Shown: positions 1-64,000 of the stretch, in pieces | Numbering within the stretch: the stretch's first letter is position 1 | Layout of the letters: every line of letters begins with the position of its first letter | Source of the DNA: a bacterium | GTDB taxonomy: Bacteria > UBA8248 | NCBI GenBank assembly: GCA_965207065.1 | Contig: OZ242260.1 | Location: forward strand, 1,120,001 to 1,184,000 | Reading direction: 5' to 3' | DNA: 64,000 nt | The notes under the pieces: generated by a model | The model's database searches: none | Told to the model about the DNA's origin: nothing | What the model saw: the letters and a program-made list of their open reading frames with translations, nothing else | Translations under genes and position numbers: made by a program

Positions 1-990
1 CTCAAGGGCGCGCCCGCCCTTTTCATCTCGAACCGGCTCTATCTCCCCTATGCCAAGAAGATGAGCATCATCGCGAAGACAGAGGCCGTGGACTACGAGC
101 CGGGGCTCAAGGTCGAGGGACGCATCCGCGAATTGGGGCTTGCGAAAGGAACCATCGGCCTGGTCGGCTTTCGCGGCATTCTGCCCGTGTCCATGCCGTT
201 CAGCGTGGTGGATCACTGGCGTAAAGCTCTTAAAAGTGCGAGCTTTACGGACGCCTCGGACATTCTCGCCGAGGTCCGGCTCATCAAGAGCCGTGAGGAA
301 CTCAAGTGGTTCCGGCGCGGCGCGGCTCTTACGGACATGGCCTTCGAGGCTCTGGATAAAAAAGCAAAGACAGGCATGAGCGAGTTCGAACTCGCCGCCA
401 CCATCTCCGGCGCATACGTGCCCAAAGGCGGAAGCCCGCAGCTCATTTTCGTGGGTTCGACCTCCATGGCGAGGCCGCAGCTAATCTTCCCGAACCAGTT
501 CCCGTCGCACCGCAAGATAAGAAAAGGCGATATCGTGCTGACGGAACTATCCGCCGATTACGAAATGCACCCCGGCCAGGCGCACCGGCCCATCTCCGTC
601 GGCGTGGAACCGACCCCCATCTACAGGAAACTCTACGAGGTTGGCGTTGAGGCCTACGAGCGGATACTCAAGGCATTGAAACCGGGCAACACGCACGAGG
701 ACATCAAGCGCGCAGGCTCCATCATCGAGGAGGAGGGCTTCACAACCTTCGACACCACCTTCCACGGCTGGGGACTGCTCATCGAAAACCCCCGCGTCGA
801 CGTGGGTGCTACCATCCTCAAGCGTCCGCAGAACGAGATCACTTTTCAGGAAGGCATGCTCATGGTGATTCAACCCAACGTCTGCACGGCGGACGATAAG
901 CGCGGTCTTCAGGTGGGGAACCTCGTGGAAGTCACCAAGACCGGCGCGCACGCACTCCAGAAATATCCCATGAAGTTCATGCGCATATAA
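1..990 (+). CDS. M24-family (Xaa-Pro peptidase/creatinase-like) hydrolase, 5' partial
   Basis: Frame is open from base 1. RLIKSREE linker and pita-bread fold motifs; canonical metal ligands look degenerate (TELS, HGWG, QP). Confidence 0.8.
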   Translation, partial: LKGAPALFISNRLYLPYAKKMSIIAKTEAVDYEPGLKVEGRIRELGLAKGTIGLVGFRGILPVSMPFSVVDHWRKALKSASFTDASDILAEVRLIKSREELKWFRRGAALTDMAFEALDKKAKTGMSEFELAATISGAYVPKGGSPQLIFVGSTSMARPQLIFPNQFPSHRKIRKGDIVLTELSADYEMHPGQAHRPISVGVEPTPIYRKLYEVGVEAYERILKALKPGNTHEDIKRAGSIIEEEGFTTFDTTFHGWGLLIENPRVDVGATILKRPQNEITFQEGMLMVIQPNVCTADDKRGLQVGNLVEVTKTGAHALQKYPMKFMRI

Positions 991-1028
991 AAAGCCGCCC
1001 CGCTGGCTCATCCTGCGGGGCGACTTTT
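990..1028. terminator. Bidirectional intrinsic terminator between convergent genes
   Basis: AAAAG-CCGCCCCGC...GCGGGGCG-ACTTTT stem flanked by A and T tracts. Confidence 0.65.
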
Positions 1029-1041
1029 ATGATCAGGAGAA

Positions 1042-1485
1042 TCAGTTTGCCGGCATGGCCGCGATCTGCTTGCCAAGGTCTTCGGCGAGGGGAGAACCCA
1101 GGCTTTTCAACTTTTGTAAATCCGCCCGTGCAGCCGCCTTGTTTCCGGCCATGACGTGGGCGACGCCCCTGTATTCGAGAGCGGGGGCGTAGTCGGGCTT
1201 GATGGAGAGCGCTTTGTTATAGGCGGCGATGGCATCTTTCGCCTTGCCCATCTTCCTCAAAGAATAGCCCAGCATGTTGAAGGCCTTGTAATGCTGCCCG
1301 TCTTCTTCGATCACTTTACGGAAAAGGGTTGCTGCCTCCTCCCATTTGCCCTGCCGCGCCTTTTCCTCTCCTTGCGCATAATTCTGTCCGGCCATCTCGG
1401 GTTTGGGATCCCCCGCCGGATGAGAGGGCGCCGCCAGAGCGAGTGAAATCACGACCGCAAAAATAACGAGAGACAAAATTTTCAT
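1042..1485 (-). CDS. Secreted tetratricopeptide-repeat protein
   Basis: Signal peptide MKILSLVIFAVVISLALA; TPR motifs (AFNMLGYSLRKMG, ALEYRGVAHV). Confidence 0.8.
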   Translation of the reverse strand: MKILSLVIFAVVISLALAAPSHPAGDPKPEMAGQNYAQGEEKARQGKWEEAATLFRKVIEEDGQHYKAFNMLGYSLRKMGKAKDAIAAYNKALSIKPDYAPALEYRGVAHVMAGNKAAARADLQKLKSLGSPLAEDLGKQIAAMPAN

Positions 1486-1595
1486 GACATCATCTCCTGG
1501 AAACGAAACTTCCATTTTCAGACGGCATATTTTGATTGGTTGCACTTATCGATCAATCAGATCGATACATGAATTTCGGCCTCATGTATACGGCA

Positions 1596-1640
1596 AAAAA
1601 AGAGGGCTGTCATTCACCCTTTCGGGTAAGCAACAGCCCC
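1596..1640 (-). terminator. Intrinsic terminator of atp operon
   Basis: GGGCTGT...ACAGCCC stem followed by a T-run on the minus strand just after the atpC stop. Confidence 0.6.
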
Positions 1641-1655
1641 CAAGCGAAATGCCCG

Positions 1656-2081
1656 TTAGTTATTGAGGCCGCTTTGGTTCGCCACGGAAATGCGGGTGAT
1701 GGCGCGCTTCAAGGACAACTCGGCGCGATCGAAATCGAGTTCTTCCTCGCTCTTCTGGCCCCCCATGCGCTCCTGCGCGCGCTGGCGCGATTCCCGCGCA
1801 CGCGCGGCGTCGATGTCTTCGGCCCGCTCGGCGCTCTCCGCCAGGATGGTTATCTTGTCGGGACCCACCTCGGCGTATCCGTCGATGATCGAGATGAAAT
1901 ACCGAGCGCTGCCCGTGCGGTAGCTGAGCACGCCGACGCCGAGCTGGCACAGATAGGGCGTATGCTGGGGCAATACACCGAACTCGCCGTAAAACCCCGG
2001 AGCCGTCACCTCGTCCACCTCGGCGGAGACGAGCTTTCGCTCGGGCGTTACGATGTCGAGCATCATCTTGCCTTCAACCAT
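1656..2081 (-). CDS. atpC: ATP synthase F1 epsilon subunit
   Basis: LDIVTPER...GEFGVLPQHTP; position after atpD. Confidence 0.95.
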   Translation of the reverse strand: MVEGKMMLDIVTPERKLVSAEVDEVTAPGFYGEFGVLPQHTPYLCQLGVGVLSYRTGSARYFISIIDGYAEVGPDKITILAESAERAEDIDAARARESRQRAQERMGGQKSEEELDFDRAELSLKRAITRISVANQSGLNN

Positions 2082-2085
2082 TCTC

Positions 2086-3546
<1,461 letters not shown>

Positions 3547-3593
3547 TCATCGAGCGACTCTGTTCGGGGATGTTTTCTCTGATCCGTAATCCT

Positions 3594-4475
3594 CTACGCC
3601 AACGCATCGGCCCCGGCCACCACTTCGAGCAACTCCGTGGTGATCGAAGCCTGGCGTACACGGTTCATCTGCAACGTCAGCGTCCCTATCATCTCCTCGG
3701 CGTTTCTGGACGCGTTGTCCATTGCCGTCATTCGGGCGCCGAACTCGCTCGCCTCCGCATCGAGGAGCGACCTGTAGATCTGCACCCGCACGTGTCTCGG
3801 CAAGATGCTGTCCAGCACGCCCTCCATCGAGGGCTCGTAAATATATTCCGCCGCCACGGGCTCGCCTTGCTCGTCGATAGACTCGGGCACCGGGGGGGCC
3901 AGGGGCAGAAGACGCGAGAGCCTCGGGTTCTGGCTCAGAATCGTGCGAAATTCCGTGGTGATGATGTGGACCTCATCGAATCCCTCTTCAAGATACGCCT
4001 TGGTCAAGATTTCGGCCAATTTTGCGGCGAGAGCAAAGTCAATCTTCCCGTAGACATCGGTGAACTGCTCCTTGAACCCAAATTCCCGTCGCGCGAGGAA
4101 ATCACGGCCCTTGCGGCCCACGACGATTATCTCTGTCTCTTTACCTTCTTCCTCGCGCTTTCTCAGGAACTGAAATGCCTGACGAAGCAAATTGGTGTTG
4201 TAGCCGCCGCAAAGACCCTTGTCCGAGGTGATGACGAGAAGAAGCACCCTGTCGTCCTTCATATCGTCGCGTAGAAGGGGGTGCGTGTCCGCCGAGACTT
4301 TCGCGGCCAGCGAATTCACCAGCTCTTCAATCTTCTCGCTGTAGGGCCGGGCGCTCTCGATGCGCTCCTGCGCTCTCCGCACCTTTGAAGCAGCCACGAG
4401 CTTCATCGCTCTCGTGATCTGCTGGGTGTTCTTTACGCTGCGTATGCGGCGCTTATAATCTCTGGTAGAGGCCAT
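3594..4475 (-). CDS. atpG: ATP synthase F1 gamma subunit
   Basis: ITRAMKLVAASK, RMTAMDNAS, RQASITTELLEV. Confidence 0.99.
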   Translation of the reverse strand: MASTRDYKRRIRSVKNTQQITRAMKLVAASKVRRAQERIESARPYSEKIEELVNSLAAKVSADTHPLLRDDMKDDRVLLLVITSDKGLCGGYNTNLLRQAFQFLRKREEEGKETEIIVVGRKGRDFLARREFGFKEQFTDVYGKIDFALAAKLAEILTKAYLEEGFDEVHIITTEFRTILSQNPRLSRLLPLAPPVPESIDEQGEPVAAEYIYEPSMEGVLDSILPRHVRVQIYRSLLDAEASEFGARMTAMDNASRNAEEMIGTLTLQMNRVRQASITTELLEVVAGADALA

Positions 4476-4482
4476 TTTTCAC

Positions 4483-6024
4483 CTATTCCGCCGCGGCAGC
4501 TGCCGCTTCGGGCTCCGCAGTCTGGAGCGTCTTCATGAATTCCTCACACGCGGCCCGCAAGCCCTCGGTGATCTCGTCGGTCAACTCGCGCTTTTCAATC
4601 AAATCGTTCACCAGCTGCGAGTGACTCGTCTCCATATAGGTCAGGAAGTCGTTGTTCACTTTTTCAATTTCATCGATTTCCACGTTATCGAGATAGCCCT
4701 GCGTGCCCAGGAAGATTGACATGGTCTGGCGGTGTACTATCTCGGGCGCATACTGGGGCTGTTTGAGCAGTTCCGTCAGGCGTGAACCACGGGCCAACTG
4801 CGCTTGCGTGGCCGCGTCGAGTTCGGAGCCGAACTGCGCGAAAGCCGCCATCTCGCGATACTGCGCCAAATCGAGGCGCAAAGTGCCAGCCACCTTTTTC
4901 ATCGCCCTGTTCTGTGCGGCGCCTCCCACACGGGAGACGGAAAGACCCACGTTGATGGCGGGCCGGATGCCCGAGTGGAACAGGGCGGATTCGAGATAAA
5001 TCTGCCCGTCGGTGATGGAGATCACGTTCGTCGGGATATAGGCCGACACGTCACCCGCCTGCGTCTCGATGATGGGCAGGGCCGTGAGCGAACCACCGCC
5101 CAAGTCGTCGTTCAGCTTGGCCGCGCGCTCCAGAAGACGCGAATGCAGGTAGAAGACGTCTCCGGGATAGGCCTCGCGGCCCGGCGGGCGCCTGAGCATG
5201 AGAGAAAGCTGGCGATAGGCCGCCGCCTGTTTCGAAAGGTCGTCATAGATAATCAGCGCGTGCATGCCGTTGTCGCGGAAATATTCGCCGATAGCGCACC
5301 CTGCATACGGGGAGATGTACTGCAGAGGCGCCGGGTCTGACGCCGTGGCCGCCACGACGACGGTGTAGTCCATCGCGCCGTATTCCTCAAGCGTGCTCAC
5401 CACCTGCGCGAGCGTGGAACGTTTTTGGCCGGTGCAGACGTAGATGCAATACACGTCGGTGTTTTTCTGGTTGATGATGGCGTCGATCGCGATAGCGGTC
5501 TTGCCGGTCTGCCTGTCGCCGATGATGAGTTCGCGTTGCCCGCGGCCAATCGGCACCATGCCGTCGATCGCCTTGATGCCCGTCTGCAAAGGTTCTTTCA
5601 CGGGCTGGCGCTCCACCACGCCGGGGGCGATAACCTCAAGGTTTTGGGTATCATCGGTCTCGATGGGGCCTTTTCCGTCGATGGGCTGGCCCAGCGCGTT
5701 CACGACGCGTCCGGCCAGCGCCTTGCCGACGGGCACCTCGACAATTCGGCCCGTGCGCCGGACCTCGTCACCCTCCTTGATGGCGCGATCATCGCCTAAG
5801 AGCACGGCGCCGACGTTGTCAGTTTCGAGGTTGAGCGCCATCCCAAACAAATCACCGGGGAAGGCCAGCAACTCACCGGCCATGCACTTCTCGAGACCAT
5901 AGATACGGGCGATGCCGTCGCCCACCGAAATGACGCTGCCGGTCTCGGCGAGTTCGACCGAGGCGTCGAAACCCTCGATTTGTTTCTGAATGATCTGGCT
6001 GATTTCTTCGGCGCGAATCTGCAT
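4483..6024 (-). CDS. atpA: ATP synthase F1 alpha subunit
   Basis: MQIRAEEIS start, [23 protein letters not shown]. Confidence 0.99.
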
Positions 6025-6062
6025 GGATTGCCCCCTTGATCCTTCAACTTGTTCTTGGAGTA

Positions 6063-6605
6063 TCAACTCGTAATCAACGTATTCCTTAAATTGCGTAGCT
6101 GGTTCTTGATGCTGCCGTCCATAATGACGCCGCCCACGCGACAGACCAGCCCGCCAATCAGTGTCTCGTCCGTCTCCACTTCCATGAGTACCTCACGGCC
6201 CGTAATCTCGGAGAGCTTTTCGCGCAGCCCCTCGATTGCCTCTGCATCCAGGTCGTAGGCCGCCTTCACCTGCGCGCGAACCCGGCCGCGTCTCTCATCC
6301 GCAAGCTGCTGGTAGCTGTGCGCCATATCGGTGAGTTCGCCGATGCGGTCTTTCTCGGCCACCACACGTACGAAGTTGCGCAACAACTCGTCTGCGCCCG
6401 ATGCGGCCATAATCTCATCGAGTATCTTTACCCGCTCAGCGCGCGCGAAACGTGGGTTGAGTAAAACGCGCCGCAACTCCTGGTTACCCTGAAACTCGCC
6501 CGCTATCTCCGACAGCGCTTCTCCGGTTTCATCCAGAACGCCACGGCTCTCGGCAATGTCCACCAACGCTCGCGCATAGCGGCGCGCCGCCTCGCCACCA
6601 ATCAC
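6063..6605 (-). CDS. atpH: ATP synthase F1 delta subunit
   Basis: AARRYARAL...[17 protein letters not shown]. Confidence 0.95.
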
Positions 6606-7204
6606 AGCGATCCTCCGTTTCTATCTTCGAGCTTGGCGAGATAGTTTTCGACAAATCTTTCCTGATCCGCCTCGCCCAAATCTTTTCTGAGCATCTCCTC
6701 GGCCAGGTTCAACGCCAGACTCGCCGCCTGATTCTGTAGATCCGCGCGCGCCTTGGACGCCTCGAGCTCGATGGTCGTTCTCGTCTGCTCGAGCAGTCGC
6801 TGCGCCTGATTCTCCTGTTCTTCTTCGAGTCTCTCCCGCATCGCGGCGCGCTCTTTTTCACCCTGTTCGCGAACGCGCACGAGTTCGGCTTCCAGATCGG
6901 CCACCTTGGAACGTTGCTCGGCAAGCTCTTTTTCCGCCTCCTCGCGGGCCGCCCGGGATTCCTCGAGCGCCTTGCGTATTCCCTCTCTTCTGCCCTTGAG
7001 GAAGTTCCTGATGGGGTGATACGCGACCTTGTAGAGAATGCCCACGACGATGAGCGTGTTGACGATCTTGAAGAGTTCCTCGGTGAAGCTGAACGCCTTG
7101 GCGTGCGCTCCGGCCTCCGCGGCCAGTACCCATTCCGCAGAAAGCAGGGCCGCCACAAGAACCAGAAGGCCCGAAAGGCTGCTGAATTTTTTCTCTGAAA
7201 GCAC
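6602..7204 (-). CDS. atpF: ATP synthase Fo subunit b
   Basis: N-terminal TM segments followed by charged coiled coil; operon position. Confidence 0.9.
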   Translation of the reverse strand: MLSEKKFSSLSGLLVLVAALLSAEWVLAAEAGAHAKAFSFTEELFKIVNTLIVVGILYKVAYHPIRNFLKGRREGIRKALEESRAAREEAEKELAEQRSKVADLEAELVRVREQGEKERAAMRERLEEEQENQAQRLLEQTRTTIELEASKARADLQNQAASLALNLAEEMLRKDLGEADQERFVENYLAKLEDRNGGSL

Positions 7205-7219
7205 GGCTTGTCGAATCCT

Positions 7220-7798
7220 CTATGCGATGCTGCGGCCCGCAAGCCTTGTGGCGATTTCACCCGCCAGCCGGCTGGCGCTACTCTCGAGTTCGGAAGCCGC
7301 CTGTTTCGCCTGCGCCGCGATGGACTGACGCGTTTCCTCTATCTCACGGTTCGTTCGCTCGCGAACCCCATCGAGGCGATTGCGGGTCGCTTCTGTCATC
7401 TCCTGCTGGAGCGCGATGAGGGCTTCCGTATTCTCGCGCTGAATCTCCGCCAGGGCGTCCTCGTACTGGCTGATGTAGCCCGCCGCCTCGCTCTTGTCGC
7501 GCTCGGCAGTTTCGAGGTCGCCGGTGATCTGCGCGTCACGCGATTCCATGTGACTCAGCAGTGGTTTAATCAGTATTTTGTTGAGGACGATCAACAGGAT
7601 CAGGAAGTTGGTCCACTGAATCAGGATGACGATCGGATTGATGACGAGGGCGCCGCTTCCCACGTTGAAGCTCGCGAGCCATGCGCCGAAACCGCTCGTG
7701 GGGGCGCTCGCAGCCCAGGATATGGACGGCGCGACCAGTAGCATGAGAATCTGCGTCAGGCCGAATACGAATCGTTTCAAACGAAAAAGGCGGACCAT
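7220..7798 (-). CDS. atpF2: ATP synthase Fo subunit b'
   Basis: IQWTNFLILLIVLNKILIKP TM plus coiled coil; first gene of the split atpF'FHAGDC operon. Confidence 0.88.
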   Translation of the reverse strand: MVRLFRLKRFVFGLTQILMLLVAPSISWAASAPTSGFGAWLASFNVGSGALVINPIVILIQWTNFLILLIVLNKILIKPLLSHMESRDAQITGDLETAERDKSEAAGYISQYEDALAEIQRENTEALIALQQEMTEATRNRLDGVRERTNREIEETRQSIAAQAKQAASELESSASRLAGEIATRLAGRSIA

Positions 7799-8121
7799 CG
7801 TTTCCTCTGCATCATGCCCTATAGAGCACAAACCCATCCCAAGGAGATTCGGGCGCTTCCACGAAAAACCGTCGGGGAATGGCGTATGAAATCGTATGGT
7901 TTTCAAGGGCATGGCTTGATGACCTGCCCCGAAAAACGCTTAAAACTACCCACAGCCATGGTCGAAGTCAAGCCCCGGAGGAATTTTTTACAACTTCCCG
8001 AATTCAGGGTGTTCGGCCTTCGTTCTCCGGTACGCTACACCTCCTCGCGCCAGGGGATTTGTGCTATTTTCCAAACAATCCCGAAACTCCCGTATCACCT
8101 GCCTCATTCATGGAGATAGCA

Positions 8122-9114
8122 ATGAAATTCGTTACTTTCGAAATCGCCACCCCTCTCGGAAACGTCCCCCGTGTCGGCGCTCTGGCTGAAGGTGCGGGCG
8201 ATCCAATCGCCCTGGACCTCGCCCACGGCTACGCCGCGCTCCTGCAGGAAGAAGGTGCTGAGCCTCGTTTTCTTGAATACGCAGACTTCAGGCTTCCCCA
8301 GGATATGTGCGAATTGATGGCGGGCGGGGAACCATCCCTCCAAGCCGCCCGGGCGGCGCAGGAATACATTCTGGCGAACCCTGCCAGACGCGGGCCGGAT
8401 GGAGAGCAAATTACCTTCTCCCTTCAAGAGGTTCGTTTGCGCGCACCGGTGCCCCGGCCTGTCACGTTTCGCGATTTTCTGATCCACGAGGGACACAAGG
8501 CCGCGGGCGCGCGTCGCAGAAACACTGCCATCGATCCCACCTGGTACGAGCTTCCTTCCTGCTACAAGGGAAACCGCCTGACTATCATCGGCCCGGATGA
8601 CGAACTCAAATGGCCTCACTACACCAAAAAACTCGACTATGAACTCGAACTCGCCATGTTCATCGGAAAGTGCGGCAAGGACATCTCTCAGGAAAACGCC
8701 ATGGATCACGTATTCGGCTTCAGCGTTCTGAATGATTTCAGCGCGCGCGACATCCAGATTGAGGAGATGAAAAACTGGCTAGGGCCCCACAAGGGCAAGG
8801 ATTTCGGCACGGCGATCGGCCCTTGCGTAGTCACGACGGATGAGTTCGACCCCACCAACGCGGTGATGATCGCCCGCGTCAACGGTGAGGAATGGAGCCG
8901 GGGCAACGCGGGCGACGCCTACTATTCATGGAACAAGATGATCGAATACGCCTCGATGGAGGAAGAACTGGTTCCGGGAGAGATGTTCGGCTCAGGCACC
9001 GTGGCCACGGGCTGCGGGGCGGATCTTGATAAATGGATTAAACCGGGAGACGTCATTGAACTCGAAATCGAGGGAATCGGCGTCCTGCAAAACAAGATTG
9101 TGAGAGAGACTTAA
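8122..9114 (+). CDS. Fumarylacetoacetate hydrolase family protein
   Basis: LDYELEL, NDFSARDIQ, KGKDF, GSGTV motifs; RBS GGAG before ATG 8122. Confidence 0.92.
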   Translation: MKFVTFEIATPLGNVPRVGALAEGAGDPIALDLAHGYAALLQEEGAEPRFLEYADFRLPQDMCELMAGGEPSLQAARAAQEYILANPARRGPDGEQITFSLQEVRLRAPVPRPVTFRDFLIHEGHKAAGARRRNTAIDPTWYELPSCYKGNRLTIIGPDDELKWPHYTKKLDYELELAMFIGKCGKDISQENAMDHVFGFSVLNDFSARDIQIEEMKNWLGPHKGKDFGTAIGPCVVTTDEFDPTNAVMIARVNGEEWSRGNAGDAYYSWNKMIEYASMEEELVPGEMFGSGTVATGCGADLDKWIKPGDVIELEIEGIGVLQNKIVRET

Positions 9115-9635
9115 AGACCGGGTGGCCATTCGCGCAATACAAGCTCCCCGTTCCACATGAGGCCGTGCCGGGGGTAGCCAAGCATGGTCGGAGTTCCCAG
9201 GGCGCGGATTCGGACTCCTTCCAGCAGGCGTGAGACCTGTGCGATTCTTCTCTCGTATTTCTCGGTGTCGACGCCGTTGGGGTTTCCCCAGGCGGCCAGC
9301 ACAACGTCCGCGCCTTGGAGACTCCTCCTTATCCAGACATCGTTCTCTCGCCCCACCATCACCCGGTAGGGATGTGCGTTCAGTTCTTCGGGGTATGGAG
9401 AGCGAAGCGCAAAGAGGTTTACGTACCGGATGCGGCAGAATTTGTTCTTGCGCGCCCAGGCCTCCACTTTCCCCACTGTGGGGTCACTCCTGTCCGCAGA
9501 TGCTGTGGATGGGTTCTTGAGAATAACTGTGAGCACTCCAGCAGGCTCCTCCGCAATCCGCACCTCCAGAAAATAGCGATACCGCCCGTATCGCCGGGGT
9601 GCGCACGTCGTAACCTCCCTCACTTTCTGCACCAT
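9111..9635 (-). CDS. DUF1643 family protein
   Basis: NPSTA...DPTV, VNLFALRSPYP, AAWG, PRH motifs. Confidence 0.8.
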   Translation of the reverse strand: MVQKVREVTTCAPRRYGRYRYFLEVRIAEEPAGVLTVILKNPSTASADRSDPTVGKVEAWARKNKFCRIRYVNLFALRSPYPEELNAHPYRVMVGRENDVWIRRSLQGADVVLAAWGNPNGVDTEKYERRIAQVSRLLEGVRIRALGTPTMLGYPRHGLMWNGELVLREWPPGL

Positions 9636-9699
9636 GCTTTTCCTTCCCGCCTAAAGAGCCATACAATGCCCGCCCGGTCACACAGATGAAAGGACGGCC

Positions 9700-10476
9700 A
9701 TGCCATACGAAAACCTATTGTATGAAGTCGAAGGGCCACTCGCCCTTATCACCATCAACCGCCCCGAGCGGCATAATGCCATATCCCTGGCCACGCTGGA
9801 CGATCTCCACGCCGCAATCGCCGATGCGGCGGCGGATGAAGCCGTCCGCGTCATCGCCATCACCGGAGCGGGCGAAAAGGCGTTCGCCTCAGGCTCGGAC
9901 TTGAAGGAAGTCGAGCACCGAAACCTCGCCATTGCGCTCACCCCGCTTGTGCAAGGGGTGGCGGAGCGACTGGAGAGAACGCCCAAGGCGACAATCGCGG
10001 CGATCAACGGCTATTGCATGGGCGGTGGACTCGAGGTGGCGCTCGGCTGTGATTTGCGTATCGCGACACCTGCCTCGAAATTCGCCACGCCGGAGGGTAG
10101 AATCGGCATCATCCCGGGCGGCGGCGCCACGCAGCGCCTGCCCCGCCTCATCGGACGCGCCTGGGCGATGGAGATGCTCCTGATGGGGGAGACCATCGAT
10201 GCGAAACAAGCACTCGAAATCGGCCTCATCACCCGGCTGGTCGAGCCGGATGAACTTATGCCCACCGTCAAGAAAATGGCCGAAAAACTCGCGGCCTACG
10301 CGCCTTTCGTGCCCCAGTTCATGAAGGCCATGGTGCACTACGGCATGGAGGGCAGCATGACGGCGGGTCTGGCGCTTGAGAAATTCGCCCAGGGTGCGCT
10401 TTGCGAGACCGAGGACAAGGCGGAGGGCCTGCGCGCCTTCATGGAGAAGAGAAAACCCGAATGGAAGGGCAGATGA
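9700..10476 (+). CDS. Enoyl-CoA hydratase/isomerase (crotonase) family
   Basis: INRPERHNA, AFASGSDL, GGGLEVALGCDLR, PGGGATQRLPR. Confidence 0.93.
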   Translation: MPYENLLYEVEGPLALITINRPERHNAISLATLDDLHAAIADAAADEAVRVIAITGAGEKAFASGSDLKEVEHRNLAIALTPLVQGVAERLERTPKATIAAINGYCMGGGLEVALGCDLRIATPASKFATPEGRIGIIPGGGATQRLPRLIGRAWAMEMLLMGETIDAKQALEIGLITRLVEPDELMPTVKKMAEKLAAYAPFVPQFMKAMVHYGMEGSMTAGLALEKFAQGALCETEDKAEGLRAFMEKRKPEWKGR

Positions 10477-10477
10477 G

Positions 10478-10900
10478 TTGAGCCTGAATGTCGCAGGCGT
10501 CCTGGAGACGTGCATCTACGCTGATGATCTCGAAGCGGCGGAGGCGTTCTACCGCTCCGTTTTGGGCCTCGAAGCCTTTCAGAAAGCGCCCGGACGCCAC
10601 GTTTTCTTTTACTGCGGGCCGCACGCCGTCTTCCTCGTCTTCAACCCCGAAGCGACCGCCCGTCCCGACATGAAGCTCGGCGTGCCGACGCACGGCGCGG
10701 CGGGGCCGGGGCACGTGACGTTCTCCATACGCGAGGCCGAGTTGCCCTCCTGGCGGGAGCGGCTGGCCGAACAAGGCGTGGGGGTCGAGAAGGAAGTCGA
10801 CTGGCCCGGTGGCGGTCGCTCCATCTATTTCAGGGACCCGGCGGGGAACAGCGTCGAACTCGCCTCCCCGCGCATCTGGCGGCTTCCAGAGCAATACTAA
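10478..10900 (+). CDS. VOC/glyoxalase family protein
   Basis: LETCIYADDLEAAEAFY...GPGH...SIYFRDPAGNSVEL; TTG start uncertain. Confidence 0.88.
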   Translation: MSLNVAGVLETCIYADDLEAAEAFYRSVLGLEAFQKAPGRHVFFYCGPHAVFLVFNPEATARPDMKLGVPTHGAAGPGHVTFSIREAELPSWRERLAEQGVGVEKEVDWPGGGRSIYFRDPAGNSVELASPRIWRLPEQY

Positions 10901-11199
10901 ACCATAACTCATTGTAAATCCTTATGTTTTAATTTTATTCCGCCGATTTTATTTTCACTTATTTATCGAAAGACACGTTCATGATTCCGTCCCGTGGACA
11001 ATCGTACTAACGGACACCATCATTCAACATAACATACTGAAATAAAATCGGTAATTATCATGTTTTCCTTTCCGCCTCCCCTTGCATTTACGCCATATTT
11101 ACGCTTTAATACTCTCACATTTGATGCCGGACGTATGCGATTTGATTACGGATCGTCCATATCCTCCGTGGCCTGCGACACGATTTCCAGGGAGCGCCC

Positions 11200-12378
11200 A
11201 TGCCGAAAAGAAGCGACACCAAGCTTACCAAACGCGTCGTCGACGTGCTATCCGTCGAGAAGAACGATGCCGTCTTCTGGGACCGGGAGCTGGCCGGCTT
11301 CGGGGTGCGGGTATACGCCACGGGTAGGAAGGTCTACGTGGTGCAGTCCCGAGGGCCGTGGGGACCGAGACGCGTGACGCTGGGCAGACACGGCGAGATG
11401 TCTTGTGATGAGGCGAGGAAACAAGCCGCCCTCGTCATCGACCGCATCAAGCGGGGCGAGGAGCCCGAGCCCAAGCCGCCCGAGGCGGCACCCACCGTGG
11501 CGGGCCTTGCCGGGCGCTTCATGCGCGACCACGCCGGGACGCACTGCAAGCCCGACACCGCTGCGTCGTACCGCTCCTTGATCGGGAACCACGTAGAACC
11601 GGCGCTGGGCGGGATGGCGCTCGCTGATGTTGGGCGGGCGGAGGTATCGGAGTTGCACCACCGGTTGCGAGGGACGCCCGCCGTGGCCAATGCGGTGGCG
11701 GGGCTGCTCTCTAAAATGTTCAAGATGGCCGAGGCGTGGGGCCTGGTTCCTGCCGGGACTAACCCGTGCCGGGGGCTTCGCCGCTACCGGACGCGGAAGC
11801 GCGAGCGGTTCCTGACGCAAGAGGAGTTCCGCCGTCTGGGCCGCGCGCTCCGAGACCTGGAGGCGGAGGGGAGGACGTGGGCGGCTGCGGTGGCGGCGAT
11901 CAGGCTCCTGGCGCTCACCGGTTGCAGGAGGAGCGAGATACTGGACTTGCACTGGGACGACGTGGACCGCACGGCGGGCGAGTTGAGACTTAAAGAAGCC
12001 AAGACGGGCCCGCGCATGGTTCCGCTGACGGAGCCCGTCAAGAGGGTGCTGGACGGGCTCCCCCGCTCGCCGGACAACCCCAGGGTGATCTCCTCGAAGC
12101 ACGGGAAGGGCCGCCTGGGGAACCTCTCCTCCTACTGGGGGGCCGTGAGGGAGCGGGCGGGTCTCGACGACGTGCGGCTCCATGACCTGAGACATAGCTA
12201 CGCATCGCGGGCGCTCGCGCTGGGCGAGAGTCTGTCCGCGATCGGCAGGCTTCTCGGCCACCGGCACGTGGTGAGCACGGCGCGCTACGCGCACCTGATG
12301 CGGGACGCCGAGAAGGCGGCGGCCGCCCGGGTGGGTGAGAGCATAGGCGTCCACGTCACGAACGGGAGGGTCGAGTGA
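11200..12378 (+). CDS. Tyrosine integrase with N-terminal arm-binding domain (copy 1)
   Basis: WDRELAGFGVRV arm domain; intact R (TGCRRSE), HDLRH, LLGH...ARY. Confidence 0.95.
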   Translation: MPKRSDTKLTKRVVDVLSVEKNDAVFWDRELAGFGVRVYATGRKVYVVQSRGPWGPRRVTLGRHGEMSCDEARKQAALVIDRIKRGEEPEPKPPEAAPTVAGLAGRFMRDHAGTHCKPDTAASYRSLIGNHVEPALGGMALADVGRAEVSELHHRLRGTPAVANAVAGLLSKMFKMAEAWGLVPAGTNPCRGLRRYRTRKRERFLTQEEFRRLGRALRDLEAEGRTWAAAVAAIRLLALTGCRRSEILDLHWDDVDRTAGELRLKEAKTGPRMVPLTEPVKRVLDGLPRSPDNPRVISSKHGKGRLGNLSSYWGAVRERAGLDDVRLHDLRHSYASRALALGESLSAIGRLLGHRHVVSTARYAHLMRDAEKAAAARVGESIGVHVTNGRVE

Positions 12379-13550
12379 TGACGTCGAAGCCCATCATGGA
12401 AACGCTTTCCAATCGAGCGGTCGGGAAGCTCAAGGTCGAGAAGGACACGGTGTTCTGGGACCGGGACCTCACCGGCTTCGGCGTCAGGGTCTATCCCACG
12501 GGGGCCAAGGTCTACGTCGCCCAGGCGCGAGGTCCGGAAGGCCCCAGGCGCGTGGCGGTGGGCCGCCACGGGGTGATCCATGCGGAGGAGGCCAGGAAGC
12601 GCGCGGCGCTCGTCATCGCGCGCGTCAAGGCGGGCGAGGAGGCTATCCCTAAGCCACGCAACCCCGCAGGCGGTCCCACGGTGGCCGAGCTCGCGAAGCG
12701 CTATCTCGCCGAGTACGTCTCCGTGAGGTGTAAGCCGAGCACGGCGAAGACGGTCCGCTCCGTGGTTCTGAGGCACGTCGTACCCGCGCTCGGAAAACTG
12801 CCCCTCGCATCGGTCGAGCGCAAACACGTGGCGGAACTCCACCAGAAGTTGAGCGCCACGCCCGCGGCCGCGAACCAGGCCGTCCGGGCGCTGTCCGCGA
12901 TGTACCGCTTGGCCTGCGAGTGGGGGGTGGTCCCCGAGGAGACGAATCCGTGCCGCGCCATCACCGAATACCCCGGCCGCCGGCGGGAGCGCTTCCTCAC
13001 CGAGGCGGAATTGGACCGCCTGGGAAAGTCCCTGGACGAGATCGAGACGGAGGGCCGCGCGTCCGCAAGCGCGGTGGCGGCGATCCGGCTCCTGGTGCTG
13101 ACCGGGTGCCGGAAGTCGGAGATCCTCACGCTGCGCTGGGAGGAAGTGGCGCCGGAGGCGGCGGAACTACGGCTCACTGACTCCAAGACTGGCGCGCGGG
13201 TCGTTTCTCTCTCAGTGCCTGCCGTCAAACTCCTCGCGGGCCTGCCACGCCTGCCCGGGGTTCCCTGGGTGATCCCCGGCAGGAAGCCGGGTACGCACCT
13301 CAGGAAGCTCGATGATGCCTGGCAGGCCGTCCGCTCGCGTGCGGGGCTTCACGGCGTGCGCCTCCATGACCTGCGCCATTCGTTCGCATCAAGAGCCCTG
13401 GCGCTCGGCGAGGGGCTCTCCGTGATTGGAAAACTCCTGGGTCACGCGCGGATCGAGACCACCTCGCGCTACGCCCATCTCGCGCGCGATTCGGTGCGCG
13501 AATCCGCCGAGCGGGTCGCCGCGAGCATCGCCGAAGACATCCTGGGCTAG
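12378..13550 (+). CDS. Tyrosine integrase with N-terminal arm-binding domain (copy 2)
   Basis: [28 protein letters not shown]...SRY; start overlaps the copy 1 stop (TGATG). Confidence 0.95.
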
Positions 13551-13675
13551 CGCACGGCGTCCCGCAGGTTCCTGCCCGCCCGGAAGGCGGGAGCCTTCGA
13601 AGCGGGGATGTCGACCCCCTCGCCCGTGCGGGGATTCCGTCCCCGCCGCGCGGGCCAATGATTGAAGGACGACAT
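13547..13675 (-). pseudogene. HU/IHF family DNA-binding protein, C-terminal fragment
   Basis: [34 protein letters not shown]-terminal helices absent. Confidence 0.8.
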
Positions 13676-13779
13676 TGTTATTAGGCCCAAAACCAATCCC
13701 AGACAGCGGAACCGCTTCAAGGCCGGGCGCACTATAGATCGCAATGATCATAGGCACATGAAGACAAGGAGACCAAACG

Positions 13780-14691
13780 TCAGAACGGCGGTTTGAAGCC
13801 TTCCTTCCCCTCACCGATCGACGGCAACTCGCTGCGCAGGACGTCCCGTGCCCGGCGGTAGTGCTCCCGGTAGCGATCCATCACGTTCTCTCCGTAGCAA
13901 GCGAGCTTCTCCGCCATGATAGCCAGCGCCACGTCCCGTGTTCCGGCTACGAACTTGCCGCGCTGGAAGTGGAAGGGCTGGACGATGAACTTCTGGACAC
14001 GGGTGCTCCGCAGGTCGCTAGCAAACCGTTCCGCGTTCCGGGCCAACAGCAGAGGCGTCATCGTCACACAGGTAGCAACTCCTGAGTCGACTAACTCTCG
14101 GGCGGCTCCGAGACGTCTGGAGTTGCTCGGGCAGGATGGTTCGAACGCCCGCCGCACATCTTCGTCGTCGGTGGTGACCGTCAGGTTGATCTGTACTTGT
14201 CCGCCGTTGTCGACGATCTGGCGGAAGAGATTTTTATCGCGAACGACTTCCGGACTTCGGGTTTGGATAACCAGCTTTGGGCGGTGCCGCTTGGCGAGAA
14301 CCTCCAGAAGTCTCTGTGTGAGCTTCAGCTTCCGCTCAATGGGCTGATACGGGTCCGTGACGCTGCTCATGTAGATCCGCTTGCCGTCAAGGCTCCTGCA
14401 TCGCTCAAGAAGATTGACTGCGTTTTCCTTGACCTGGACCCACTGCCCCCAGCTCTCGCGTTCCTCTTTGCTACGTGAGAAGAAGGCCGCGTAGCAATAT
14501 GTACAACCGAAGGCGCAACCGGAGTAGGGGTTCAGCGTGAAGTCATATTCGTCCATAAAGCCAGTTGCCCTAGTGAGGATGGCGCTGGCTGGCTTGTATT
14601 TTATGTCGGTGCGGGCGAGGCGGATTGGGTGCTCGGCTACGCTCGGCTGCCGTGACAGGGACAACAGGGATAGTTGCTCGGGCAAGCTCAT
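13780..14691 (-). CDS. Radical SAM protein, spore-photoproduct-lyase-like family
   Basis: LNPYSGCAFGCTYCYA (CxxxCxxC), MSSVTDPYQPIE. Confidence 0.88.
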   Translation of the reverse strand: MSLPEQLSLLSLSRQPSVAEHPIRLARTDIKYKPASAILTRATGFMDEYDFTLNPYSGCAFGCTYCYAAFFSRSKEERESWGQWVQVKENAVNLLERCRSLDGKRIYMSSVTDPYQPIERKLKLTQRLLEVLAKRHRPKLVIQTRSPEVVRDKNLFRQIVDNGGQVQINLTVTTDDEDVRRAFEPSCPSNSRRLGAARELVDSGVATCVTMTPLLLARNAERFASDLRSTRVQKFIVQPFHFQRGKFVAGTRDVALAIMAEKLACYGENVMDRYREHYRRARDVLRSELPSIGEGKEGFKPPF

Positions 14692-15638
14692 GATGCTTGT
14701 TTAACCCATACTTCGTCATTCTCAATTGGATTTTTCGGAAGATCCCAAGCAACTTTGGGTTTAAGATAGTTGAGGCACCTGTCGCTTAGTGGCTTCGCTG
14801 AATTCATCAATTCCTCACGTATCTTGTGCCTGCATTTGGTGGTCTCGTCCAGGACTCTCTTCCCAAATGGGCTCAGGCTCGACGTGTTGGATACACGGCT
14901 CAACCCACTCACCAACCCATTGTTCATCAGGTTCTTCTTATTTCCGGCGCTTGTAATGAGTTGGTATTGGAGACGATTCGCGTGCCGCTCTTGAAAGTCA
15001 TTCCTGAAACTCTCGATCTCTTGTATCGACTTTTCATACACTGCATGTACTGAAAAGAGCCAGAATTCATCGGCAGCATCGCGCGATAAGGCATCGGAAA
15101 AGGCGTCTAGCGACATGAAGATTCTGTCCTCATCGATCATTTCGAAGAAATCGACGTTCAGTCCTCGATACTCAGCCGCACAACCGAACTCAAGCCACAG
15201 TTTTTTTCCCAATTCAGTCATCGACTTACTTGGATCGATTCCATAGATCAACACCTTTCGATTCTGCAGCACTTCTTGGCTTTCCGCGACTAGTACGGCA
15301 AGAGCAATGGCAACTGCTAATGCTCCGCAACCGATGTCGATGACCTGGAGCGGTCTACCCGACTGCGGAGGAGGATATTGTTGGAGGACAGTGTACACGA
15401 GATGTACCTGTCGCGCTTGGTACCAACTTAGGTAGAGGGGGGCGTCCCACTTGTCATAACGGGGTTTGTCATATCCCCGTAGTTTGTCGAGCGATTCGAA
15501 TGCGTCCTGTAATGAATCGATGTAGTCTTTAGGATATAGCTTCTTGAGTCGAGTATATTCCGCCCAAGTCACCTTTGCGATAGCCTCATCCAGGGCATCC
15601 AATAATTCTGGAAAGGAATTATATACATCTCTAACCAT
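14688..15638 (-). CDS. Putative class I SAM-dependent methyltransferase-fold protein
   Basis: VIDIGCGALA motif I and YGIDPS motif II; ATGA overlap with the radical SAM gene. Confidence 0.6.
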   Translation of the reverse strand: MVRDVYNSFPELLDALDEAIAKVTWAEYTRLKKLYPKDYIDSLQDAFESLDKLRGYDKPRYDKWDAPLYLSWYQARQVHLVYTVLQQYPPPQSGRPLQVIDIGCGALAVAIALAVLVAESQEVLQNRKVLIYGIDPSKSMTELGKKLWLEFGCAAEYRGLNVDFFEMIDEDRIFMSLDAFSDALSRDAADEFWLFSVHAVYEKSIQEIESFRNDFQERHANRLQYQLITSAGNKKNLMNNGLVSGLSRVSNTSSLSPFGKRVLDETTKCRHKIREELMNSAKPLSDRCLNYLKPKVAWDLPKNPIENDEVWVKQAS

Positions 15639-15776
15639 TTACTATCTCACTAATATGGCGGGCCAGTGCTCCTTCTGCCCGAAAGACAATCCCACTTTAC
15701 GAAATCCCGATAGATTTATCAACGCACATTTTCTGCCGATAAAGTCCTAAACTAGATGGAAAATTGAAAAAAGGGG

Positions 15777-16030
15777 GTGCGCCAGGCGAACTGATGCCAG
15801 TGCAGCCGGTGAAAGTCTGGCTGGCGGGAGGAGGCCCGGCCAACACTTCCACCTTGAGTCATGGGCCGTAACCCGAGAGGACGGGGATCAAGCATTGAGG
15901 GGGTGTGTGCGGGCAGGGTTATAGAGCATCGGGAGAGAATATTCTCCGGGATGTAGAGGCTTTCCCCTAGCCGAAGACAACGTCAGGCCCACCAAATATG
16001 GCGAGGCGGGCCGGAATCCCGCGGTGTCGG
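15777..16030 (+). mobile_element. Group II intron 5' fragment (domain I only, class IIB-like)
   Basis: Starts GTGCG; CCGGTGAAAGTCTGG hairpin; GTGCGGGCAGGGTTATAGAGC, GAAGACAAC, TATGGCGAGG and CCCGCGGTGTCG segments resemble IIB domain I. No RT ORF or domain V/VI follows. Confidence 0.6.
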
Positions 16031-16645
16031 TAATGGGGGATACGCTGAGAGGCCGACCTCCGCGGTTGAAGGCGACCTCTCAGGCTCACTCGCAATGTTC
16101 GCTGCATTCTTGGTTCGGTTCGCTCACTTTGTGCGCTGTTTGTATCTTAAGGTTCATTCTGGAGGGTTATATGTGTGCCTGAAAACCCGGTTTAAAGCGT
16201 AGGTCAATCTATCATGATATTTAGGAAAATTCTTTCTGCTGTTGCTCCCGTTTTCAGACTGTGGGGGATTTCCAACAATAATAAAATCATGTTATCTCGT
16301 TGATTTCATTGGGACATTTCCATTATTTCCGGTCTAGATTAGAACTCGACTCCTCTAATATGTAATAAAAACGATAGCAAAGCAATTCAAACTTATATGG
16401 ACGCCTACCTGGTGACAAGGACCGATTCAGGGCAGGTGTTCATCTGGTAGGTTCGGAGGTGAGCAATCAGGACAAGTAAGTTGCGAAAATGGAGAGGTCG
16501 CCATAAATCACAGCTGAGATACGATTTTGAGTCTGTCAAGAAATTAGTCACAATCGCAGATTAAATCGTGCGTGTATAGGCAGCCCCTCAAGTCCGTTTA
16601 ACGCTCAAACTAGACAACGAATAGCGCAATATGTAGTGTTGGAAA

Positions 16646-17371
16646 ATGTGGGAAATTCTTGAGCAAGCATACACGGATACAAAGAATAGTTTGGGGTGGT
16701 CAATAGGAAATGCTATTCGAGCCTTATTAATAGTAGCAGGAACCTCCTATATTTATTTTGCATATTTTGAACAAGAAAGAGCAATTTCTGAAGTGATGGA
16801 TTGGTGCATTTCCATAGTTGCTTCTATTTTGTTTGTTATAATACCTACAATCTTATGGAATCTTTGGTTAGCACCTTATCGACTCATGGAGAAACGCCTA
16901 AAAAGTGAGATTAATGCAATCAGAAATAGTACGGAGTATGCGCCGTCCGATGACATTGAAGTACCCCAGAAAGTAAATGTATCACTTTATCAAAACCACA
17001 GGAATTTGCTCTTGTACGAAGCTGCATGTTTATGGGTAGAGATTGAGCCTCATCATCCCATAAGAGACCAAAGGGCAAGAGCAAAGTTGAGCCAACTAAA
17101 AGGTGACATAAGAAATCATCAATTAAAATGTGTGTGGGGAACTCCTTTAACGCAATTAGCGGATTTTATAAATGGTAATCAAACAAGAACGCCTAGCGAT
17201 AATCAGCAAGTCTCAATGGTCAACTTACGGCGATATGCAGAAGTGATTGATGATATTCCCTTATTTCTTTTGAACATAAAATTGCCACCTGAACCTTCAA
17301 ACAACGTTGAAGATAGTGTGCAGTCTACATCGCCAATTTCTGATGAGTCAGATTCTAAGTGTTCAGAATAG
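16646..17371 (+). CDS. Hypothetical membrane protein (2 N-terminal TM segments), low GC
   Basis: 241-aa ORF with two hydrophobic segments. Confidence 0.7.
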   Translation: MWEILEQAYTDTKNSLGWSIGNAIRALLIVAGTSYIYFAYFEQERAISEVMDWCISIVASILFVIIPTILWNLWLAPYRLMEKRLKSEINAIRNSTEYAPSDDIEVPQKVNVSLYQNHRNLLLYEAACLWVEIEPHHPIRDQRARAKLSQLKGDIRNHQLKCVWGTPLTQLADFINGNQTRTPSDNQQVSMVNLRRYAEVIDDIPLFLLNIKLPPEPSNNVEDSVQSTSPISDESDSKCSE

Positions 17372-17513
17372 ATCGCAATCTTTGCATAGCTACTTTGTGG
17401 ACGTAGTATTGTGGACGTGATTCTGTAAGTGAAGTAAATACAATATGATATGTGCCTAATGGCAATCAGACCTTGGGCACCAAAAACATTTTACAACCCA
17501 TTTAATAATTTAG

Positions 17514-17760
17514 TGGGCCGTTTGAAAGCCCAGCAGGATATCACATAGCATGAAGTATTGATTCTCAATCGCTCGTTACACGAGGCGTGACTCCGCCACT
17601 GCCGGGGAATTGCAGCGTCGGGCAAGAGGACCCATCCATGGCACGTCCATCTGCGCACCTTCACAGGGCAACAAATCACCTATATCCCATTCCACGATTC
17701 CAAGACGAAGCAAGCTCTCGGGTCGCCTTACCAGCTCCCACCCGCTATCGGTTGAGCGAC
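17514..17760 (+). promoter_or_regulatory. Conserved promoter plus structured leader, copy 1 (homologous to 57938-58182)
   Basis: TTGAAA(17522)-18 nt-TAGCAT(17546); exact blocks shared with copy 2; hairpin with covariation. Confidence 0.55.
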
Positions 17761-17841
17761 GCCTCACCCGACCGAGTTCGCTTGGCCACGAGGCCGACAC
17801 TACTTGAACCAACTCAATTGGCGTGAAGGAGGGTTAACCAC

Positions 17842-17917
17842 ATGATGGAGATAATCCTCGAAGTTACCGAAGACGTAGTGAGCGATGAGTATTCGACGAG
17901 TGCCTAGCAAGCTATAA
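17842..17917 (+). pseudogene. N-terminal fragment of HicB-like antitoxin, cut by IS256
   Basis: RBS GAAGGAGG; MMEIILEVTEDVVSDEYSTSA resembles the EIIFEVTED..DGGYSASA N-terminus. Confidence 0.45.
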
Positions 17918-19291
17918 GGTCAAGTCCTGTTGATGCTGGATAATTTCTTTGGGCGCATATCGGCCGAGGGCTTCCTGATGTCGTTTTCCTCCTCGTAGTT
18001 CTGGTCCAGTTCCCTTCTGAGGGCGTCCATCTGGCGGCGCTCGAAGCCAGTGATCCTGAGCGCCCGCCATCGCTCGGAAGCCCGGATCATGGCGTCGAAC
18101 ATCAACTTGAGAACCAGCTTCTTTCCAAAAGCGTTGGGGATGATCTTCATCCGCCAACGTTCCTCGACGAACAAACGCTCGAGCAGGTTCGTAGTGCGAA
18201 CGGCTCGACGATGGTTGACGGGTGCCCGCAGGTGCGCGATGCAGGCTTCGAAGTCGTCGCGGAAGCACGCCACGGCGCCGGGAAGTTAGGACTCGTAGTC
18301 CCTGACGACCCCCCCCCCCCCGGCCAGTTCCCGGGCGATGGCGCGCGAGGGAGCCTGATAGGCCGCCGCCCGCGCCTTGAACTCGGGCCAGATGTTCTCG
18401 GGCGCCTTGGCCGCGAGGTTCCTCATCCGGTGCGCCAGGCAGCGTTGCCGTTCCGAACGCGGGAAGCACGTCTCGATTGCCTTGATGATTCCCGGCGCCC
18501 CGTCGCTGACCACAAGCAGCGGGTCGCCTAGGCCGCGGGCGCGTATGTCGTGGAAGAACGCGCTCACCGTCTCGGCGTCCTCCTTCGAACCCGCCATCAG
18601 GTGCAGCAAGACCTTGGCGTCGTTCGCCGTGAATCCCCAGGCCGCCAATACCGGTTCGCGCCTGCTGCCCGGAGGGATACGTTCCGCAATCCCGTCGATG
18701 AACAGATAGACGACCTCGTATTCGGCCAGGTCCCGTGACGCGAACTCCTGGTAGTCCACCACAACCGCTCCCCGAGTTCCGAGACCGCCGTGCGCGAGAG
18801 CAGCAGACGACCACTCTCGTCGGTGAATACGTCTTCGATGTCGCGCACCGACAGGCCGCGCGCCCCTTGAGGCCCTCCCGGATTTTCGAGCGGAACCCTT
18901 CCTCGCGCCCGGCAATCTAAGGTACCGCGTACTCGAAGAACTCTTCCGCCGTCTTCAGATTGCCCAGGCGGCGCCCGTTGCGGTAGCCCTGACTGGGCTT
19001 CGCGCAGTGTTCATAGTATTCCCGGCCCAAGGCGTCGCGGCTCTCCGCCTCCAGTGCCTCTTCCAGGATGGGCCGCGTGACGAGCTTCATCAGGTCGGCT
19101 CGCGCTTCGGGACTCGACAGGCGACCTTCGACCAGAGAGGAAAGGGCTTGGCGTGTCTGCATCGATGCCTGTATTCTCTTCTTCATGGGGTTGCCTCCTC
19201 GGTTGGATGCCGGCGCTTACCGGCACGGTTTTGTGATGCCTCCGCCGAGGATGCACCCCTCAAATTTTTCCAGCAAAATTAGGACTTCACC
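17918..19291 (-). mobile_element. IS256-family element, transposase frameshifted/pseudogenised
   Basis: Imperfect IRs GGTCAAGTCCTGTTGATGCTGGA / GGTGAAGTCCTAATTTTGCTGGA; YLFIDG, VVSDGAPG, QRCLAH, RTTNLLERLF in broken frames; no TSD. Confidence 0.9.
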
Positions 19292-19561
19292 GCGGATTTT
19301 GAAGATGGACAGTCTTTTCTCACAACGAGACAAGGCGATACGCTCCGTCGCCCGTTTTCAGGCACTAGGTTGTTTCCAACAGGCGGGGATTTCCGCTATT
19401 CTATATTGAGAAAGATGCATAATTCTTAGTCTTGTTCGGGGCTTGTCTGTAAAGTGTAATCAAATTGGAAGAGGGCGAATTATAACTCTCGCGAGTGGGA
19501 ACGCTTTTTCGTCGAACCATTCTCTCTAAAGCTTGGTTCGCAACGGCTTGCCTGAAATTAT

Positions 19562-20129
19562 ATGCTGGCACTCAAGGAAAAAGAAATGAATGCGCGATGG
19601 CGTTTGTTAAATCAAGAAATCACGCATTACGAAAATACGCGCAGCCACAGTAATAGGCTGGAAGAAAAGGTGATGGATTTGACTAAAGAGAACATGGCCT
19701 TGAAGGAGCGCATCCGCGTTCTTGAGGACCCGACCAACAGAAAAACAGAGAACACTCATTTTGGGGATAGCGAACATGGGGAGTTGGCGCAATAACGGGC
19801 TGGAATTGCCGAACGGAACACGACTTCGCCGCACTTACAAAACAAACGGGAAAGAGATAACTATCTACGGTGTTGTGTCCGGAGGATTCCTTTGCTTCTG
19901 GGATGAGCAATGCAAGACACCCACAGGAGCAACACGAGCAGCGAGAATAGCTGTCAGCTATATCCTTGATGAAAACCTCGATCGGTTTCGATGGGAAATC
20001 AATGTTGGTTCGGTTTATGAGAACCTGTTTGCACAAACCCCAAAGAGCAAAGAATGGAAAAGCTTGTCATCCCTTCGGTGGAAAGCGTATAAAGCGAGAA
20101 ATGCGGCCGCCAAAAATATGCATGAATAG
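19562..20129 (+). CDS. Coiled coil plus RAMA/DUF4357-like DNA-binding domain (two overlapping ORFs, possibly one frameshifted gene)
   Basis: 19562-19795 coiled coil; 19776-20129 GLELPNGTRLRRTYK...EWKSLSSLR. Confidence 0.5.
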
Positions 20130-20167
20130 GTAGTTGACAAAGAAATGAGTTCTAGTGGGAGAAATCA

Positions 20168-21082
20168 ATGGATGTGTATCGAAAAGAACCTCTCCCCGCC
20201 ATATACACTAAATTAGGATTCGTGCGTAAGTTTGCTACTTTCGGCTGGCTAGCGGATTGTCCCGAGGACCTTACGTGTCTTCGAGAACTGCAAAGCGTTG
20301 TTGCGGGTGATGCCTGCATTTCAAGTCTTGAATATGACTATATGTTGTTCGTAAAAGCTGTATTTCCTAACGACATTCAAGCGCGAGATGGCTCCTCCGA
20401 TGACGTTATCAAATGGGGTGTTTTCTACTGGAAACTATGGGACGCCGAAACATTGGTGAAAGATTCCCGGCCCGCTGAAGCTGTTAGCTATGAAGACGCA
20501 GGAATCAATTATGAATTCCTCGACTCGCTCGCACATCCCACATCTTGTCTACCCATGCTTCGTGAAACGCAAAAATTGTTCGAGTCCGACAACGGCAAGA
20601 ACAAGGGTTACGAATTAAAGCCAGAAAGGGTCTCCGCCATCAAGGAAATTGAACAACAGCTATTCGCTTCTTTCAAACTCCGTAAGATGAAGCAGGGCAT
20701 GACGAAACGGAAACCAACCACAACATCTAAATCGACCAAAACCTCTGGCAACCCGCAAGTCCCACCTAAACTTCGCAACGATATCCTGCGAAAAAACCAT
20801 TATCGTTGTATGCTCTGTGGTAATTCTGCATCAGACGGCGCGAAGCTGGAAGTAGATCACATCATTTCCCGAAACTTGATCAAGAAACTACATCTTGATT
20901 CCGCTCTACACACAGCTCCGGAAAACCTGTGTATCAAGTGCTTTAGTTGCAACCGAGGCAAAAGCGACAATCTGACGACTGAAGACAACGAATACTACCG
21001 TAACGAATTCTCGAACCCGGAGCATCCGAATCACGGCCTGTTGCCATATCTCAAAAAGATTTCTGAATTACAAGCATTATAG
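20168..21082 (+). CDS. HNH endonuclease (C-terminal) with unknown N-terminal domain
   Basis: CMLCG...LEVDHII...ENLCIKCFSCNRGKSD. Confidence 0.85.
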   Translation: MDVYRKEPLPAIYTKLGFVRKFATFGWLADCPEDLTCLRELQSVVAGDACISSLEYDYMLFVKAVFPNDIQARDGSSDDVIKWGVFYWKLWDAETLVKDSRPAEAVSYEDAGINYEFLDSLAHPTSCLPMLRETQKLFESDNGKNKGYELKPERVSAIKEIEQQLFASFKLRKMKQGMTKRKPTTTSKSTKTSGNPQVPPKLRNDILRKNHYRCMLCGNSASDGAKLEVDHIISRNLIKKLHLDSALHTAPENLCIKCFSCNRGKSDNLTTEDNEYYRNEFSNPEHPNHGLLPYLKKISELQAL

Positions 21083-21290
21083 AGATAAGTACCGGAGTAG
21101 CGATTAGCACGAATTTAGTGGGATATCGCAAATTTTCCGACGACGGCAATATGATGAACATTCTCTCAAAGCGTATGCCACAATGATTGATGTTTAGTGG
21201 AACTTCAAAACAAAAAAATTCTGTCTTGTATCTATTCATCTATACCCTTGAAAAAATCCCTTACCCGTTCACTGGTTTCTACAACTGTCT

Positions 21291-21318
21291 GGTGAAGTCC
21301 TAAACTTGCTGGAAAAAT
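21291..21318 (+). repeat. Solo IS256-type terminal inverted repeat
   Basis: GGTGAAGTCCTAAACTTGCTGGAAAAAT nearly matches the IS256 end at 19264-19291. Confidence 0.75.
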
Positions 21319-21332
21319 AAAGGAACCATGCG

Positions 21333-22022
21333 ATGACACGAACCAGCGAGCAGATTCCTCAAAGCGAACACAACGAGGACAATAAACACCGTATTGATAG
21401 GGCTGATAGTTGGCTAAGGAAGAGTGAAGGAGCCAAGTACGATGAAGAGAAATTCATTTGCCTTTGGATCGCGTTCAACGCGGCCTACGGCGTTGAAGGG
21501 ACTGACGCGAATGAAGTTGAAACAGCGAAGTTCAAAGACTTTTTAAGGAAGATTCGAAAATACGACAAGCAGAACGATATAGGAGAAAGTTTCTTAGATT
21601 TAGATGAGAATTCAGAGAAAAAACCAATCCGGAACTTACTGACAAACCGACATGTATACAAACAGTTTTGGAAATGCGTACGAGACAAGCGAGAGGATAT
21701 CTGGAGCGAACATTTTGATCGAGAAAATAATTCTGCATCGCGCGCCTTGGATAGAAAATTGACGAGCAATAATGAGGTAGACAAAGTATTCAACATAGTT
21801 TTCGATCGTCTATATCAATTACGCAACCAAGTTTTCCATGGTGGCGTGACTTGCGACAAAAACGGATGGGGATGGATTCAACTTAAAGATGGGTGTCGCA
21901 TCATGGCTAAAATCGTTCCGGTGATCCTCAAGATCATGGCCGCAAATCCCGGGGCCGATTGGGGAAAAGTCGCTTACCCTCGGATCGGCAACAAACCATG
22001 GATCGGCGATAGTCCGTCATAG
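21333..22022 (+). CDS. HEPN-domain (ApeA-like) putative RNase
   Basis: RADSWL, LWIAFNAAYG, RLYQLRNQVFHGG (RxxxxH). Confidence 0.8.
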   Translation: MTRTSEQIPQSEHNEDNKHRIDRADSWLRKSEGAKYDEEKFICLWIAFNAAYGVEGTDANEVETAKFKDFLRKIRKYDKQNDIGESFLDLDENSEKKPIRNLLTNRHVYKQFWKCVRDKREDIWSEHFDRENNSASRALDRKLTSNNEVDKVFNIVFDRLYQLRNQVFHGGVTCDKNGWGWIQLKDGCRIMAKIVPVILKIMAANPGADWGKVAYPRIGNKPWIGDSPS

Positions 22023-22064
22023 AAGCAGTTAGTTGTCTCGAAGGTGGGAACTTCCCATTACCGC

Positions 22065-22355
22065 CTAAATCAAATCGTCCACGGCGACGCCCAGCGCTTC
22101 GGCGATGGCGGCCAGCGTTCTCGTTGAGCTCGTGCGCCTGCCCGTCTCGATTTGGGAGAGGTAGACCGGGTGGATGCCGGCAGCGACCAGATCACCCTGC
22201 TTCATACCGCGATGATTACGGTACACGCGAACAGGGTTTTCACCGGCCAGGAGGCGATCCACCACATCGACGGGAAAGGACTCGCCCCCTTCCGCCTTGG
22301 CGCGATCGTAAAGCCCCTCATCGCTCATGAGCGCCTCGGCTTCCCCGTTCGACAT
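22065..22355 (-). CDS. XRE-family HTH protein (HigA-like antitoxin)
   Basis: RLLAGENPVRVYR...YLSQIETGRR. Confidence 0.75.
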   Translation of the reverse strand: MSNGEAEALMSDEGLYDRAKAEGGESFPVDVVDRLLAGENPVRVYRNHRGMKQGDLVAAGIHPVYLSQIETGRRTSSTRTLAAIAEALGVAVDDLI

Positions 22356-22365
22356 GACGTTCTCC

Positions 22366-22430
22366 TATCCCTGGTACGCCTGCCCGCGCGAAACGATGTG
22401 CAGTACGTCGATGACGCAGACGCCGACCAT
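22366..22430 (-). pseudogene. RelE/ParE-type toxin C-terminal remnant
   Basis: VIDVLHIVSRGQAYQG* immediately upstream of the antitoxin RBS. Confidence 0.4.
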
Positions 22431-22552
22431 CACCCGTCCGCGCGCGCCGGGCAAGCAGGGATGCTCTCGAATACGGGACGTTCACGAACGCCCCCTAAGG
22501 TGTGATGGAAAACGCAGGAGCCGCATCGGTGGTTGGTGAGAAACCCCTCTCC

Positions 22553-22641
22553 GCCTCATCCTGAGTAGGGGAGAAGCCGCGTATCGAAGGGTGCCCTCTC
22601 ATCCCGGCGCGAGGCGTTCGACCTCCCTCGCCCTTCGATAC
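22553..22641. repeat. REP-like palindromic element
   Basis: TCATCCTGAG followed by the GTATCGAAGGG...CCCTTCGATAC inverted repeat. Confidence 0.5.
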
Positions 22642-22738
22642 AAACGCTCCTTTCTTGGGGTTGTTGAAAAAGCCCTTACGGATCGCGCCAAACCATTCTC
22701 CCCTTGCAGAGCCCCCCAAACAAACACTCCCCCCTCAG

Positions 22739-24103
22739 GGGTCTGTTGAAAAACCCCGTTCTTGAAGCGGGTGGTATGGCGGTTCACGCGGTGGCGGGGA
22801 GGGAGCCCAATCGGCGCGCGAGGGCGCGATGTGCGCGCAGACGGCGTCTCCGGGCGGCGCAGGCCGTCCAGAGGGCGAATAAACGCGCCGCAAGGGCGGC
22901 GGCGAGCCGCTTGAGGTTCACCGCAGTCGCCGTCAGGTAGGACTGGATACTCACGTTCTCCAGACCGCGGCGCATCGCCCGCCCCAGTACGTGCCAACTC
23001 TTCGCTTCCCCGTGATAACCCTCCGAGCGCCCCATGTGCCGGCGCCACAGCAGGCGCTCCTCCTCCCCCCACTGCGCATGCCGCCGGCGCGCGCGCAACA
23101 GCGCCAGATACGCGTTGGGAATCAAAACCTCCTTGCTCGACCGCGCCTGCGGCAGACAATCCGCCCGAAGCGCGCAGCCCGCGCAATCACGCGTCCTCGA
23201 ACCATAGTAGTGCCCCCGCTCCTCGCTCCGCCGGGGGCGCAGCGTCTTGCCGCGCGGACACTTCACCAAGTCGTGGCGCGCGTCGTAGCGGAACCGGCGC
23301 AACTGAACACGGCTCTGCGTGGGTTCTTGCTTCGCCGGGATGAGCGCGGACACGCCCCGACCCTCCAACGCCGCGTAGACCTTCGAGTACGCATACCCCG
23401 AATCCGCCGTCACCATCTCCGGCGCGCGGCCCGACAACTCGCTTACCGCCTCTATATGGGACGCCATCATCTCACGCTCGTTCAACGTCCCCTCCGTCAC
23501 CGCCACGTCGAGAACCACGCCCCGCTCATCGTCCACCACCGCGTGATGCGCCGCCAGACTATCCCAACTCACGTCCGCGCGTATCAGGGAAGCGTCCACG
23601 TGAACCACCTCCCCCTTCGCCACCTTTGCCTCCAGGCACGCCTGCACCGTCCGCCGGAATATAGCCCGGAACCGAGCCTCCCCCCAGCGCTGACGAATCC
23701 GCGTCAGGCTCGAATGGTCCGGCAACTCCTCGTGCAGCCCGTATCCGATGAACCACCGGACCGCCAGATGCGCCCGCGCTTCACGAAGCAGGCGACGGTC
23801 GTGAACGTAGCCCAGCAACAGGCCCGCAAGCATCAGGCGCAACGCCACCTCAGGGTCGATCCCCGGGCGACCGTTGTCCGCGCAATAGCAGTCCGCCACC
23901 TCCTCCCGAAGCCAACTCAAATCCAGTACCTGATGCACGCGGTACAGAACGTGATCCTCGGGGATCAGCCGATCCAGCGAGCCCGCCACGAACAAATCCA
24001 TCTGCTCGCGCCTCCTGCTGCCTATCATCGAGGGAACTCCCATCTCGGGCGAGTGGGTATCCAAATACCGAACCACAAAACCGGGGGGTTTTTCAACAGA
24101 CCC
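22739..24103 (-). mobile_element. IS1182-family element
   Basis: 19-bp perfect IR GGGTCTGTTGAAAAACCCC at both ends. Confidence 0.88.
22784..24028 (-). CDS. IS1182-family transposase, probably with an in-frame internal deletion
   Basis: GRPGIDPE, PDHSSL, HVDASLIRAD, ADSGY; the usual TDPDA segment is missing between VSWDSL and VDDERG. Confidence 0.75.
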   Translation of the reverse strand: MIGSRRREQMDLFVAGSLDRLIPEDHVLYRVHQVLDLSWLREEVADCYCADNGRPGIDPEVALRLMLAGLLLGYVHDRRLLREARAHLAVRWFIGYGLHEELPDHSSLTRIRQRWGEARFRAIFRRTVQACLEAKVAKGEVVHVDASLIRADVSWDSLAAHHAVVDDERGVVLDVAVTEGTLNEREMMASHIEAVSELSGRAPEMVTADSGYAYSKVYAALEGRGVSALIPAKQEPTQSRVQLRRFRYDARHDLVKCPRGKTLRPRRSEERGHYYGSRTRDCAGCALRADCLPQARSSKEVLIPNAYLALLRARRRHAQWGEEERLLWRRHMGRSEGYHGEAKSWHVLGRAMRRGLENVSIQSYLTATAVNLKRLAAALAARLFALWTACAARRRRLRAHRALARRLGSLPATA

Positions 24104-24433
24104 TCATAACCACGCCTTCTCCGAAAATGCGCCATGCTCGAGCAAAAAAACGGCGCGTTTTTTTCTTGACTATTATGATAATGAGATATAAAAAAACCAT
24201 AATATACATATAAAAGAGGCATGTATGGCATATAACATGGTAAAAATAACCTCAACCCCTCGCGCCGACTCCGCGATCGGCACCGTGCGGAACATGGAAT
24301 CGCCTGCTTCCGGCGCCCAACTCGTCCGGGGAAGCCGGATCGACAGCGGCAGTCCCGCCGGGAGAATCGCCGCCGAAGACGCGCGTCCGCCCGTTCCGTT
24401 GGCGGGCCTTCCGCGTCCTGCTAGACTAAGGCT

Positions 24434-24491
24434 AGACCCACAGACCCACAGACCCACAGACCCACAGACCCACAGACCCACAGACCCACAG
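24434..24491 (+). repeat. 8-bp tandem repeat (AGACCCAC)x7.25
   Basis: Counted directly. Confidence 0.95.
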
Positions 24492-25028
24492 GCGGAACCG
24501 TCTCTCTGAACCACATCTAGACCCCCAAATACCAGAAGACAGGTTCGCAGAACCACATCTAAACCAAAAAAAACCCGTAGATATATCCAAAGATCCGCAT
24601 CCGGATCCCAAAAACCGCATACCAGGCGCGCTTAAGGGGCGGCCCTTCAAGGGGGTTGCTGAATACCCCCTCGCCCGGAATGACGATCAAAACCATACCC
24701 CCTCGGGACTTCCCGCAGGTCGCGGCCCCGGACGGGCGCGCCAGCCTCACGCGTACGCGGGGCGATGCCGTCCCGGTCCGTATCCATGCCCGTATTTCAT
24801 CCGCAAGCCGGCGAAGTCCGCCGTGGAAACCATGCAAGCGCAAGGGAGGAAGCGCACATGATAAATCGAGGAAGCTGTAACCATGCCTTTTTGTCTCCGC
24901 CCCGCGTTGCCCGCAAGCCGGGCGCCTGAGCGAAAGCAACGGGAGAACTCTACATCCTAACCCCTCGCACGGGATTCCACGTTCGGCGCCGTGCGGGACC
25001 TGTCCATTCGACCTGGAGGAATTCAGCA

Positions 25029-25493
25029 ATGACCGCAACGAAACGACACCAACCCATCGTCTTCGCTCTCGTATGCGCTCTCGTTCTCATCGGCGGAAGC
25101 CTGAAAGCTCACGCGGAGGATCTCTTTGGCTTTAACCCGAATGTCACGACCACCTACGGAATGGCCAATGTCACAGATGAAAAACATAAAGTGGTGATCA
25201 AATTCTCCCTCAGTGCGGTAAAGTACGGTGCAACGAATGAATTTGAACCTTGCGTGAAAATGGAACACAGGCTCAGAACATCAGGGTTTACAGAAGAGTC
25301 GTGTGACACGGTTGAATTTCAAGATAAGGGCCAAGGAAATTTCAGGGCAACCTGGAACTTTGATAAAGTGTCGCAGTATGGGACGATATGTAACACCGAC
25401 GTAAGTATGAAAATTAAGAAGACTCAAGGCGATGGGACAGTGAAGGAGAGTGACTATACAGACGCTGAAAATGTGGGTTGGGGTGCTTGCTAG
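25029..25493 (+). CDS. Small secreted hypothetical protein
   Basis: RBS GGAGGA; signal peptide ending AHA; 4 Cys in the mature part; lower GC. Confidence 0.7.
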   Translation: MTATKRHQPIVFALVCALVLIGGSLKAHAEDLFGFNPNVTTTYGMANVTDEKHKVVIKFSLSAVKYGATNEFEPCVKMEHRLRTSGFTEESCDTVEFQDKGQGNFRATWNFDKVSQYGTICNTDVSMKIKKTQGDGTVKESDYTDAENVGWGAC

Positions 25494-25770
25494 TCGCTTC
25501 CCGGATACATATTTTTCGTGAACATCGCAGACGGTTCACCAATAAAGTTGCATCAGCCGCAAAAAAAGATTTGGATCGACATCCAGGGTCGTGTCAGGGA
25601 TATCGAGTAAGCGGAAAGGGAAGTGTCGTCATCAACACCCGGTTGAAAACCCTGTTTCAAGAGCGGGCGGGCGCTTAGGTCCCCGGGCAGGCCCCCGCGC
25701 CTGCCCGGGGTCGCGCTACCAAAACACGATCGCTCTCTTCTCGCTCGTGTCAAACCCTTCTTCATCGGAG

Positions 25771-25988
25771 CTTTTTCAACAATCTCCTTGAGGGTCGGCT
25801 TCCCTCGGGGAAAGCCGACGATGAGGGCGAGCGGTTTATGCGAAGGCCGATTCGGTGGGGGGTGAATCGCGTTTTATCGCCACTCCGAGTTATACCCCCC
25901 ACCGAATCGCTTTCGGGCTTACGCCCTCATCTCTTCGTCGGTCTACCCGAGGAGGATAGACCGACCCCTCAAGGGGTTGTTGAAAAAG
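25771..25988. repeat. Long imperfect palindrome flanked by outward-facing IS1182-type ends
   Basis: Nested arms CTTTTTCAACAA, TTGAGGGTCGG, GATGAGGGCG and GATTCGGTGGGGG each have a reverse-complement partner. Confidence 0.8.
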
Positions 25989-26129
25989 TCCTTCAAGTGG
26001 GGGGAGCCCGTATCGGATATGTTTATCCCCGTGGTTGCGCTTTGCAGTCACAGGGTCCAGGACAGGCACGGGGACCTGTCCCTACAAACCCTCTTGCAGG
26101 GGCCTCTACGGACTTTTTCTACAGACCCC
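25973..26129. mobile_element. 157-bp MITE with IS1182-like ends and TCAA target duplication; contains a GTAG-type REP
   Basis: GGGGTTGTTGAAAAAGTCC / GGACTTTTTCTACAGACCCC; TCAA on both sides. Confidence 0.75.
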
Positions 26130-26289
26130 TCAAGGGGGGAGTGAAATTCACCGCGCTCCTTTTGTGAAGTTTTTCAACAGACACATCCAGGTCGGACTTC
26201 TCCCACGCTGTCCGGCTCAACAATCATCCGGGTTTATCGGGCAGCGTTTCGGCCCTACAGCGCAGGATGAGTCGGGACTATTTCCGGCT

Positions 26290-26767
26290 TCAATTGAACA
26301 ATGTCAAAGTGACGACAGGCACTGTGATCACGCATGAGCGAGGCGCTTGCGAAGCCATCCGCCTTGCGCCGCGCCATAAATTCCTACGCCAGGCGCAAGC
26401 CCTCGCCGAGTTCTCCCGGTTGAGATATTCGACCCGTCTCATCAAGAAACCGCACCAGTCGGACGACCCGGGACATGTAGTCCAGTGAACTTCGCTGACA
26501 CCTCTTGTAGTGACCGTAGCTCGTATGGACGCAACGGCAGTCATGGCATCGAAATCGACGCAACACGGCATCGTCCATCTCGCCAATCGCCGTGCCGTCG
26601 CTTTGAAGCCAGATCAAAAAGTGTCGCGACGCTCTCTGAACGCCGACGACTTGGTTTGGGGACAGGCCAGCCTCCTTCAGCCAGCTCGGATACTCTGGAA
26701 GGAACCCCCGGAAAGGGTCCCGGTCAGTCGCGAATCCCGTGCTTCGTCTTGCTGTCTTGGGTAACAT
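26290..26767 (-). pseudogene. RitA-like recombinase N-terminal remnant (second, decayed RIT element)
   Basis: RHFLIWL...LRRFRCHDCRC...VRFLDETGRISQPGEL matches RitA (LHFLVWL...FLQHDCRC...RFLEQTGHVETPGEL). Confidence 0.75.
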
Positions 26768-26809
26768 CTCCTCATCCTCTCGCTATGAAACAGCAAAAGG
26801 AGAACCATA

Positions 26810-26899
26810 CAGTAATGGTAAGTGAATCCGGCCCTCTGGCCCACAATATCAGGGCCGGAACCGCTCTGACTCAACATAACTATTCACTTACCATTACTG
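26810..26899. repeat. 18-bp perfect inverted repeat with inner hairpin (probable RIT end/recombinase sites)
   Basis: CAGTAATGGTAAGTGAAT (26810-26827) / ATTCACTTACCATTACTG (26882-26899); inner CCGGCCCT/AGGGCCGG; CAACATAA site. Confidence 0.7.
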
Positions 26900-27463
26900 A
26901 TGGAGGGAACATGACGGTGACCGGCTGTTCGCGCCGGAGCGCTTCTCTCTTCTTCCATCGCGTTTTCTCACGTTTTTTTATCACGTCCCTGCGCGCCGGA
27001 TCGCAAGTGTGAGCGTATTTGGAACAAATATGTAGGATTTGAGCCACTAAAACCTGTTGTCAGCGACGTATTTTCGGGATATGTTCGCATTGATGTATGC
27101 GATCGAATCCCGCACAGGGACGACTCTGGACTATCAATCGAGACGAAACATTGAGGCCTTGCTCGCACGCCGTCCGGCATTGAGTTATCGGTCCCTGTCG
27201 TCGTCCTCCACGATATCGGGCCGGACGGACGCTTCCGATCTGATTCGGCGCCTTTGCCAGAGATCGGTTGGCCGAACGCGTCTTCGTCCTCACCGCAATG
27301 GATGTCGGAAGTGATTACAAGAGGAAAATCACGGGCATCACCATAAAAGCCGTGCTCTTTCCCGCTTCGCGCGCGCGGACGTGCTCTCCGGGAGGGAGAA
27401 CTTCCGGCGGGGCGGCGACCCCAGGCGCGCCATCATTCATCAAAATCTGAACGGGAGAATCGT

Positions 27464-29551
27464 ATGACCATCGGAAACGCCACCCTGCGCGGCGGCCAGA
27501 CCCTGCTCCACGACGCCAGGATGTGGGGCCAGCTCGCGCGTTGGGGGCTCCTGGGACTCGTCCTGAGCATCGTCCTGACCCCTGCGGTGAGCCTCTTCAC
27601 GACGACGAGCGCGCATGAATGGCGCGTCATTGGCCTGGGCACGCTGGCCGAGGCCAAGCTCGGCATCGGGTATTCTCCCGATTCGGGCCAGGCGTACGAG
27701 TGGCGCGCTGGTGAGTGGACCGTGGAGCGGATATCTCTCATCGCAAGCGATCCCAGGATCGAGCGGGTAAGGAGACGCATGCTCGATACCGTCCATGCCA
27801 GGGCCTGGCTGGGCCTCTGGCTCGGCCTGGGCGGCATCGTGCTCTTTGCACTCTTCTTCTGGCTGCTGGGCCGGCGCATGGCGAGGGCGCACAGGGTGCG
27901 GGGAGCGGAGATGACGACTGCGGGAGCGCTCGCGAGACGCGTTACGCCTCTCTTCTCCCGCCTGGCGGGAAGATTCTTCCCGGCCGCGCGCAAGTCCAAG
28001 CCCCGCATCGCGGGGGTCCCCTGGCCCGAGCGCGCCGAGACGCAGCACACCATCGTTTCGGGCACAACGGGTTCGGGGAAGACCGTCCTGATATCGGACC
28101 TGGTCGCGCAGATAAGGGAGCGGGGGGAGCGCTGCATCCTCTACGACAAGATGGGAAGCTACACGCGGGCGTTCTTCGACCCCGCCCGCGACGTGCTGAT
28201 GAATCCCCTCGACGCCCGTGCGCCGCGGTGGTCGCCTTTCCTGGAAGCCAGGACGCCCAGGGACTTCGACACAATGGCGGCCGCTCTCATCCCCCAGCAG
28301 AAGGACACGGTGGACCCCTTCTGGGTGACGGCCGCGCGGCAGCTGTTCGCGAACGGCGCGGGCGTCCTCTGGAAGCGCGGCGTGACGGAGAACAGCGTAC
28401 TCGTAAAACACCTGCTCAAGACAGAGCTGACCTCACTGGCCGAAGCCATGGAGGGCACGGTGGCGCAATCCATCGTGGACCCCGAGAACCCCAAGACCGC
28501 TCTCTCGGTGCGGGCGATGCTGACCGCGCACCTGGGCGCGCTCGAGTGCCTGCCCGACTCAGGCGCCCCCTTCTCGATCCGGGAGTGGGTGGAGCGCGAG
28601 GACGAATCCGGCTTCCTGTTCCTGACCTCGCGGGGGGATCAGCACGCGAGCCTGAGAGGCCTCATCTCGACATGGCTCGAGATCGCGGTGAACGCGCTCC
28701 TCTCCCTCGGCCGGGACGATGAGCGCCGTGTCTGGATTGTGCTCGACGAACTTCCCACTCTCCACCAGGTGCCGAGCCTGCAACCCGGCCTTGCAGAATC
28801 GCGCCAGTTTGGGGGGTGTTTCGTACTGGGGGTGCAAGTGATCTCGGCCTTGCGCGATTTGTATGGGCGAAACGGCGCTGAGACCGTGTCGGGTCTCTGC
28901 GGCACCCGGGTAGTGCTGGCCGCGCCCGACCAGGAGACGGCGCGATGGTCGGCCGAGAGTCTCGGCCGCGGCGAGGTCACCGAATACGCGGAGGGGCTCA
29001 GCTACGGGGCGAGCGCGATGAGAGACGGCGTGTCGCTCACCGAGCGCCGCGAGATGCGCCCCCTGGCGCTGCCGTCGGAGATCATGCGCCTGGAAAACCT
29101 CGACGGCTACCTCAAGTTCCCCGGTCCCTGGCCGGTGGCGCAAATCCGGCTCGACTACGTGAAAAGGCCCAGGGCCGCCGAGAGCTTCATACCGAGAGAG
29201 AATGTGCCGCTTCTCGAAGCAGGTGGAGCGAAAAGCGCTGAAACCGGACCCTCCGGGAAAACGCACGAGTCCGGGAGGGCGGCTAAACCCGGGGAGGCGA
29301 CGAATCAGTTGGAACTCGAATTGCCCGGCGATGCGACCGCAAACGCTGAGCCGGAAGCCGAGCCTGAACGACCCGCTCCGCCGCCGGACGCGGGCGTGGC
29401 AGGCCCCGATCAAGCCCCCGGAACATCCGGGGCGCCGCAACCCGCGGCCCACTCCGTAGAGGGGGATGACGCCGGTGCGGCCGGTAACGATGAGCGCAAG
29501 CGGGGCGAAGACGGCGAAGAGGCCGGGTCCCGCACGCCGGACTGGTTGTGA
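27464..29551 (+). CDS. traD: Type IV coupling protein (TrwB/TraD family)
   Basis: N-terminal TMs, GTTGSGKT, NPLDAR, LDELPTL, LPSEIMRLENLDGYL; low-complexity acidic tail. Confidence 0.92.
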   Translation: MTIGNATLRGGQTLLHDARMWGQLARWGLLGLVLSIVLTPAVSLFTTTSAHEWRVIGLGTLAEAKLGIGYSPDSGQAYEWRAGEWTVERISLIASDPRIERVRRRMLDTVHARAWLGLWLGLGGIVLFALFFWLLGRRMARAHRVRGAEMTTAGALARRVTPLFSRLAGRFFPAARKSKPRIAGVPWPERAETQHTIVSGTTGSGKTVLISDLVAQIRERGERCILYDKMGSYTRAFFDPARDVLMNPLDARAPRWSPFLEARTPRDFDTMAAALIPQQKDTVDPFWVTAARQLFANGAGVLWKRGVTENSVLVKHLLKTELTSLAEAMEGTVAQSIVDPENPKTALSVRAMLTAHLGALECLPDSGAPFSIREWVEREDESGFLFLTSRGDQHASLRGLISTWLEIAVNALLSLGRDDERRVWIVLDELPTLHQVPSLQPGLAESRQFGGCFVLGVQVISALRDLYGRNGAETVSGLCGTRVVLAAPDQETARWSAESLGRGEVTEYAEGLSYGASAMRDGVSLTERREMRPLALPSEIMRLENLDGYLKFPGPWPVAQIRLDYVKRPRAAESFIPRENVPLLEAGGAKSAETGPSGKTHESGRAAKPGEATNQLELELPGDATANAEPEAEPERPAPPPDAGVAGPDQAPGTSGAPQPAAHSVEGDDAGAAGNDERKRGEDGEEAGSRTPDWL

Positions 29552-30948
29552 TGGTCGTCTCGATCGGCGCCGTCGCCGCCCCCGCGCAGGGCGCCTCCTA
29601 CTACGAGCGCGACGGCTACTACGCCAAGGACGACCCCGCCCACAGGGAGGTGAGCGCATGGGCAGGCAGGGGAGCGGAGGACCTTGGCCTCACGGGCCCG
29701 GTCGACCCGGAAATATTCAAGGCGGTGCTCGAGGGCGAAGTGCCCGACGGCTCGGGGAGAAAGCTCGGACGCAGGCGCAAGGAGGGCGTCCTGGAGCACC
29801 GGCCCGGACGCGACCTCACCTTCTCGGCCCCCAAATCCGTCTCGCTCGCTGCGCTGGTGGGCGGCGATACCCGTGTCGTCGAGGCACATGACCGGGCGGT
29901 CGAACGCACCCTCGCCTGGATCGAGGGCAACGCCGCTGAGACCAGGATGAAGGACCCGGAGACGGGCGGCATGGTCAAGGCCGGTGATCAGAAAACGGTG
30001 GCCGCCACCTTCCGCCACGACGCCTCACGCAACCTCGACCCCCAGCTTCACACCCACGCGGTGCTGGCCAACATGGTCCGGGGTCCGGACGGCAAGTGGA
30101 GGACGATGTCCAACGAGGCGCTCTACCGCCGCCAGAAGCTGATCGGCATGCTCTACAGGAGCGAGTTGGCGCAGGGACTGGGGAAGCTGGGCTACGCGAT
30201 TGAGAAGACGCACGCCGACGGGCGGTTCGAGGTCGCGGGCGTTCGCCGCGAGGTGATCGAGGCGTTCTCGACCCGGCGGGCGGAGATCGAGGCGGCCATG
30301 GACGAGAGAGGCCTGGGAACGACGGCCGCGAACCAGCGCCTCGCGGAGCGCGCGGCGCTCATGACCCGCGCCCGCAAGCGCGACGTGGACAAGAGCGCGC
30401 TCAGGGGCATTTGGGAGAAACAGGCAAAAGACTTAGGATTCGACCCCAAAGCCCTTGTGCCCGAAGCGGCCTCCAGGGTCGCCGGCCTGGAAGGCGCGGG
30501 GGAGGCCCGTGAGCCGTCGCAGGACCGGGGAATTGCCCAAGAAACCGGTCCGGCCGGTGAGGCTGTGGAATGGGCCGTGTCGCATCTCGCGGAGCGCGAA
30601 GCCGTGTTCGCCCGCGCCGACGCGCTGGCCGCCGCGCTGGCCTGGCGGCCGGGCGCGGTGTCCGCCCAAGCGGCGGAGAGGGCGCTGGGCGATCTCGAAA
30701 AAGCGGGACGGCTCCATGCCGCTCCGGCGCTCAAGGGGGGCGACGGCCTGACCACCGATAAGGCGCTGGCGGACGAACGCGAGACGATCGGGCTGATGCG
30801 GGACGGCCAGGGCCGGGGCCGGGCGGCAATGCGCACCTGGATGGTGCAGGCGCATCTGCACAAGGGACCGCTGACGCAGGGTCAGAGGGAAGCGGTCAAG
30901 CTCATCCTCTCGGCCAAAGACCGCGTCGTCGGCGTGCAGGGCTATGCC
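29551..30948 (+). pseudogene. trwC: MOBF relaxase-helicase (TrwC), 5' part, interrupted by RIT
   Basis: YYERDGYY, DLTFSAPKSVS, HDASRNLDPQLHTH (HUH); ends at GVQGYA. Confidence 0.92.
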
Positions 30949-31068
30949 GTTATGCCGAGCTCGGCATAACCGCATTAATGCCGAGAAGTGGATAATGCCG
31001 AGTGATCTGCTAAATACGGCTTGTTTACAGGGTTTTTCGGCACATTCACTCGGCATTATATCTGGAGA

Positions 31069-32061
31069 TCACTTGCCACCGAGAAGTTCCGTCAAGCTGT
31101 CCCTGACACCGGGGAAGGTCCCCGGTCTAATGGACGGCGGCGTGCGGGTCTCCAGGATGCGCAGCTTTTCGGCCGGGCTCGCACGGACGTACATCTCGGT
31201 GGTCTTGAGGTGCGCATGACCGAGCCACAGGGAGACCTTTCGGATGTCGCCGGTGGCATGCAGGATCGCCATGGCCGCGGAATGACGCAGCACATGCGGG
31301 GTCACTCTCTTGGTCTTGATCGACGCGACGGTCTTGGCGGCCGTGGTGACATGCTTGTCGAGCAGGTATGCGAAGCCGTCCGTGCTCATCGCCCGTCCCC
31401 GTGCATTGAGGAACATGTATCGGTTGGTGACCGACGGCCTGGCGTCGAGCCACTGATTGAGGACGGTCCTCGTTTCCTTCCACATGGGCAGTTCCCGTTC
31501 GCGTCGTCCCTTGCCCAGGATGCGGATGGTCCCGAGTCGGGGGCCGGACACGCTGTCGAGCGTGAGCGTTGTCAGTTCCGACACCCTCAACCCGGCGGCA
31601 TAGCACAGATGCAGCATCGCCCGGTCTCGCAGACCTGCCATCGTTCCAGTATCCGGGGCATCCAGGATCGCTTGCATTTCGGTCCGATCGAGCCAGTCGA
31701 TCAGCGGCTTGTCGGTGGTCTTTTGCGGTATGGCGCGTACCTGCAACGCGAGGTCGAGGCAGCTCGGCACACGGTATTCCAGATAACGGAAGAACGACTT
31801 GATGGCGGCAAGGCGGACATTGCGTGTGCCCACACTGTTGTTGCGGTCCTTCTCCAGGGACTCGAGGAAGGCCGACAGCAACGCCACCGTGAAGTGCTCG
31901 ATCTTGAGCTTGCAGGGACGGGTCCGGATCCGTTGCGCCGTGTAGGCCACGAGCAGCCGGAAGCACTCGGTGTAGCCCTGCAAGGTGTGGCGGCTGCATT
32001 GCCGTACGTTGGGAAGGTACTCCCGCAGGAAGGCGGAGAGATGGGGGGCAAGATCGGTCAT
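31069..32061 (-). CDS. ritC: RIT tyrosine recombinase C
   Basis: GLRVSEL, TPHVLRHSAA, WLGH...TEMY. Confidence 0.9.
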   Translation of the reverse strand: MTDLAPHLSAFLREYLPNVRQCSRHTLQGYTECFRLLVAYTAQRIRTRPCKLKIEHFTVALLSAFLESLEKDRNNSVGTRNVRLAAIKSFFRYLEYRVPSCLDLALQVRAIPQKTTDKPLIDWLDRTEMQAILDAPDTGTMAGLRDRAMLHLCYAAGLRVSELTTLTLDSVSGPRLGTIRILGKGRRERELPMWKETRTVLNQWLDARPSVTNRYMFLNARGRAMSTDGFAYLLDKHVTTAAKTVASIKTKRVTPHVLRHSAAMAILHATGDIRKVSLWLGHAHLKTTEMYVRASPAEKLRILETRTPPSIRPGTFPGVRDSLTELLGGK

Positions 32062-32987
32062 CGGGCGCCTCCATTGGTGTGAGCCTGTTCCACCGCCTCG
32101 GCGATGCCGTGCAGCAGAACCGGGGTCGCCTCCAGATACCAGTAGGTACTGGTGACATGGACGTGGCCGAGATAGGTGGCCAGAGCCAGCATGTGCCGGC
32201 CCGCTCCGGCGCCGGGAGGCAGCATCTCCAGTGACCGGACGGCGAAGGAGTGTCGCAGCGAGTGCAGGGTCGGCCCCCGCCCCGCGCCAGGTCTGCGCAG
32301 GCCCGCTTGTTCGGCGAGTTTGCGGAAGACACCGCGCACATGGCTTTTGTCTGGACTTCGGCCGGTTGCGATCACGAACAGGTGCCGGTCCGGCGTTGTC
32401 TCCCTGAGCCGTGCCTCAAGGTAGAGTTCGAGCGCTTCCCAGGTGGTCGGGTGCAGCGCGACCATCCTCGTCTTGCCGAACTTCGTATCCCGGATGACCA
32501 AGCCGTCAGGGGTGATGTCATCCAGCGTCAATGCAAGGGCTTCGCCGATGCGCAGGCCGGTCGCTGCAATGAGACCGAACAGGCAGTGCCAGGTCAGCGG
32601 GGCGATGGTTTCGGCGGGTCCCACCGACAGGGCCGCGGTCAGCAGTTTGCCGATGTCCGGGACCGATATCAGGTACGGCTTCGGCCTCCGCCGCGTCGAA
32701 CGCCCCAGCGCATCACGAGGCGGCACCTCGTGGCGATCGTCCTCCGCGTGCAGCCAGAGGGCAAGGTCATGGAGCACACGGAGCTTTTTGACTTGCACTT
32801 GCGCTGATGCCGCCTTCGATGCCGAGGCCCACTCAAGAGCGGTCCCGGAGCAGATGCGGGTCTCGTTGCGAGCCTCGGCGAACCGCGCAAAGCTGCGCAG
32901 CATCCGTTCGTTCTGTGTAAACCGGTAACCGAGCGACCGCTTGATCGCGACAAAGCGCGCGACATGATCGGTGATCGTTGTGCTCAT
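32058..32987 (-). CDS. ritB: RIT tyrosine recombinase B
   Basis: GLRIGEAL, TKFGKTR, HSLRHSFAV, YLGH...TYWY. Confidence 0.9.
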   Translation of the reverse strand: MSTTITDHVARFVAIKRSLGYRFTQNERMLRSFARFAEARNETRICSGTALEWASASKAASAQVQVKKLRVLHDLALWLHAEDDRHEVPPRDALGRSTRRRPKPYLISVPDIGKLLTAALSVGPAETIAPLTWHCLFGLIAATGLRIGEALALTLDDITPDGLVIRDTKFGKTRMVALHPTTWEALELYLEARLRETTPDRHLFVIATGRSPDKSHVRGVFRKLAEQAGLRRPGAGRGPTLHSLRHSFAVRSLEMLPPGAGAGRHMLALATYLGHVHVTSTYWYLEATPVLLHGIAEAVEQAHTNGGAR

Positions 32988-34552
32988 TGGTCGCTCCTCC
33001 CCATCCAGGGCTGAGCGATCTCCTGCAACATGACCGCATCGGTCTTGGCGTAGATCATCGTCGTGTTCGGTGACCTGTGGCGCAGTAGCGACTGGATGAC
33101 ATCGAGCGTCGCGCCCGATCTGAGCAACGCCGTCGCCTGGCTATGGCGGAACACATGCGCACCGCGGCCGGCAAAGGTCTTGACCCCGGCGCGGTCGAGC
33201 GCGCGTTTCGCCAGAGAACTGACGATGCTTGAGTCGGCCAATGCTCGCCAGGGCGCTTGGGTGCAGAGGAACACCTTCTCCTCATCCACCCTCGGCCGCA
33301 CCGTGGCGATATAGACATGGAGCGCATCGCCGGCATCCTGCGGCAACGGCAGAGCCGCCTCTCGGCGTGACTTCCCCGAGACACGGATCTCGGCCCGGTC
33401 CCAATCGATGTCGCCGAGGCGCAGGGCCACGATGTCTCCTGCCCGCAGGGCAAGCCGTGCCAGAAGCAGCAGGATCGCCCGGTCGCGCACGCCCGTCCGG
33501 TCATCGCCGCAACTGGCGATGGCGCGTTCGACATCGTCGCACGTGATGTACCGTGGCAAGCTCGACAACTGCCCACGAGGCGCTGACGGCACGGCCGCGA
33601 TCAGCGCGGCCGGGATGCTGCCTTCCCAGGTCAGGAACCGCAGATACATGCGCATCGCGGTTGTCAGAGTCCGGGCGTAGCTCCGCGACCGCGGGCGCAT
33701 CTTCTCAAGCAGCACCCGGCGGATCAGGGCCGCGTCACAGGCGCAGGGGTCGTCCCCAAGTTCAGGCATCATCTCGCCGATCAAACGCACATGTCGCCGT
33801 ATTGTCCCCGCGCCGATGCCGCGATGGCGTTCAAGCCACACGGCGTACCTCTCAAGGCGAACGGGCGGCGCCTGCTCGACCGGGACCGGCTCCAGGGGAT
33901 CGATCCGCCCGATCGAGACGAGGTGCTTCAGGAAGCCGCGCAGTTCGGTTGCGTAAGCTGTGCCGGGTCGCCTCTTCTCGTGGCCGCAAAACACCCCGGG
34001 GATCGAGCAGACGAACGACCGGTTCTCGAAGCGCGCATAGACCTGCGCGCTCAGATCGCACAGGCGGATGCGTGAGAGATGGAGCCAGACAATGAGACCG
34101 GTGCATCCTTTCCGGTACAACCTGAGGGTTGCAGCCGTGTAGCCATTGCCGCGCAAACCGGTGAGGAACGCGCCCAGCAGCCGCAGATTGTCGTCCAGCT
34201 CACCGGGTGTCTCGACATGCCCCGTCTGCTCGAGGAACCGGATGAACGCCATGAGCATGGGTGATGTGCGGCGCTTGCGCCAACGCCGCAGACGAACCGG
34301 CGCGCAAGATGCGCCGCAACGACAATCGTGCTGCAGAAAGCGCTCGATGATCGCGCCGTCCACCGTCTTGAGTTCGATACGGGTGAGTTCAAGCCAGACC
34401 AGGAAGTGAAGGGCGATGCGCCGGTACTTGCCAAACAGTGTCCCGGAAATCTCGGCGCGACTGCGGAGATCGTCAACGAAGGCAAGGGTCAAATCGGTGA
34501 AGCCCGCCAGAGTGGCACTCGCCGGGGACGGGTTGCTGGATATTGCAGGCAT
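32984..34552 (-). CDS. ritA: RIT tyrosine recombinase A (long N-terminus)
   Basis: LRAGDI, HVFRHSQAT, LLRH...TMIYAK. Confidence 0.9.
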   Translation of the reverse strand: MPAISSNPSPASATLAGFTDLTLAFVDDLRSRAEISGTLFGKYRRIALHFLVWLELTRIELKTVDGAIIERFLQHDCRCGASCAPVRLRRWRKRRTSPMLMAFIRFLEQTGHVETPGELDDNLRLLGAFLTGLRGNGYTAATLRLYRKGCTGLIVWLHLSRIRLCDLSAQVYARFENRSFVCSIPGVFCGHEKRRPGTAYATELRGFLKHLVSIGRIDPLEPVPVEQAPPVRLERYAVWLERHRGIGAGTIRRHVRLIGEMMPELGDDPCACDAALIRRVLLEKMRPRSRSYARTLTTAMRMYLRFLTWEGSIPAALIAAVPSAPRGQLSSLPRYITCDDVERAIASCGDDRTGVRDRAILLLLARLALRAGDIVALRLGDIDWDRAEIRVSGKSRREAALPLPQDAGDALHVYIATVRPRVDEEKVFLCTQAPWRALADSSIVSSLAKRALDRAGVKTFAGRGAHVFRHSQATALLRSGATLDVIQSLLRHRSPNTTMIYAKTDAVMLQEIAQPWMGRSDQ

Positions 34553-34695
34553 TGTCGTTCTCCTTTTTGAGTGAGAGAACGATAATGCCCGAAGTCACCT
34601 GCCGATATAATGCCGAGTGAATGTGCCGAAAAACCCTGTAAACAAGCCGTATTTAGCAGATCACTCGGCATTATCCACTTCTCGGCATTAATGCC

Positions 34696-36150
34696 GGGAC
34701 CGGCAAGACCACCATGCTGAACCGCGCCCGCGCTCTCCTCGAAAAACGCGGGTTCGAGGTCAAGGGCCTTGCGCCGTCGGCCTCGGCGGTGAAGACGCTC
34801 GGAACCGAGGCCGGGATCGAGAGTGAGACGCTGCAGCGTTTCCTCGCGCGAAACGCCGGCGTGGCCGGGGGAAGGCTCACCAAAAAGACCGAGAAGCAGA
34901 TGCGCGCGGCCTACGGCAAGACGGTGCTCGTGGTGGACGAAGGGTCCCTCGCCTCCACCCTGCAGGCCCGCGACCTCCTGCGGGTCGCAGGCGCCTTGCG
35001 CATCCCCAGGCTCGTGCTGGTGGGCGATGAGAAACAACTGGACGCCGTGGACGCCGGCAAGCCTTTCGCGCAACTGCAACAGGCCGGTATGAAGACCGCC
35101 GTGATGGACGATATCCTGCGCCAGCGCGATCCGGATCTGAAAGCCGCGGTCGAGGCGAGCCTCGCCGGAGAGATCGGCCGCGCGTTCGAGAAGCTCGGGT
35201 CGAACGTCGCGCAGGTGAAAGCCGACAACATCGCGGGCGCGGTGGCGGCGCGCTGGCTCGAACTGTCCCCCGAGGCGAGAGAGAACACCGGCGTCATGGC
35301 GCCCAGCCATGAACTTCGCCAGAAGATCAACGCTCATATCAGAGAGCGTCTCGCGCGTGAGGGCCGTATCCACGGCCCCGCCTTCAGGGGGGAGCGGCTC
35401 GTCTCGCGCGGTTATACGAACCCCGAGAAATCACTCGCCGCGAACTACGCCCCGGGAGACGTCGTGGCATTCCATCGCCCCTACAAGCGCCTGGGCGTCG
35501 AGAAGGGCGACGAGCTCCGCGTATCGGGCGTGGATCACGAGAACCAGACGGTGATTCTCGAAGGCAAGGACGGCGGGAGCGTTTCATGGAAGCCCGGGCG
35601 GATTGCCGGGCGGAGTGGCGGCGCCGAGGTCTACAGGGCCGAAGAGATCGAGCTTCGCGCCGGCGACCGGGTACGCTGGACCCGCAACGACATGGGCTCA
35701 GGCCTCGTAAACAGCCGCACGGCCGAAGTGCTTTCGGCCGGGGACGGCAGCGTCTCCTTCCGCCTGGAAGATGGGCGCCGGCTCGGTATGACCTCGGGCG
35801 ATCCCCAGCTGCGCCACCTCGACCATGCATGGGCTTCGACCGTGCATGCCTTCCAGGGCCGGACCGTCGACAACGTGATCGCCGCGATGCAGGCGGGTCA
35901 CCCTCACCTCACCACGCAGAAGAGCTTCTATGTGGAGATCAGCCGCGCACGAGACCGGGCGGAACTCGTGACCGACGATGCAAAGGCGTTGCGCGAGCGG
36001 CTCGAATCAGCCACGGGCGAACGGGTATCGGCGCTCGAGGGGATCGGGGAAGCTGTACGGGAAGTACCAGCGAAAGAGACGGGAGCGGGGTCGAAAGAGG
36101 GACGAACAACGAATCGCGAGAAGCAGACCGAGCGAGACCTCGGTTTATGA
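34696..36150 (+). pseudogene. trwC: MOBF relaxase-helicase, 3' helicase part
   Basis: Resumes GTGKTTML; VVDEGS, VGDEKQL, HAWASTVHAFQG, YVEISRAR. Confidence 0.92.
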
Positions 36151-36904
36151 TTGCTGACTCTCATCGGAGGCAGGTGAGAGCGAATGGACTACACGATAGC
36201 AGATTTATTGTGATGCCTTTTCGGGCCGCGCCAGATAGTAGCTGTCGACCGGTTCCTAGATGGGAAAAGCTGAGCCTGTTTCGCTCAAATCAGATGCCCG
36301 GAACGTGTGCGCTAAATGATGCGGCTGCCAAGCAGCGAGAGTAATAACACTCGCTATCGGATACAAAACTGAGCTGCCGCCAAATTCGACAGAAGTCTAG
36401 AAAACAAGCCACCTAGAAAAAGTCGAAATAGTTTTGCTGTTAGATGAACCGACCCATACGCTAAATAGATTGTCGCCACCCGATCCGCCTCGACCGCCTC
36501 AGATTGTCACGATGACAAACGGACCCGATAGGGTGCCTGGACAGAAGCCGGAACGCGGTGCGGGAGAATCTACCGAACGCTCCGGTAACGATTGGCTGTG
36601 AGCGTGTTTGCTGTCGTGGAATACCGATACAACGATTCGCAACAACTCACAATTATTGCATCTTCGGCCAAGTTAACCAATACTATTGTTACTGCTTTCG
36701 GGGAGGGCGTGCATATCCTGAGCGTCAAGTATGAAAAGTACGGTTGTGGGAGGCTGATCAATTTCTCCCAGGTTGTCGCTGTGATGGTGGCCAAACAAGA
36801 GTAACCGATCATTGTCGTGCAGTAGCTGGAGAAATATAATCGACGGAATTCGCAGGATATTCGTGAAGCCCCCCGGGCGATGCGGAACGCAATGGCCGCA
36901 CAGA

Positions 36905-37095
36905 AGGTGGCCGAGTATGGAAAGTCGGGGTCGACGAGATCGAGGCGCACGAATACAATCTCGATATCAGAAACCCGCATACGGCGGAGCCGGAACCCAG
37001 AGAAACTGCTGAAGGAACTGGCCATAGCCGAAGCGGAAGTAACATTGGCAAGGGATCGATTGAAAAACACGCAGGCGGAAGGGCTATTGCGATGA
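36905..37095 (+). pseudogene. hsdM: Type I RM HsdM C-terminal remnant
   Basis: VWKVGVDEIEAHEYNLDIRNPH, then a frameshift to PEKLLKELAIAEAEV...LLR*. Confidence 0.55.
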
Positions 37096-37140
37096 CTTCG
37101 GGGAACTGCACCATTCACCCACGACGGAGGAGAACTGAGC

Positions 37141-37452
37141 ATGCACGCAGCCATTGCTGACAAACGCGACGAACTCGTAGCACTCTGTCGGCAATATCGG
37201 GTCGCACGGCTTGAGGTCTTCGGCTCGGCGGCAAGGGGCACGGACTTCGACCCGGTATCCAGCGACGCCGACTTCCTGGTGGAATTCAGACTCCACGACG
37301 ACCGGAAACCGCTCCAACAATACTTCGGCTTTTCCGAAGCATTACGCCGGACGCTGGGCCGTCCGGTCGATCTGGTCGAAGTAGGGGCGATCCGCAACCC
37401 GTATCTTCGAGTGGCCATCGACAAGTCACGCGAGCTTGTCTATGCAGCGTGA
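37141..37452 (+). CDS. mntA: Minimal nucleotidyltransferase antitoxin (MNT)
   Basis: VFGSAARG...SDADFLV, GRPVDLV. Confidence 0.9.
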   Translation: MHAAIADKRDELVALCRQYRVARLEVFGSAARGTDFDPVSSDADFLVEFRLHDDRKPLQQYFGFSEALRRTLGRPVDLVEVGAIRNPYLRVAIDKSRELVYAA

Positions 37453-37798
37453 CCCACGCGTCCTGCTGGCGGATGTGGATCAGGCGGCTGAGCACATTGT
37501 GCACTTCACCGAAGGTATGCATCGCGAAGCCTATCTAGCCGACGCGCGAACGCAAGCCGCCGTCGAACGCAAGTTCGAGATCATCGGCGAGGCGCTCAAT
37601 TTCCTGTCTAAGGCCTCGCCCGAGATTGCCGAACGGATTCCCACATTGCGTGTGGTCGTCGACTTCCGCAACGTGTTGATCCATGGCTATGCCGTCGTGA
37701 TACCTGAACGCGTATGGGATTACGTCGTTAACGACTTGTCGGAACTGCATCGGATCATAAAGGCGCTGCTTTCTGAGATGGATCCACCAGGTGTATGA
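37442..37798 (+). CDS. hepT: HEPN/DUF86 toxin of MNT-HEPN TA pair
   Basis: AVERKFEIIGEA, FRNVLIHGY. Confidence 0.9.
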   Translation: MQRDPRVLLADVDQAAEHIVHFTEGMHREAYLADARTQAAVERKFEIIGEALNFLSKASPEIAERIPTLRVVVDFRNVLIHGYAVVIPERVWDYVVNDLSELHRIIKALLSEMDPPGV

Positions 37799-37829
37799 AC
37801 ACTGGGTGGTTGCTGACAAGATGCCCTGC

Positions 37830-38345
37830 AATATGGAGCCGTCCGAATTGAGATACACTAAGACTCGTATGCTGCGCGACCAAGCCGGTACGGGAAGCCA
37901 CTGCTCGAAACAGTCCACCATTGTGTCCACCCGCTCCCTGTTGCGGCATTTACTCTCTCTGACAGGAGTGCAGGCCTTTCTTGCCACTATCCCGTACAAT
38001 CGCTTGCTCGACGCCTTTCTGGATGTATCGTCCTGCTCACTACAAATCCACCTGCGCACCACCATCAAGTCAATCGGCGAGACCGAGGTGGACAAGATCT
38101 ACGTCACAGTTGACAGCAAAGGAAGGCAGTTCGTACTACCCGTCCAGGCCCAAGGCGGTATAGCTGCCGGTTCTTCGTTGTCCGGTTCCAACAGCACCTC
38201 CTGTGGTGCCGCAAGCGATTTCCAGACCTGGTCTACCTCCCCATCCTGCCGCAGTTCGTTATAGATAACCTGATTGCGATGTTCGAGGTGGCGAAAAACC
38301 ACGGAGAATTCGAGATGGTGCAGGAGATGCACGACCGACTCATCC
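37830..38345 (+). pseudogene. Restriction-endonuclease-like (PD-(D/E)xK) gene remnant
   Basis: YNRLLDAF...LQIHLRTT...ETEVDKIYV...PVQAQGG in broken frames. Confidence 0.5.
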
Positions 38346-38496
38346 TAACTGTGGAGGTCACTTCCGGGTCCTGTCTTGTTATCGTAACGCTGTCTGAGAA
38401 GATCGAGAAGGCACATGGAATCACATCTTCAAATTTCTTTGTCCCCATTTCGTATCGGTTCTGCCTTCGACCATTTCATTTCGAGCCAGTCGCCGC

Positions 38497-39399
38497 ATGA
38501 ACGAAATCGACCGAATCCGGCTGAAGTATGAGGACGACCGTCTTCTCGACCGCCTTGAGTCGCTCGACGACGTTAACCGGTTCGTACTCACTTTCTGCAG
38601 GGACGTAACTCAGATATTTCGCTTGGTCACGCTGCAACGCAACCCAAGTCGAAACCCCGATGGTTACGGCCTTGCCGACGCGCCGATCATCGGTCTCCTG
38701 ACCCGTGTCACGAAGTTGCTCGAACTAGTCACCAGATTCTACGAGATTAACAATGGTGACCACCTCACCGTGTTCTCTCGTCCGCTGATCGAGTCGGCAA
38801 TCGTCGCCACCTATCTCCTGCAAATGGGAGACGCCGCTGTAGAGGACTTCCGAAGGTGCTCGTACAAGGACACGCTCAGGATACTGCGCGACCAGGAAAG
38901 CGGATCCGAGTTCTTTAGTAGCCCCGCAGGTCAGCGCGTTCTACGATCCGCCATCAAGGACCTCGCTATCGAGGGGCTGTCCAAAGAGAGTTTCACCGTA
39001 CAGAAGCGAAATCGTTGGCGCCTCCAAGGAAAGTTGCTATACGACATCTTCGGCCAAGTAGCTAGCCCAGCCGAATATCCGTTCGTCTACGGAATAATGT
39101 CCGAATCCATACACGGTTCGTGGAACCAATCCATGGATTGGTGCCTTTCGCGAAACGAAGACGGTACCTTTTCCGCATACGCTCTGTACCGTGACGTTGA
39201 CGCCAGGGCAATCCTGCCCTTGATCCGATACGCGACACCCCCGTACGTTTTTTGGAGCGAGAGAATCCAGTTGCAGAGCGATTCCTTGCCCCAGGCTCTC
39301 TATCGGCTCCAAGATTACAACCTTGCGATTTATTCCAAGTTCGACGAACTTTACGATGGCCCTGCTGCTGGAGGTTCCGCAGCCCCCGCCCCGAACTAA
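38497..39399 (+). CDS. DUF5677-like (HEPN-related) protein, paralogue 1
   Basis: RPLIE...YLL and Y..MSESIHGSW motifs. Confidence 0.65.
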   Translation: MNEIDRIRLKYEDDRLLDRLESLDDVNRFVLTFCRDVTQIFRLVTLQRNPSRNPDGYGLADAPIIGLLTRVTKLLELVTRFYEINNGDHLTVFSRPLIESAIVATYLLQMGDAAVEDFRRCSYKDTLRILRDQESGSEFFSSPAGQRVLRSAIKDLAIEGLSKESFTVQKRNRWRLQGKLLYDIFGQVASPAEYPFVYGIMSESIHGSWNQSMDWCLSRNEDGTFSAYALYRDVDARAILPLIRYATPPYVFWSERIQLQSDSLPQALYRLQDYNLAIYSKFDELYDGPAAGGSAAPAPN

Positions 39400-39440
39400 G
39401 CTACTTCGTTCTTCAAAGTGGACCGCACAAACACATAATC

Positions 39441-40307
39441 ATGGACGAGATACAGGACATCCTCGCTAAATACGACCGTGACTACTGTGCGCGGCTCCTT
39501 GCCTCCACGCCGGAGGGGGACCAACTGGCGCTGACCTTCTACGAGGATGTCGCGGAGATTCTCGACGTCCTCTCCCGCCTGAAGAACGTCGAAAGGAACC
39601 CAACGGGCTTCTCTATCGACGACGCCACGGTACTCGGTCTGCTCGTCCGCACGTGGAAACTGCTCAAACTTATCCTCTGGATCTACAGGGAAGACAGCGC
39701 GGAGTTCGCGACCATCGCCGAACGATCGCTCATCGAAGTGGCCGTCACTGCTACCTATCTGCTCCGTTCGGACGAATTGACGTTGGAAGACTACCGGCGC
39801 TGTTCTTACAGAAACAGACACCGGATGCTCGAACAAGCGGCTTCCGGGTCCGAATACTATCACAGCAAACCTGGGCGCCGGCTCTTACGCTCGATCAACG
39901 AAAAGCTCGCCCGAGAGGGATTGGACGAACACAGCTTCGAGGAACAGATTCGAAACAACTGGCGCGTTCGGGGCAAGACGTTCCATCAGATATTCAAGGA
40001 GGTAGTGGGCGAAGACTTGTATACCGTGGCATACGGTACCTTCTCGCAATCTGTCCACGGTTCTTGGCAAGATGTCCTCGGCTTCTCCTTGCACGGGAAC
40101 GTCGCTCAAGGTTACTCGCCGCTGTACGAACCGCTTCACGCCAGCGTAGGCCACGTTTCGCTGATCCTCCCGTTTGCTACACTGCCGTTTCGAGGGTGGT
40201 CTAGAAGAGTCGAGTTAGACGACCCGTACATAGAGGAAGTGTTGGACTTTATCGACAAACTCAATGGTGGATTGCTCGAGAAGTACGGGAACCTCTACGG
40301 CTTTTGA
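39441..40307 (+). CDS. DUF5677-like protein, paralogue 2
   Basis: RSLIE...YLL and Y..FSQSVHGSW; colinear with paralogue 1. Confidence 0.65.
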   Translation: MDEIQDILAKYDRDYCARLLASTPEGDQLALTFYEDVAEILDVLSRLKNVERNPTGFSIDDATVLGLLVRTWKLLKLILWIYREDSAEFATIAERSLIEVAVTATYLLRSDELTLEDYRRCSYRNRHRMLEQAASGSEYYHSKPGRRLLRSINEKLAREGLDEHSFEEQIRNNWRVRGKTFHQIFKEVVGEDLYTVAYGTFSQSVHGSWQDVLGFSLHGNVAQGYSPLYEPLHASVGHVSLILPFATLPFRGWSRRVELDDPYIEEVLDFIDKLNGGLLEKYGNLYGF

Positions 40308-40640
40308 CGTCGTATTCGGATACGAACGCAGACAAAGCAAGCCCAATCACGCTTCCCGTCTTCTAATCTCTTGCGAGGTCGACGTTTTCAGTCGATAGCA
40401 GTGTGCAAGGGAGACCTGCCAACTCGAACCCAGACGGGGTTGTTTTTCACAGCTGACGCATCGCTGATGCCCTTTCGGCAACACCCGCCATCGTATGAAA
40501 CGGTGAAAATGCTCTTGAATTCAAGAACTTATAACTTAGTTCGTCCCACACCACCGCACGGCTCCTTGAGACAAACGCCGTGGCGACCGCTTCGTGTACT
40601 ACGGCTAGGTCGAGCGGCACAACGAAAGGAGACACGCCCC

Positions 40641-41105
40641 ATGACCGAACCAACTAAATCCACTTTAGCCAGACGCATCCACGAAGACGTGATTAAAGGC
40701 CTTTGCCTGCGGGTTTACCCGAGCGGCGCGCGTTACAACTCGGCTATTAGGTATATTCACTCCGAAGAGGTTCCCCGACTTGCTGTTGTCTTCTCGGACG
40801 ACCAGACCGTAGATGTAATCCCGGAGTGACGTCCCCGAATTAAACGTTCGGCATTGGAAAGAGCTATTGCCGAGCTCGAAGCTGCAACAAAGGAGAACTA
40901 CCATCCGGCGAAGAAGTGGCTGGACGTTCATCAGTTCCACCTCAATCAGGAACAATGCAATCGCATCAACGCAGTTCTCAGGAGGATTAAAGAGGAGCCG
41001 AAGGAAGTTGGCGAGCTCAGAAGAGAGTGGGGAGAGTTTTCGCCAGATCCCGGCCTCAATGACAGCTATTTCGAAAGTGAAGACGCTGAACCAGCTTCTT
41101 CATAG
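40641..41105 (+). pseudogene. Chimeric remnant: integrase arm-domain start fused to DisA_N/DAC-family C-terminus, in-frame TGA at 40827
   Basis: RBS AAGGAG, DVIKGLCLRVYPSG, then GARYNSAIRY...AVVFSDDQTVDVIP*RPRIKRS. Confidence 0.5.
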
Positions 41106-41129
41106 CGCAGTGGACGCAGGTGCGATCCG

Positions 41130-41897
41130 CTACGATTCGCGCATCCTGTACCAGTTTATTTCGTCATGAAGGTCGAGAAGCAACGTCAAAGGGAAAAGTA
41201 TTGACTCAGCCTCTTCATGCGCTTGTTTGGCTTCATCGCGCGTCGGCCGGTAGCCCGATTTGTGAACGACTTTATTCCTTAATGCGCTGATTCCTGTTTC
41301 CTTTAGCATGATAAGTAGCTCTGCCAATTTCGTGTCTCTCACGGATTCGATTTCGCGATCACTCGGAATTTCCGGATTGCGGATCGATTCGATCAACCCG
41401 CCAGCCTCATTAAGATTTTTTGGACAAACGGGGTCGATGACTCTTTCCAGAAAGAGTGCTCTCATTCTTTCGAAGGCATATCCTTGGATCGTTTCTCCAA
41501 GTCGTGTGGACAGATCATTCCACTGCTTCAAAGATGTGGTTTCTGCGCAATATGAACGAGCAAGTGGCTTGAAAATCAGTTCTACTCTCAGATATAGACT
41601 GAAGAACATTTCGTATGCTTGACATGCGTTGAGAATGCAATTCATGTAGCGCTTTCTTTTCAGAAGATCATGGCAATCAAAAATGAGTAACTCGTGCCGT
41701 TCGTTCGCGCAGTCGCCATTGAGCCAAAAACTTCCTTTGCACTTAAAGCAAGATACATCGGTTCCAGATATCGGAGTGAACGTGCAAAGATCAGATGCGC
41801 GGTTGAACACCAGTTCGCAGTCGCATAGAGGGCAATCGACAATGATGTTTTCGTATCCGGCATCTTTTGGGCTCGCCGTCGGCATTGCTTCTTTCAT
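41130..41897 (-). CDS. Zn-ribbon plus HEPN-like protein
   Basis: CPLC...CFKC at the N-terminus; LRNKVVH (RxxxxH). Confidence 0.6.
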   Translation of the reverse strand: MKEAMPTASPKDAGYENIIVDCPLCDCELVFNRASDLCTFTPISGTDVSCFKCKGSFWLNGDCANERHELLIFDCHDLLKRKRYMNCILNACQAYEMFFSLYLRVELIFKPLARSYCAETTSLKQWNDLSTRLGETIQGYAFERMRALFLERVIDPVCPKNLNEAGGLIESIRNPEIPSDREIESVRDTKLAELLIMLKETGISALRNKVVHKSGYRPTRDEAKQAHEEAESILFPLTLLLDLHDEINWYRMRES

Positions 41898-42043
41898 TTT
41901 CTATACCTCCCTTAGCAGAGAAGTTTTTGTTGGTGGAAGTTCAATCGGACGCTTATAGGAGCACCCCGACCTTACTCATCTGTGAAAAGTTGGACTTCCC
42001 CGAAAATAATAATACGTGCCCGGAATTTTTAACACGACAGGAT

Positions 42044-43105
42044 TCAGGACAACTTGGCAGCCAGGAGTTCTCCCAAGCTCCTTTCTTGGAGAAGGAATCG
42101 AAGGCACTCGGGAATACGCTTGCCCTTGTTTGTATACAATTTGACGCGAGAGTTGCGTTCAGCCCCCAGTACAGCATTACCGAACACAATAACGCCGCTG
42201 ACTCGTATTAGGGGCTCTGAAAACGCTTCCTGTTCGACAGTTGGATCGGAACGAACGAAAATTGCTTCCCTTTCGTCACCCCACCAGAATTCCGAATGAC
42301 AAACGTTGACAGCAATGAGAAAAATCTCTTTTTCAAGCTTCTTCTTCCCCCAATCTTCCGCCTTTTTTTCCAAAGCTTTGGCCAATGGTGGAGATCCGTC
42401 CACTACGCCAACCCTGCCTGGGCCACGAATTTGGCCCCGGCCATCCGAAGCTATAGGAGGAGCGAGGTATCCCTCCAACACCCAGTCCCCTTCCTTGATT
42501 GCGGTTGACAGACGGTTCTGCGCGATTGCCCACCCCCATTCTGAATACAGTCTCCGTACGTCGTCTGCCGTATATGTTTTCAATAACTCCTCGAAAGGTT
42601 CGACGACGCGCTTTTTCCCCAAGGTCCTATTAAGCTCTCCTGTTGCGGACAGCCATACATCGGAATGCGGGTCCTTGAGCTGTTCGGTAATCTTGCGAAC
42701 AACATTCTGTTCATTGGTATTGGAACTTAGAATGCCCCTCCCCACGCCACAAACCGTTGCTTCAACGTAGAAGTTTTCCTGATGATTGATAACATGAAAG
42801 TCGACCGTTCCACTTGTCTTCGGGAAACTCGGCTCGACTTCAACGGTGCAATCGAGGCTTTTTAAGATTGCAAAAACCTGCAACTCGAAGTAAGCGCTCA
42901 TAAACTCTCCGAAGTCTTCGGATTGGAGCCGATGCTTCAATTTTTTCTTTTGCTCGAGTGGAAATTGCTGAAACCATTCTTCTACCCATTGGCGGATTTG
43001 AACCGCTTCACTTCGCCCCCCGCGTTGCAGAAATTCGAATGTTGTTTCGCCTTCTGTAATCGGTCCCTCTTGTTGTGGAACCGCCTGAAAAAGCAAGTCA
43101 TTCAT
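42044..43105 (-). CDS. Hypothetical protein with PD-(D/E)xK-like nuclease motif
   Basis: SAYFELQV...VDFHV...FYVEAT. Confidence 0.6.
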   Translation of the reverse strand: MNDLLFQAVPQQEGPITEGETTFEFLQRGGRSEAVQIRQWVEEWFQQFPLEQKKKLKHRLQSEDFGEFMSAYFELQVFAILKSLDCTVEVEPSFPKTSGTVDFHVINHQENFYVEATVCGVGRGILSSNTNEQNVVRKITEQLKDPHSDVWLSATGELNRTLGKKRVVEPFEELLKTYTADDVRRLYSEWGWAIAQNRLSTAIKEGDWVLEGYLAPPIASDGRGQIRGPGRVGVVDGSPPLAKALEKKAEDWGKKKLEKEIFLIAVNVCHSEFWWGDEREAIFVRSDPTVEQEAFSEPLIRVSGVIVFGNAVLGAERNSRVKLYTNKGKRIPECLRFLLQERSLGELLAAKLS

Positions 43106-43358
43106 TGTTTCCGTTTCCTTTTGTCTCTCATGTTCATTTCCAGCGGCGTACGAAATTTCACATAGAGCGTGAAGAGACGCTCTACACGCTATGGCATAAC
43201 AGTCTTTGGCACATCATGACCAGCCATGTCGGCATGTCTAGCGAGAACCTGTCACTCTTGGGCAAGCTGTTCAGACACTGGCGGCACCGGCCAACTCGGG
43301 GAGTACGCCTATCTCGCCAACGGGCATCTGATCGAGGTGGCGGAAAAGGGAGAAAACA

Positions 43359-44150
43359 CTATTGCTGCGGCGATGATAACTCAACCGTAGTGGTGAGGAT
43401 CTGAAAAATATAGTCTGCCATAATGATCATATTGATGCTGTGCTTATATGTCGAGTACGGCAATAACCCATGAATCGACGCGTGACGGTTGGGCACGTAA
43501 TTCTGCTGATATTTTTGTCTGTTATCATCGTCAATTTGTTCATATATGTGATCAACTAGTCGTGAAAATAATATCAAACCATATGCTTCTCTTGGCAAAA
43601 AGTTTTCGAGTTCTCCTTGATTCGTTAGTTTCTCCAACATTTTTTTCGAGGGAATGGAACCGGCACTGTCTTCAAAAAAGCGAATGCGAAATTCTCTTTC
43701 AATTGCTGGAAATAACACACTACACACGCATCTATAGTAGCCGATTTCATGGGCGGAAAGAGCTTCACGAAATGTCTCTTTGGTTTCTTCTGAAATATGA
43801 TATTTACTCAACCTAGATTCAATATCTTGACGAATGTTATTCCAGGTAATCTTGTAGAAACTCGAAATGTGATTTTCAAGCAAAGCGGCATCCTCAGCGC
43901 ACTGCTCAACGTAATCAATAGATAGCGTGTGATAGGGCAACCACCCTGTTGTACTAACTGAATCGATGAATTTGTGATACCTCACAAATCCCTTGATGCG
44001 CGGAGCTATCGCCTTGACGTACGGCGCTATGGCTTGAGAGATTCGAGCCATAGTTTGAATGAATGGCTGAAGAGAACCCATCTGTTGTTGCAGATGTTGT
44101 AGGGCTGCACCTAGGTTCTGCGCGATTGGAGAAGATCGGTTATCTGTCAT
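43359..44150 (-). CDS. HEPN-like hypothetical protein
   Basis: EALSAH...LFPAIE and PNRHASIHG motif. Confidence 0.6.
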   Translation of the reverse strand: MTDNRSSPIAQNLGAALQHLQQQMGSLQPFIQTMARISQAIAPYVKAIAPRIKGFVRYHKFIDSVSTTGWLPYHTLSIDYVEQCAEDAALLENHISSFYKITWNNIRQDIESRLSKYHISEETKETFREALSAHEIGYYRCVCSVLFPAIEREFRIRFFEDSAGSIPSKKMLEKLTNQGELENFLPREAYGLILFSRLVDHIYEQIDDDNRQKYQQNYVPNRHASIHGLLPYSTYKHSINMIIMADYIFQILTTTVELSSPQQ

Positions 44151-44606
44151 CTAAAATGTTTCCACCTTGTCTATGTACGTAGACCACGATCAGTCTTGCT
44201 GCGTAGTTGAAGTTTTGCGTGAGTGCATGGCGTAGAAAACCACGCTCTTTGTAGGATAGCTATTTCTTAAGCACTTGGTAACCTTCGAACCTATAGTTTC
44301 AGATGTTTGCCGGGGCGTTGCCTCAATGTCACATCCATTAAAACATACATCGAAAGTGGTTCCGCGAAGTTAAGAAAATTCACCTCACATGGCCGCTCGT
44401 TGCTCGAATATGAGAACTTACTTGACGACAAGGAAGGATGGAAACCATTTCGCTAGTTAAGTCGCACAATGCGTCCCCATCAGTTCGCGTCAGTATCGGT
44501 GTTCAGGGACAGGATTTCGAATACTGCGCCCTCACACGGCTTGGATTGCACAGAGATGATTCCATTCTATCCGCGATCCGCAATGGCAAGCATTTTTCTG
44601 TAATTG

Positions 44607-45401
44607 TTATGGCAACGGCAGCCTTTCAAGGTAACCGTTCTCGATCAAAGACATGAAATGCTCTTCGATCCGGCGAGCGATGATATGCGAGTCTACTAAA
44701 AGACCGAGTTCGATGTTTCGTTCCTGCGCCGCTTCCGTGAAGTTCGCAGAGGTCACGAGAACTTCTTGACCGTCGACAACTACACACTTCGCATGCATTG
44801 AACTGACCGTCCGCCCTGTGGGTTGAAGGGACCGGGGATCGTAGTAGACGCGGGGCAAACGATTGCCAGGCCACTCGTCACGCACGAACTCATTCGCAAA
44901 ACGTCGGACGATCTCTGTGTCACGAGAGGTATTACCGTGTTGGCGCCGGACATCGATGCAAAGGGTTGCTTCGAAAGTGTCGTCGTTATCGATACGGTCG
45001 GCCAGTTCCTTGAACACGGACTTGCCCTGATAGACCGCGAAACCACTGGCCAGAACCCGCCTGCGGGCCTTGCCGAACAATTGCCGCATGACGACTCCTG
45101 TATCGCGGGAGCCGCCTGCCGCATCGGGTCCGCTGACGACGACCTCAACAGGCATCGCCGCATCAGCGGCGGTTTTCGCGCCAACGGCAAAGGCGCGAAG
45201 CAGGAGCGCAATATGGGTGGGCTGCATATCTTGCCGGATGAGTTCTCCGAGGCATTCCGCCACTGGTGTAGCGTGTACGTCTGCGATGTGGTCGCGCAGG
45301 GTCAATGCACTTAGAGGCGGTAGCAATAGTTTGGCTTCCAAGAGATCCGCCAGGCGGATGAGATCGTTCCGATCCAGAGCATCCAGAGCATTGAATTCCA
45401 T
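44607..45401 (-). CDS. drmC: DISARM phospholipase-D-like nuclease
   Basis: MHAKCVVVD (HKD), TSANFT, RNIELG; last gene of the operon. Confidence 0.92.
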   Translation of the reverse strand: MEFNALDALDRNDLIRLADLLEAKLLLPPLSALTLRDHIADVHATPVAECLGELIRQDMQPTHIALLLRAFAVGAKTAADAAMPVEVVVSGPDAAGGSRDTGVVMRQLFGKARRRVLASGFAVYQGKSVFKELADRIDNDDTFEATLCIDVRRQHGNTSRDTEIVRRFANEFVRDEWPGNRLPRVYYDPRSLQPTGRTVSSMHAKCVVVDGQEVLVTSANFTEAAQERNIELGLLVDSHIIARRIEEHFMSLIENGYLERLPLP

Positions 45402-47209
45402 TACAATTCGTGCTCGGATAGTTCGAAGAAAGCAGCGTCGCTGTCACCGACCGTCGGAACGACGAGCGCTCTGTCGAGGAAATCGTTGCGCTGCTCACAA
45501 CTTGTTTCGGCGATCAGCAAGCAACCGTGACACGCGGCGCCTTGCAACATGCGGCCCTCAAGACTGGAGTCAGGCGCATGTTCCGCGCACACCGGGTCGT
45601 TGGAGCACAACCGTCCATGTTCGAGCGCGCGGTGGAGGTGGTTTGGGAGATGGTGCCCCGTCTCGACCAACCCGCCTAGCGTCCCTTCGGAATCTGATGA
45701 TCCCGTATAGACCAGTATGCCGTAACCTTCTTCTCCAGAATAAACGCGTTCGCGCAGGGAACTGGCTGGGTAGCCGCAGTCGAGCGCGATGGACGTCATC
45801 AGCATATGCGAAAGCGAGTGAAGCATCATATATGGCAGACCGGGGAATCCGTCCTCTGGACGATTACGCTCCTCGGCCCATGTCTGCCAGCCTTTCAATA
45901 TGAGTTGTCCGCGTGCCTGCACTCCGGGGCGCGCCAGCCACCTCTCCACTTCCTCGGGACTGAACGACAGGAACACTCCCTCTCCACGGTTCTCTACTGC
46001 GGGAAGCCAGGTGATCGTTTCAGCGAGCGAAGCCCTTGTAACATCGAGATCGAGTTCGCCGTCCTTGTCCGGGTTGACTGACTCGAACCGCGTAAACCCC
46101 AGCAGCGAGACGACCTCTCGCAGGCGATGCACAAGAACGATCTTGTCAACAACGGCAAGGAGGGGGTTCCTAGCGGGATCCCAGGCCTCGCGAGACAGCG
46201 TTTCAGCGTAGAATTTGGAGCGCGCGTTATCCTCGCCGATTAAATTGTCTCCCTTGTTGAGAATCTCGAATTCGGCAGTCTTGACCGGGACATCTTCTTG
46301 CTCTTCTCCACCCTGTTGACGACGGAATTCGGCGAGCACAGTTTCGTCAGCGATGTCGGCGAAGGCGGCGTCGAGCTCCGGACTCATCCTGAAGTTTAAG
46401 AGTGCACCCACATCGTCGAGCGTCTTTAAGCGGTCGTGATGTGTGGAGACCTTCGAAGCCAGCCCGGCGTCATATTCCGGTAGTGAGATGACGTTCATCG
46501 TCTGCGGGAAGTAAGCGTTGCTCGCCGTGCGTACGAGCAACCGATAAGGTTCGCCGCAAGCTTCCTGCGCGAATTGTCCAATCCACGGCCTCTTGCCCTC
46601 ACAGCGACCGAGAGCTTCGGCGCCCGGGCTCGACGCTTCGTAGAGTGAGCGTTCCTCGCCGCAGTCGCACACCCCGAAGGTATCGCCGATGTCGGAGCCG
46701 GTTCCACGTTCCTCGAGCCAGAGCGGTAGTTCACACGTCTTGCCACTCTGATGCACGAACCGGCGCCAGTCCAGATCGTCGATATGACCGCGCCGGCAGC
46801 CGCAGACAAAACGCACTGGTACAACCGGCTTGCGTTGACCGTCTTCGTCGCGAAACTGTCGTCTGTCGAGGTGTTCCCACCGCACTAACCTGCGCCGCCG
46901 CCACTGCGGATCGCGGGGCGAGGGCCTGGCGTCCTTGACGATGAACCAGGTCGGGAAGATGCGTGCGCCGACAGGTGCGGTTTGCTGGGCATTCTCTTCG
47001 TGACGCGGCGGCGTCCTGAGGTCGAGCGAAGGTACGTCCAACAAACGTCTTAGTTTCGCGACGAGGCGCGGTTCGTCGACCTTCTCGCTCCTAAGTCGGG
47101 GCCAATCTTGCAGACCGGAGACGATAACCGAGTAATCGGGAAGATCGATCATGGCTCCCGGGCCATAGGTCGTAATCAACTGGCTCTGGCGAATAATATT
47201 GTCGGCCAT
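45401..47209 (-). CDS. drmB: DISARM DUF1998 protein
   Basis: RQSQLITTYGPGA, RLREV, HSLSH, CSNDPVC...CHGC...C. Confidence 0.93.
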   Translation of the reverse strand: MADNIIRQSQLITTYGPGAMIDLPDYSVIVSGLQDWPRLRSEKVDEPRLVAKLRRLLDVPSLDLRTPPRHEENAQQTAPVGARIFPTWFIVKDARPSPRDPQWRRRRLVRWEHLDRRQFRDEDGQRKPVVPVRFVCGCRRGHIDDLDWRRFVHQSGKTCELPLWLEERGTGSDIGDTFGVCDCGEERSLYEASSPGAEALGRCEGKRPWIGQFAQEACGEPYRLLVRTASNAYFPQTMNVISLPEYDAGLASKVSTHHDRLKTLDDVGALLNFRMSPELDAAFADIADETVLAEFRRQQGGEEQEDVPVKTAEFEILNKGDNLIGEDNARSKFYAETLSREAWDPARNPLLAVVDKIVLVHRLREVVSLLGFTRFESVNPDKDGELDLDVTRASLAETITWLPAVENRGEGVFLSFSPEEVERWLARPGVQARGQLILKGWQTWAEERNRPEDGFPGLPYMMLHSLSHMLMTSIALDCGYPASSLRERVYSGEEGYGILVYTGSSDSEGTLGGLVETGHHLPNHLHRALEHGRLCSNDPVCAEHAPDSSLEGRMLQGAACHGCLLIAETSCEQRNDFLDRALVVPTVGDSDAAFFELSEHEL

Positions 47210-47215
47210 GGGTTC

Positions 47216-50200
47216 CTACTCTATGTCCTGTCCTTCGGGGGTCATGATACCAAGCAGTACACCCGGTTCTACGTCGCGCAGCGATCGTGGTGCACGGAAC
47301 CGAAGCTGGGTATCGTTCAGAACATCTCGGGCTGGATCGATCATCTCGCGCAGCAAGGGAGTGGATGTGCCGCTGTCTCGGCCGTGTGCGTAGCCAAACG
47401 CCACTCCGTCCTGTCTGGCCTCGTGGGCGAGTCTCGCCCAATCATCGAATAGGCTCTGCACGCGACTCCCGACATAAGCACCAAATTCGTCGGGAAGACC
47501 GTCGGCATGGATTCGCGCCCGGTCGCTCACCGCCAGGGCCAGGGCGGTAGTCTCCGTGCCGTGACTTTCAACGTTCTGAGCTGTCTGCATTGGTGTCAAT
47601 TCCGGGATTCCTAGCCTTGCCAAAGCAACCGCGACTGCCGGAAGGCCCCGGTCCATAGCACGCGGAGAAAACGGTGTAACGCTGGTCGCCTCTACGCCGC
47701 GATAGAAGGAGTCGTGCCAAGCGGAAAAGCGCTCATAATGCGATCTATCGCGCGGTTTGTGGACATTCAGGAGAGTCACCACAAGGCCGGGCCGGGCCGG
47801 ATCGCGGCCGACCCGGCTGGTGGCCTGGATGTACTCAGCCGTGGTCTTTGGTTGACCGGAGACGAGCATCAGACCGAGTCGCGTGATGTCCAGACCGACG
47901 GAGATCATGTTCGTGGCCAAGGCCACATCCACGCGTTCGTCATTGGCGAATTCCAGAGAAAGTCTTCGCTTGGCTTCAGCGACATTTGCAGTGCCAACGC
48001 GCGACGTCAGTTCGACCGGTTCGAAGGAGATTCGTCTGTTGGAGAACAGCCCGGCCTCATCGTCGTGACGCTTATGGCTGGCATAGGTCAGAAGTCGTGA
48101 ACCGATTTCGTCCTCAACGATGCGCCGCGCACTTCCCAGTTCGCGGAGGGCGTTGAAGTAGGTGACGACTGTCATGTATGGGTCGGCAGGGTTGGTGCCA
48201 CCACCATTCGCCACGGCTTCCCAGGCGGCCTGCGCTGCCGCCAACAGCGTGATCATGCTTCTCAGAAAGATTACCTTCGGCCCACGACCCTGTGCAGCGA
48301 TACCGAGATAGAGGCGCGGGTTTACATCCTGTTGCGCCGCTTGTTCGGCAAAAAACGAATCCTGTCTTTCGATCCCCGGCGCCGGGAAGACAGCCACCGA
48401 GGATCGACCGAATAAGGCTTGAATCTGTTTCTTGGCAAGGCGAACGGTCGCGGTTGATGCGATAATCTTTGGGCGCACTTCCTTATCGTCAATCTGGCGT
48501 CGGCACAGATGATCGACCGCCGTTTCGTATAGTCCCGCCATGGTGCCTAGCGGCCCCGAGATAAGATGCAGCTCGTCCTGAATGATGAGGTCGGGCGGTC
48601 GCGGGTCGGTCGAGTCGCCGCCCCGGAAGAAGCCCGCTGTCTCGCCGCTCCATGGCATGGCGGCGAACTTGTCGGCGGTCGCGATCATGAAAGCCGGCAG
48701 ACGCTCGTAGATCGGCTCGTCCACCGCGACGATCGGCAAATGACGCTTAACCGCGAAATCACAACGCCGGCTCACACAGCGCACCAGTAGATTTTTCGGG
48801 TTGTCGGTGTCGGGAGACAGCCGGAAAGAATGCTTGCCAAATTTCGTGCCGCACCAGGGACATCGGTCCAGCGGCAGTGGCGGATCAAGTGAGGTATTGC
48901 CTGCAAAGCGCAGGGTCTTGGTGCGTGCCGTAGCGTTGGATGAATCGCCCTTCCGACCCATGTAGTTAGGTGTCGCGGCGCGTCCTACCCAGAGCGCAAT
49001 CTCGAACGGCCACGTTCCGAGACGTGCAGGCGCTGCCTCCCGTTCGAGTTCGAGAGCGCAGATCAGCGCCGCCGCGCGCCCAAGCTGGTCGAGTGTCAGG
49101 AGCCGGAGCGTGTAGCGCATGAGCACCGATAAGCCGCGATGTACAGGGTCTGGATCGCGCAGCCGGCGAAGTACGAGCGTAAACGCCGCCAGCCCGAGAT
49201 AGGCTTCGGTTTTGCCGCCACCTGTCGGGAAGAACAGGAGGTCGACGATCTCGCGCTCTACATGAGTCGGCTCGGCGATGCTCCGGAGGTTCATCAGAAT
49301 GTAGGCGAGTTGGAAGGGACGCCACTCAGGCGGATCCACCGCCGTGGGCGCGCACTGTTTTTCCTGTGCCCTTCTCCGCCTCGCCGCCGCGGCCATGGCC
49401 CGGTTGGCGATGCAAAATGCTTCCAATAGGTCAGGATTTTCGAGGAGATCGATTCCGGCCTGTATGCGATCCGCTGTAAGGGCAGCTCTATTCACCAACT
49501 CGTCAGCGACTTCCCTGCGCCTGCCTGTAAAGGCTTGCGCACTCTCGCGCTGGCCTTCGATCCAGACACGATATGCGCGGACTAGCGGATTCAATGAACG
49601 TTTCGCGGCCGCTCCGTCGTCTAGAGCGCCCAACGCCTCCATGCCGAACTCGACATCGGAGATCCGCGACGGTTCGACATGCTCGACGGCGGCTCGGGGC
49701 ATCCATTCGGTATGCACCCGGCGGCATTCGCCATCGACAGTTTCTGCACGGGTGGACACATTGTGGCCGACGGCATATTCAGCTACGTCCCGATAATGCA
49801 GATCGGCGAGGCGTTCGTCCCAATCTTCGCTGTCGAGACCGCGCGGATCATATCTCGGGACGAACGGCTGATCCGCAGAAACGCTCATTTCGACCTGGAA
49901 GGCGAAAGCCGTGTCTTGCAAATCATCGTCCTCCGCCGCAGGCCGCCGATTGACGACGAACACGGAGACGGCCCGAGCGTTCATATTACCTTCGGCACTC
50001 GGGACTCGGGTCTCCCGTACCAGACAGACTACCTCGAGGCCGCCACTCGCTGGCACGTTGAATGGAACCGGTGTTCCGAGGCTTATTGATGCAAGATCGA
50101 TACTCACACTCTCTACGCGCGGCCGACGAACCCAAGGCGCAAAACGTCGGCGAGCCGGGCTATCGGTCGCGTCGTCTCCGGGTTCGTCGTCCTGGTTCGC

Positions 50201-50605
50201 AACATTACCCATCGCCTCTTTTTCAGGTGCGTAATCGCCCCAAGACAACTCGATGTCGAGGCGCATGGTGGACGCCTCCACCAGAACGCTAAGACCCATG
50301 GAGGAAGGTAGAAAGAAGCGCTTGCCGCTGCTGCGCTCCGGCGCACTAGCGTCATCACTACCTTGATTTGGTTCGGTGGGTTCGTCGAGTTCTTCTTCGG
50401 CGTCCTGCGCCCGCTGCGTTTCCGGCGCGCCCGTCGGTGCCAGAAACCCGGTTAAATACCAGCGTGAGGGCGCATGGGGCAGGCGTTCGCTTTGTAGTCC
50501 ATCGTCTCCGGGCCGCGGGCCGATCAGGTCGAGCCGCAACGCCTCGACGAGGTAGTCGCGGACAGAGGCGCTGTCGGAGATTGAAGATTTGGCGGTTGCT
50601 ATCAT
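47216..50605 (-). CDS. drmA: DISARM SF2 helicase
   Basis: WRPFQ, FPTGGGKTEAY, QDELH, ATNMISVGLD, QATSRVGR. Confidence 0.95.
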   Translation of the reverse strand: MIATAKSSISDSASVRDYLVEALRLDLIGPRPGDDGLQSERLPHAPSRWYLTGFLAPTGAPETQRAQDAEEELDEPTEPNQGSDDASAPERSSGKRFFLPSSMGLSVLVEASTMRLDIELSWGDYAPEKEAMGNVANQDDEPGDDATDSPARRRFAPWVRRPRVESVSIDLASISLGTPVPFNVPASGGLEVVCLVRETRVPSAEGNMNARAVSVFVVNRRPAAEDDDLQDTAFAFQVEMSVSADQPFVPRYDPRGLDSEDWDERLADLHYRDVAEYAVGHNVSTRAETVDGECRRVHTEWMPRAAVEHVEPSRISDVEFGMEALGALDDGAAAKRSLNPLVRAYRVWIEGQRESAQAFTGRRREVADELVNRAALTADRIQAGIDLLENPDLLEAFCIANRAMAAAARRRRAQEKQCAPTAVDPPEWRPFQLAYILMNLRSIAEPTHVEREIVDLLFFPTGGGKTEAYLGLAAFTLVLRRLRDPDPVHRGLSVLMRYTLRLLTLDQLGRAAALICALELEREAAPARLGTWPFEIALWVGRAATPNYMGRKGDSSNATARTKTLRFAGNTSLDPPLPLDRCPWCGTKFGKHSFRLSPDTDNPKNLLVRCVSRRCDFAVKRHLPIVAVDEPIYERLPAFMIATADKFAAMPWSGETAGFFRGGDSTDPRPPDLIIQDELHLISGPLGTMAGLYETAVDHLCRRQIDDKEVRPKIIASTATVRLAKKQIQALFGRSSVAVFPAPGIERQDSFFAEQAAQQDVNPRLYLGIAAQGRGPKVIFLRSMITLLAAAQAAWEAVANGGGTNPADPYMTVVTYFNALRELGSARRIVEDEIGSRLLTYASHKRHDDEAGLFSNRRISFEPVELTSRVGTANVAEAKRRLSLEFANDERVDVALATNMISVGLDITRLGLMLVSGQPKTTAEYIQATSRVGRDPARPGLVVTLLNVHKPRDRSHYERFSAWHDSFYRGVEATSVTPFSPRAMDRGLPAVAVALARLGIPELTPMQTAQNVESHGTETTALALAVSDRARIHADGLPDEFGAYVGSRVQSLFDDWARLAHEARQDGVAFGYAHGRDSGTSTPLLREMIDPARDVLNDTQLRFRAPRSLRDVEPGVLLGIMTPEGQDIE

Positions 50606-53600
50606 AGTAACGCCTCTTGCGATTGTTCGGTTATAGGACGGCGTGATTTCGCCAGGCGTTCCTCCTGGGCGCGCTCCGCGTTCAGGGCCAGAAGCCGGGC
50701 GAGCACTTCATCACGCACGGAGCCTGGCCAGCGGTAGCGCCAGGGTTTCTTTTTTCTACCCCATGTTTCTTCGTCGATTTCATAGTCGAGAAGAAATTCA
50801 CAGCCGGTAAAAATATCACTCCAACCATAGGCGTCAAGCACGGTGCAGTCCATCTCTTCGTGCATTGCGCGGAGCGTGGCAATTTCCTGACTGCGCTCGT
50901 CGGGGTCGTGAAAACGATTGTAGGTCTTGGTCAGACCTTCATCGTTCCTGACCATAAGTTCAGCGCGAAACTCATAGTACTCTTTACCAGCGGCTTCGAA
51001 TGAGGAGTGCGTTTCCCAACCTTCGGGGAAGGGAAACGTTTCGAAGCAGTCGGAGGGTGTATAGCGAAGCCGGTCTTCCAAAGACGATCCGAAGAAGCGG
51101 GCCCATATCTCGTGTGTACGGGATTGAAGTGCACAGAACGCTGAATATGTCTCGAAGGGGAAAACGATCATTGATTCCGCATAAACCATATGCGCGGGTA
51201 AAAAGGCAAAAGCCGCCTGCTGACCTACCCTCGAAATCACCAACACGCGAGAAAGTTCCTCAATGGCGGCGTACAACTCGGGGCGTAGACGTTCAAACTG
51301 CCACCATGGCGCAGTTGAGTGGCTTGCACGGGTGCCTTTTACCCGCTCCTCAACGATCTTTAGCAACTCCGGCCAATCTACCGCCACTGGTTCTTGATAT
51401 TCCAATGGGACGACTTCGTAGCGTTGCCAGTTTGTTCGTGTGTCTTCATCCGCGTCCCGCCATACAGCGCTCAAATCGGCGCGGCGCAGAGGCAAATCGC
51501 GGAAGTTGATTACATAACGATGATGGGCATGGGTAGGACTGGTGTTGACCTCCTCACCGCCAATATAGGGGAAAATAACCTGGCGGTTGCGCGTGTTATC
51601 TTCAAGCAGCTGGTGCATTTCGGAGAGTGGTGTAGCGACTTCCTTACTGTCGGTATCGTCAAAAGTGAAACCCATTCCGAGTACGATACTGCCTTGGAAG
51701 CTCTTTCCGGCATTGAGCTCCAGTCGTTCGGGATCGTCGTGGCCACCGCTATGAAATAAAAATGCGGAAATAGTCTTGACATCCTGCCCATCCAGGTTAT
51801 TCGGCCCGGAATAGGCTCCCTTGGCAGCGTGGACAACGCTCACGACGACCGCAGCCTTTCCAGGCCATTTGAGCCTTCGTTGAGCGCGGAAGATATGGCC
51901 TCTGTGTTTGCAGATCCATCGCAGTCCTGTAGAGCGCGTGTCGCCCTGCCCGATAGTGTTCGTGGCGATGAGACCAAATGCGCCTTCTTTCCGCAAGAGA
52001 TTGAACGCCCTGCGGAAGAAATGCGCCACGAGGTCGGAATTGCCATGGCTTTCAGTATGAAGCTGCTTGAGCCAGTCGGGATAGGCGGGAGGGTTCGAGG
52101 CAGCGATCGTATTCTTGCCAGCAAATGGCGGGTTGCCTATGATCGCATCGAAACCCGGGTTCTCACGCTCGAAAACCTCAGGGAACTCCAACTCCCAATG
52201 AAAGGGTGAGACCGGTGGCTCTGCTGCTGCACGCGAGGCAATTGCCGTCGGACCTTCTTTGAGAAGCATATCCGCATACATCAGCCGGTTGCTCTCACGC
52301 TCCTTGGGCTTCGCTCCCTCGAAAAACGCTGTCAGCACCAAGCCGGCAAATCGGTGAATGTTTTTGAGTTCGCTCTCGGCTTCATCCAGGAACTGTCGCA
52401 GTTCATGTTCGGATGCCTCTTCGCCAAGTTCGCGAATCAGTTGACGCATTTCTGAGACACGCTCTACATGCTTACGAACCTCTATAGTCTCCGTACCGAG
52501 TTGAAAACTCGGCGCCTCGGCAGCCCAATGGAATCTTTCTATCTGGTTGCGGGTCAGGCCAACCAGGGAATCGCCGTGACGCAGGGCATGGTCAATGAAA
52601 GTGAACTCGTGATCCCGTGCGAGCGTTACCAGCCAAAGCGAAAGGCGTGCGAGATCGATGGCCATCGGATTCTTGTCGACACCATAGAGGCATCGCTGAG
52701 CGACAAGACGCCGGGCGTGAAGCAACTCGTCCTCGTCGGCCGGCAGGCCCGTCGGACCGCCGTGCATGTTCCAGGCAACGACCAGACGTGCTGAGAGTTG
52801 CCGGCAGGCCTCAACCAGAAAGGCTCCCGAACCCGTTGCCGGGTCGAGAACCTTGAGGTCGAGAACGTCCTCGGGCCGCGCGTTTACTCCCAGTCGCTCG
52901 AATACGGGCCGCAGGGCTTCCGAGACTATCGGCTCAGTCAGAGAGCGCGGCGTGTAGTGGCTGCCGGACCGTCGGCGCTCATCCGTCGGCTGAAGGATTG
53001 GCGTACCAGCGGGAACGATATCGGGCGTCGCATCACGGTCGATTGTACGGTCAAGCGCCGCCACAACATCTGCGAGAGTGGAAGCGCTGCGGAGCGTAGC
53101 GACAGCGTTTCCCGTCAGTTTCCGATCTGTTGCATCCTGGAGCGCTTTCGCACGCTTGCCGTCCTCCAGCGCTACCAATCCATCGAGGTCGATGATGGCG
53201 GCGGCCCCGGTTCTATTCGGCGAAGTCACGGCGATAGAGCGGCCTGTAGTCAACTCGACGCGGAAGCCCATGACGGCCTCGTAGACCGAACCAATCTGTT
53301 CCACATCGAGGGTTCGATAGGACAAGCGCTCGCCGTCCAGCACCATCAGAGACTGCAACACCTTCCAGACACACGCGTCCGAGACCATTGGAATGTCCGG
53401 TTCTCCGTCTGGCCCACGCCCTTCAAGGAAAGGGAACCGGCCCGGTTCGAATAGTGTGCCTTGGCGTGCGACGAACGAGAGTCCGGCGTGGCCGCCACCG
53501 CCGTGGATCAATCGGAACAATGAAAGCAGTTGCGCCCAGGCGCCGAACCGCTGGTCCATGGTATCGGGCCAGGCCGCTGCATCGGCGCGCAGACGTGCGA

Positions 53601-54546
53601 AAAGGCCGCCCAAGGAATAGTACTGCTGATAGACGCGATGATCGGGCATAAGGCCCCTGTCTTCGGCGTAGAGCACGAAGACAAGCCGCATCAGCGTCGT
53701 AATCAGTCCGCCGTAAAGATGCTCGGGATTGCGGCGTGCCAGTTCGGTCACTTTTCCGCCGCCGCGCGCGTCTGCCGACACGAAGCCCCGTAGTAACTCA
53801 TGGAGCGCGGCAAGCACCTGCCGGGAAAGTCTCGTGGATACTTCGGCCTGTGCATCGCGACTTTTTGCCAGAAGCGCAGGTAATCTTGCCTCGGGTGGGC
53901 CAACGAAGAGAGCCTCCGCCGACAAGAGCATGTCGAAGGCGGCCAAGATCGGGCGGCCCGCTGGCAGAGCCATCTGCGAAAAATCAAAAGTCACATGCCC
54001 CGACGATTCGCCCTTGGGTGCGTAGATCAGACGGATGCGATCTTCGGTGCATAGCAGACCGACCGGAACGCCGGTCTCCCGCAGCAGCCGTTCGAAACGG
54101 GAGTGACGGGTCGCATTCCAGCCAGCGCCGTCTTCAGGAGGCTTGTCGAGATCGGCACCGCTGTCCTCTTTGCGGATGAGCATTGTCCAAGCTGTGTCTT
54201 CATCCGTTGGCACGGCCCAGGTGGGCGAGAGCTCGACTTGTAATTCAGGAATGGCGATTTCCAACTCATCCAGATGGCCTGTTGCATCCAGAAGGTCGCC
54301 TTCTTCCCAACCCAAATAGTCCAGAAACACACGCCGCAAGTCGGGCGCACAACTGCGGGCCGTGGCGCCGTTTCCGTTTTCCTCGAGTAGTACGCGAAAT
54401 TCGCGCTGACGCCCGGCAATGTTGCGGTCTGGCACGACCTGGGCGTCTACCATGACGTTCGGTGAGACCACGAGACCCACGGGTTGAACGAAACCCAGCC
54501 ATTCCTGGTGAGCGAATATCAAGTTTCTACGTTCGCGATCCGCCAT
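50602..54546 (-). CDS. drmMI: DISARM N6-adenine DNA methyltransferase (Eco57I/MmeI-like)
   Basis: GSHYTP, DPATGSGAFL, GNPPF, LRYTPSDCFETFPFP. Confidence 0.92.
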   Translation of the reverse strand: MADRERRNLIFAHQEWLGFVQPVGLVVSPNVMVDAQVVPDRNIAGRQREFRVLLEENGNGATARSCAPDLRRVFLDYLGWEEGDLLDATGHLDELEIAIPELQVELSPTWAVPTDEDTAWTMLIRKEDSGADLDKPPEDGAGWNATRHSRFERLLRETGVPVGLLCTEDRIRLIYAPKGESSGHVTFDFSQMALPAGRPILAAFDMLLSAEALFVGPPEARLPALLAKSRDAQAEVSTRLSRQVLAALHELLRGFVSADARGGGKVTELARRNPEHLYGGLITTLMRLVFVLYAEDRGLMPDHRVYQQYYSLGGLFARLRADAAAWPDTMDQRFGAWAQLLSLFRLIHGGGGHAGLSFVARQGTLFEPGRFPFLEGRGPDGEPDIPMVSDACVWKVLQSLMVLDGERLSYRTLDVEQIGSVYEAVMGFRVELTTGRSIAVTSPNRTGAAAIIDLDGLVALEDGKRAKALQDATDRKLTGNAVATLRSASTLADVVAALDRTIDRDATPDIVPAGTPILQPTDERRRSGSHYTPRSLTEPIVSEALRPVFERLGVNARPEDVLDLKVLDPATGSGAFLVEACRQLSARLVVAWNMHGGPTGLPADEDELLHARRLVAQRCLYGVDKNPMAIDLARLSLWLVTLARDHEFTFIDHALRHGDSLVGLTRNQIERFHWAAEAPSFQLGTETIEVRKHVERVSEMRQLIRELGEEASEHELRQFLDEAESELKNIHRFAGLVLTAFFEGAKPKERESNRLMYADMLLKEGPTAIASRAAAEPPVSPFHWELEFPEVFERENPGFDAIIGNPPFAGKNTIAASNPPAYPDWLKQLHTESHGNSDLVAHFFRRAFNLLRKEGAFGLIATNTIGQGDTRSTGLRWICKHRGHIFRAQRRLKWPGKAAVVVSVVHAAKGAYSGPNNLDGQDVKTISAFLFHSGGHDDPERLELNAGKSFQGSIVLGMGFTFDDTDSKEVATPLSEMHQLLEDNTRNRQVIFPYIGGEEVNTSPTHAHHRYVINFRDLPLRRADLSAVWRDADEDTRTNWQRYEVVPLEYQEPVAVDWPELLKIVEERVKGTRASHSTAPWWQFERLRPELYAAIEELSRVLVISRVGQQAAFAFLPAHMVYAESMIVFPFETYSAFCALQSRTHEIWARFFGSSLEDRLRYTPSDCFETFPFPEGWETHSSFEAAGKEYYEFRAELMVRNDEGLTKTYNRFHDPDERSQEIATLRAMHEEMDCTVLDAYGWSDIFTGCEFLLDYEIDEETWGRKKKPWRYRWPGSVRDEVLARLLALNAERAQEERLAKSRRPITEQSQEALL

Positions 54547-54549
54547 GAT

Positions 54550-57500
54550 TTATCCCGTCCGCGGCCAGAGATAGACCAGGCCGATCGGATCGACACGGAC
54601 GGCGCGCACCTTGTAGGTGTCAGCAATCCGGCGCGGCTCGGTTTCGAGTTCGAGTTCGATAGCTTCGAGGCGCCTTGCCCATGCTCTCCGGTCGGCTTCG
54701 CGCTGGCGCCGCTCAGCCGTATCGAGGTCGAGGAAGAGTTGCCCGTCGTCCTTCCCTGCGGCATCTGCGATCCTCTTCCGCTGGCGCTCGAGCAATTCAA
54801 TCATGCTGCGTCCTTCGGTGTCCGCCCGTTCAGCAAGTCGACTTTGCGCCTCCTTGGCCAAATCGGCCGCACGGCGCTGCAAATGCGGCAAGAGATCCGT
54901 GATATCGGCTTGTACCGAAGACGACAGAACTGTTTGGACCGGATCTGAAATGCTGTTCTGCCCCGCATCGTCGAGGGCCGTCTGAAGCGACGTAAGCGTC
55001 GCTTGTTCGGCTGTGCGACCGTAGGGCGCGAGTGGGCCCTCCCTCCGTTCCGGATCGAGCCAGCGCGCCGTCACAGGCACGAGTTCCTCGTGAAGACGCG
55101 CCGCGCGTGGTCCGTACACTGCGAGTCGGCCGAGCAGAACGACGCGCGGAACTGCATCGGGGGCCACGGTCAAACAGGCCTTGGACAGATCATGGTGGAT
55201 CAGGCCTTGCGCCGTGAACCTGCCGAGCAAGCGCCGGGCGACTCGATGTTCGAGATGCAGTTGTACGGCGTTATCCCCGAGCCTGCCGGTATCTTCGAAA
55301 GTAACGGGCCGAATGGCTGCTCGGCGGCGCCATTCGCCAAGTCTTTCCCCCTGTTTCCTGCGCACGCGCAAAGTATCGAGAGCCGCGTTCCAGCCAGGAT
55401 CACCCGTGATCGCATCTGACCCGGCCGGAAAGGAAAAGAGGTGTGGAGTATTGGGTTCTCGCTTCTCGGCGGAATCGAGCGCCGTTATTCCGTGGGCGCC
55501 TGCGAGACGCAGGCTCATCGACATGGTCTGGTGGAATTGTGAAGCGGTTAGCCCGATACGAGTGCGCGACCGTTCCAACCTGGTTCGAAGGCCATCGACT
55601 TCTTCCCGAAGCCTGTCCTGGCGATGGCGGGCGTCCTCCAGTTCGTCCTTGATAGTTCTCTGCGGCTCGCCGGGGGAGAAATTCTGGATGAAGGTCGTGA
55701 GTTCCTCGATGTTGTCGTGGCGCATGCCTTCCGCACGAAGGTCTTTCGTGAGAGGCCCCTCGAGAACCTTGGCGACGCTTCCCAGTTCTTCGCGGATGCG
55801 TTCGACCTTGTCTACCAATACTTGCAGAACGCGGTCCTCGTCGCGCTGGGTGAACACGAAATACCGGCAGAATACTTCGTCTGCGGGTTGAAGCTTACGG
55901 TCGATGCGTCCATTGCGCTGATCGAGACGGCTCGGGTTCCAAGGCAGGTCGAAATGGAAAAGGTCATGGCAATGGCGTTGGAGGTTGAGGCCCTCCCGCG
56001 CGGCATCGGTCGCAATGAGAATGCGAAGCGGATGATCGCTCGGCTCGGTGTTGAAAGCGTGCTTGATATCTTCACGGCGCTGGCGGGAGGTCATCCCCGA
56101 AAAAACGGCGATTCGCTCGTATGCCCTGTCGGAATGCGCGATCGCCTCGTTCAGACATCGTTGGAGCCAGTGGCGCGTGTCCTCCCATTCAGTGAAGATG
56201 AGAAGGCGGCGGTCATTCCATTTCACGGACGCGTCGCCACGGGCGGAGAAGAGAGGGCACATGTTGGCGTCGATCCATTCGATGATCTTGTGAACGCGCG
56301 GATCGGCGTCGTAGCGGCTCGCCTCGGCGACATCGCGCATCTCGTTCACAAGGGCGAGTTCGCGGACCAACGCCTCGCGCGTCTCCTTGCGGCTGGCATT
56401 AGTCGATGCCGCGGTTGCTGCCGTCATCAGATCGGCCAAATCGGATTCGAGTAAATCGGATTGTTCTTCATCTTCCGGCGCATGAGTTTCTTCGTCGACC
56501 TCTTGATCGTGATCGATCGTGCCGGCAAGTTCGGAGTCGGGTTCGATATCAACCGTCAAACGTTCAAGAGCCGCCTGCTGCACATGCGATATCGCAAGAG
56601 CTTCCGTAGCCTTCTCAAGTGAGCGTTCCACGCTCCTGCGATGAACCGCGAGCGTCTTCGCGAAAGCCTCGATGGATGACAGCAAGCGTTTTTGCAGCCC
56701 GCCGATCGCCAACGCCCCGGCGGTTTGTTGCGATCTTGACTCGTTCCTGAGTCTCATTTCCCGCTTGAGCCGGTAGGCATCCAGCAACCTCGGCAACACA
56801 AGTTCGGGCGCGTCTGGCGGTAGCCCGTCGATTTTGACCGGGTCCACGGTGCGCTTTGGGAAACCTCCTTCAAGTTCCCGGATGTCGGACTTGAGACGCC
56901 GGACCAGTACCTCGTCGAGTTGTCCCTTGAGCACGCGGACCCCACGGCAGAAACGTTGCGGGTCGAGAATTTCGAGCAGAGCGGAGAAACTGTTGGAATG
57001 CCCGTTATGCGGTGTCGCCGAAAGGAAAAGGCGATGCTCAAAACGAGGCGCGATATCGCGCACGGCGCGCGTGATCTGCGAATCGATCGCGTAGCGTGCG
57101 CCGCTCGCAGGGGCGGCGTTGTGCGCCTCGTCGAGGATCAGAAGCGATTGGGGAGCGAACTCGCCGAGCCAATCGCGCAGGCCTGAAGCGTAGGCCTCGT
57201 CAATGAGAAGGCGATGGGAAATCAGAAATCGCGAGTGGGTGGTCCATGGATTGACCGAAAATCCGCGTTCGCGGCGCATCCGCGTCACATAGGACCGGTC
57301 GAGAATGGCGAATGTAAAGCCAAATCGGGCTTCCATCTCGTCCTGCCACTGGTCGAGCATCGCGGGCGGACACGCGACCACAATCCGGTCGATGCGGCGG
57401 CGCAACAGCAGTTCTCGAGCAATCAACCCGGCCTCGATGGTCTTGCCGAGACCAACGTCGTCGGCGATGAAAAGATTGACGCGCGGCAACCTGAGCGCCT

Positions 57501-57864
57501 TGCGCAGTGGGTCGAGCTGGTAGGCGTCGATACGAATGCCAGCTCGGAACGGCGCCTGGAAGAGGTTCGGGTCTGTTGCTGTCACGCAATTCCAAGACAG
57601 CGTTCGGAGATACGCCGCGAATAGTGCGGGATCGTCGAAGCCCTTCTCGGCGACAGAGGACCAACCGTCGTCCTCAAGCACACGGGCGTCGAGCTCATGT
57701 TCCCACAAGACCGACAACGGCTCTCCCTGCGCGTCGTCGTCGAGGCAAGATAGATCGACTAGCGTCGCTTCGGCAGGTGATGGAGGCGCCGTCACATTCT
57801 CCACGAGATATCGGCGCTGCCGGACCAGCGCGATCCGGCCGGGTTCTGGAGATAAAAGCGTCAT
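54550..57864 (-). CDS. drmD: DISARM SNF2-like helicase
   Basis: ADDVGLGKTIE, LDEAH, LSATPHNG, QRNGRIDR. Confidence 0.95.
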   Translation of the reverse strand: MTLLSPEPGRIALVRQRRYLVENVTAPPSPAEATLVDLSCLDDDAQGEPLSVLWEHELDARVLEDDGWSSVAEKGFDDPALFAAYLRTLSWNCVTATDPNLFQAPFRAGIRIDAYQLDPLRKALRLPRVNLFIADDVGLGKTIEAGLIARELLLRRRIDRIVVACPPAMLDQWQDEMEARFGFTFAILDRSYVTRMRRERGFSVNPWTTHSRFLISHRLLIDEAYASGLRDWLGEFAPQSLLILDEAHNAAPASGARYAIDSQITRAVRDIAPRFEHRLFLSATPHNGHSNSFSALLEILDPQRFCRGVRVLKGQLDEVLVRRLKSDIRELEGGFPKRTVDPVKIDGLPPDAPELVLPRLLDAYRLKREMRLRNESRSQQTAGALAIGGLQKRLLSSIEAFAKTLAVHRRSVERSLEKATEALAISHVQQAALERLTVDIEPDSELAGTIDHDQEVDEETHAPEDEEQSDLLESDLADLMTAATAASTNASRKETREALVRELALVNEMRDVAEASRYDADPRVHKIIEWIDANMCPLFSARGDASVKWNDRRLLIFTEWEDTRHWLQRCLNEAIAHSDRAYERIAVFSGMTSRQRREDIKHAFNTEPSDHPLRILIATDAAREGLNLQRHCHDLFHFDLPWNPSRLDQRNGRIDRKLQPADEVFCRYFVFTQRDEDRVLQVLVDKVERIREELGSVAKVLEGPLTKDLRAEGMRHDNIEELTTFIQNFSPGEPQRTIKDELEDARHRQDRLREEVDGLRTRLERSRTRIGLTASQFHQTMSMSLRLAGAHGITALDSAEKREPNTPHLFSFPAGSDAITGDPGWNAALDTLRVRRKQGERLGEWRRRAAIRPVTFEDTGRLGDNAVQLHLEHRVARRLLGRFTAQGLIHHDLSKACLTVAPDAVPRVVLLGRLAVYGPRAARLHEELVPVTARWLDPERREGPLAPYGRTAEQATLTSLQTALDDAGQNSISDPVQTVLSSSVQADITDLLPHLQRRAADLAKEAQSRLAERADTEGRSMIELLERQRKRIADAAGKDDGQLFLDLDTAERRQREADRRAWARRLEAIELELETEPRRIADTYKVRAVRVDPIGLVYLWPRTG

Positions 57865-57937
57865 ATACTCAACTCGTTGGATCGGGCTTCAGACTTTGCG
57901 CACCGAAAGCTCGTTTCCGCCAAACTGCGGACGAAAT

Positions 57938-58182
57938 GTCGCTCGCCTGAGAGCAGGCGGGAGCTTGTAAGGAGGCCTAACAGTTCGCTTCGTCTTGGAA
58001 TTATGGGGGTGAGACACAGATGGAGTGTTGTTCTGCGTGCGAGCGCAGATGGACTTGCCATGGATGGGTCCTCTTGCTCGACGCGTTAGCCCCCAGCGGT
58101 AGCGAAGCCGCGCCTCGTGTAACGAGCGAGTGGGAAACAATACTTTATGCTACGCGATATCCCGTCGGGCCTTCAAGCCCGA
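57938..58182 (-). promoter_or_regulatory. Conserved promoter plus structured leader, copy 2, upstream of DISARM
   Basis: TTGAAG(58171-58176)-18 nt-TAGCAT(58147-58152); homologous to 17514-17760. Confidence 0.55.
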
Positions 58183-58476
58183 TAGAAGACGGTCCAACGG
58201 CATCCTAAAGAGGACGAGCCGAGGCGCGAGCGGGGACGGCGGAAGGGCGTCCAAGAGAGGACGTTAACCACCTCCATCATCCACTCGCTGCAAGTTGGCG
58301 CACGATGCGGACGATCTATAGCGAGTCGAACACCTTACTCACTCACACCATCGGCCGGGACTGGAGGATACGCGCTACGCCGTGGAACGATTCAAATTCA
58401 CTGCCGATAGCAACATCCGCCCATCCCCGCAGAGGGATCCGCAACAGGTGAATATATGGCGAGTGGCGTTGTGAAG

Positions 58477-59808
58477 CTAGAAGATGTCCTCGTCCTCAGT
58501 CGTTGCTTCTAAAATCTCGGCGATGTCCTCAAGCAAATCGTTCGGCGACTCTACATTACCCTCAAGAGGAATGAAGTTTGGATGTGATAAAAATTCCTCG
58601 GCAGCGGCATGGGTCAAAACCAGGGAAATCCGTCGGCTGAGGTCTTCGCCTACGCGCATATTGCGAGGAATGATCGGCTTTTGCCGCTCAATGCCTGGAA
58701 GCGTGACAAAGCAAACGTTAGGCGTTAGCGGCACGATCAACCGCATTCCCTCCTTCGTGGTAGCCCGTGTGCAAAAGGTGTCGGGCAGGACGAACACCGG
58801 ATGATCGGAACGCACGATCGCCCAAGGGCTCCACATCAATGGAGCCGCAATTCGATCATAGAACTCGTTATTACGATACAGGGATTCATAGGCCTTGGGA
58901 GGCATCTCGGGATCGTCGCCGTGGCCAAGTTCGGCAATCACAGGCGCAATAGCATCTTGAATCGCTGCGATTGTGTAGGGGTTGCGCAGGATATGGATGA
59001 CAAGAAACCCGATAAGAGCTTCCCGCTGAGGTGAGTTGAGGGGGTGTGTCTTGAGCAGCATTTCAATCGGGCTCTTGGCGTCACCTTCAAGCAGGCTGAA
59101 ATAGGCCTCCAGCGGATCGCTGTAGAGTTTGGGGAGATGGCCCCATTGGCTGAATTCACGTCTGAACGACATCCAGCCGTCAGGTGTTCGTCGCCACCGA
59201 AGTACCTTATCGTTGGTTGCCCAGTGGTCACGGATGAACCAGCGCGATATAAAATGGTTCTTGCCGACTGGCTTGATTGGGAGCTTTGCTAGTTTAGGGT
59301 TCGCCTCACGTTCGATCGCCTTTGCCGACTTAGGTTTCCATCGCTCCTCCAAGCGTCTCGACCAGATACGCTCATGGACCATCCGGGCCATGCCGCGAAT
59401 GATGTCTGCGCCTTCCGAACCCAGACATTCCTCACGCTCCTGTTCAGGATCGATGGATGACAATTCTCGGCCGGTGACCCGCTTCTCGACGACCCGCTCA
59501 GCCAACCAGAACTGAAGCTGGACAAGTTCCATCACCATGTCCTCACGGACGTTGATGTGCAGTTCGACTTTATTGGCTTCGGACAGCATCATCATTTCAA
59601 TGATGACCCGATCAACGATTTCGTCCCAGACCGCTGTCAAAGCATCAATCAAATGGTGTTCGAGTTCGGGAAACAGCTTCCGGACCACCGTGCCGGAAAT
59701 CCAGCTTTTCTCTGAGCAACGTTTCATCCTTAATCCATAACTGTAGTGGCTTGAGACCATCCGAGTTTGTGCGTGCGATAATCGGCGTTGTTGATTTAGG
59801 TTATTCAC
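58477..59808 (-). CDS. DUF4238-domain protein with N-terminal extension (start uncertain)
   Basis: KNHFISRWFI, LEAYFSLLEG, FVLPD...VPLTPN. Confidence 0.65.
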   Translation of the reverse strand: MNNLNQQRRLSHAQTRMVSSHYSYGLRMKRCSEKSWISGTVVRKLFPELEHHLIDALTAVWDEIVDRVIIEMMMLSEANKVELHINVREDMVMELVQLQFWLAERVVEKRVTGRELSSIDPEQEREECLGSEGADIIRGMARMVHERIWSRRLEERWKPKSAKAIEREANPKLAKLPIKPVGKNHFISRWFIRDHWATNDKVLRWRRTPDGWMSFRREFSQWGHLPKLYSDPLEAYFSLLEGDAKSPIEMLLKTHPLNSPQREALIGFLVIHILRNPYTIAAIQDAIAPVIAELGHGDDPEMPPKAYESLYRNNEFYDRIAAPLMWSPWAIVRSDHPVFVLPDTFCTRATTKEGMRLIVPLTPNVCFVTLPGIERQKPIIPRNMRVGEDLSRRISLVLTHAAAEEFLSHPNFIPLEGNVESPNDLLEDIAEILEATTEDEDIF

Positions 59809-59817
59809 GGTTGCCGG

Positions 59818-60015
59818 TCAAGCCTCGCTCCAGATCGTCTCTGTCGTTCCGCACTTCTGGCACTCGCGGAAATACGCCCCCCTCCTTGTTGTGAACCCGA
59901 ATCCCTTCGCCCCGGCGTTCCTAGGTTCCGCACGCAGAACACACCATGGCATCGTTGTGTTTCCTCCACACGCACCGCACCGCCAGTAGTAGCCGAACAT
60001 GCCCCATCGCGCGGC
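59818..60015 (-). pseudogene. Zn-ribbon C-terminal fragment
   Basis: GYYWRCGACG...FRECQKCG; upstream frame broken. Confidence 0.4.
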
Positions 60016-60850
60016 CTCGATGTTCGCTCTCGTCTACGTTAGCAGGCGATTTGATGCTCAGCTCCAGCGGTGCTTACCTGCTGGCATGCGCGCGTCAGTC
60101 CGCCACGTAGTCGCTGTTGTGCCGTAGTGCTTGCTAGGGTGAGCTCCGTGCGACGAACTTGATCACATCCCCATCCGAATTTCCGCTGTCCGAACCTCGA
60201 TGCTTGATGACGCCGCAGTGAAAACCGCTTCTACCACAGAGGCTGCTCCGATCTCTGCCGCGCTGAGCGGCAACCCGGTGCCATCCGCCCGCCATACCTG
60301 CGCACGCATCGCGGAGAGGCGGAGCCGGGCCGAGCAACGGTAGGGGTTGTTCGATGAGGTAATGCTTTTCTCGCGGCTTTCATGAGTTGGACTATCGCAC
60401 ATTTCTGGGTGCAATTCCCACAAGTTCGGGTTTCTACGTGTGGGGAATCCCCTCCCCCTTTTTGAGAGGGAGTCTAGGAAGTCGAGTCTTCGCAGAAAAG
60501 GGCCATTGAATAACTTGGTTGCGATAGCGGGCGTATGGAGGACCATGTGTCGGTCCACAAGCATGTTGGCGTATGTGAGCATGAATAACATTTAGCGGCT
60601 CTCTTCGCGCAATCTTGGTCCTAGCGCTTACCGAGGGCCTTCAGATGATTGGTTAACCATTGCGTTACTCTCAGATATAAACTATCGCTCGTAACGCTCA
60701 TATCGCGCGGGGCTTTATGCAGGCATCAGCTGCACTTTTCGGGGAAAGCATTGATGAAGGTTTGAAAATCGTAGTATAGCCAAGCTGAGTTATCATTTTG
60801 CTGCTAAATCTTAGCGCTACAAATAAACCCCGACGACCATAGAGTACACG

Positions 60851-63800
60851 ATGTCTACACGGGATGAATTTTTACCGACAACAAAGGCGCTGCTGGCACA
60901 ACAAGCTGGCTATCTGTGTTCCCACCCCGAATGCCGACGTCTTACCATTGGGCCCAATGAATCCGGTGATGGCGTAATCAATATCGGTGAGGCGGCCCAT
61001 ATCACGGCCGCAGCTAAAGGCGGGCCGCGCTACGATCCCAATCTCTCCTCTGAGGAACGCAAAAGCTTAGTTAATGGCATTTGGTTGTGTCGCAACCATG
61101 CTAAGGAAGTGGACTCAGATCAGGAACAATACACGATCAAGACTTTGCGGGAGTGGAAAAACACGGCGAACAATAAAGCTTTCGATGCGCGAACGACGGG
61201 TAAACTCCCAATACCGCAAGGAATGGTAGCCGTAGGTACTGAAATTATTGAACTGTTAGGGATTAGAGATACCGACGTCGAGAAACTTATCGAGCGGATG
61301 AAAAAAGCTGCGCAAAACGATATCGATAAGTTCAAAGCTTTGCCAGGCTGGCCGATCCATGCTGTCGCGCTAAGCATGCAAACAGTGGGAAGTGAAGCGC
61401 CGACGTTCGATGCAGCCGCGTTAGCAAGAGCAATCGCAGCAAGCGGTGAGGCTACTATCGTCGCACCACCAGGCACAGGAAAATCAACAACTTGTATTCA
61501 GATCGTCGAAGCACTCCTCTGTCAAAACGATATTGTCTCAGTCCTTATTCCGCTCAATGAGTGGTCTGCCCAGCCCCATGGTTTTCTCGTATCGCTTTCT
61601 CACCGTGCACCGTTTAACGGAATCAGAGAGCAAGATTTTCAGGCGGCTGCCGCCCGTGGGAGTCTGGCAATAGTCCTCGATGCTTGGAACGAGCTTGATC
61701 CGACATCACGTAGGAAAGCGGCGGCGGAGATTGATCGTCTACGCCGAGATTTGCCTCTCCTCCAAATTATCGTCAGTACGCGGCGACAGTTAATTGATGT
61801 ACCGCTGAACGGGCCTGTCGTTGAAATTCAGCCCCTGTCTGAAAAGCAGCAAATTGAAATCGCACGTGCAGTTAGCGGAGATGTAGGCGAAAAATTGCTC
61901 AATCGGGCGTGGCAAGAGGAAGGATTGCGCGAATTGGTATCGATCCCGCTTTACCTTACAGCCCTTCTCCAAGTACGGCACGATTCCCTACCTGACTCCA
62001 AAGAGGAAGTCCTTACCCTGTTCATCGCAGCCAGCGAGAAAAGCAGCGCTGAAGCCCTTAGAGACGGACTCTATGGTCTACACGGAGATATCTTATGCGG
62101 CTTGGCTGTTGAGGCGACTGTTGCAGCCAATACTGCTATTTCGGATGCACGCTCCCGAACGATTGTTGCCGAAGTGGAGGTCCGACTTAAGTCAGCCGGG
62201 CAAATCACTGAACAGCCGCAACCTGCTGTGGTTCTAGAATTACTTGTGAATCACCATGTGTTGATGAGAATTGGAGGATCGGGCGGCGTTTCGTTTCAGC
62301 ATGAACAGATTCAGGAATGGTATGCCTCCCTCAAAGTGGAAGACCTCATGCGATCTGCTACGGAAGGTACACTAGAAGCGCGGGCGAAGCTGCGCAGGGA
62401 TATCCTGAATAATGTCGCTTGGGAAGAGGCTATCCTTTTCGCGTGCGAAAGGCTCTCGCGTGCGGACAAAGCGGAAATAGCTGCCGCGGCTATCCTTGAC
62501 GCGCTCTACGTTGATCCCATGCTCGCCGCCGAGATGATTTTCCGCTCTTCCGACAATGTTTGGGCGGAAATAAGTCGCTCCGTCCAAGAGTTTATAGATC
62601 GCTGGCACGTTCCCGGCACGGTCGATCGGGCTTTGCGATTCATGATTGCTTCAGGCCGCGCCGAATTCTTCGATAGTGTATGGCCGCTCATTACACATGA
62701 TGATGACCAAGTAAGCCTTTCAGCACTGTGCGCAGCTCCTCGCTTCCGGCCGACGATACTTGGAAGCGATGCACCAGAGCGAATTGCGACTTTACAGCCG
62801 GACATACGCCGTAACGTTCTACATGAAATCGCATTCAACAGCGGGGTAGATGGCCTAGATCTCGCGGCTTCCGTGGCACAAGTTGACCTTGATCCCGAGG
62901 TGAAGGCCGCTGTGATCGATGCCTTCGCGTTTCGTCGTGCCGATCGCCACATAGCTGAGGTGCTGCACGGCGCTGATGAAAAGACTTTCGATTTGGTAGC
63001 CCGTCGGGATCTGATCGATAGGACAACCGACGAATACGTCAAGAAAGGTCTCGATGCCGCCCGCGAACGCCAACGGACTAAAGGCATTTCAACTTATGAT
63101 CGATTGCGCGCCATCGTCTATGGGCACGACGATGAAGACCACAGCAGTGTACTGACATCAATCATCAAGGAATTGCAGATCGACGATTATCTAGACGCGG
63201 CAGTCCAACTTATTTACCAAGCGCGCGCGCGATACTCGCGGGCCATTGCTGATGGTCTTTTGCAGCGGTTACGCGCAGGCCGAACATTATTCTACGGTGC
63301 ACATGACATTTTAGCGGCTGCGGAACTTAGTTTGGAAGACGAAGAACTGCTTGAAATAGCTGTCGCCAAGAACCAACACCATGACCGCCAAGCGGAAGCC
63401 GCCGCTTCCGTCCTAGGACCGCAGGCTATAGGTCGCATGATCGAAGTACTTCTTAAAACAAAGAGCCGAGTTCGCGACACGAACGGAAGATATGACCAAG
63501 TGGCAAGCGATCACTATCACGGTTTGCTAAGACGAATTGCGCACACACAAACCACAGGCTTGGTTACCGCGGTCCGTAACCGATCCGCAAAGGCGGGTAA
63601 TGAAGAAATGGCGGACTTGGCAGACTTGATATCGCGTCATCTAAGTGAAGAGAAACTTCGTAGCATTTCGTTTGATGATCATTTGCATGACGCGATCGTT
63701 GAACTCGCAGAAGATTGGGGGGTGCGGATGCTGTCCTCCGGCGACGATGTGACTCGTTCGCAACTATCTTCGATTGTGAGATTGGCCAGCCGTGCCCCAT

Positions 63801-64000
63801 CGGTGAGATTGCTTCCATTGTTGAAACGGCTACTCATTGAAGAACTGCGCCGATACCGTGTCTTCTTGGAAGAAGCGGAAGCGGCCGGCTGGGCTCACGG
63901 GAAGGCTGTCAACGAAGCGCGCACACTCCACACACATGAATATCAGCGAGCGTTTGAGTCGATCAACTTTCCAGAGACCGCTGCACTGATGCGCGAATAT
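60851..64000 (+). CDS. HNH endonuclease fused to NACHT/STAND NTPase with long helical C-terminus (Avs-like), 3' partial, at least 1050 aa
   Basis: Translated by hand: CSHPEC...AAHITAA...GGPRY...NGIWLCRNH; Walker A APPGTGKS (61463-61486); Walker B IVLDAWNE; SIPLYL; FQHEQIQEWY. Absent from the ORF track because there is no stop in the window. Confidence 0.88.
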   Translation, partial: MSTRDEFLPTTKALLAQQAGYLCSHPECRRLTIGPNESGDGVINIGEAAHITAAAKGGPRYDPNLSSEERKSLVNGIWLCRNHAKEVDSDQEQYTIKTLREWKNTANNKAFDARTTGKLPIPQGMVAVGTEIIELLGIRDTDVEKLIERMKKAAQNDIDKFKALPGWPIHAVALSMQTVGSEAPTFDAAALARAIAASGEATIVAPPGTGKSTTCIQIVEALLCQNDIVSVLIPLNEWSAQPHGFLVSLSHRAPFNGIREQDFQAAAARGSLAIVLDAWNELDPTSRRKAAAEIDRLRRDLPLLQIIVSTRRQLIDVPLNGPVVEIQPLSEKQQIEIARAVSGDVGEKLLNRAWQEEGLRELVSIPLYLTALLQVRHDSLPDSKEEVLTLFIAASEKSSAEALRDGLYGLHGDILCGLAVEATVAANTAISDARSRTIVAEVEVRLKSAGQITEQPQPAVVLELLVNHHVLMRIGGSGGVSFQHEQIQEWYASLKVEDLMRSATEGTLEARAKLRRDILNNVAWEEAILFACERLSRADKAEIAAAAILDALYVDPMLAAEMIFRSSDNVWAEISRSVQEFIDRWHVPGTVDRALRFMIASGRAEFFDSVWPLITHDDDQVSLSALCAAPRFRPTILGSDAPERIATLQPDIRRNVLHEIAFNSGVDGLDLAASVAQVDLDPEVKAAVIDAFAFRRADRHIAEVLHGADEKTFDLVARRDLIDRTTDEYVKKGLDAARERQRTKGISTYDRLRAIVYGHDDEDHSSVLTSIIKELQIDDYLDAAVQLIYQARARYSRAIADGLLQRLRAGRTLFYGAHDILAAAELSLEDEELLEIAVAKNQHHDRQAEAAASVLGPQAIGRMIEVLLKTKSRVRDTNGRYDQVASDHYHGLLRRIAHTQTTGLVTAVRNRSAKAGNEEMADLADLISRHLSEEKLRSISFDDHLHDAIVELAEDWGVRMLSSGDDVTRSQLSSIVRLASRAPSVRLLPLLKRLLIEELRRYRVFLEEAEAAGWAHGKAVNEARTLHTHEYQRAFESINFPETAALMREY

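Follow-up and report, generated by a model that had tools for sequence, protein, structure and literature searches.

A duplicated non-coding element lies directly before a DISARM operon on a mosaic genomic island and may be its promoter and leader

The window analysed here, a stretch of 64,000 nucleotides, carries a DISARM operon on its minus strand. The first gene of this class 1 operon is drmD (54550–57864), encoding an SNF2-like helicase; the assignment rests on NF038317 (1030 bits, cutoff 610), on PADLOC (DrmD) and on Pfam. It is followed on the same strand by drmMI (50602–54546), the methylase gene, assigned from its Pfam Eco57I/N6_Mtase/MmeI domains, and then by drmA (47216–50605), drmB (45401–47209) and drmC (44607–45401). 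These remaining genes of the operon (44607–54546) also gave scores of 1122, 566 and 163 bits with NF038325, NF038324 and NF038319, respectively, all above the cutoffs, and the operon that the first-pass annotation had placed at this point is indeed a complete class 1 set. The drmMI and drmA genes overlap by 4 nt, as drmD does with the upstream open reading frame described below, drmB and drmC share 1 nt, and at the remaining two junctions the genes are separated by gaps of 3–6 nt. The ATG assigned to drmD is supported by NF038317, where residues 6–1103 of the protein align to model positions 2–1020.

A non-coding stretch of 240 bases occurs twice in this genome, and one of the copies lies directly before the DISARM operon. 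This one, copy 2 (57938–58182, minus strand), lies 5′ of drmD and was delimited by alignment and by BLAST and nhmmer searches of the genome itself. Copy 1 (17514–17760, plus strand) lies 40 kb away in inverted orientation (inverted-repeat pairs I2–I4) and is 77% identical. The duplication had first been noticed by eye, at roughly three-quarters identity, and local alignment of 58176–57938 (minus strand) with 17522–17760 (plus strand) bears this out, with 184 identical columns out of 238 (77.3%) and two indels, each of 1 nt. GGGC...GCCC arms stretch the resemblance out to 58182 and 17514. The second copy was retrieved by BLAST at an E value of 4.9e-44, and nhmmer gave 1e-85 for either copy. Outside the element the flanks align only at the level of shuffled sequences, i.e. 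the homology is discrete and the flanks are unrelated.

The longest exact runs shared by the copies are of 22, 19 and 15 nt, and these are the three exact blocks that had been picked out by inspection. When compared with shuffled mismatch positions, the mismatches are clustered (p of about 0.04 by sum of squares and about 0.02 by the top three runs). Both copies are oriented in the sense direction with respect to the next gene, copy 2 ending 73 nt and copy 1 ending 81 nt upstream of the next start codon. The gene upstream of copy 2 encodes a DUF4238 protein on the same strand, which is unrelated to the other upstream protein, ORF241. Pfam found no RT domain, such as a retron- or DRT-type system would have, in the ORFs flanking either copy.

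Neither BLAST nor nhmmer found more than these two copies in the genome. A third nhmmer match (E 0.053) lay inside a 248-aa ORF adjoining a 656-aa ORF and was rejected as chance. No credible copy was found in the 60 relatives searched or, using a covariance model, in 50 other genomes of the phylum. In one of these, G007, covariance model R1 (98-nt core) gave its single match (E 0.0014, 29.9 bits) that was rejected, lying inside a 338-aa ORF that we take to be a glycosyltransferase-like sequence. There was likewise no credible copy in 10 plasmid DISARM loci, the element is absent from the distant DrmD-like loci of the phylum (L006–L009, 32–33% identity), and no relatives of the DrmD N-terminus were found in viral contigs. 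Exact-word scans of large collections used one block each for genome contigs (block 2) and metagenome contigs (block 1). A 20-mer of block 2 matched once in the genome contigs, where an unrelated protein-coding gene begins, and a 19-mer of block 1 matched once in the metagenome contigs, in a GC-rich, coding-looking stretch that was otherwise dissimilar; neither match was accepted. The viral contigs held no exact match to block 1 and one to an 18-mer of block 2, rejected as lying inside a phage gene, and the exact-word scan with block 3 plus a hairpin arm gave no match.

The element is confined to its own lineage and forms no family. The first-pass annotation had proposed a portable module controlling defence and toxin–antitoxin operons; this was not borne out, the searches having yielded two copies in one genome and one near-identical orthologue, with none elsewhere. 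It had also raised the possibility of an IS end. The element is no multi-copy IS end, as there are only two copies, and neither a duplicated flank nor a match in the plasmid and phage collections marks it as an IS, MITE or transposon end.

At its 5′ end, copy 2 has the promoter-like sequence TTGAAG-N18-TAGCAT (58147–58176, minus strand), in which the putative −35 and −10 hexamers match consensus at 8 of 12 positions, below the scan threshold. The counterpart in copy 1, TTGAAA-N18-TAGCAT (17522–17551, plus strand), matches at 9 of 12. Both hexamers and their spacing are conserved, as first described. The short inverted repeat reported around the −35 is present too, but its stem is of merely 4 bp. 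A sigma-70 scan of copy 1 found 1 site where 1.0 was expected in shuffles, which is chance frequency. Scanning revealed no intrinsic terminator around either copy, and because none separates the DUF4238 gene from the element, transcription may be read-through from that gene.

Just 3′ of the putative transcription start is an invariant block of 19 nt (58111–58129, minus strand) containing the palindrome CTCGT-TAC-ACGAG (58126–58114), which is possibly an operator or a small hairpin. As a hairpin it is weak (z −0.5 and −0.9 in the copies), and operator-like motifs showed no recurrence above chance elsewhere within the window. A sigma-54 reading of TGGCACG...TGC was ruled out by eye, the GG-to-GC spacing being 11 where that of the sigma-54 consensus is 10. 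The best-conserved part of the element is a core of 42 nt (58043–58084, minus strand), identical at 40 positions as against 77% overall, which comprises the Shine–Dalgarno (SD) sequence AGAGGA, the ATG of an upstream ORF (uORF; 58061–58059) and its first six codons. The arrangement AGAGGA-N7-ATG opening a small ORF had been noted before and is invariant across both copies. The core may fold into a hairpin containing the SD and ATG (−18.3 kcal/mol, z −2.8 in copy 2; −13.1 kcal/mol, z −0.7 in copy 1). Further downstream is the invariant 15-nt block ATTCCAAGACGAAGC (57987–58001, minus strand), where the reading frame differs between the copies.

The conserved ATG of copy 2 opens a leader ORF of 66 codons (57861–58061, minus strand), whose TGA stop overlaps the drmD start codon in ATGA at 57864, as the first-pass annotation had it. 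The sequence GAGTTGAGTAT precedes drmD and has no AGGAGG-like run, so that by eye its SD is weak; the spacer between element and drmD (57865–57937, minus strand), which is not homologous to that of copy 1, encodes the uORF tail and has no strong SD for drmD. In copy 1, the ORF of 62 codons from the conserved ATG (17638–17826, plus strand) has its TGA directly before the SD GAAGGAGG of the next ORF, 15 nt upstream of the next ATG. Both uORFs are open to within ≤16 nt of the next start codon, in different frames: the frame is common up to an indel at 58009 (codon 18) and different beyond, in keeping with the divergence after about 17 codons seen at first inspection, and the peptides are alike for no more than about 7 residues.

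Thus, in every copy a conserved ribosome binding site (RBS) and start codon open an ORF that ends at or beside the downstream start, as expected of a leader ORF. The lengths of the uORFs are ordinary and could be due to chance, dinucleotide shuffles remaining open over such a length in 13% of trials for copy 2 and in 22% for copy 1, and the uORF has neither runs of regulatory codons nor a known arrest motif. The ORF behind copy 1 has a strong SD of its own, so needs no coupling, which counts against the leader reading. Of the eight annotated class 1 DISARM loci on plasmids, two have a small gene upstream whose end coincides with the start codon of drmD, which makes coupling of drmD to an upstream frame a recurring layout.

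Conservation between the copies acts on nucleotides and not on protein, as had been claimed from the diverging frames. No frame shows synonymous-biased change: over six frames and three ungapped blocks, non-synonymous codon differences (8–16) exceeded synonymous ones (0–6) in all 18 comparisons. Pfam gave no match in the copy 2 uORF or in the 79-aa ORF (17587–17826) within which the uORF of copy 1 lies, and neither codon-position bias nor protein-family similarity, the marks of a decayed coding sequence, was found for the element.

A near-identical orthologous locus was found in sequencing runs of another organism (B). Organism A, from which the window comes, and organism B differ at 25 of 691 nt in the contig with the element, which corresponds to 57958–58659 of the window, and at 24 of 848 and 37 of 1130 nt in the contigs with drmD; the element thus diverges about as fast as its neighbours and shows no extra constraint. 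Two of the changes lie within the 'invariant' 15-nt block, where the orthologous peptide differs at R24Q and S25I. The spacer is unusually divergent between the two organisms, 9 of 25 uORF codons being different in the orthologue. Organism B also has an 11-nt deletion at 58092–58102, which removes most of the variable hairpin between blocks 1 and 2 and would shift an alternative 83-aa sense ORF and a 62-aa antisense ORF, while the uORF is left intact and of the same length. Among 5.8 billion proteins, the copy 2 uORF has a single near-identical homologue (P0005, 66 aa, 55 of 66 residues identical), encoded on a contig of 68.7 kb, and the copy 1 uORF has none. The searches found no independent lineage carrying the element.

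Our best explanation, proposed tentatively, is that the element, which a single mosaic genomic island carries in two diverged forms, may well be a lineage-specific promoter and 5′ leader, in which an invariant RBS opens a non-conserved leader ORF ending on the drmD start. We infer the promoter, transcription, uORF translation and coupling as follows. A weak sigma-70-type promoter, TTGAAG-N18-TAGCAT, would give a transcript starting near 58140. Some 80 nt downstream, the invariant RBS and ATG, in a potential hairpin, would open the 66-codon ORF, the amino-acid sequence of which would be irrelevant. Ribosomes on the uORF would traverse first the 3′ hairpin and then the variable spacer before terminating at the start codon of drmD (ATGA), and drmD, because it has no good SD of its own, would be translated mainly via termination–reinitiation coupling. 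The conserved 42-nt initiation region would in this way set the amount of DISARM. Copy 1 would be the same module before a cassette since destroyed by the IS256-like element and other rearrangements.

A more ambitious form of this proposal, which we consider unlikely, is that the element is a plug-in cassette for the expression of defence operons acquired by horizontal transfer, made up of a promoter, an operator-like palindrome, a structured initiation region and a sequence-independent leader ORF. The leader ORF would hand ribosomes to whichever first gene sits about 75 nt behind it, and recombination would have used the cassette at least twice within the genomic island of the symbiont. Its effect would be to set or delay DISARM expression, like the control elements of restriction–modification systems.

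The promoter-and-leader reading has to be weighed against a neutral origin, which we regard as possible if on the whole doubtful. The copies could be remnants of a longer intergenic or backbone segment from two related islands integrated in tandem, their edges being breakpoints and their promoter activity at most incidental. The window is certainly a heavily rearranged island, with two paralogous integrases arranged in tandem (56% aa identity), a group II intron that is truncated, IS256-like and IS5-like elements and a relaxase gene into which an element with three recombinases is inserted, splitting it. The context of copy 1 is ended by an IS256-family element (17917–19293, minus strand; Pfam Transposase_mut), which has its transposase split into two ORFs and lacks a target-site duplication; all that remains between it and copy 1 is a 21-codon ORF with a strong SD (17842–17907, plus strand). 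Further partial IS256-like copies in the genome begin at query position 159. Because the 5′ edge of copy 1 coincides with a jump in GC content from 37% to 56%, this edge may be a rearrangement junction and not a natural module edge. A neutral history is also consistent with transitions making up 39 of the 54 mismatches between the copies (72%), with a rate of divergence between the two organisms close to that of the neighbours and with retention of the element in no other lineage searched. It does not, however, readily account for the clustering of mismatches (p about 0.02–0.04), for the shared orientation and similar distance to the downstream start codon in both copies, for the SD–ATG core being so much better conserved than the whole, or for a uORF that is open in all three sequences (copy 1, copy 2 and organism B).

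The alternation of invariant blocks with variable segments could instead reflect a structured cis-regulatory RNA (a riboswitch-like or protein-binding leader), or a free-standing sRNA of ~190 nt, with the blocks as loops or junctions and the variable parts as stems. This we consider quite unlikely. In both copies the element as a whole could be closed by a long-range helix of 7 bp, TCGCTCG/CGAGCGA, and a 3′ hairpin, GCTC-CC-GCCTG-CTCT-CAGGC-GAGC (57941–57964, minus strand), marks the end of the homology. Compensatory changes had been reported in this hairpin. Six of its nine pairs are invariant, two are indeed changed on both sides and one is broken in copy 1, but the double changes are uninformative, since with two sequences only they were matched by 139 of 500 shuffles and covariation statistics are impossible. 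The hairpins are stable in copy 2 alone, where the 3′ hairpin has −12.3 kcal/mol (z −2.3) and the SD/ATG hairpin the z of −2.8 given above; in copy 1 the hairpins are at shuffle level (−6.9 kcal/mol and z −0.6 for the 3′ hairpin). Folding of the single sequences likewise gave copy 2 a z of −2.2, as against +0.06 in copy 1.

For the two copies together, RNAalifold predicted 42 pairs, 3 of them with changes on both sides, and the consensus fold had a z of −1.7, with 5.6% of column shuffles folding equally well; its raw energy is −39.5 kcal/mol, versus −52.2 kcal/mol for the antisense strand. The two copies thus give the structured leader RNA of the first-pass annotation no significant support. 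The variable hairpin of blocks 1–2 is, moreover, largely lost in organism B, and with no intrinsic terminator it is not apparent where a discrete sRNA would end. Neither copy matched any of the 4227 families of Rfam 15, a check that had been suggested at the outset, and at E values up to 10 there were just sub-threshold chance hits of 11–16 bits; over the whole window, the sole match at gathering score was a group II intron fragment (15812–16036). As it stands, the element does not represent a new class of RNA.

It is very unlikely that the element is a decayed protein-coding gene, for instance the remnant of a small toxin–antitoxin-type gene such as overlaps drmD in other class 1 DISARM loci. 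The genes ending on the drmD start codon in two of the eight annotated plasmid loci do encode a PIN toxin or a Phd antitoxin, and the Phd gene, at 65 codons, is near in length to the uORF. Against this, synonymous bias appears in no frame, the indels are of 1 nt and 11 nt, Pfam has no match in either uORF region, and when the PIN, RHH, Phd and neighbouring proteins were compared with both regions by tblastn, no match inside the element had an E value below 0.3; the near lack of homologues of the uORFs among 5.8 billion proteins points the same way. Highly improbable, lastly, is a role as mobile-element ends or DNA-level sites, either as the terminal inverted repeats bounding a transposon-like unit of 40.7 kb or as Frpo/ssi-type single-strand promoters of a conjugative element: the inward-facing inverted copies do bracket 17761–57937, with IS elements, conjugation genes (TrwB, TrwC) and DISARM, but the outer edges have no target-site duplication, identity is just 77%, neither end has a transposase, the genome has two copies only and the plasmid and phage collections none, and the single-stranded DNA folds are local, non-conserved hairpins (z −3.6 in copy 2, −0.1 in copy 1), without the long intrastrand hairpin by which Frpo elements rebuild a promoter.

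To our knowledge, little is known of what switches on DISARM, or most other defence operons, and of what keeps their toxicity in check once they have been transferred horizontally. If the promoter-and-leader reading is true, DISARM control would have a simple explanation in a leader that gates translation of its first gene. Our literature searches for a DISARM leader or promoter, supplementary material apart, returned protein regulators only. CapH/CapP-type transcriptional control acts on defence operons that include a subset of DISARM (bioRxiv 10.1101/2022.04.27.489752). Like that system, the element would be a regulatory device directly upstream of drmD, its regulatory role being putative; in contrast, CapH and CapP are proteins encoded divergently from the operon (bioRxiv 10.1101/2022.04.27.489752), whereas the element is non-coding. 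No CapH/CapP genes adjoin drmD here.

Small toxin–antitoxin-type genes offer a second comparison: RHH and PIN genes precede drmD on an Acidibrevibacterium plasmid, and a Phd gene precedes it on a Methylocystis plasmid. The uORF has the same position and the same stop/start overlap as these genes; they are, however, recognisable protein genes, to which the uORF has no similarity, and it shows no protein-level conservation. In its size of about 190–240 nt, its 5′ position and its alternation of conserved and variable parts, the element resembles the cis-regulatory leaders and sRNAs of Rfam, unlike which it matches no family and has no significant consensus fold. Correia, BOX and MITE-type elements are dispersed intergenic repeats carrying promoters. 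Like them the element is a non-coding unit with definite limits that lies upstream of genes at more than one site, but it has two copies only, 23% diverged, and neither terminal inverted repeats nor target duplications.

Leader ORFs translationally coupled to the first gene of an operon are a general bacterial mechanism. The element shares with them a conserved SD and ATG, a non-conserved peptide, the ATGA overlap and a next gene without a good SD; it differs in the statistically ordinary length of the uORF and in the strong SD that the ORF after copy 1 has of its own, and coupling here is predicted from the layout of the sequence. The present value of the element lies in being a well-delimited candidate for such a leader, and in the comparative point that drmD appears to be repeatedly coupled to an upstream frame.

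The element heading the DISARM operon (copy 2, 57938-58182, minus strand) occurs a second time at 17514-17760 on the plus strand (copy 1), the two copies being inverted and facing one another over 40 kb. The first-pass annotation had put their identity at about three-quarters, and pairwise alignment of 58176-57938 with 17522-17760 bears this out, with 184 of 238 columns identical (77.3%) and GGGC...GCCC arms carrying the likeness out to 58182 and 17514. There are two 1-nt indels (copy 1 has an additional base at 17614, copy 2 one at 58009), and 39 of the 54 mismatches are transitions. Within the genome the second copy was recovered by BLAST at E 4.9e-44 and nhmmer gave ∼1e-85 for either copy, while the flanks, on either side, align no better than shuffled sequence; the match is thus well above chance. 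Other details of the first-pass annotation are also present in both copies: three exact blocks (runs of 19, 22 and 15 nt), TTGAA(G/A)-N18-TAGCAT and AGAGGA-N7-ATG. This ATG opens a leader ORF (uORF) of 66 codons in copy 2 (57861-58061, minus strand), whose stop overlaps the drmD start (ATGA), and of 62 codons in copy 1 (17638-17826, plus strand). The frames had been said to part after about 17 codons, and they diverge at codon 18.

Copy 2 heads a complete class 1 DISARM operon, comprising drmD (54550-57864; NF038317, 1030 bits against a cutoff of 610), drmMI (50602-54546; Pfam Eco57I/N6_Mtase/MmeI), drmA (47216-50605; NF038325), drmB (45401-47209; NF038324) and drmC (44607-45401; NF038319). 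Residues 6-1103 of DrmD align to positions 2-1020 of the NF038317 model, which fixes the start codon. drmMI and drmA overlap by 4 nt and drmB and drmC by 1 nt, the remaining two junctions being gaps of 3-6 nt. Upstream of copy 2, and in the same orientation, is a gene for a DUF4238 protein (58477-59808); in the 295 nt between the two no terminator is predicted. At the 5' edge of copy 1 (17513/17514), GC rises from 37% to 56%; directly adjoining is a low-GC (∼38%) cassette (16100-17513) with a 241-aa ORF (16646-17371) that has a hydrophobic stretch near residue 55 and no Pfam, PADLOC or NCBIfam match. Before the cassette is the 5' part (D1-D4) of a group II intron (15812-16036; RF02005, 83.6 bits), with GTGCG ahead of it at ∼15777; it appears truncated, since no reverse-transcriptase ORF follows and GC falls to ∼42% from ∼16100. 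On its other side, copy 1 is followed by a single ORF, of 21 codons with a strong SD (17842-17907), and then by an IS256-family element (17917-19293) with imperfect terminal inverted repeats and partial copies elsewhere in the genome. The transposase is broken into two ORFs (300 and 89 aa) and the element lacks a flanking target duplication, which suggests an IS-mediated deletion or rearrangement beside copy 1.

Our preferred reading, held tentatively and at a little under even chances, is of a lineage-specific promoter and 5' leader whose conserved initiation region would open a leader ORF independently of that ORF's sequence, the ORF in turn being coupled to drmD. The best-placed alternative, possible but distinctly less probable, is that the copies are a neutral relic of two related islands. 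The whole window from ∼11 kb on is a mosaic island, containing two tandem P4-type integrases, TrwB, a split TrwC gene, IS elements and defence-like genes, and the paired integrases (11200-13550, overlapping by 4 nt, proteins 56% identical) suggest tandem accretion of two related islands. Against a neutral relic, and for function, mismatches are clustered along the element (p ∼0.02-0.04), the 42-nt stretch holding the SD and ATG is its best-conserved part (40 identical), and both copies are sense-oriented and end at like distances (73 and 81 nt) before the following start codon.

The island has further features of its own. Three consecutive tyrosine-recombinase genes (31069-34552, minus strand), flanked by 103-nt inverted repeats that are 96% complementary (30972-34694), lie between a TrwC relaxase-domain ORF and an AAA_30/UvrD_C helicase ORF (29548-30969, 34714-36150), and look like a recombinase-in-trio element inserted into the relaxase gene. 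Two tandem 42-nt units, 71% identical (24503-24586), sit beside an IS5/IS1182-like transposase gene (22784-24076), and DUF5677 occurs in two neighbouring overlapping ORFs (38497-40307) between conjugation remnants and defence genes. An ORF from 60851 to 64000 (>1049 aa), which continues past the window end and has no Pfam match, is divergent from an unassigned 142-aa ORF (60163-60591); over its first ∼110 residues the large ORF matches nuclease-type effector models of PADLOC (PDC-M68A, 7e-26; Cap4-like endonuclease).

A structured RNA or sRNA is possible but unlikely. RNAalifold pairs 42 positions across the two copies, three with double changes, and copy 2 folds well alone (whole element z -2.2; SD/ATG hairpin -18.3 kcal/mol, z -2.8; 3' hairpin -12.3 kcal/mol, z -2.3). 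However, with two sequences, 5.6% of column-shuffled alignments give as good a consensus fold (z -1.7), and copy 1 is unremarkable (whole element z +0.06; hairpins -13.1 and -6.9 kcal/mol, z -0.7 and -0.6). The antisense strand folds to lower energy than the sense strand, and the hairpin of the variable part between blocks 1 and 2 is mostly deleted in a second organism whose sequencing runs hold a near-identical orthologous locus (organism B). The two compensatory changes originally noted in the 3' hairpin are real (six pairs invariant, two altered on both sides, one broken), but 139 of 500 shuffles equal them when only two sequences are compared. As for the candidate promoter, its hexamers match consensus at 8 of 12 (copy 2) and 9 of 12 (copy 1) positions, where chance yields about one such site per region; all that speaks for it is its conservation in both copies.

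That the element is a decayed gene is very improbable, and the claim that conservation is not at the protein level holds. When differing codons were counted in three ungapped blocks and six frames, each of the 18 comparisons had more non-synonymous (8-16) than synonymous differences (0-6), and in several frames one copy has stops. Pfam matched neither the copy 2 uORF nor the 79-aa ORF (17587-17826) containing that of copy 1. In organism B, a 691-nt contig spanning 57958-58659 shows 25 differences and lacks 11 nt (58092-58102) ahead of the uORF ATG, a deletion that would shift an 83-aa sense and a 62-aa antisense ORF; of the frames, the uORF alone stays intact in the three sequences. Among 5.8 billion proteins the copy 2 uORF has one homologue (P0005, 66 aa, from organism B; 55 of 66 residues identical) and the copy 1 uORF none. 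Codons differ at 9 of 25 positions in the non-homologous spacer and 2 of 41 inside the element, and the common 3' third is read in another frame by copy 1; it is thus the nucleotide sequence that is conserved, and by these comparisons the peptide is not under visible purifying selection. Between the two organisms, the 73-nt spacer to drmD (57865-57937) has diverged far more than the sequence around it (at least seven listed base differences within 40 nt, against ∼3% in drmD and the element contig), which may reflect a recombination tract or relaxed constraint. Least probable of all is a mobile-element end or ssDNA promoter, an Frpo-type single-strand promoter being unsupported by the folds of either copy.

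BLAST and profile nhmmer found two copies in the genome, a third match (E 0.053) falling in a coding region. There was no match in 60 relatives by BLAST, nor any credible one in 50 other genomes of the phylum with a covariance model of the 98-nt core, whose single match lies inside a 338-aa ORF. Searches of plasmid and phage collections with either copy gave nothing, and exact 18-20-mers, one block per large genome, metagenome or viral collection, gave only chance matches in coding sequence. Nor was the element found at ten plasmid loci with DrmD 54-68% identical (E up to 10) or at four distant DrmD-like loci of the phylum. Since it was found only in its own genome and a close relative, it represents no general DISARM leader and forms no detectable family, and within the collections searched it is private to that lineage. 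Thus, of the original interpretation, a non-coding element upstream of a defence operon and belonging to no known family (Rfam, as proposed, was searched and gave no match) stands, but the portable RNA module is unsupported. Private to one lineage, the element is a clean candidate for experiments.

To return to the leader ORF that would be coupled to drmD, the uORFs of both copies reach within 16 nt of the following start codon, in different frames; their open lengths are unremarkable (p 0.13 and 0.22), and no AGGAGG-like SD precedes drmD. Arrangements in which an upstream frame feeds into drmD recur. The CapH/CapP paper (bioRxiv 10.1101/2022.04.27.489752) describes a vapC-like gene and a regulator fusion before drmD, and two of the eight annotated class 1 DISARM loci on plasmids have a small gene upstream whose end falls on the drmD start. 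The other six have widely varying upstream regions, with gaps of 114-647 nt and divergent genes in three. We rejected the uORF as a recognisable remnant of PIN/Phd-type upstream genes, to which it bears no likeness. The small toxin–antitoxin-type genes, a PIN toxin gene following an RHH gene on an Acidibrevibacterium plasmid (locus positions 2085-2504; drmD start at 2501) and a Phd antitoxin gene on a Methylocystis plasmid (locus positions 2277-2474; drmD start at 2474), nonetheless have the same stop/start overlap with drmD as the uORF here.
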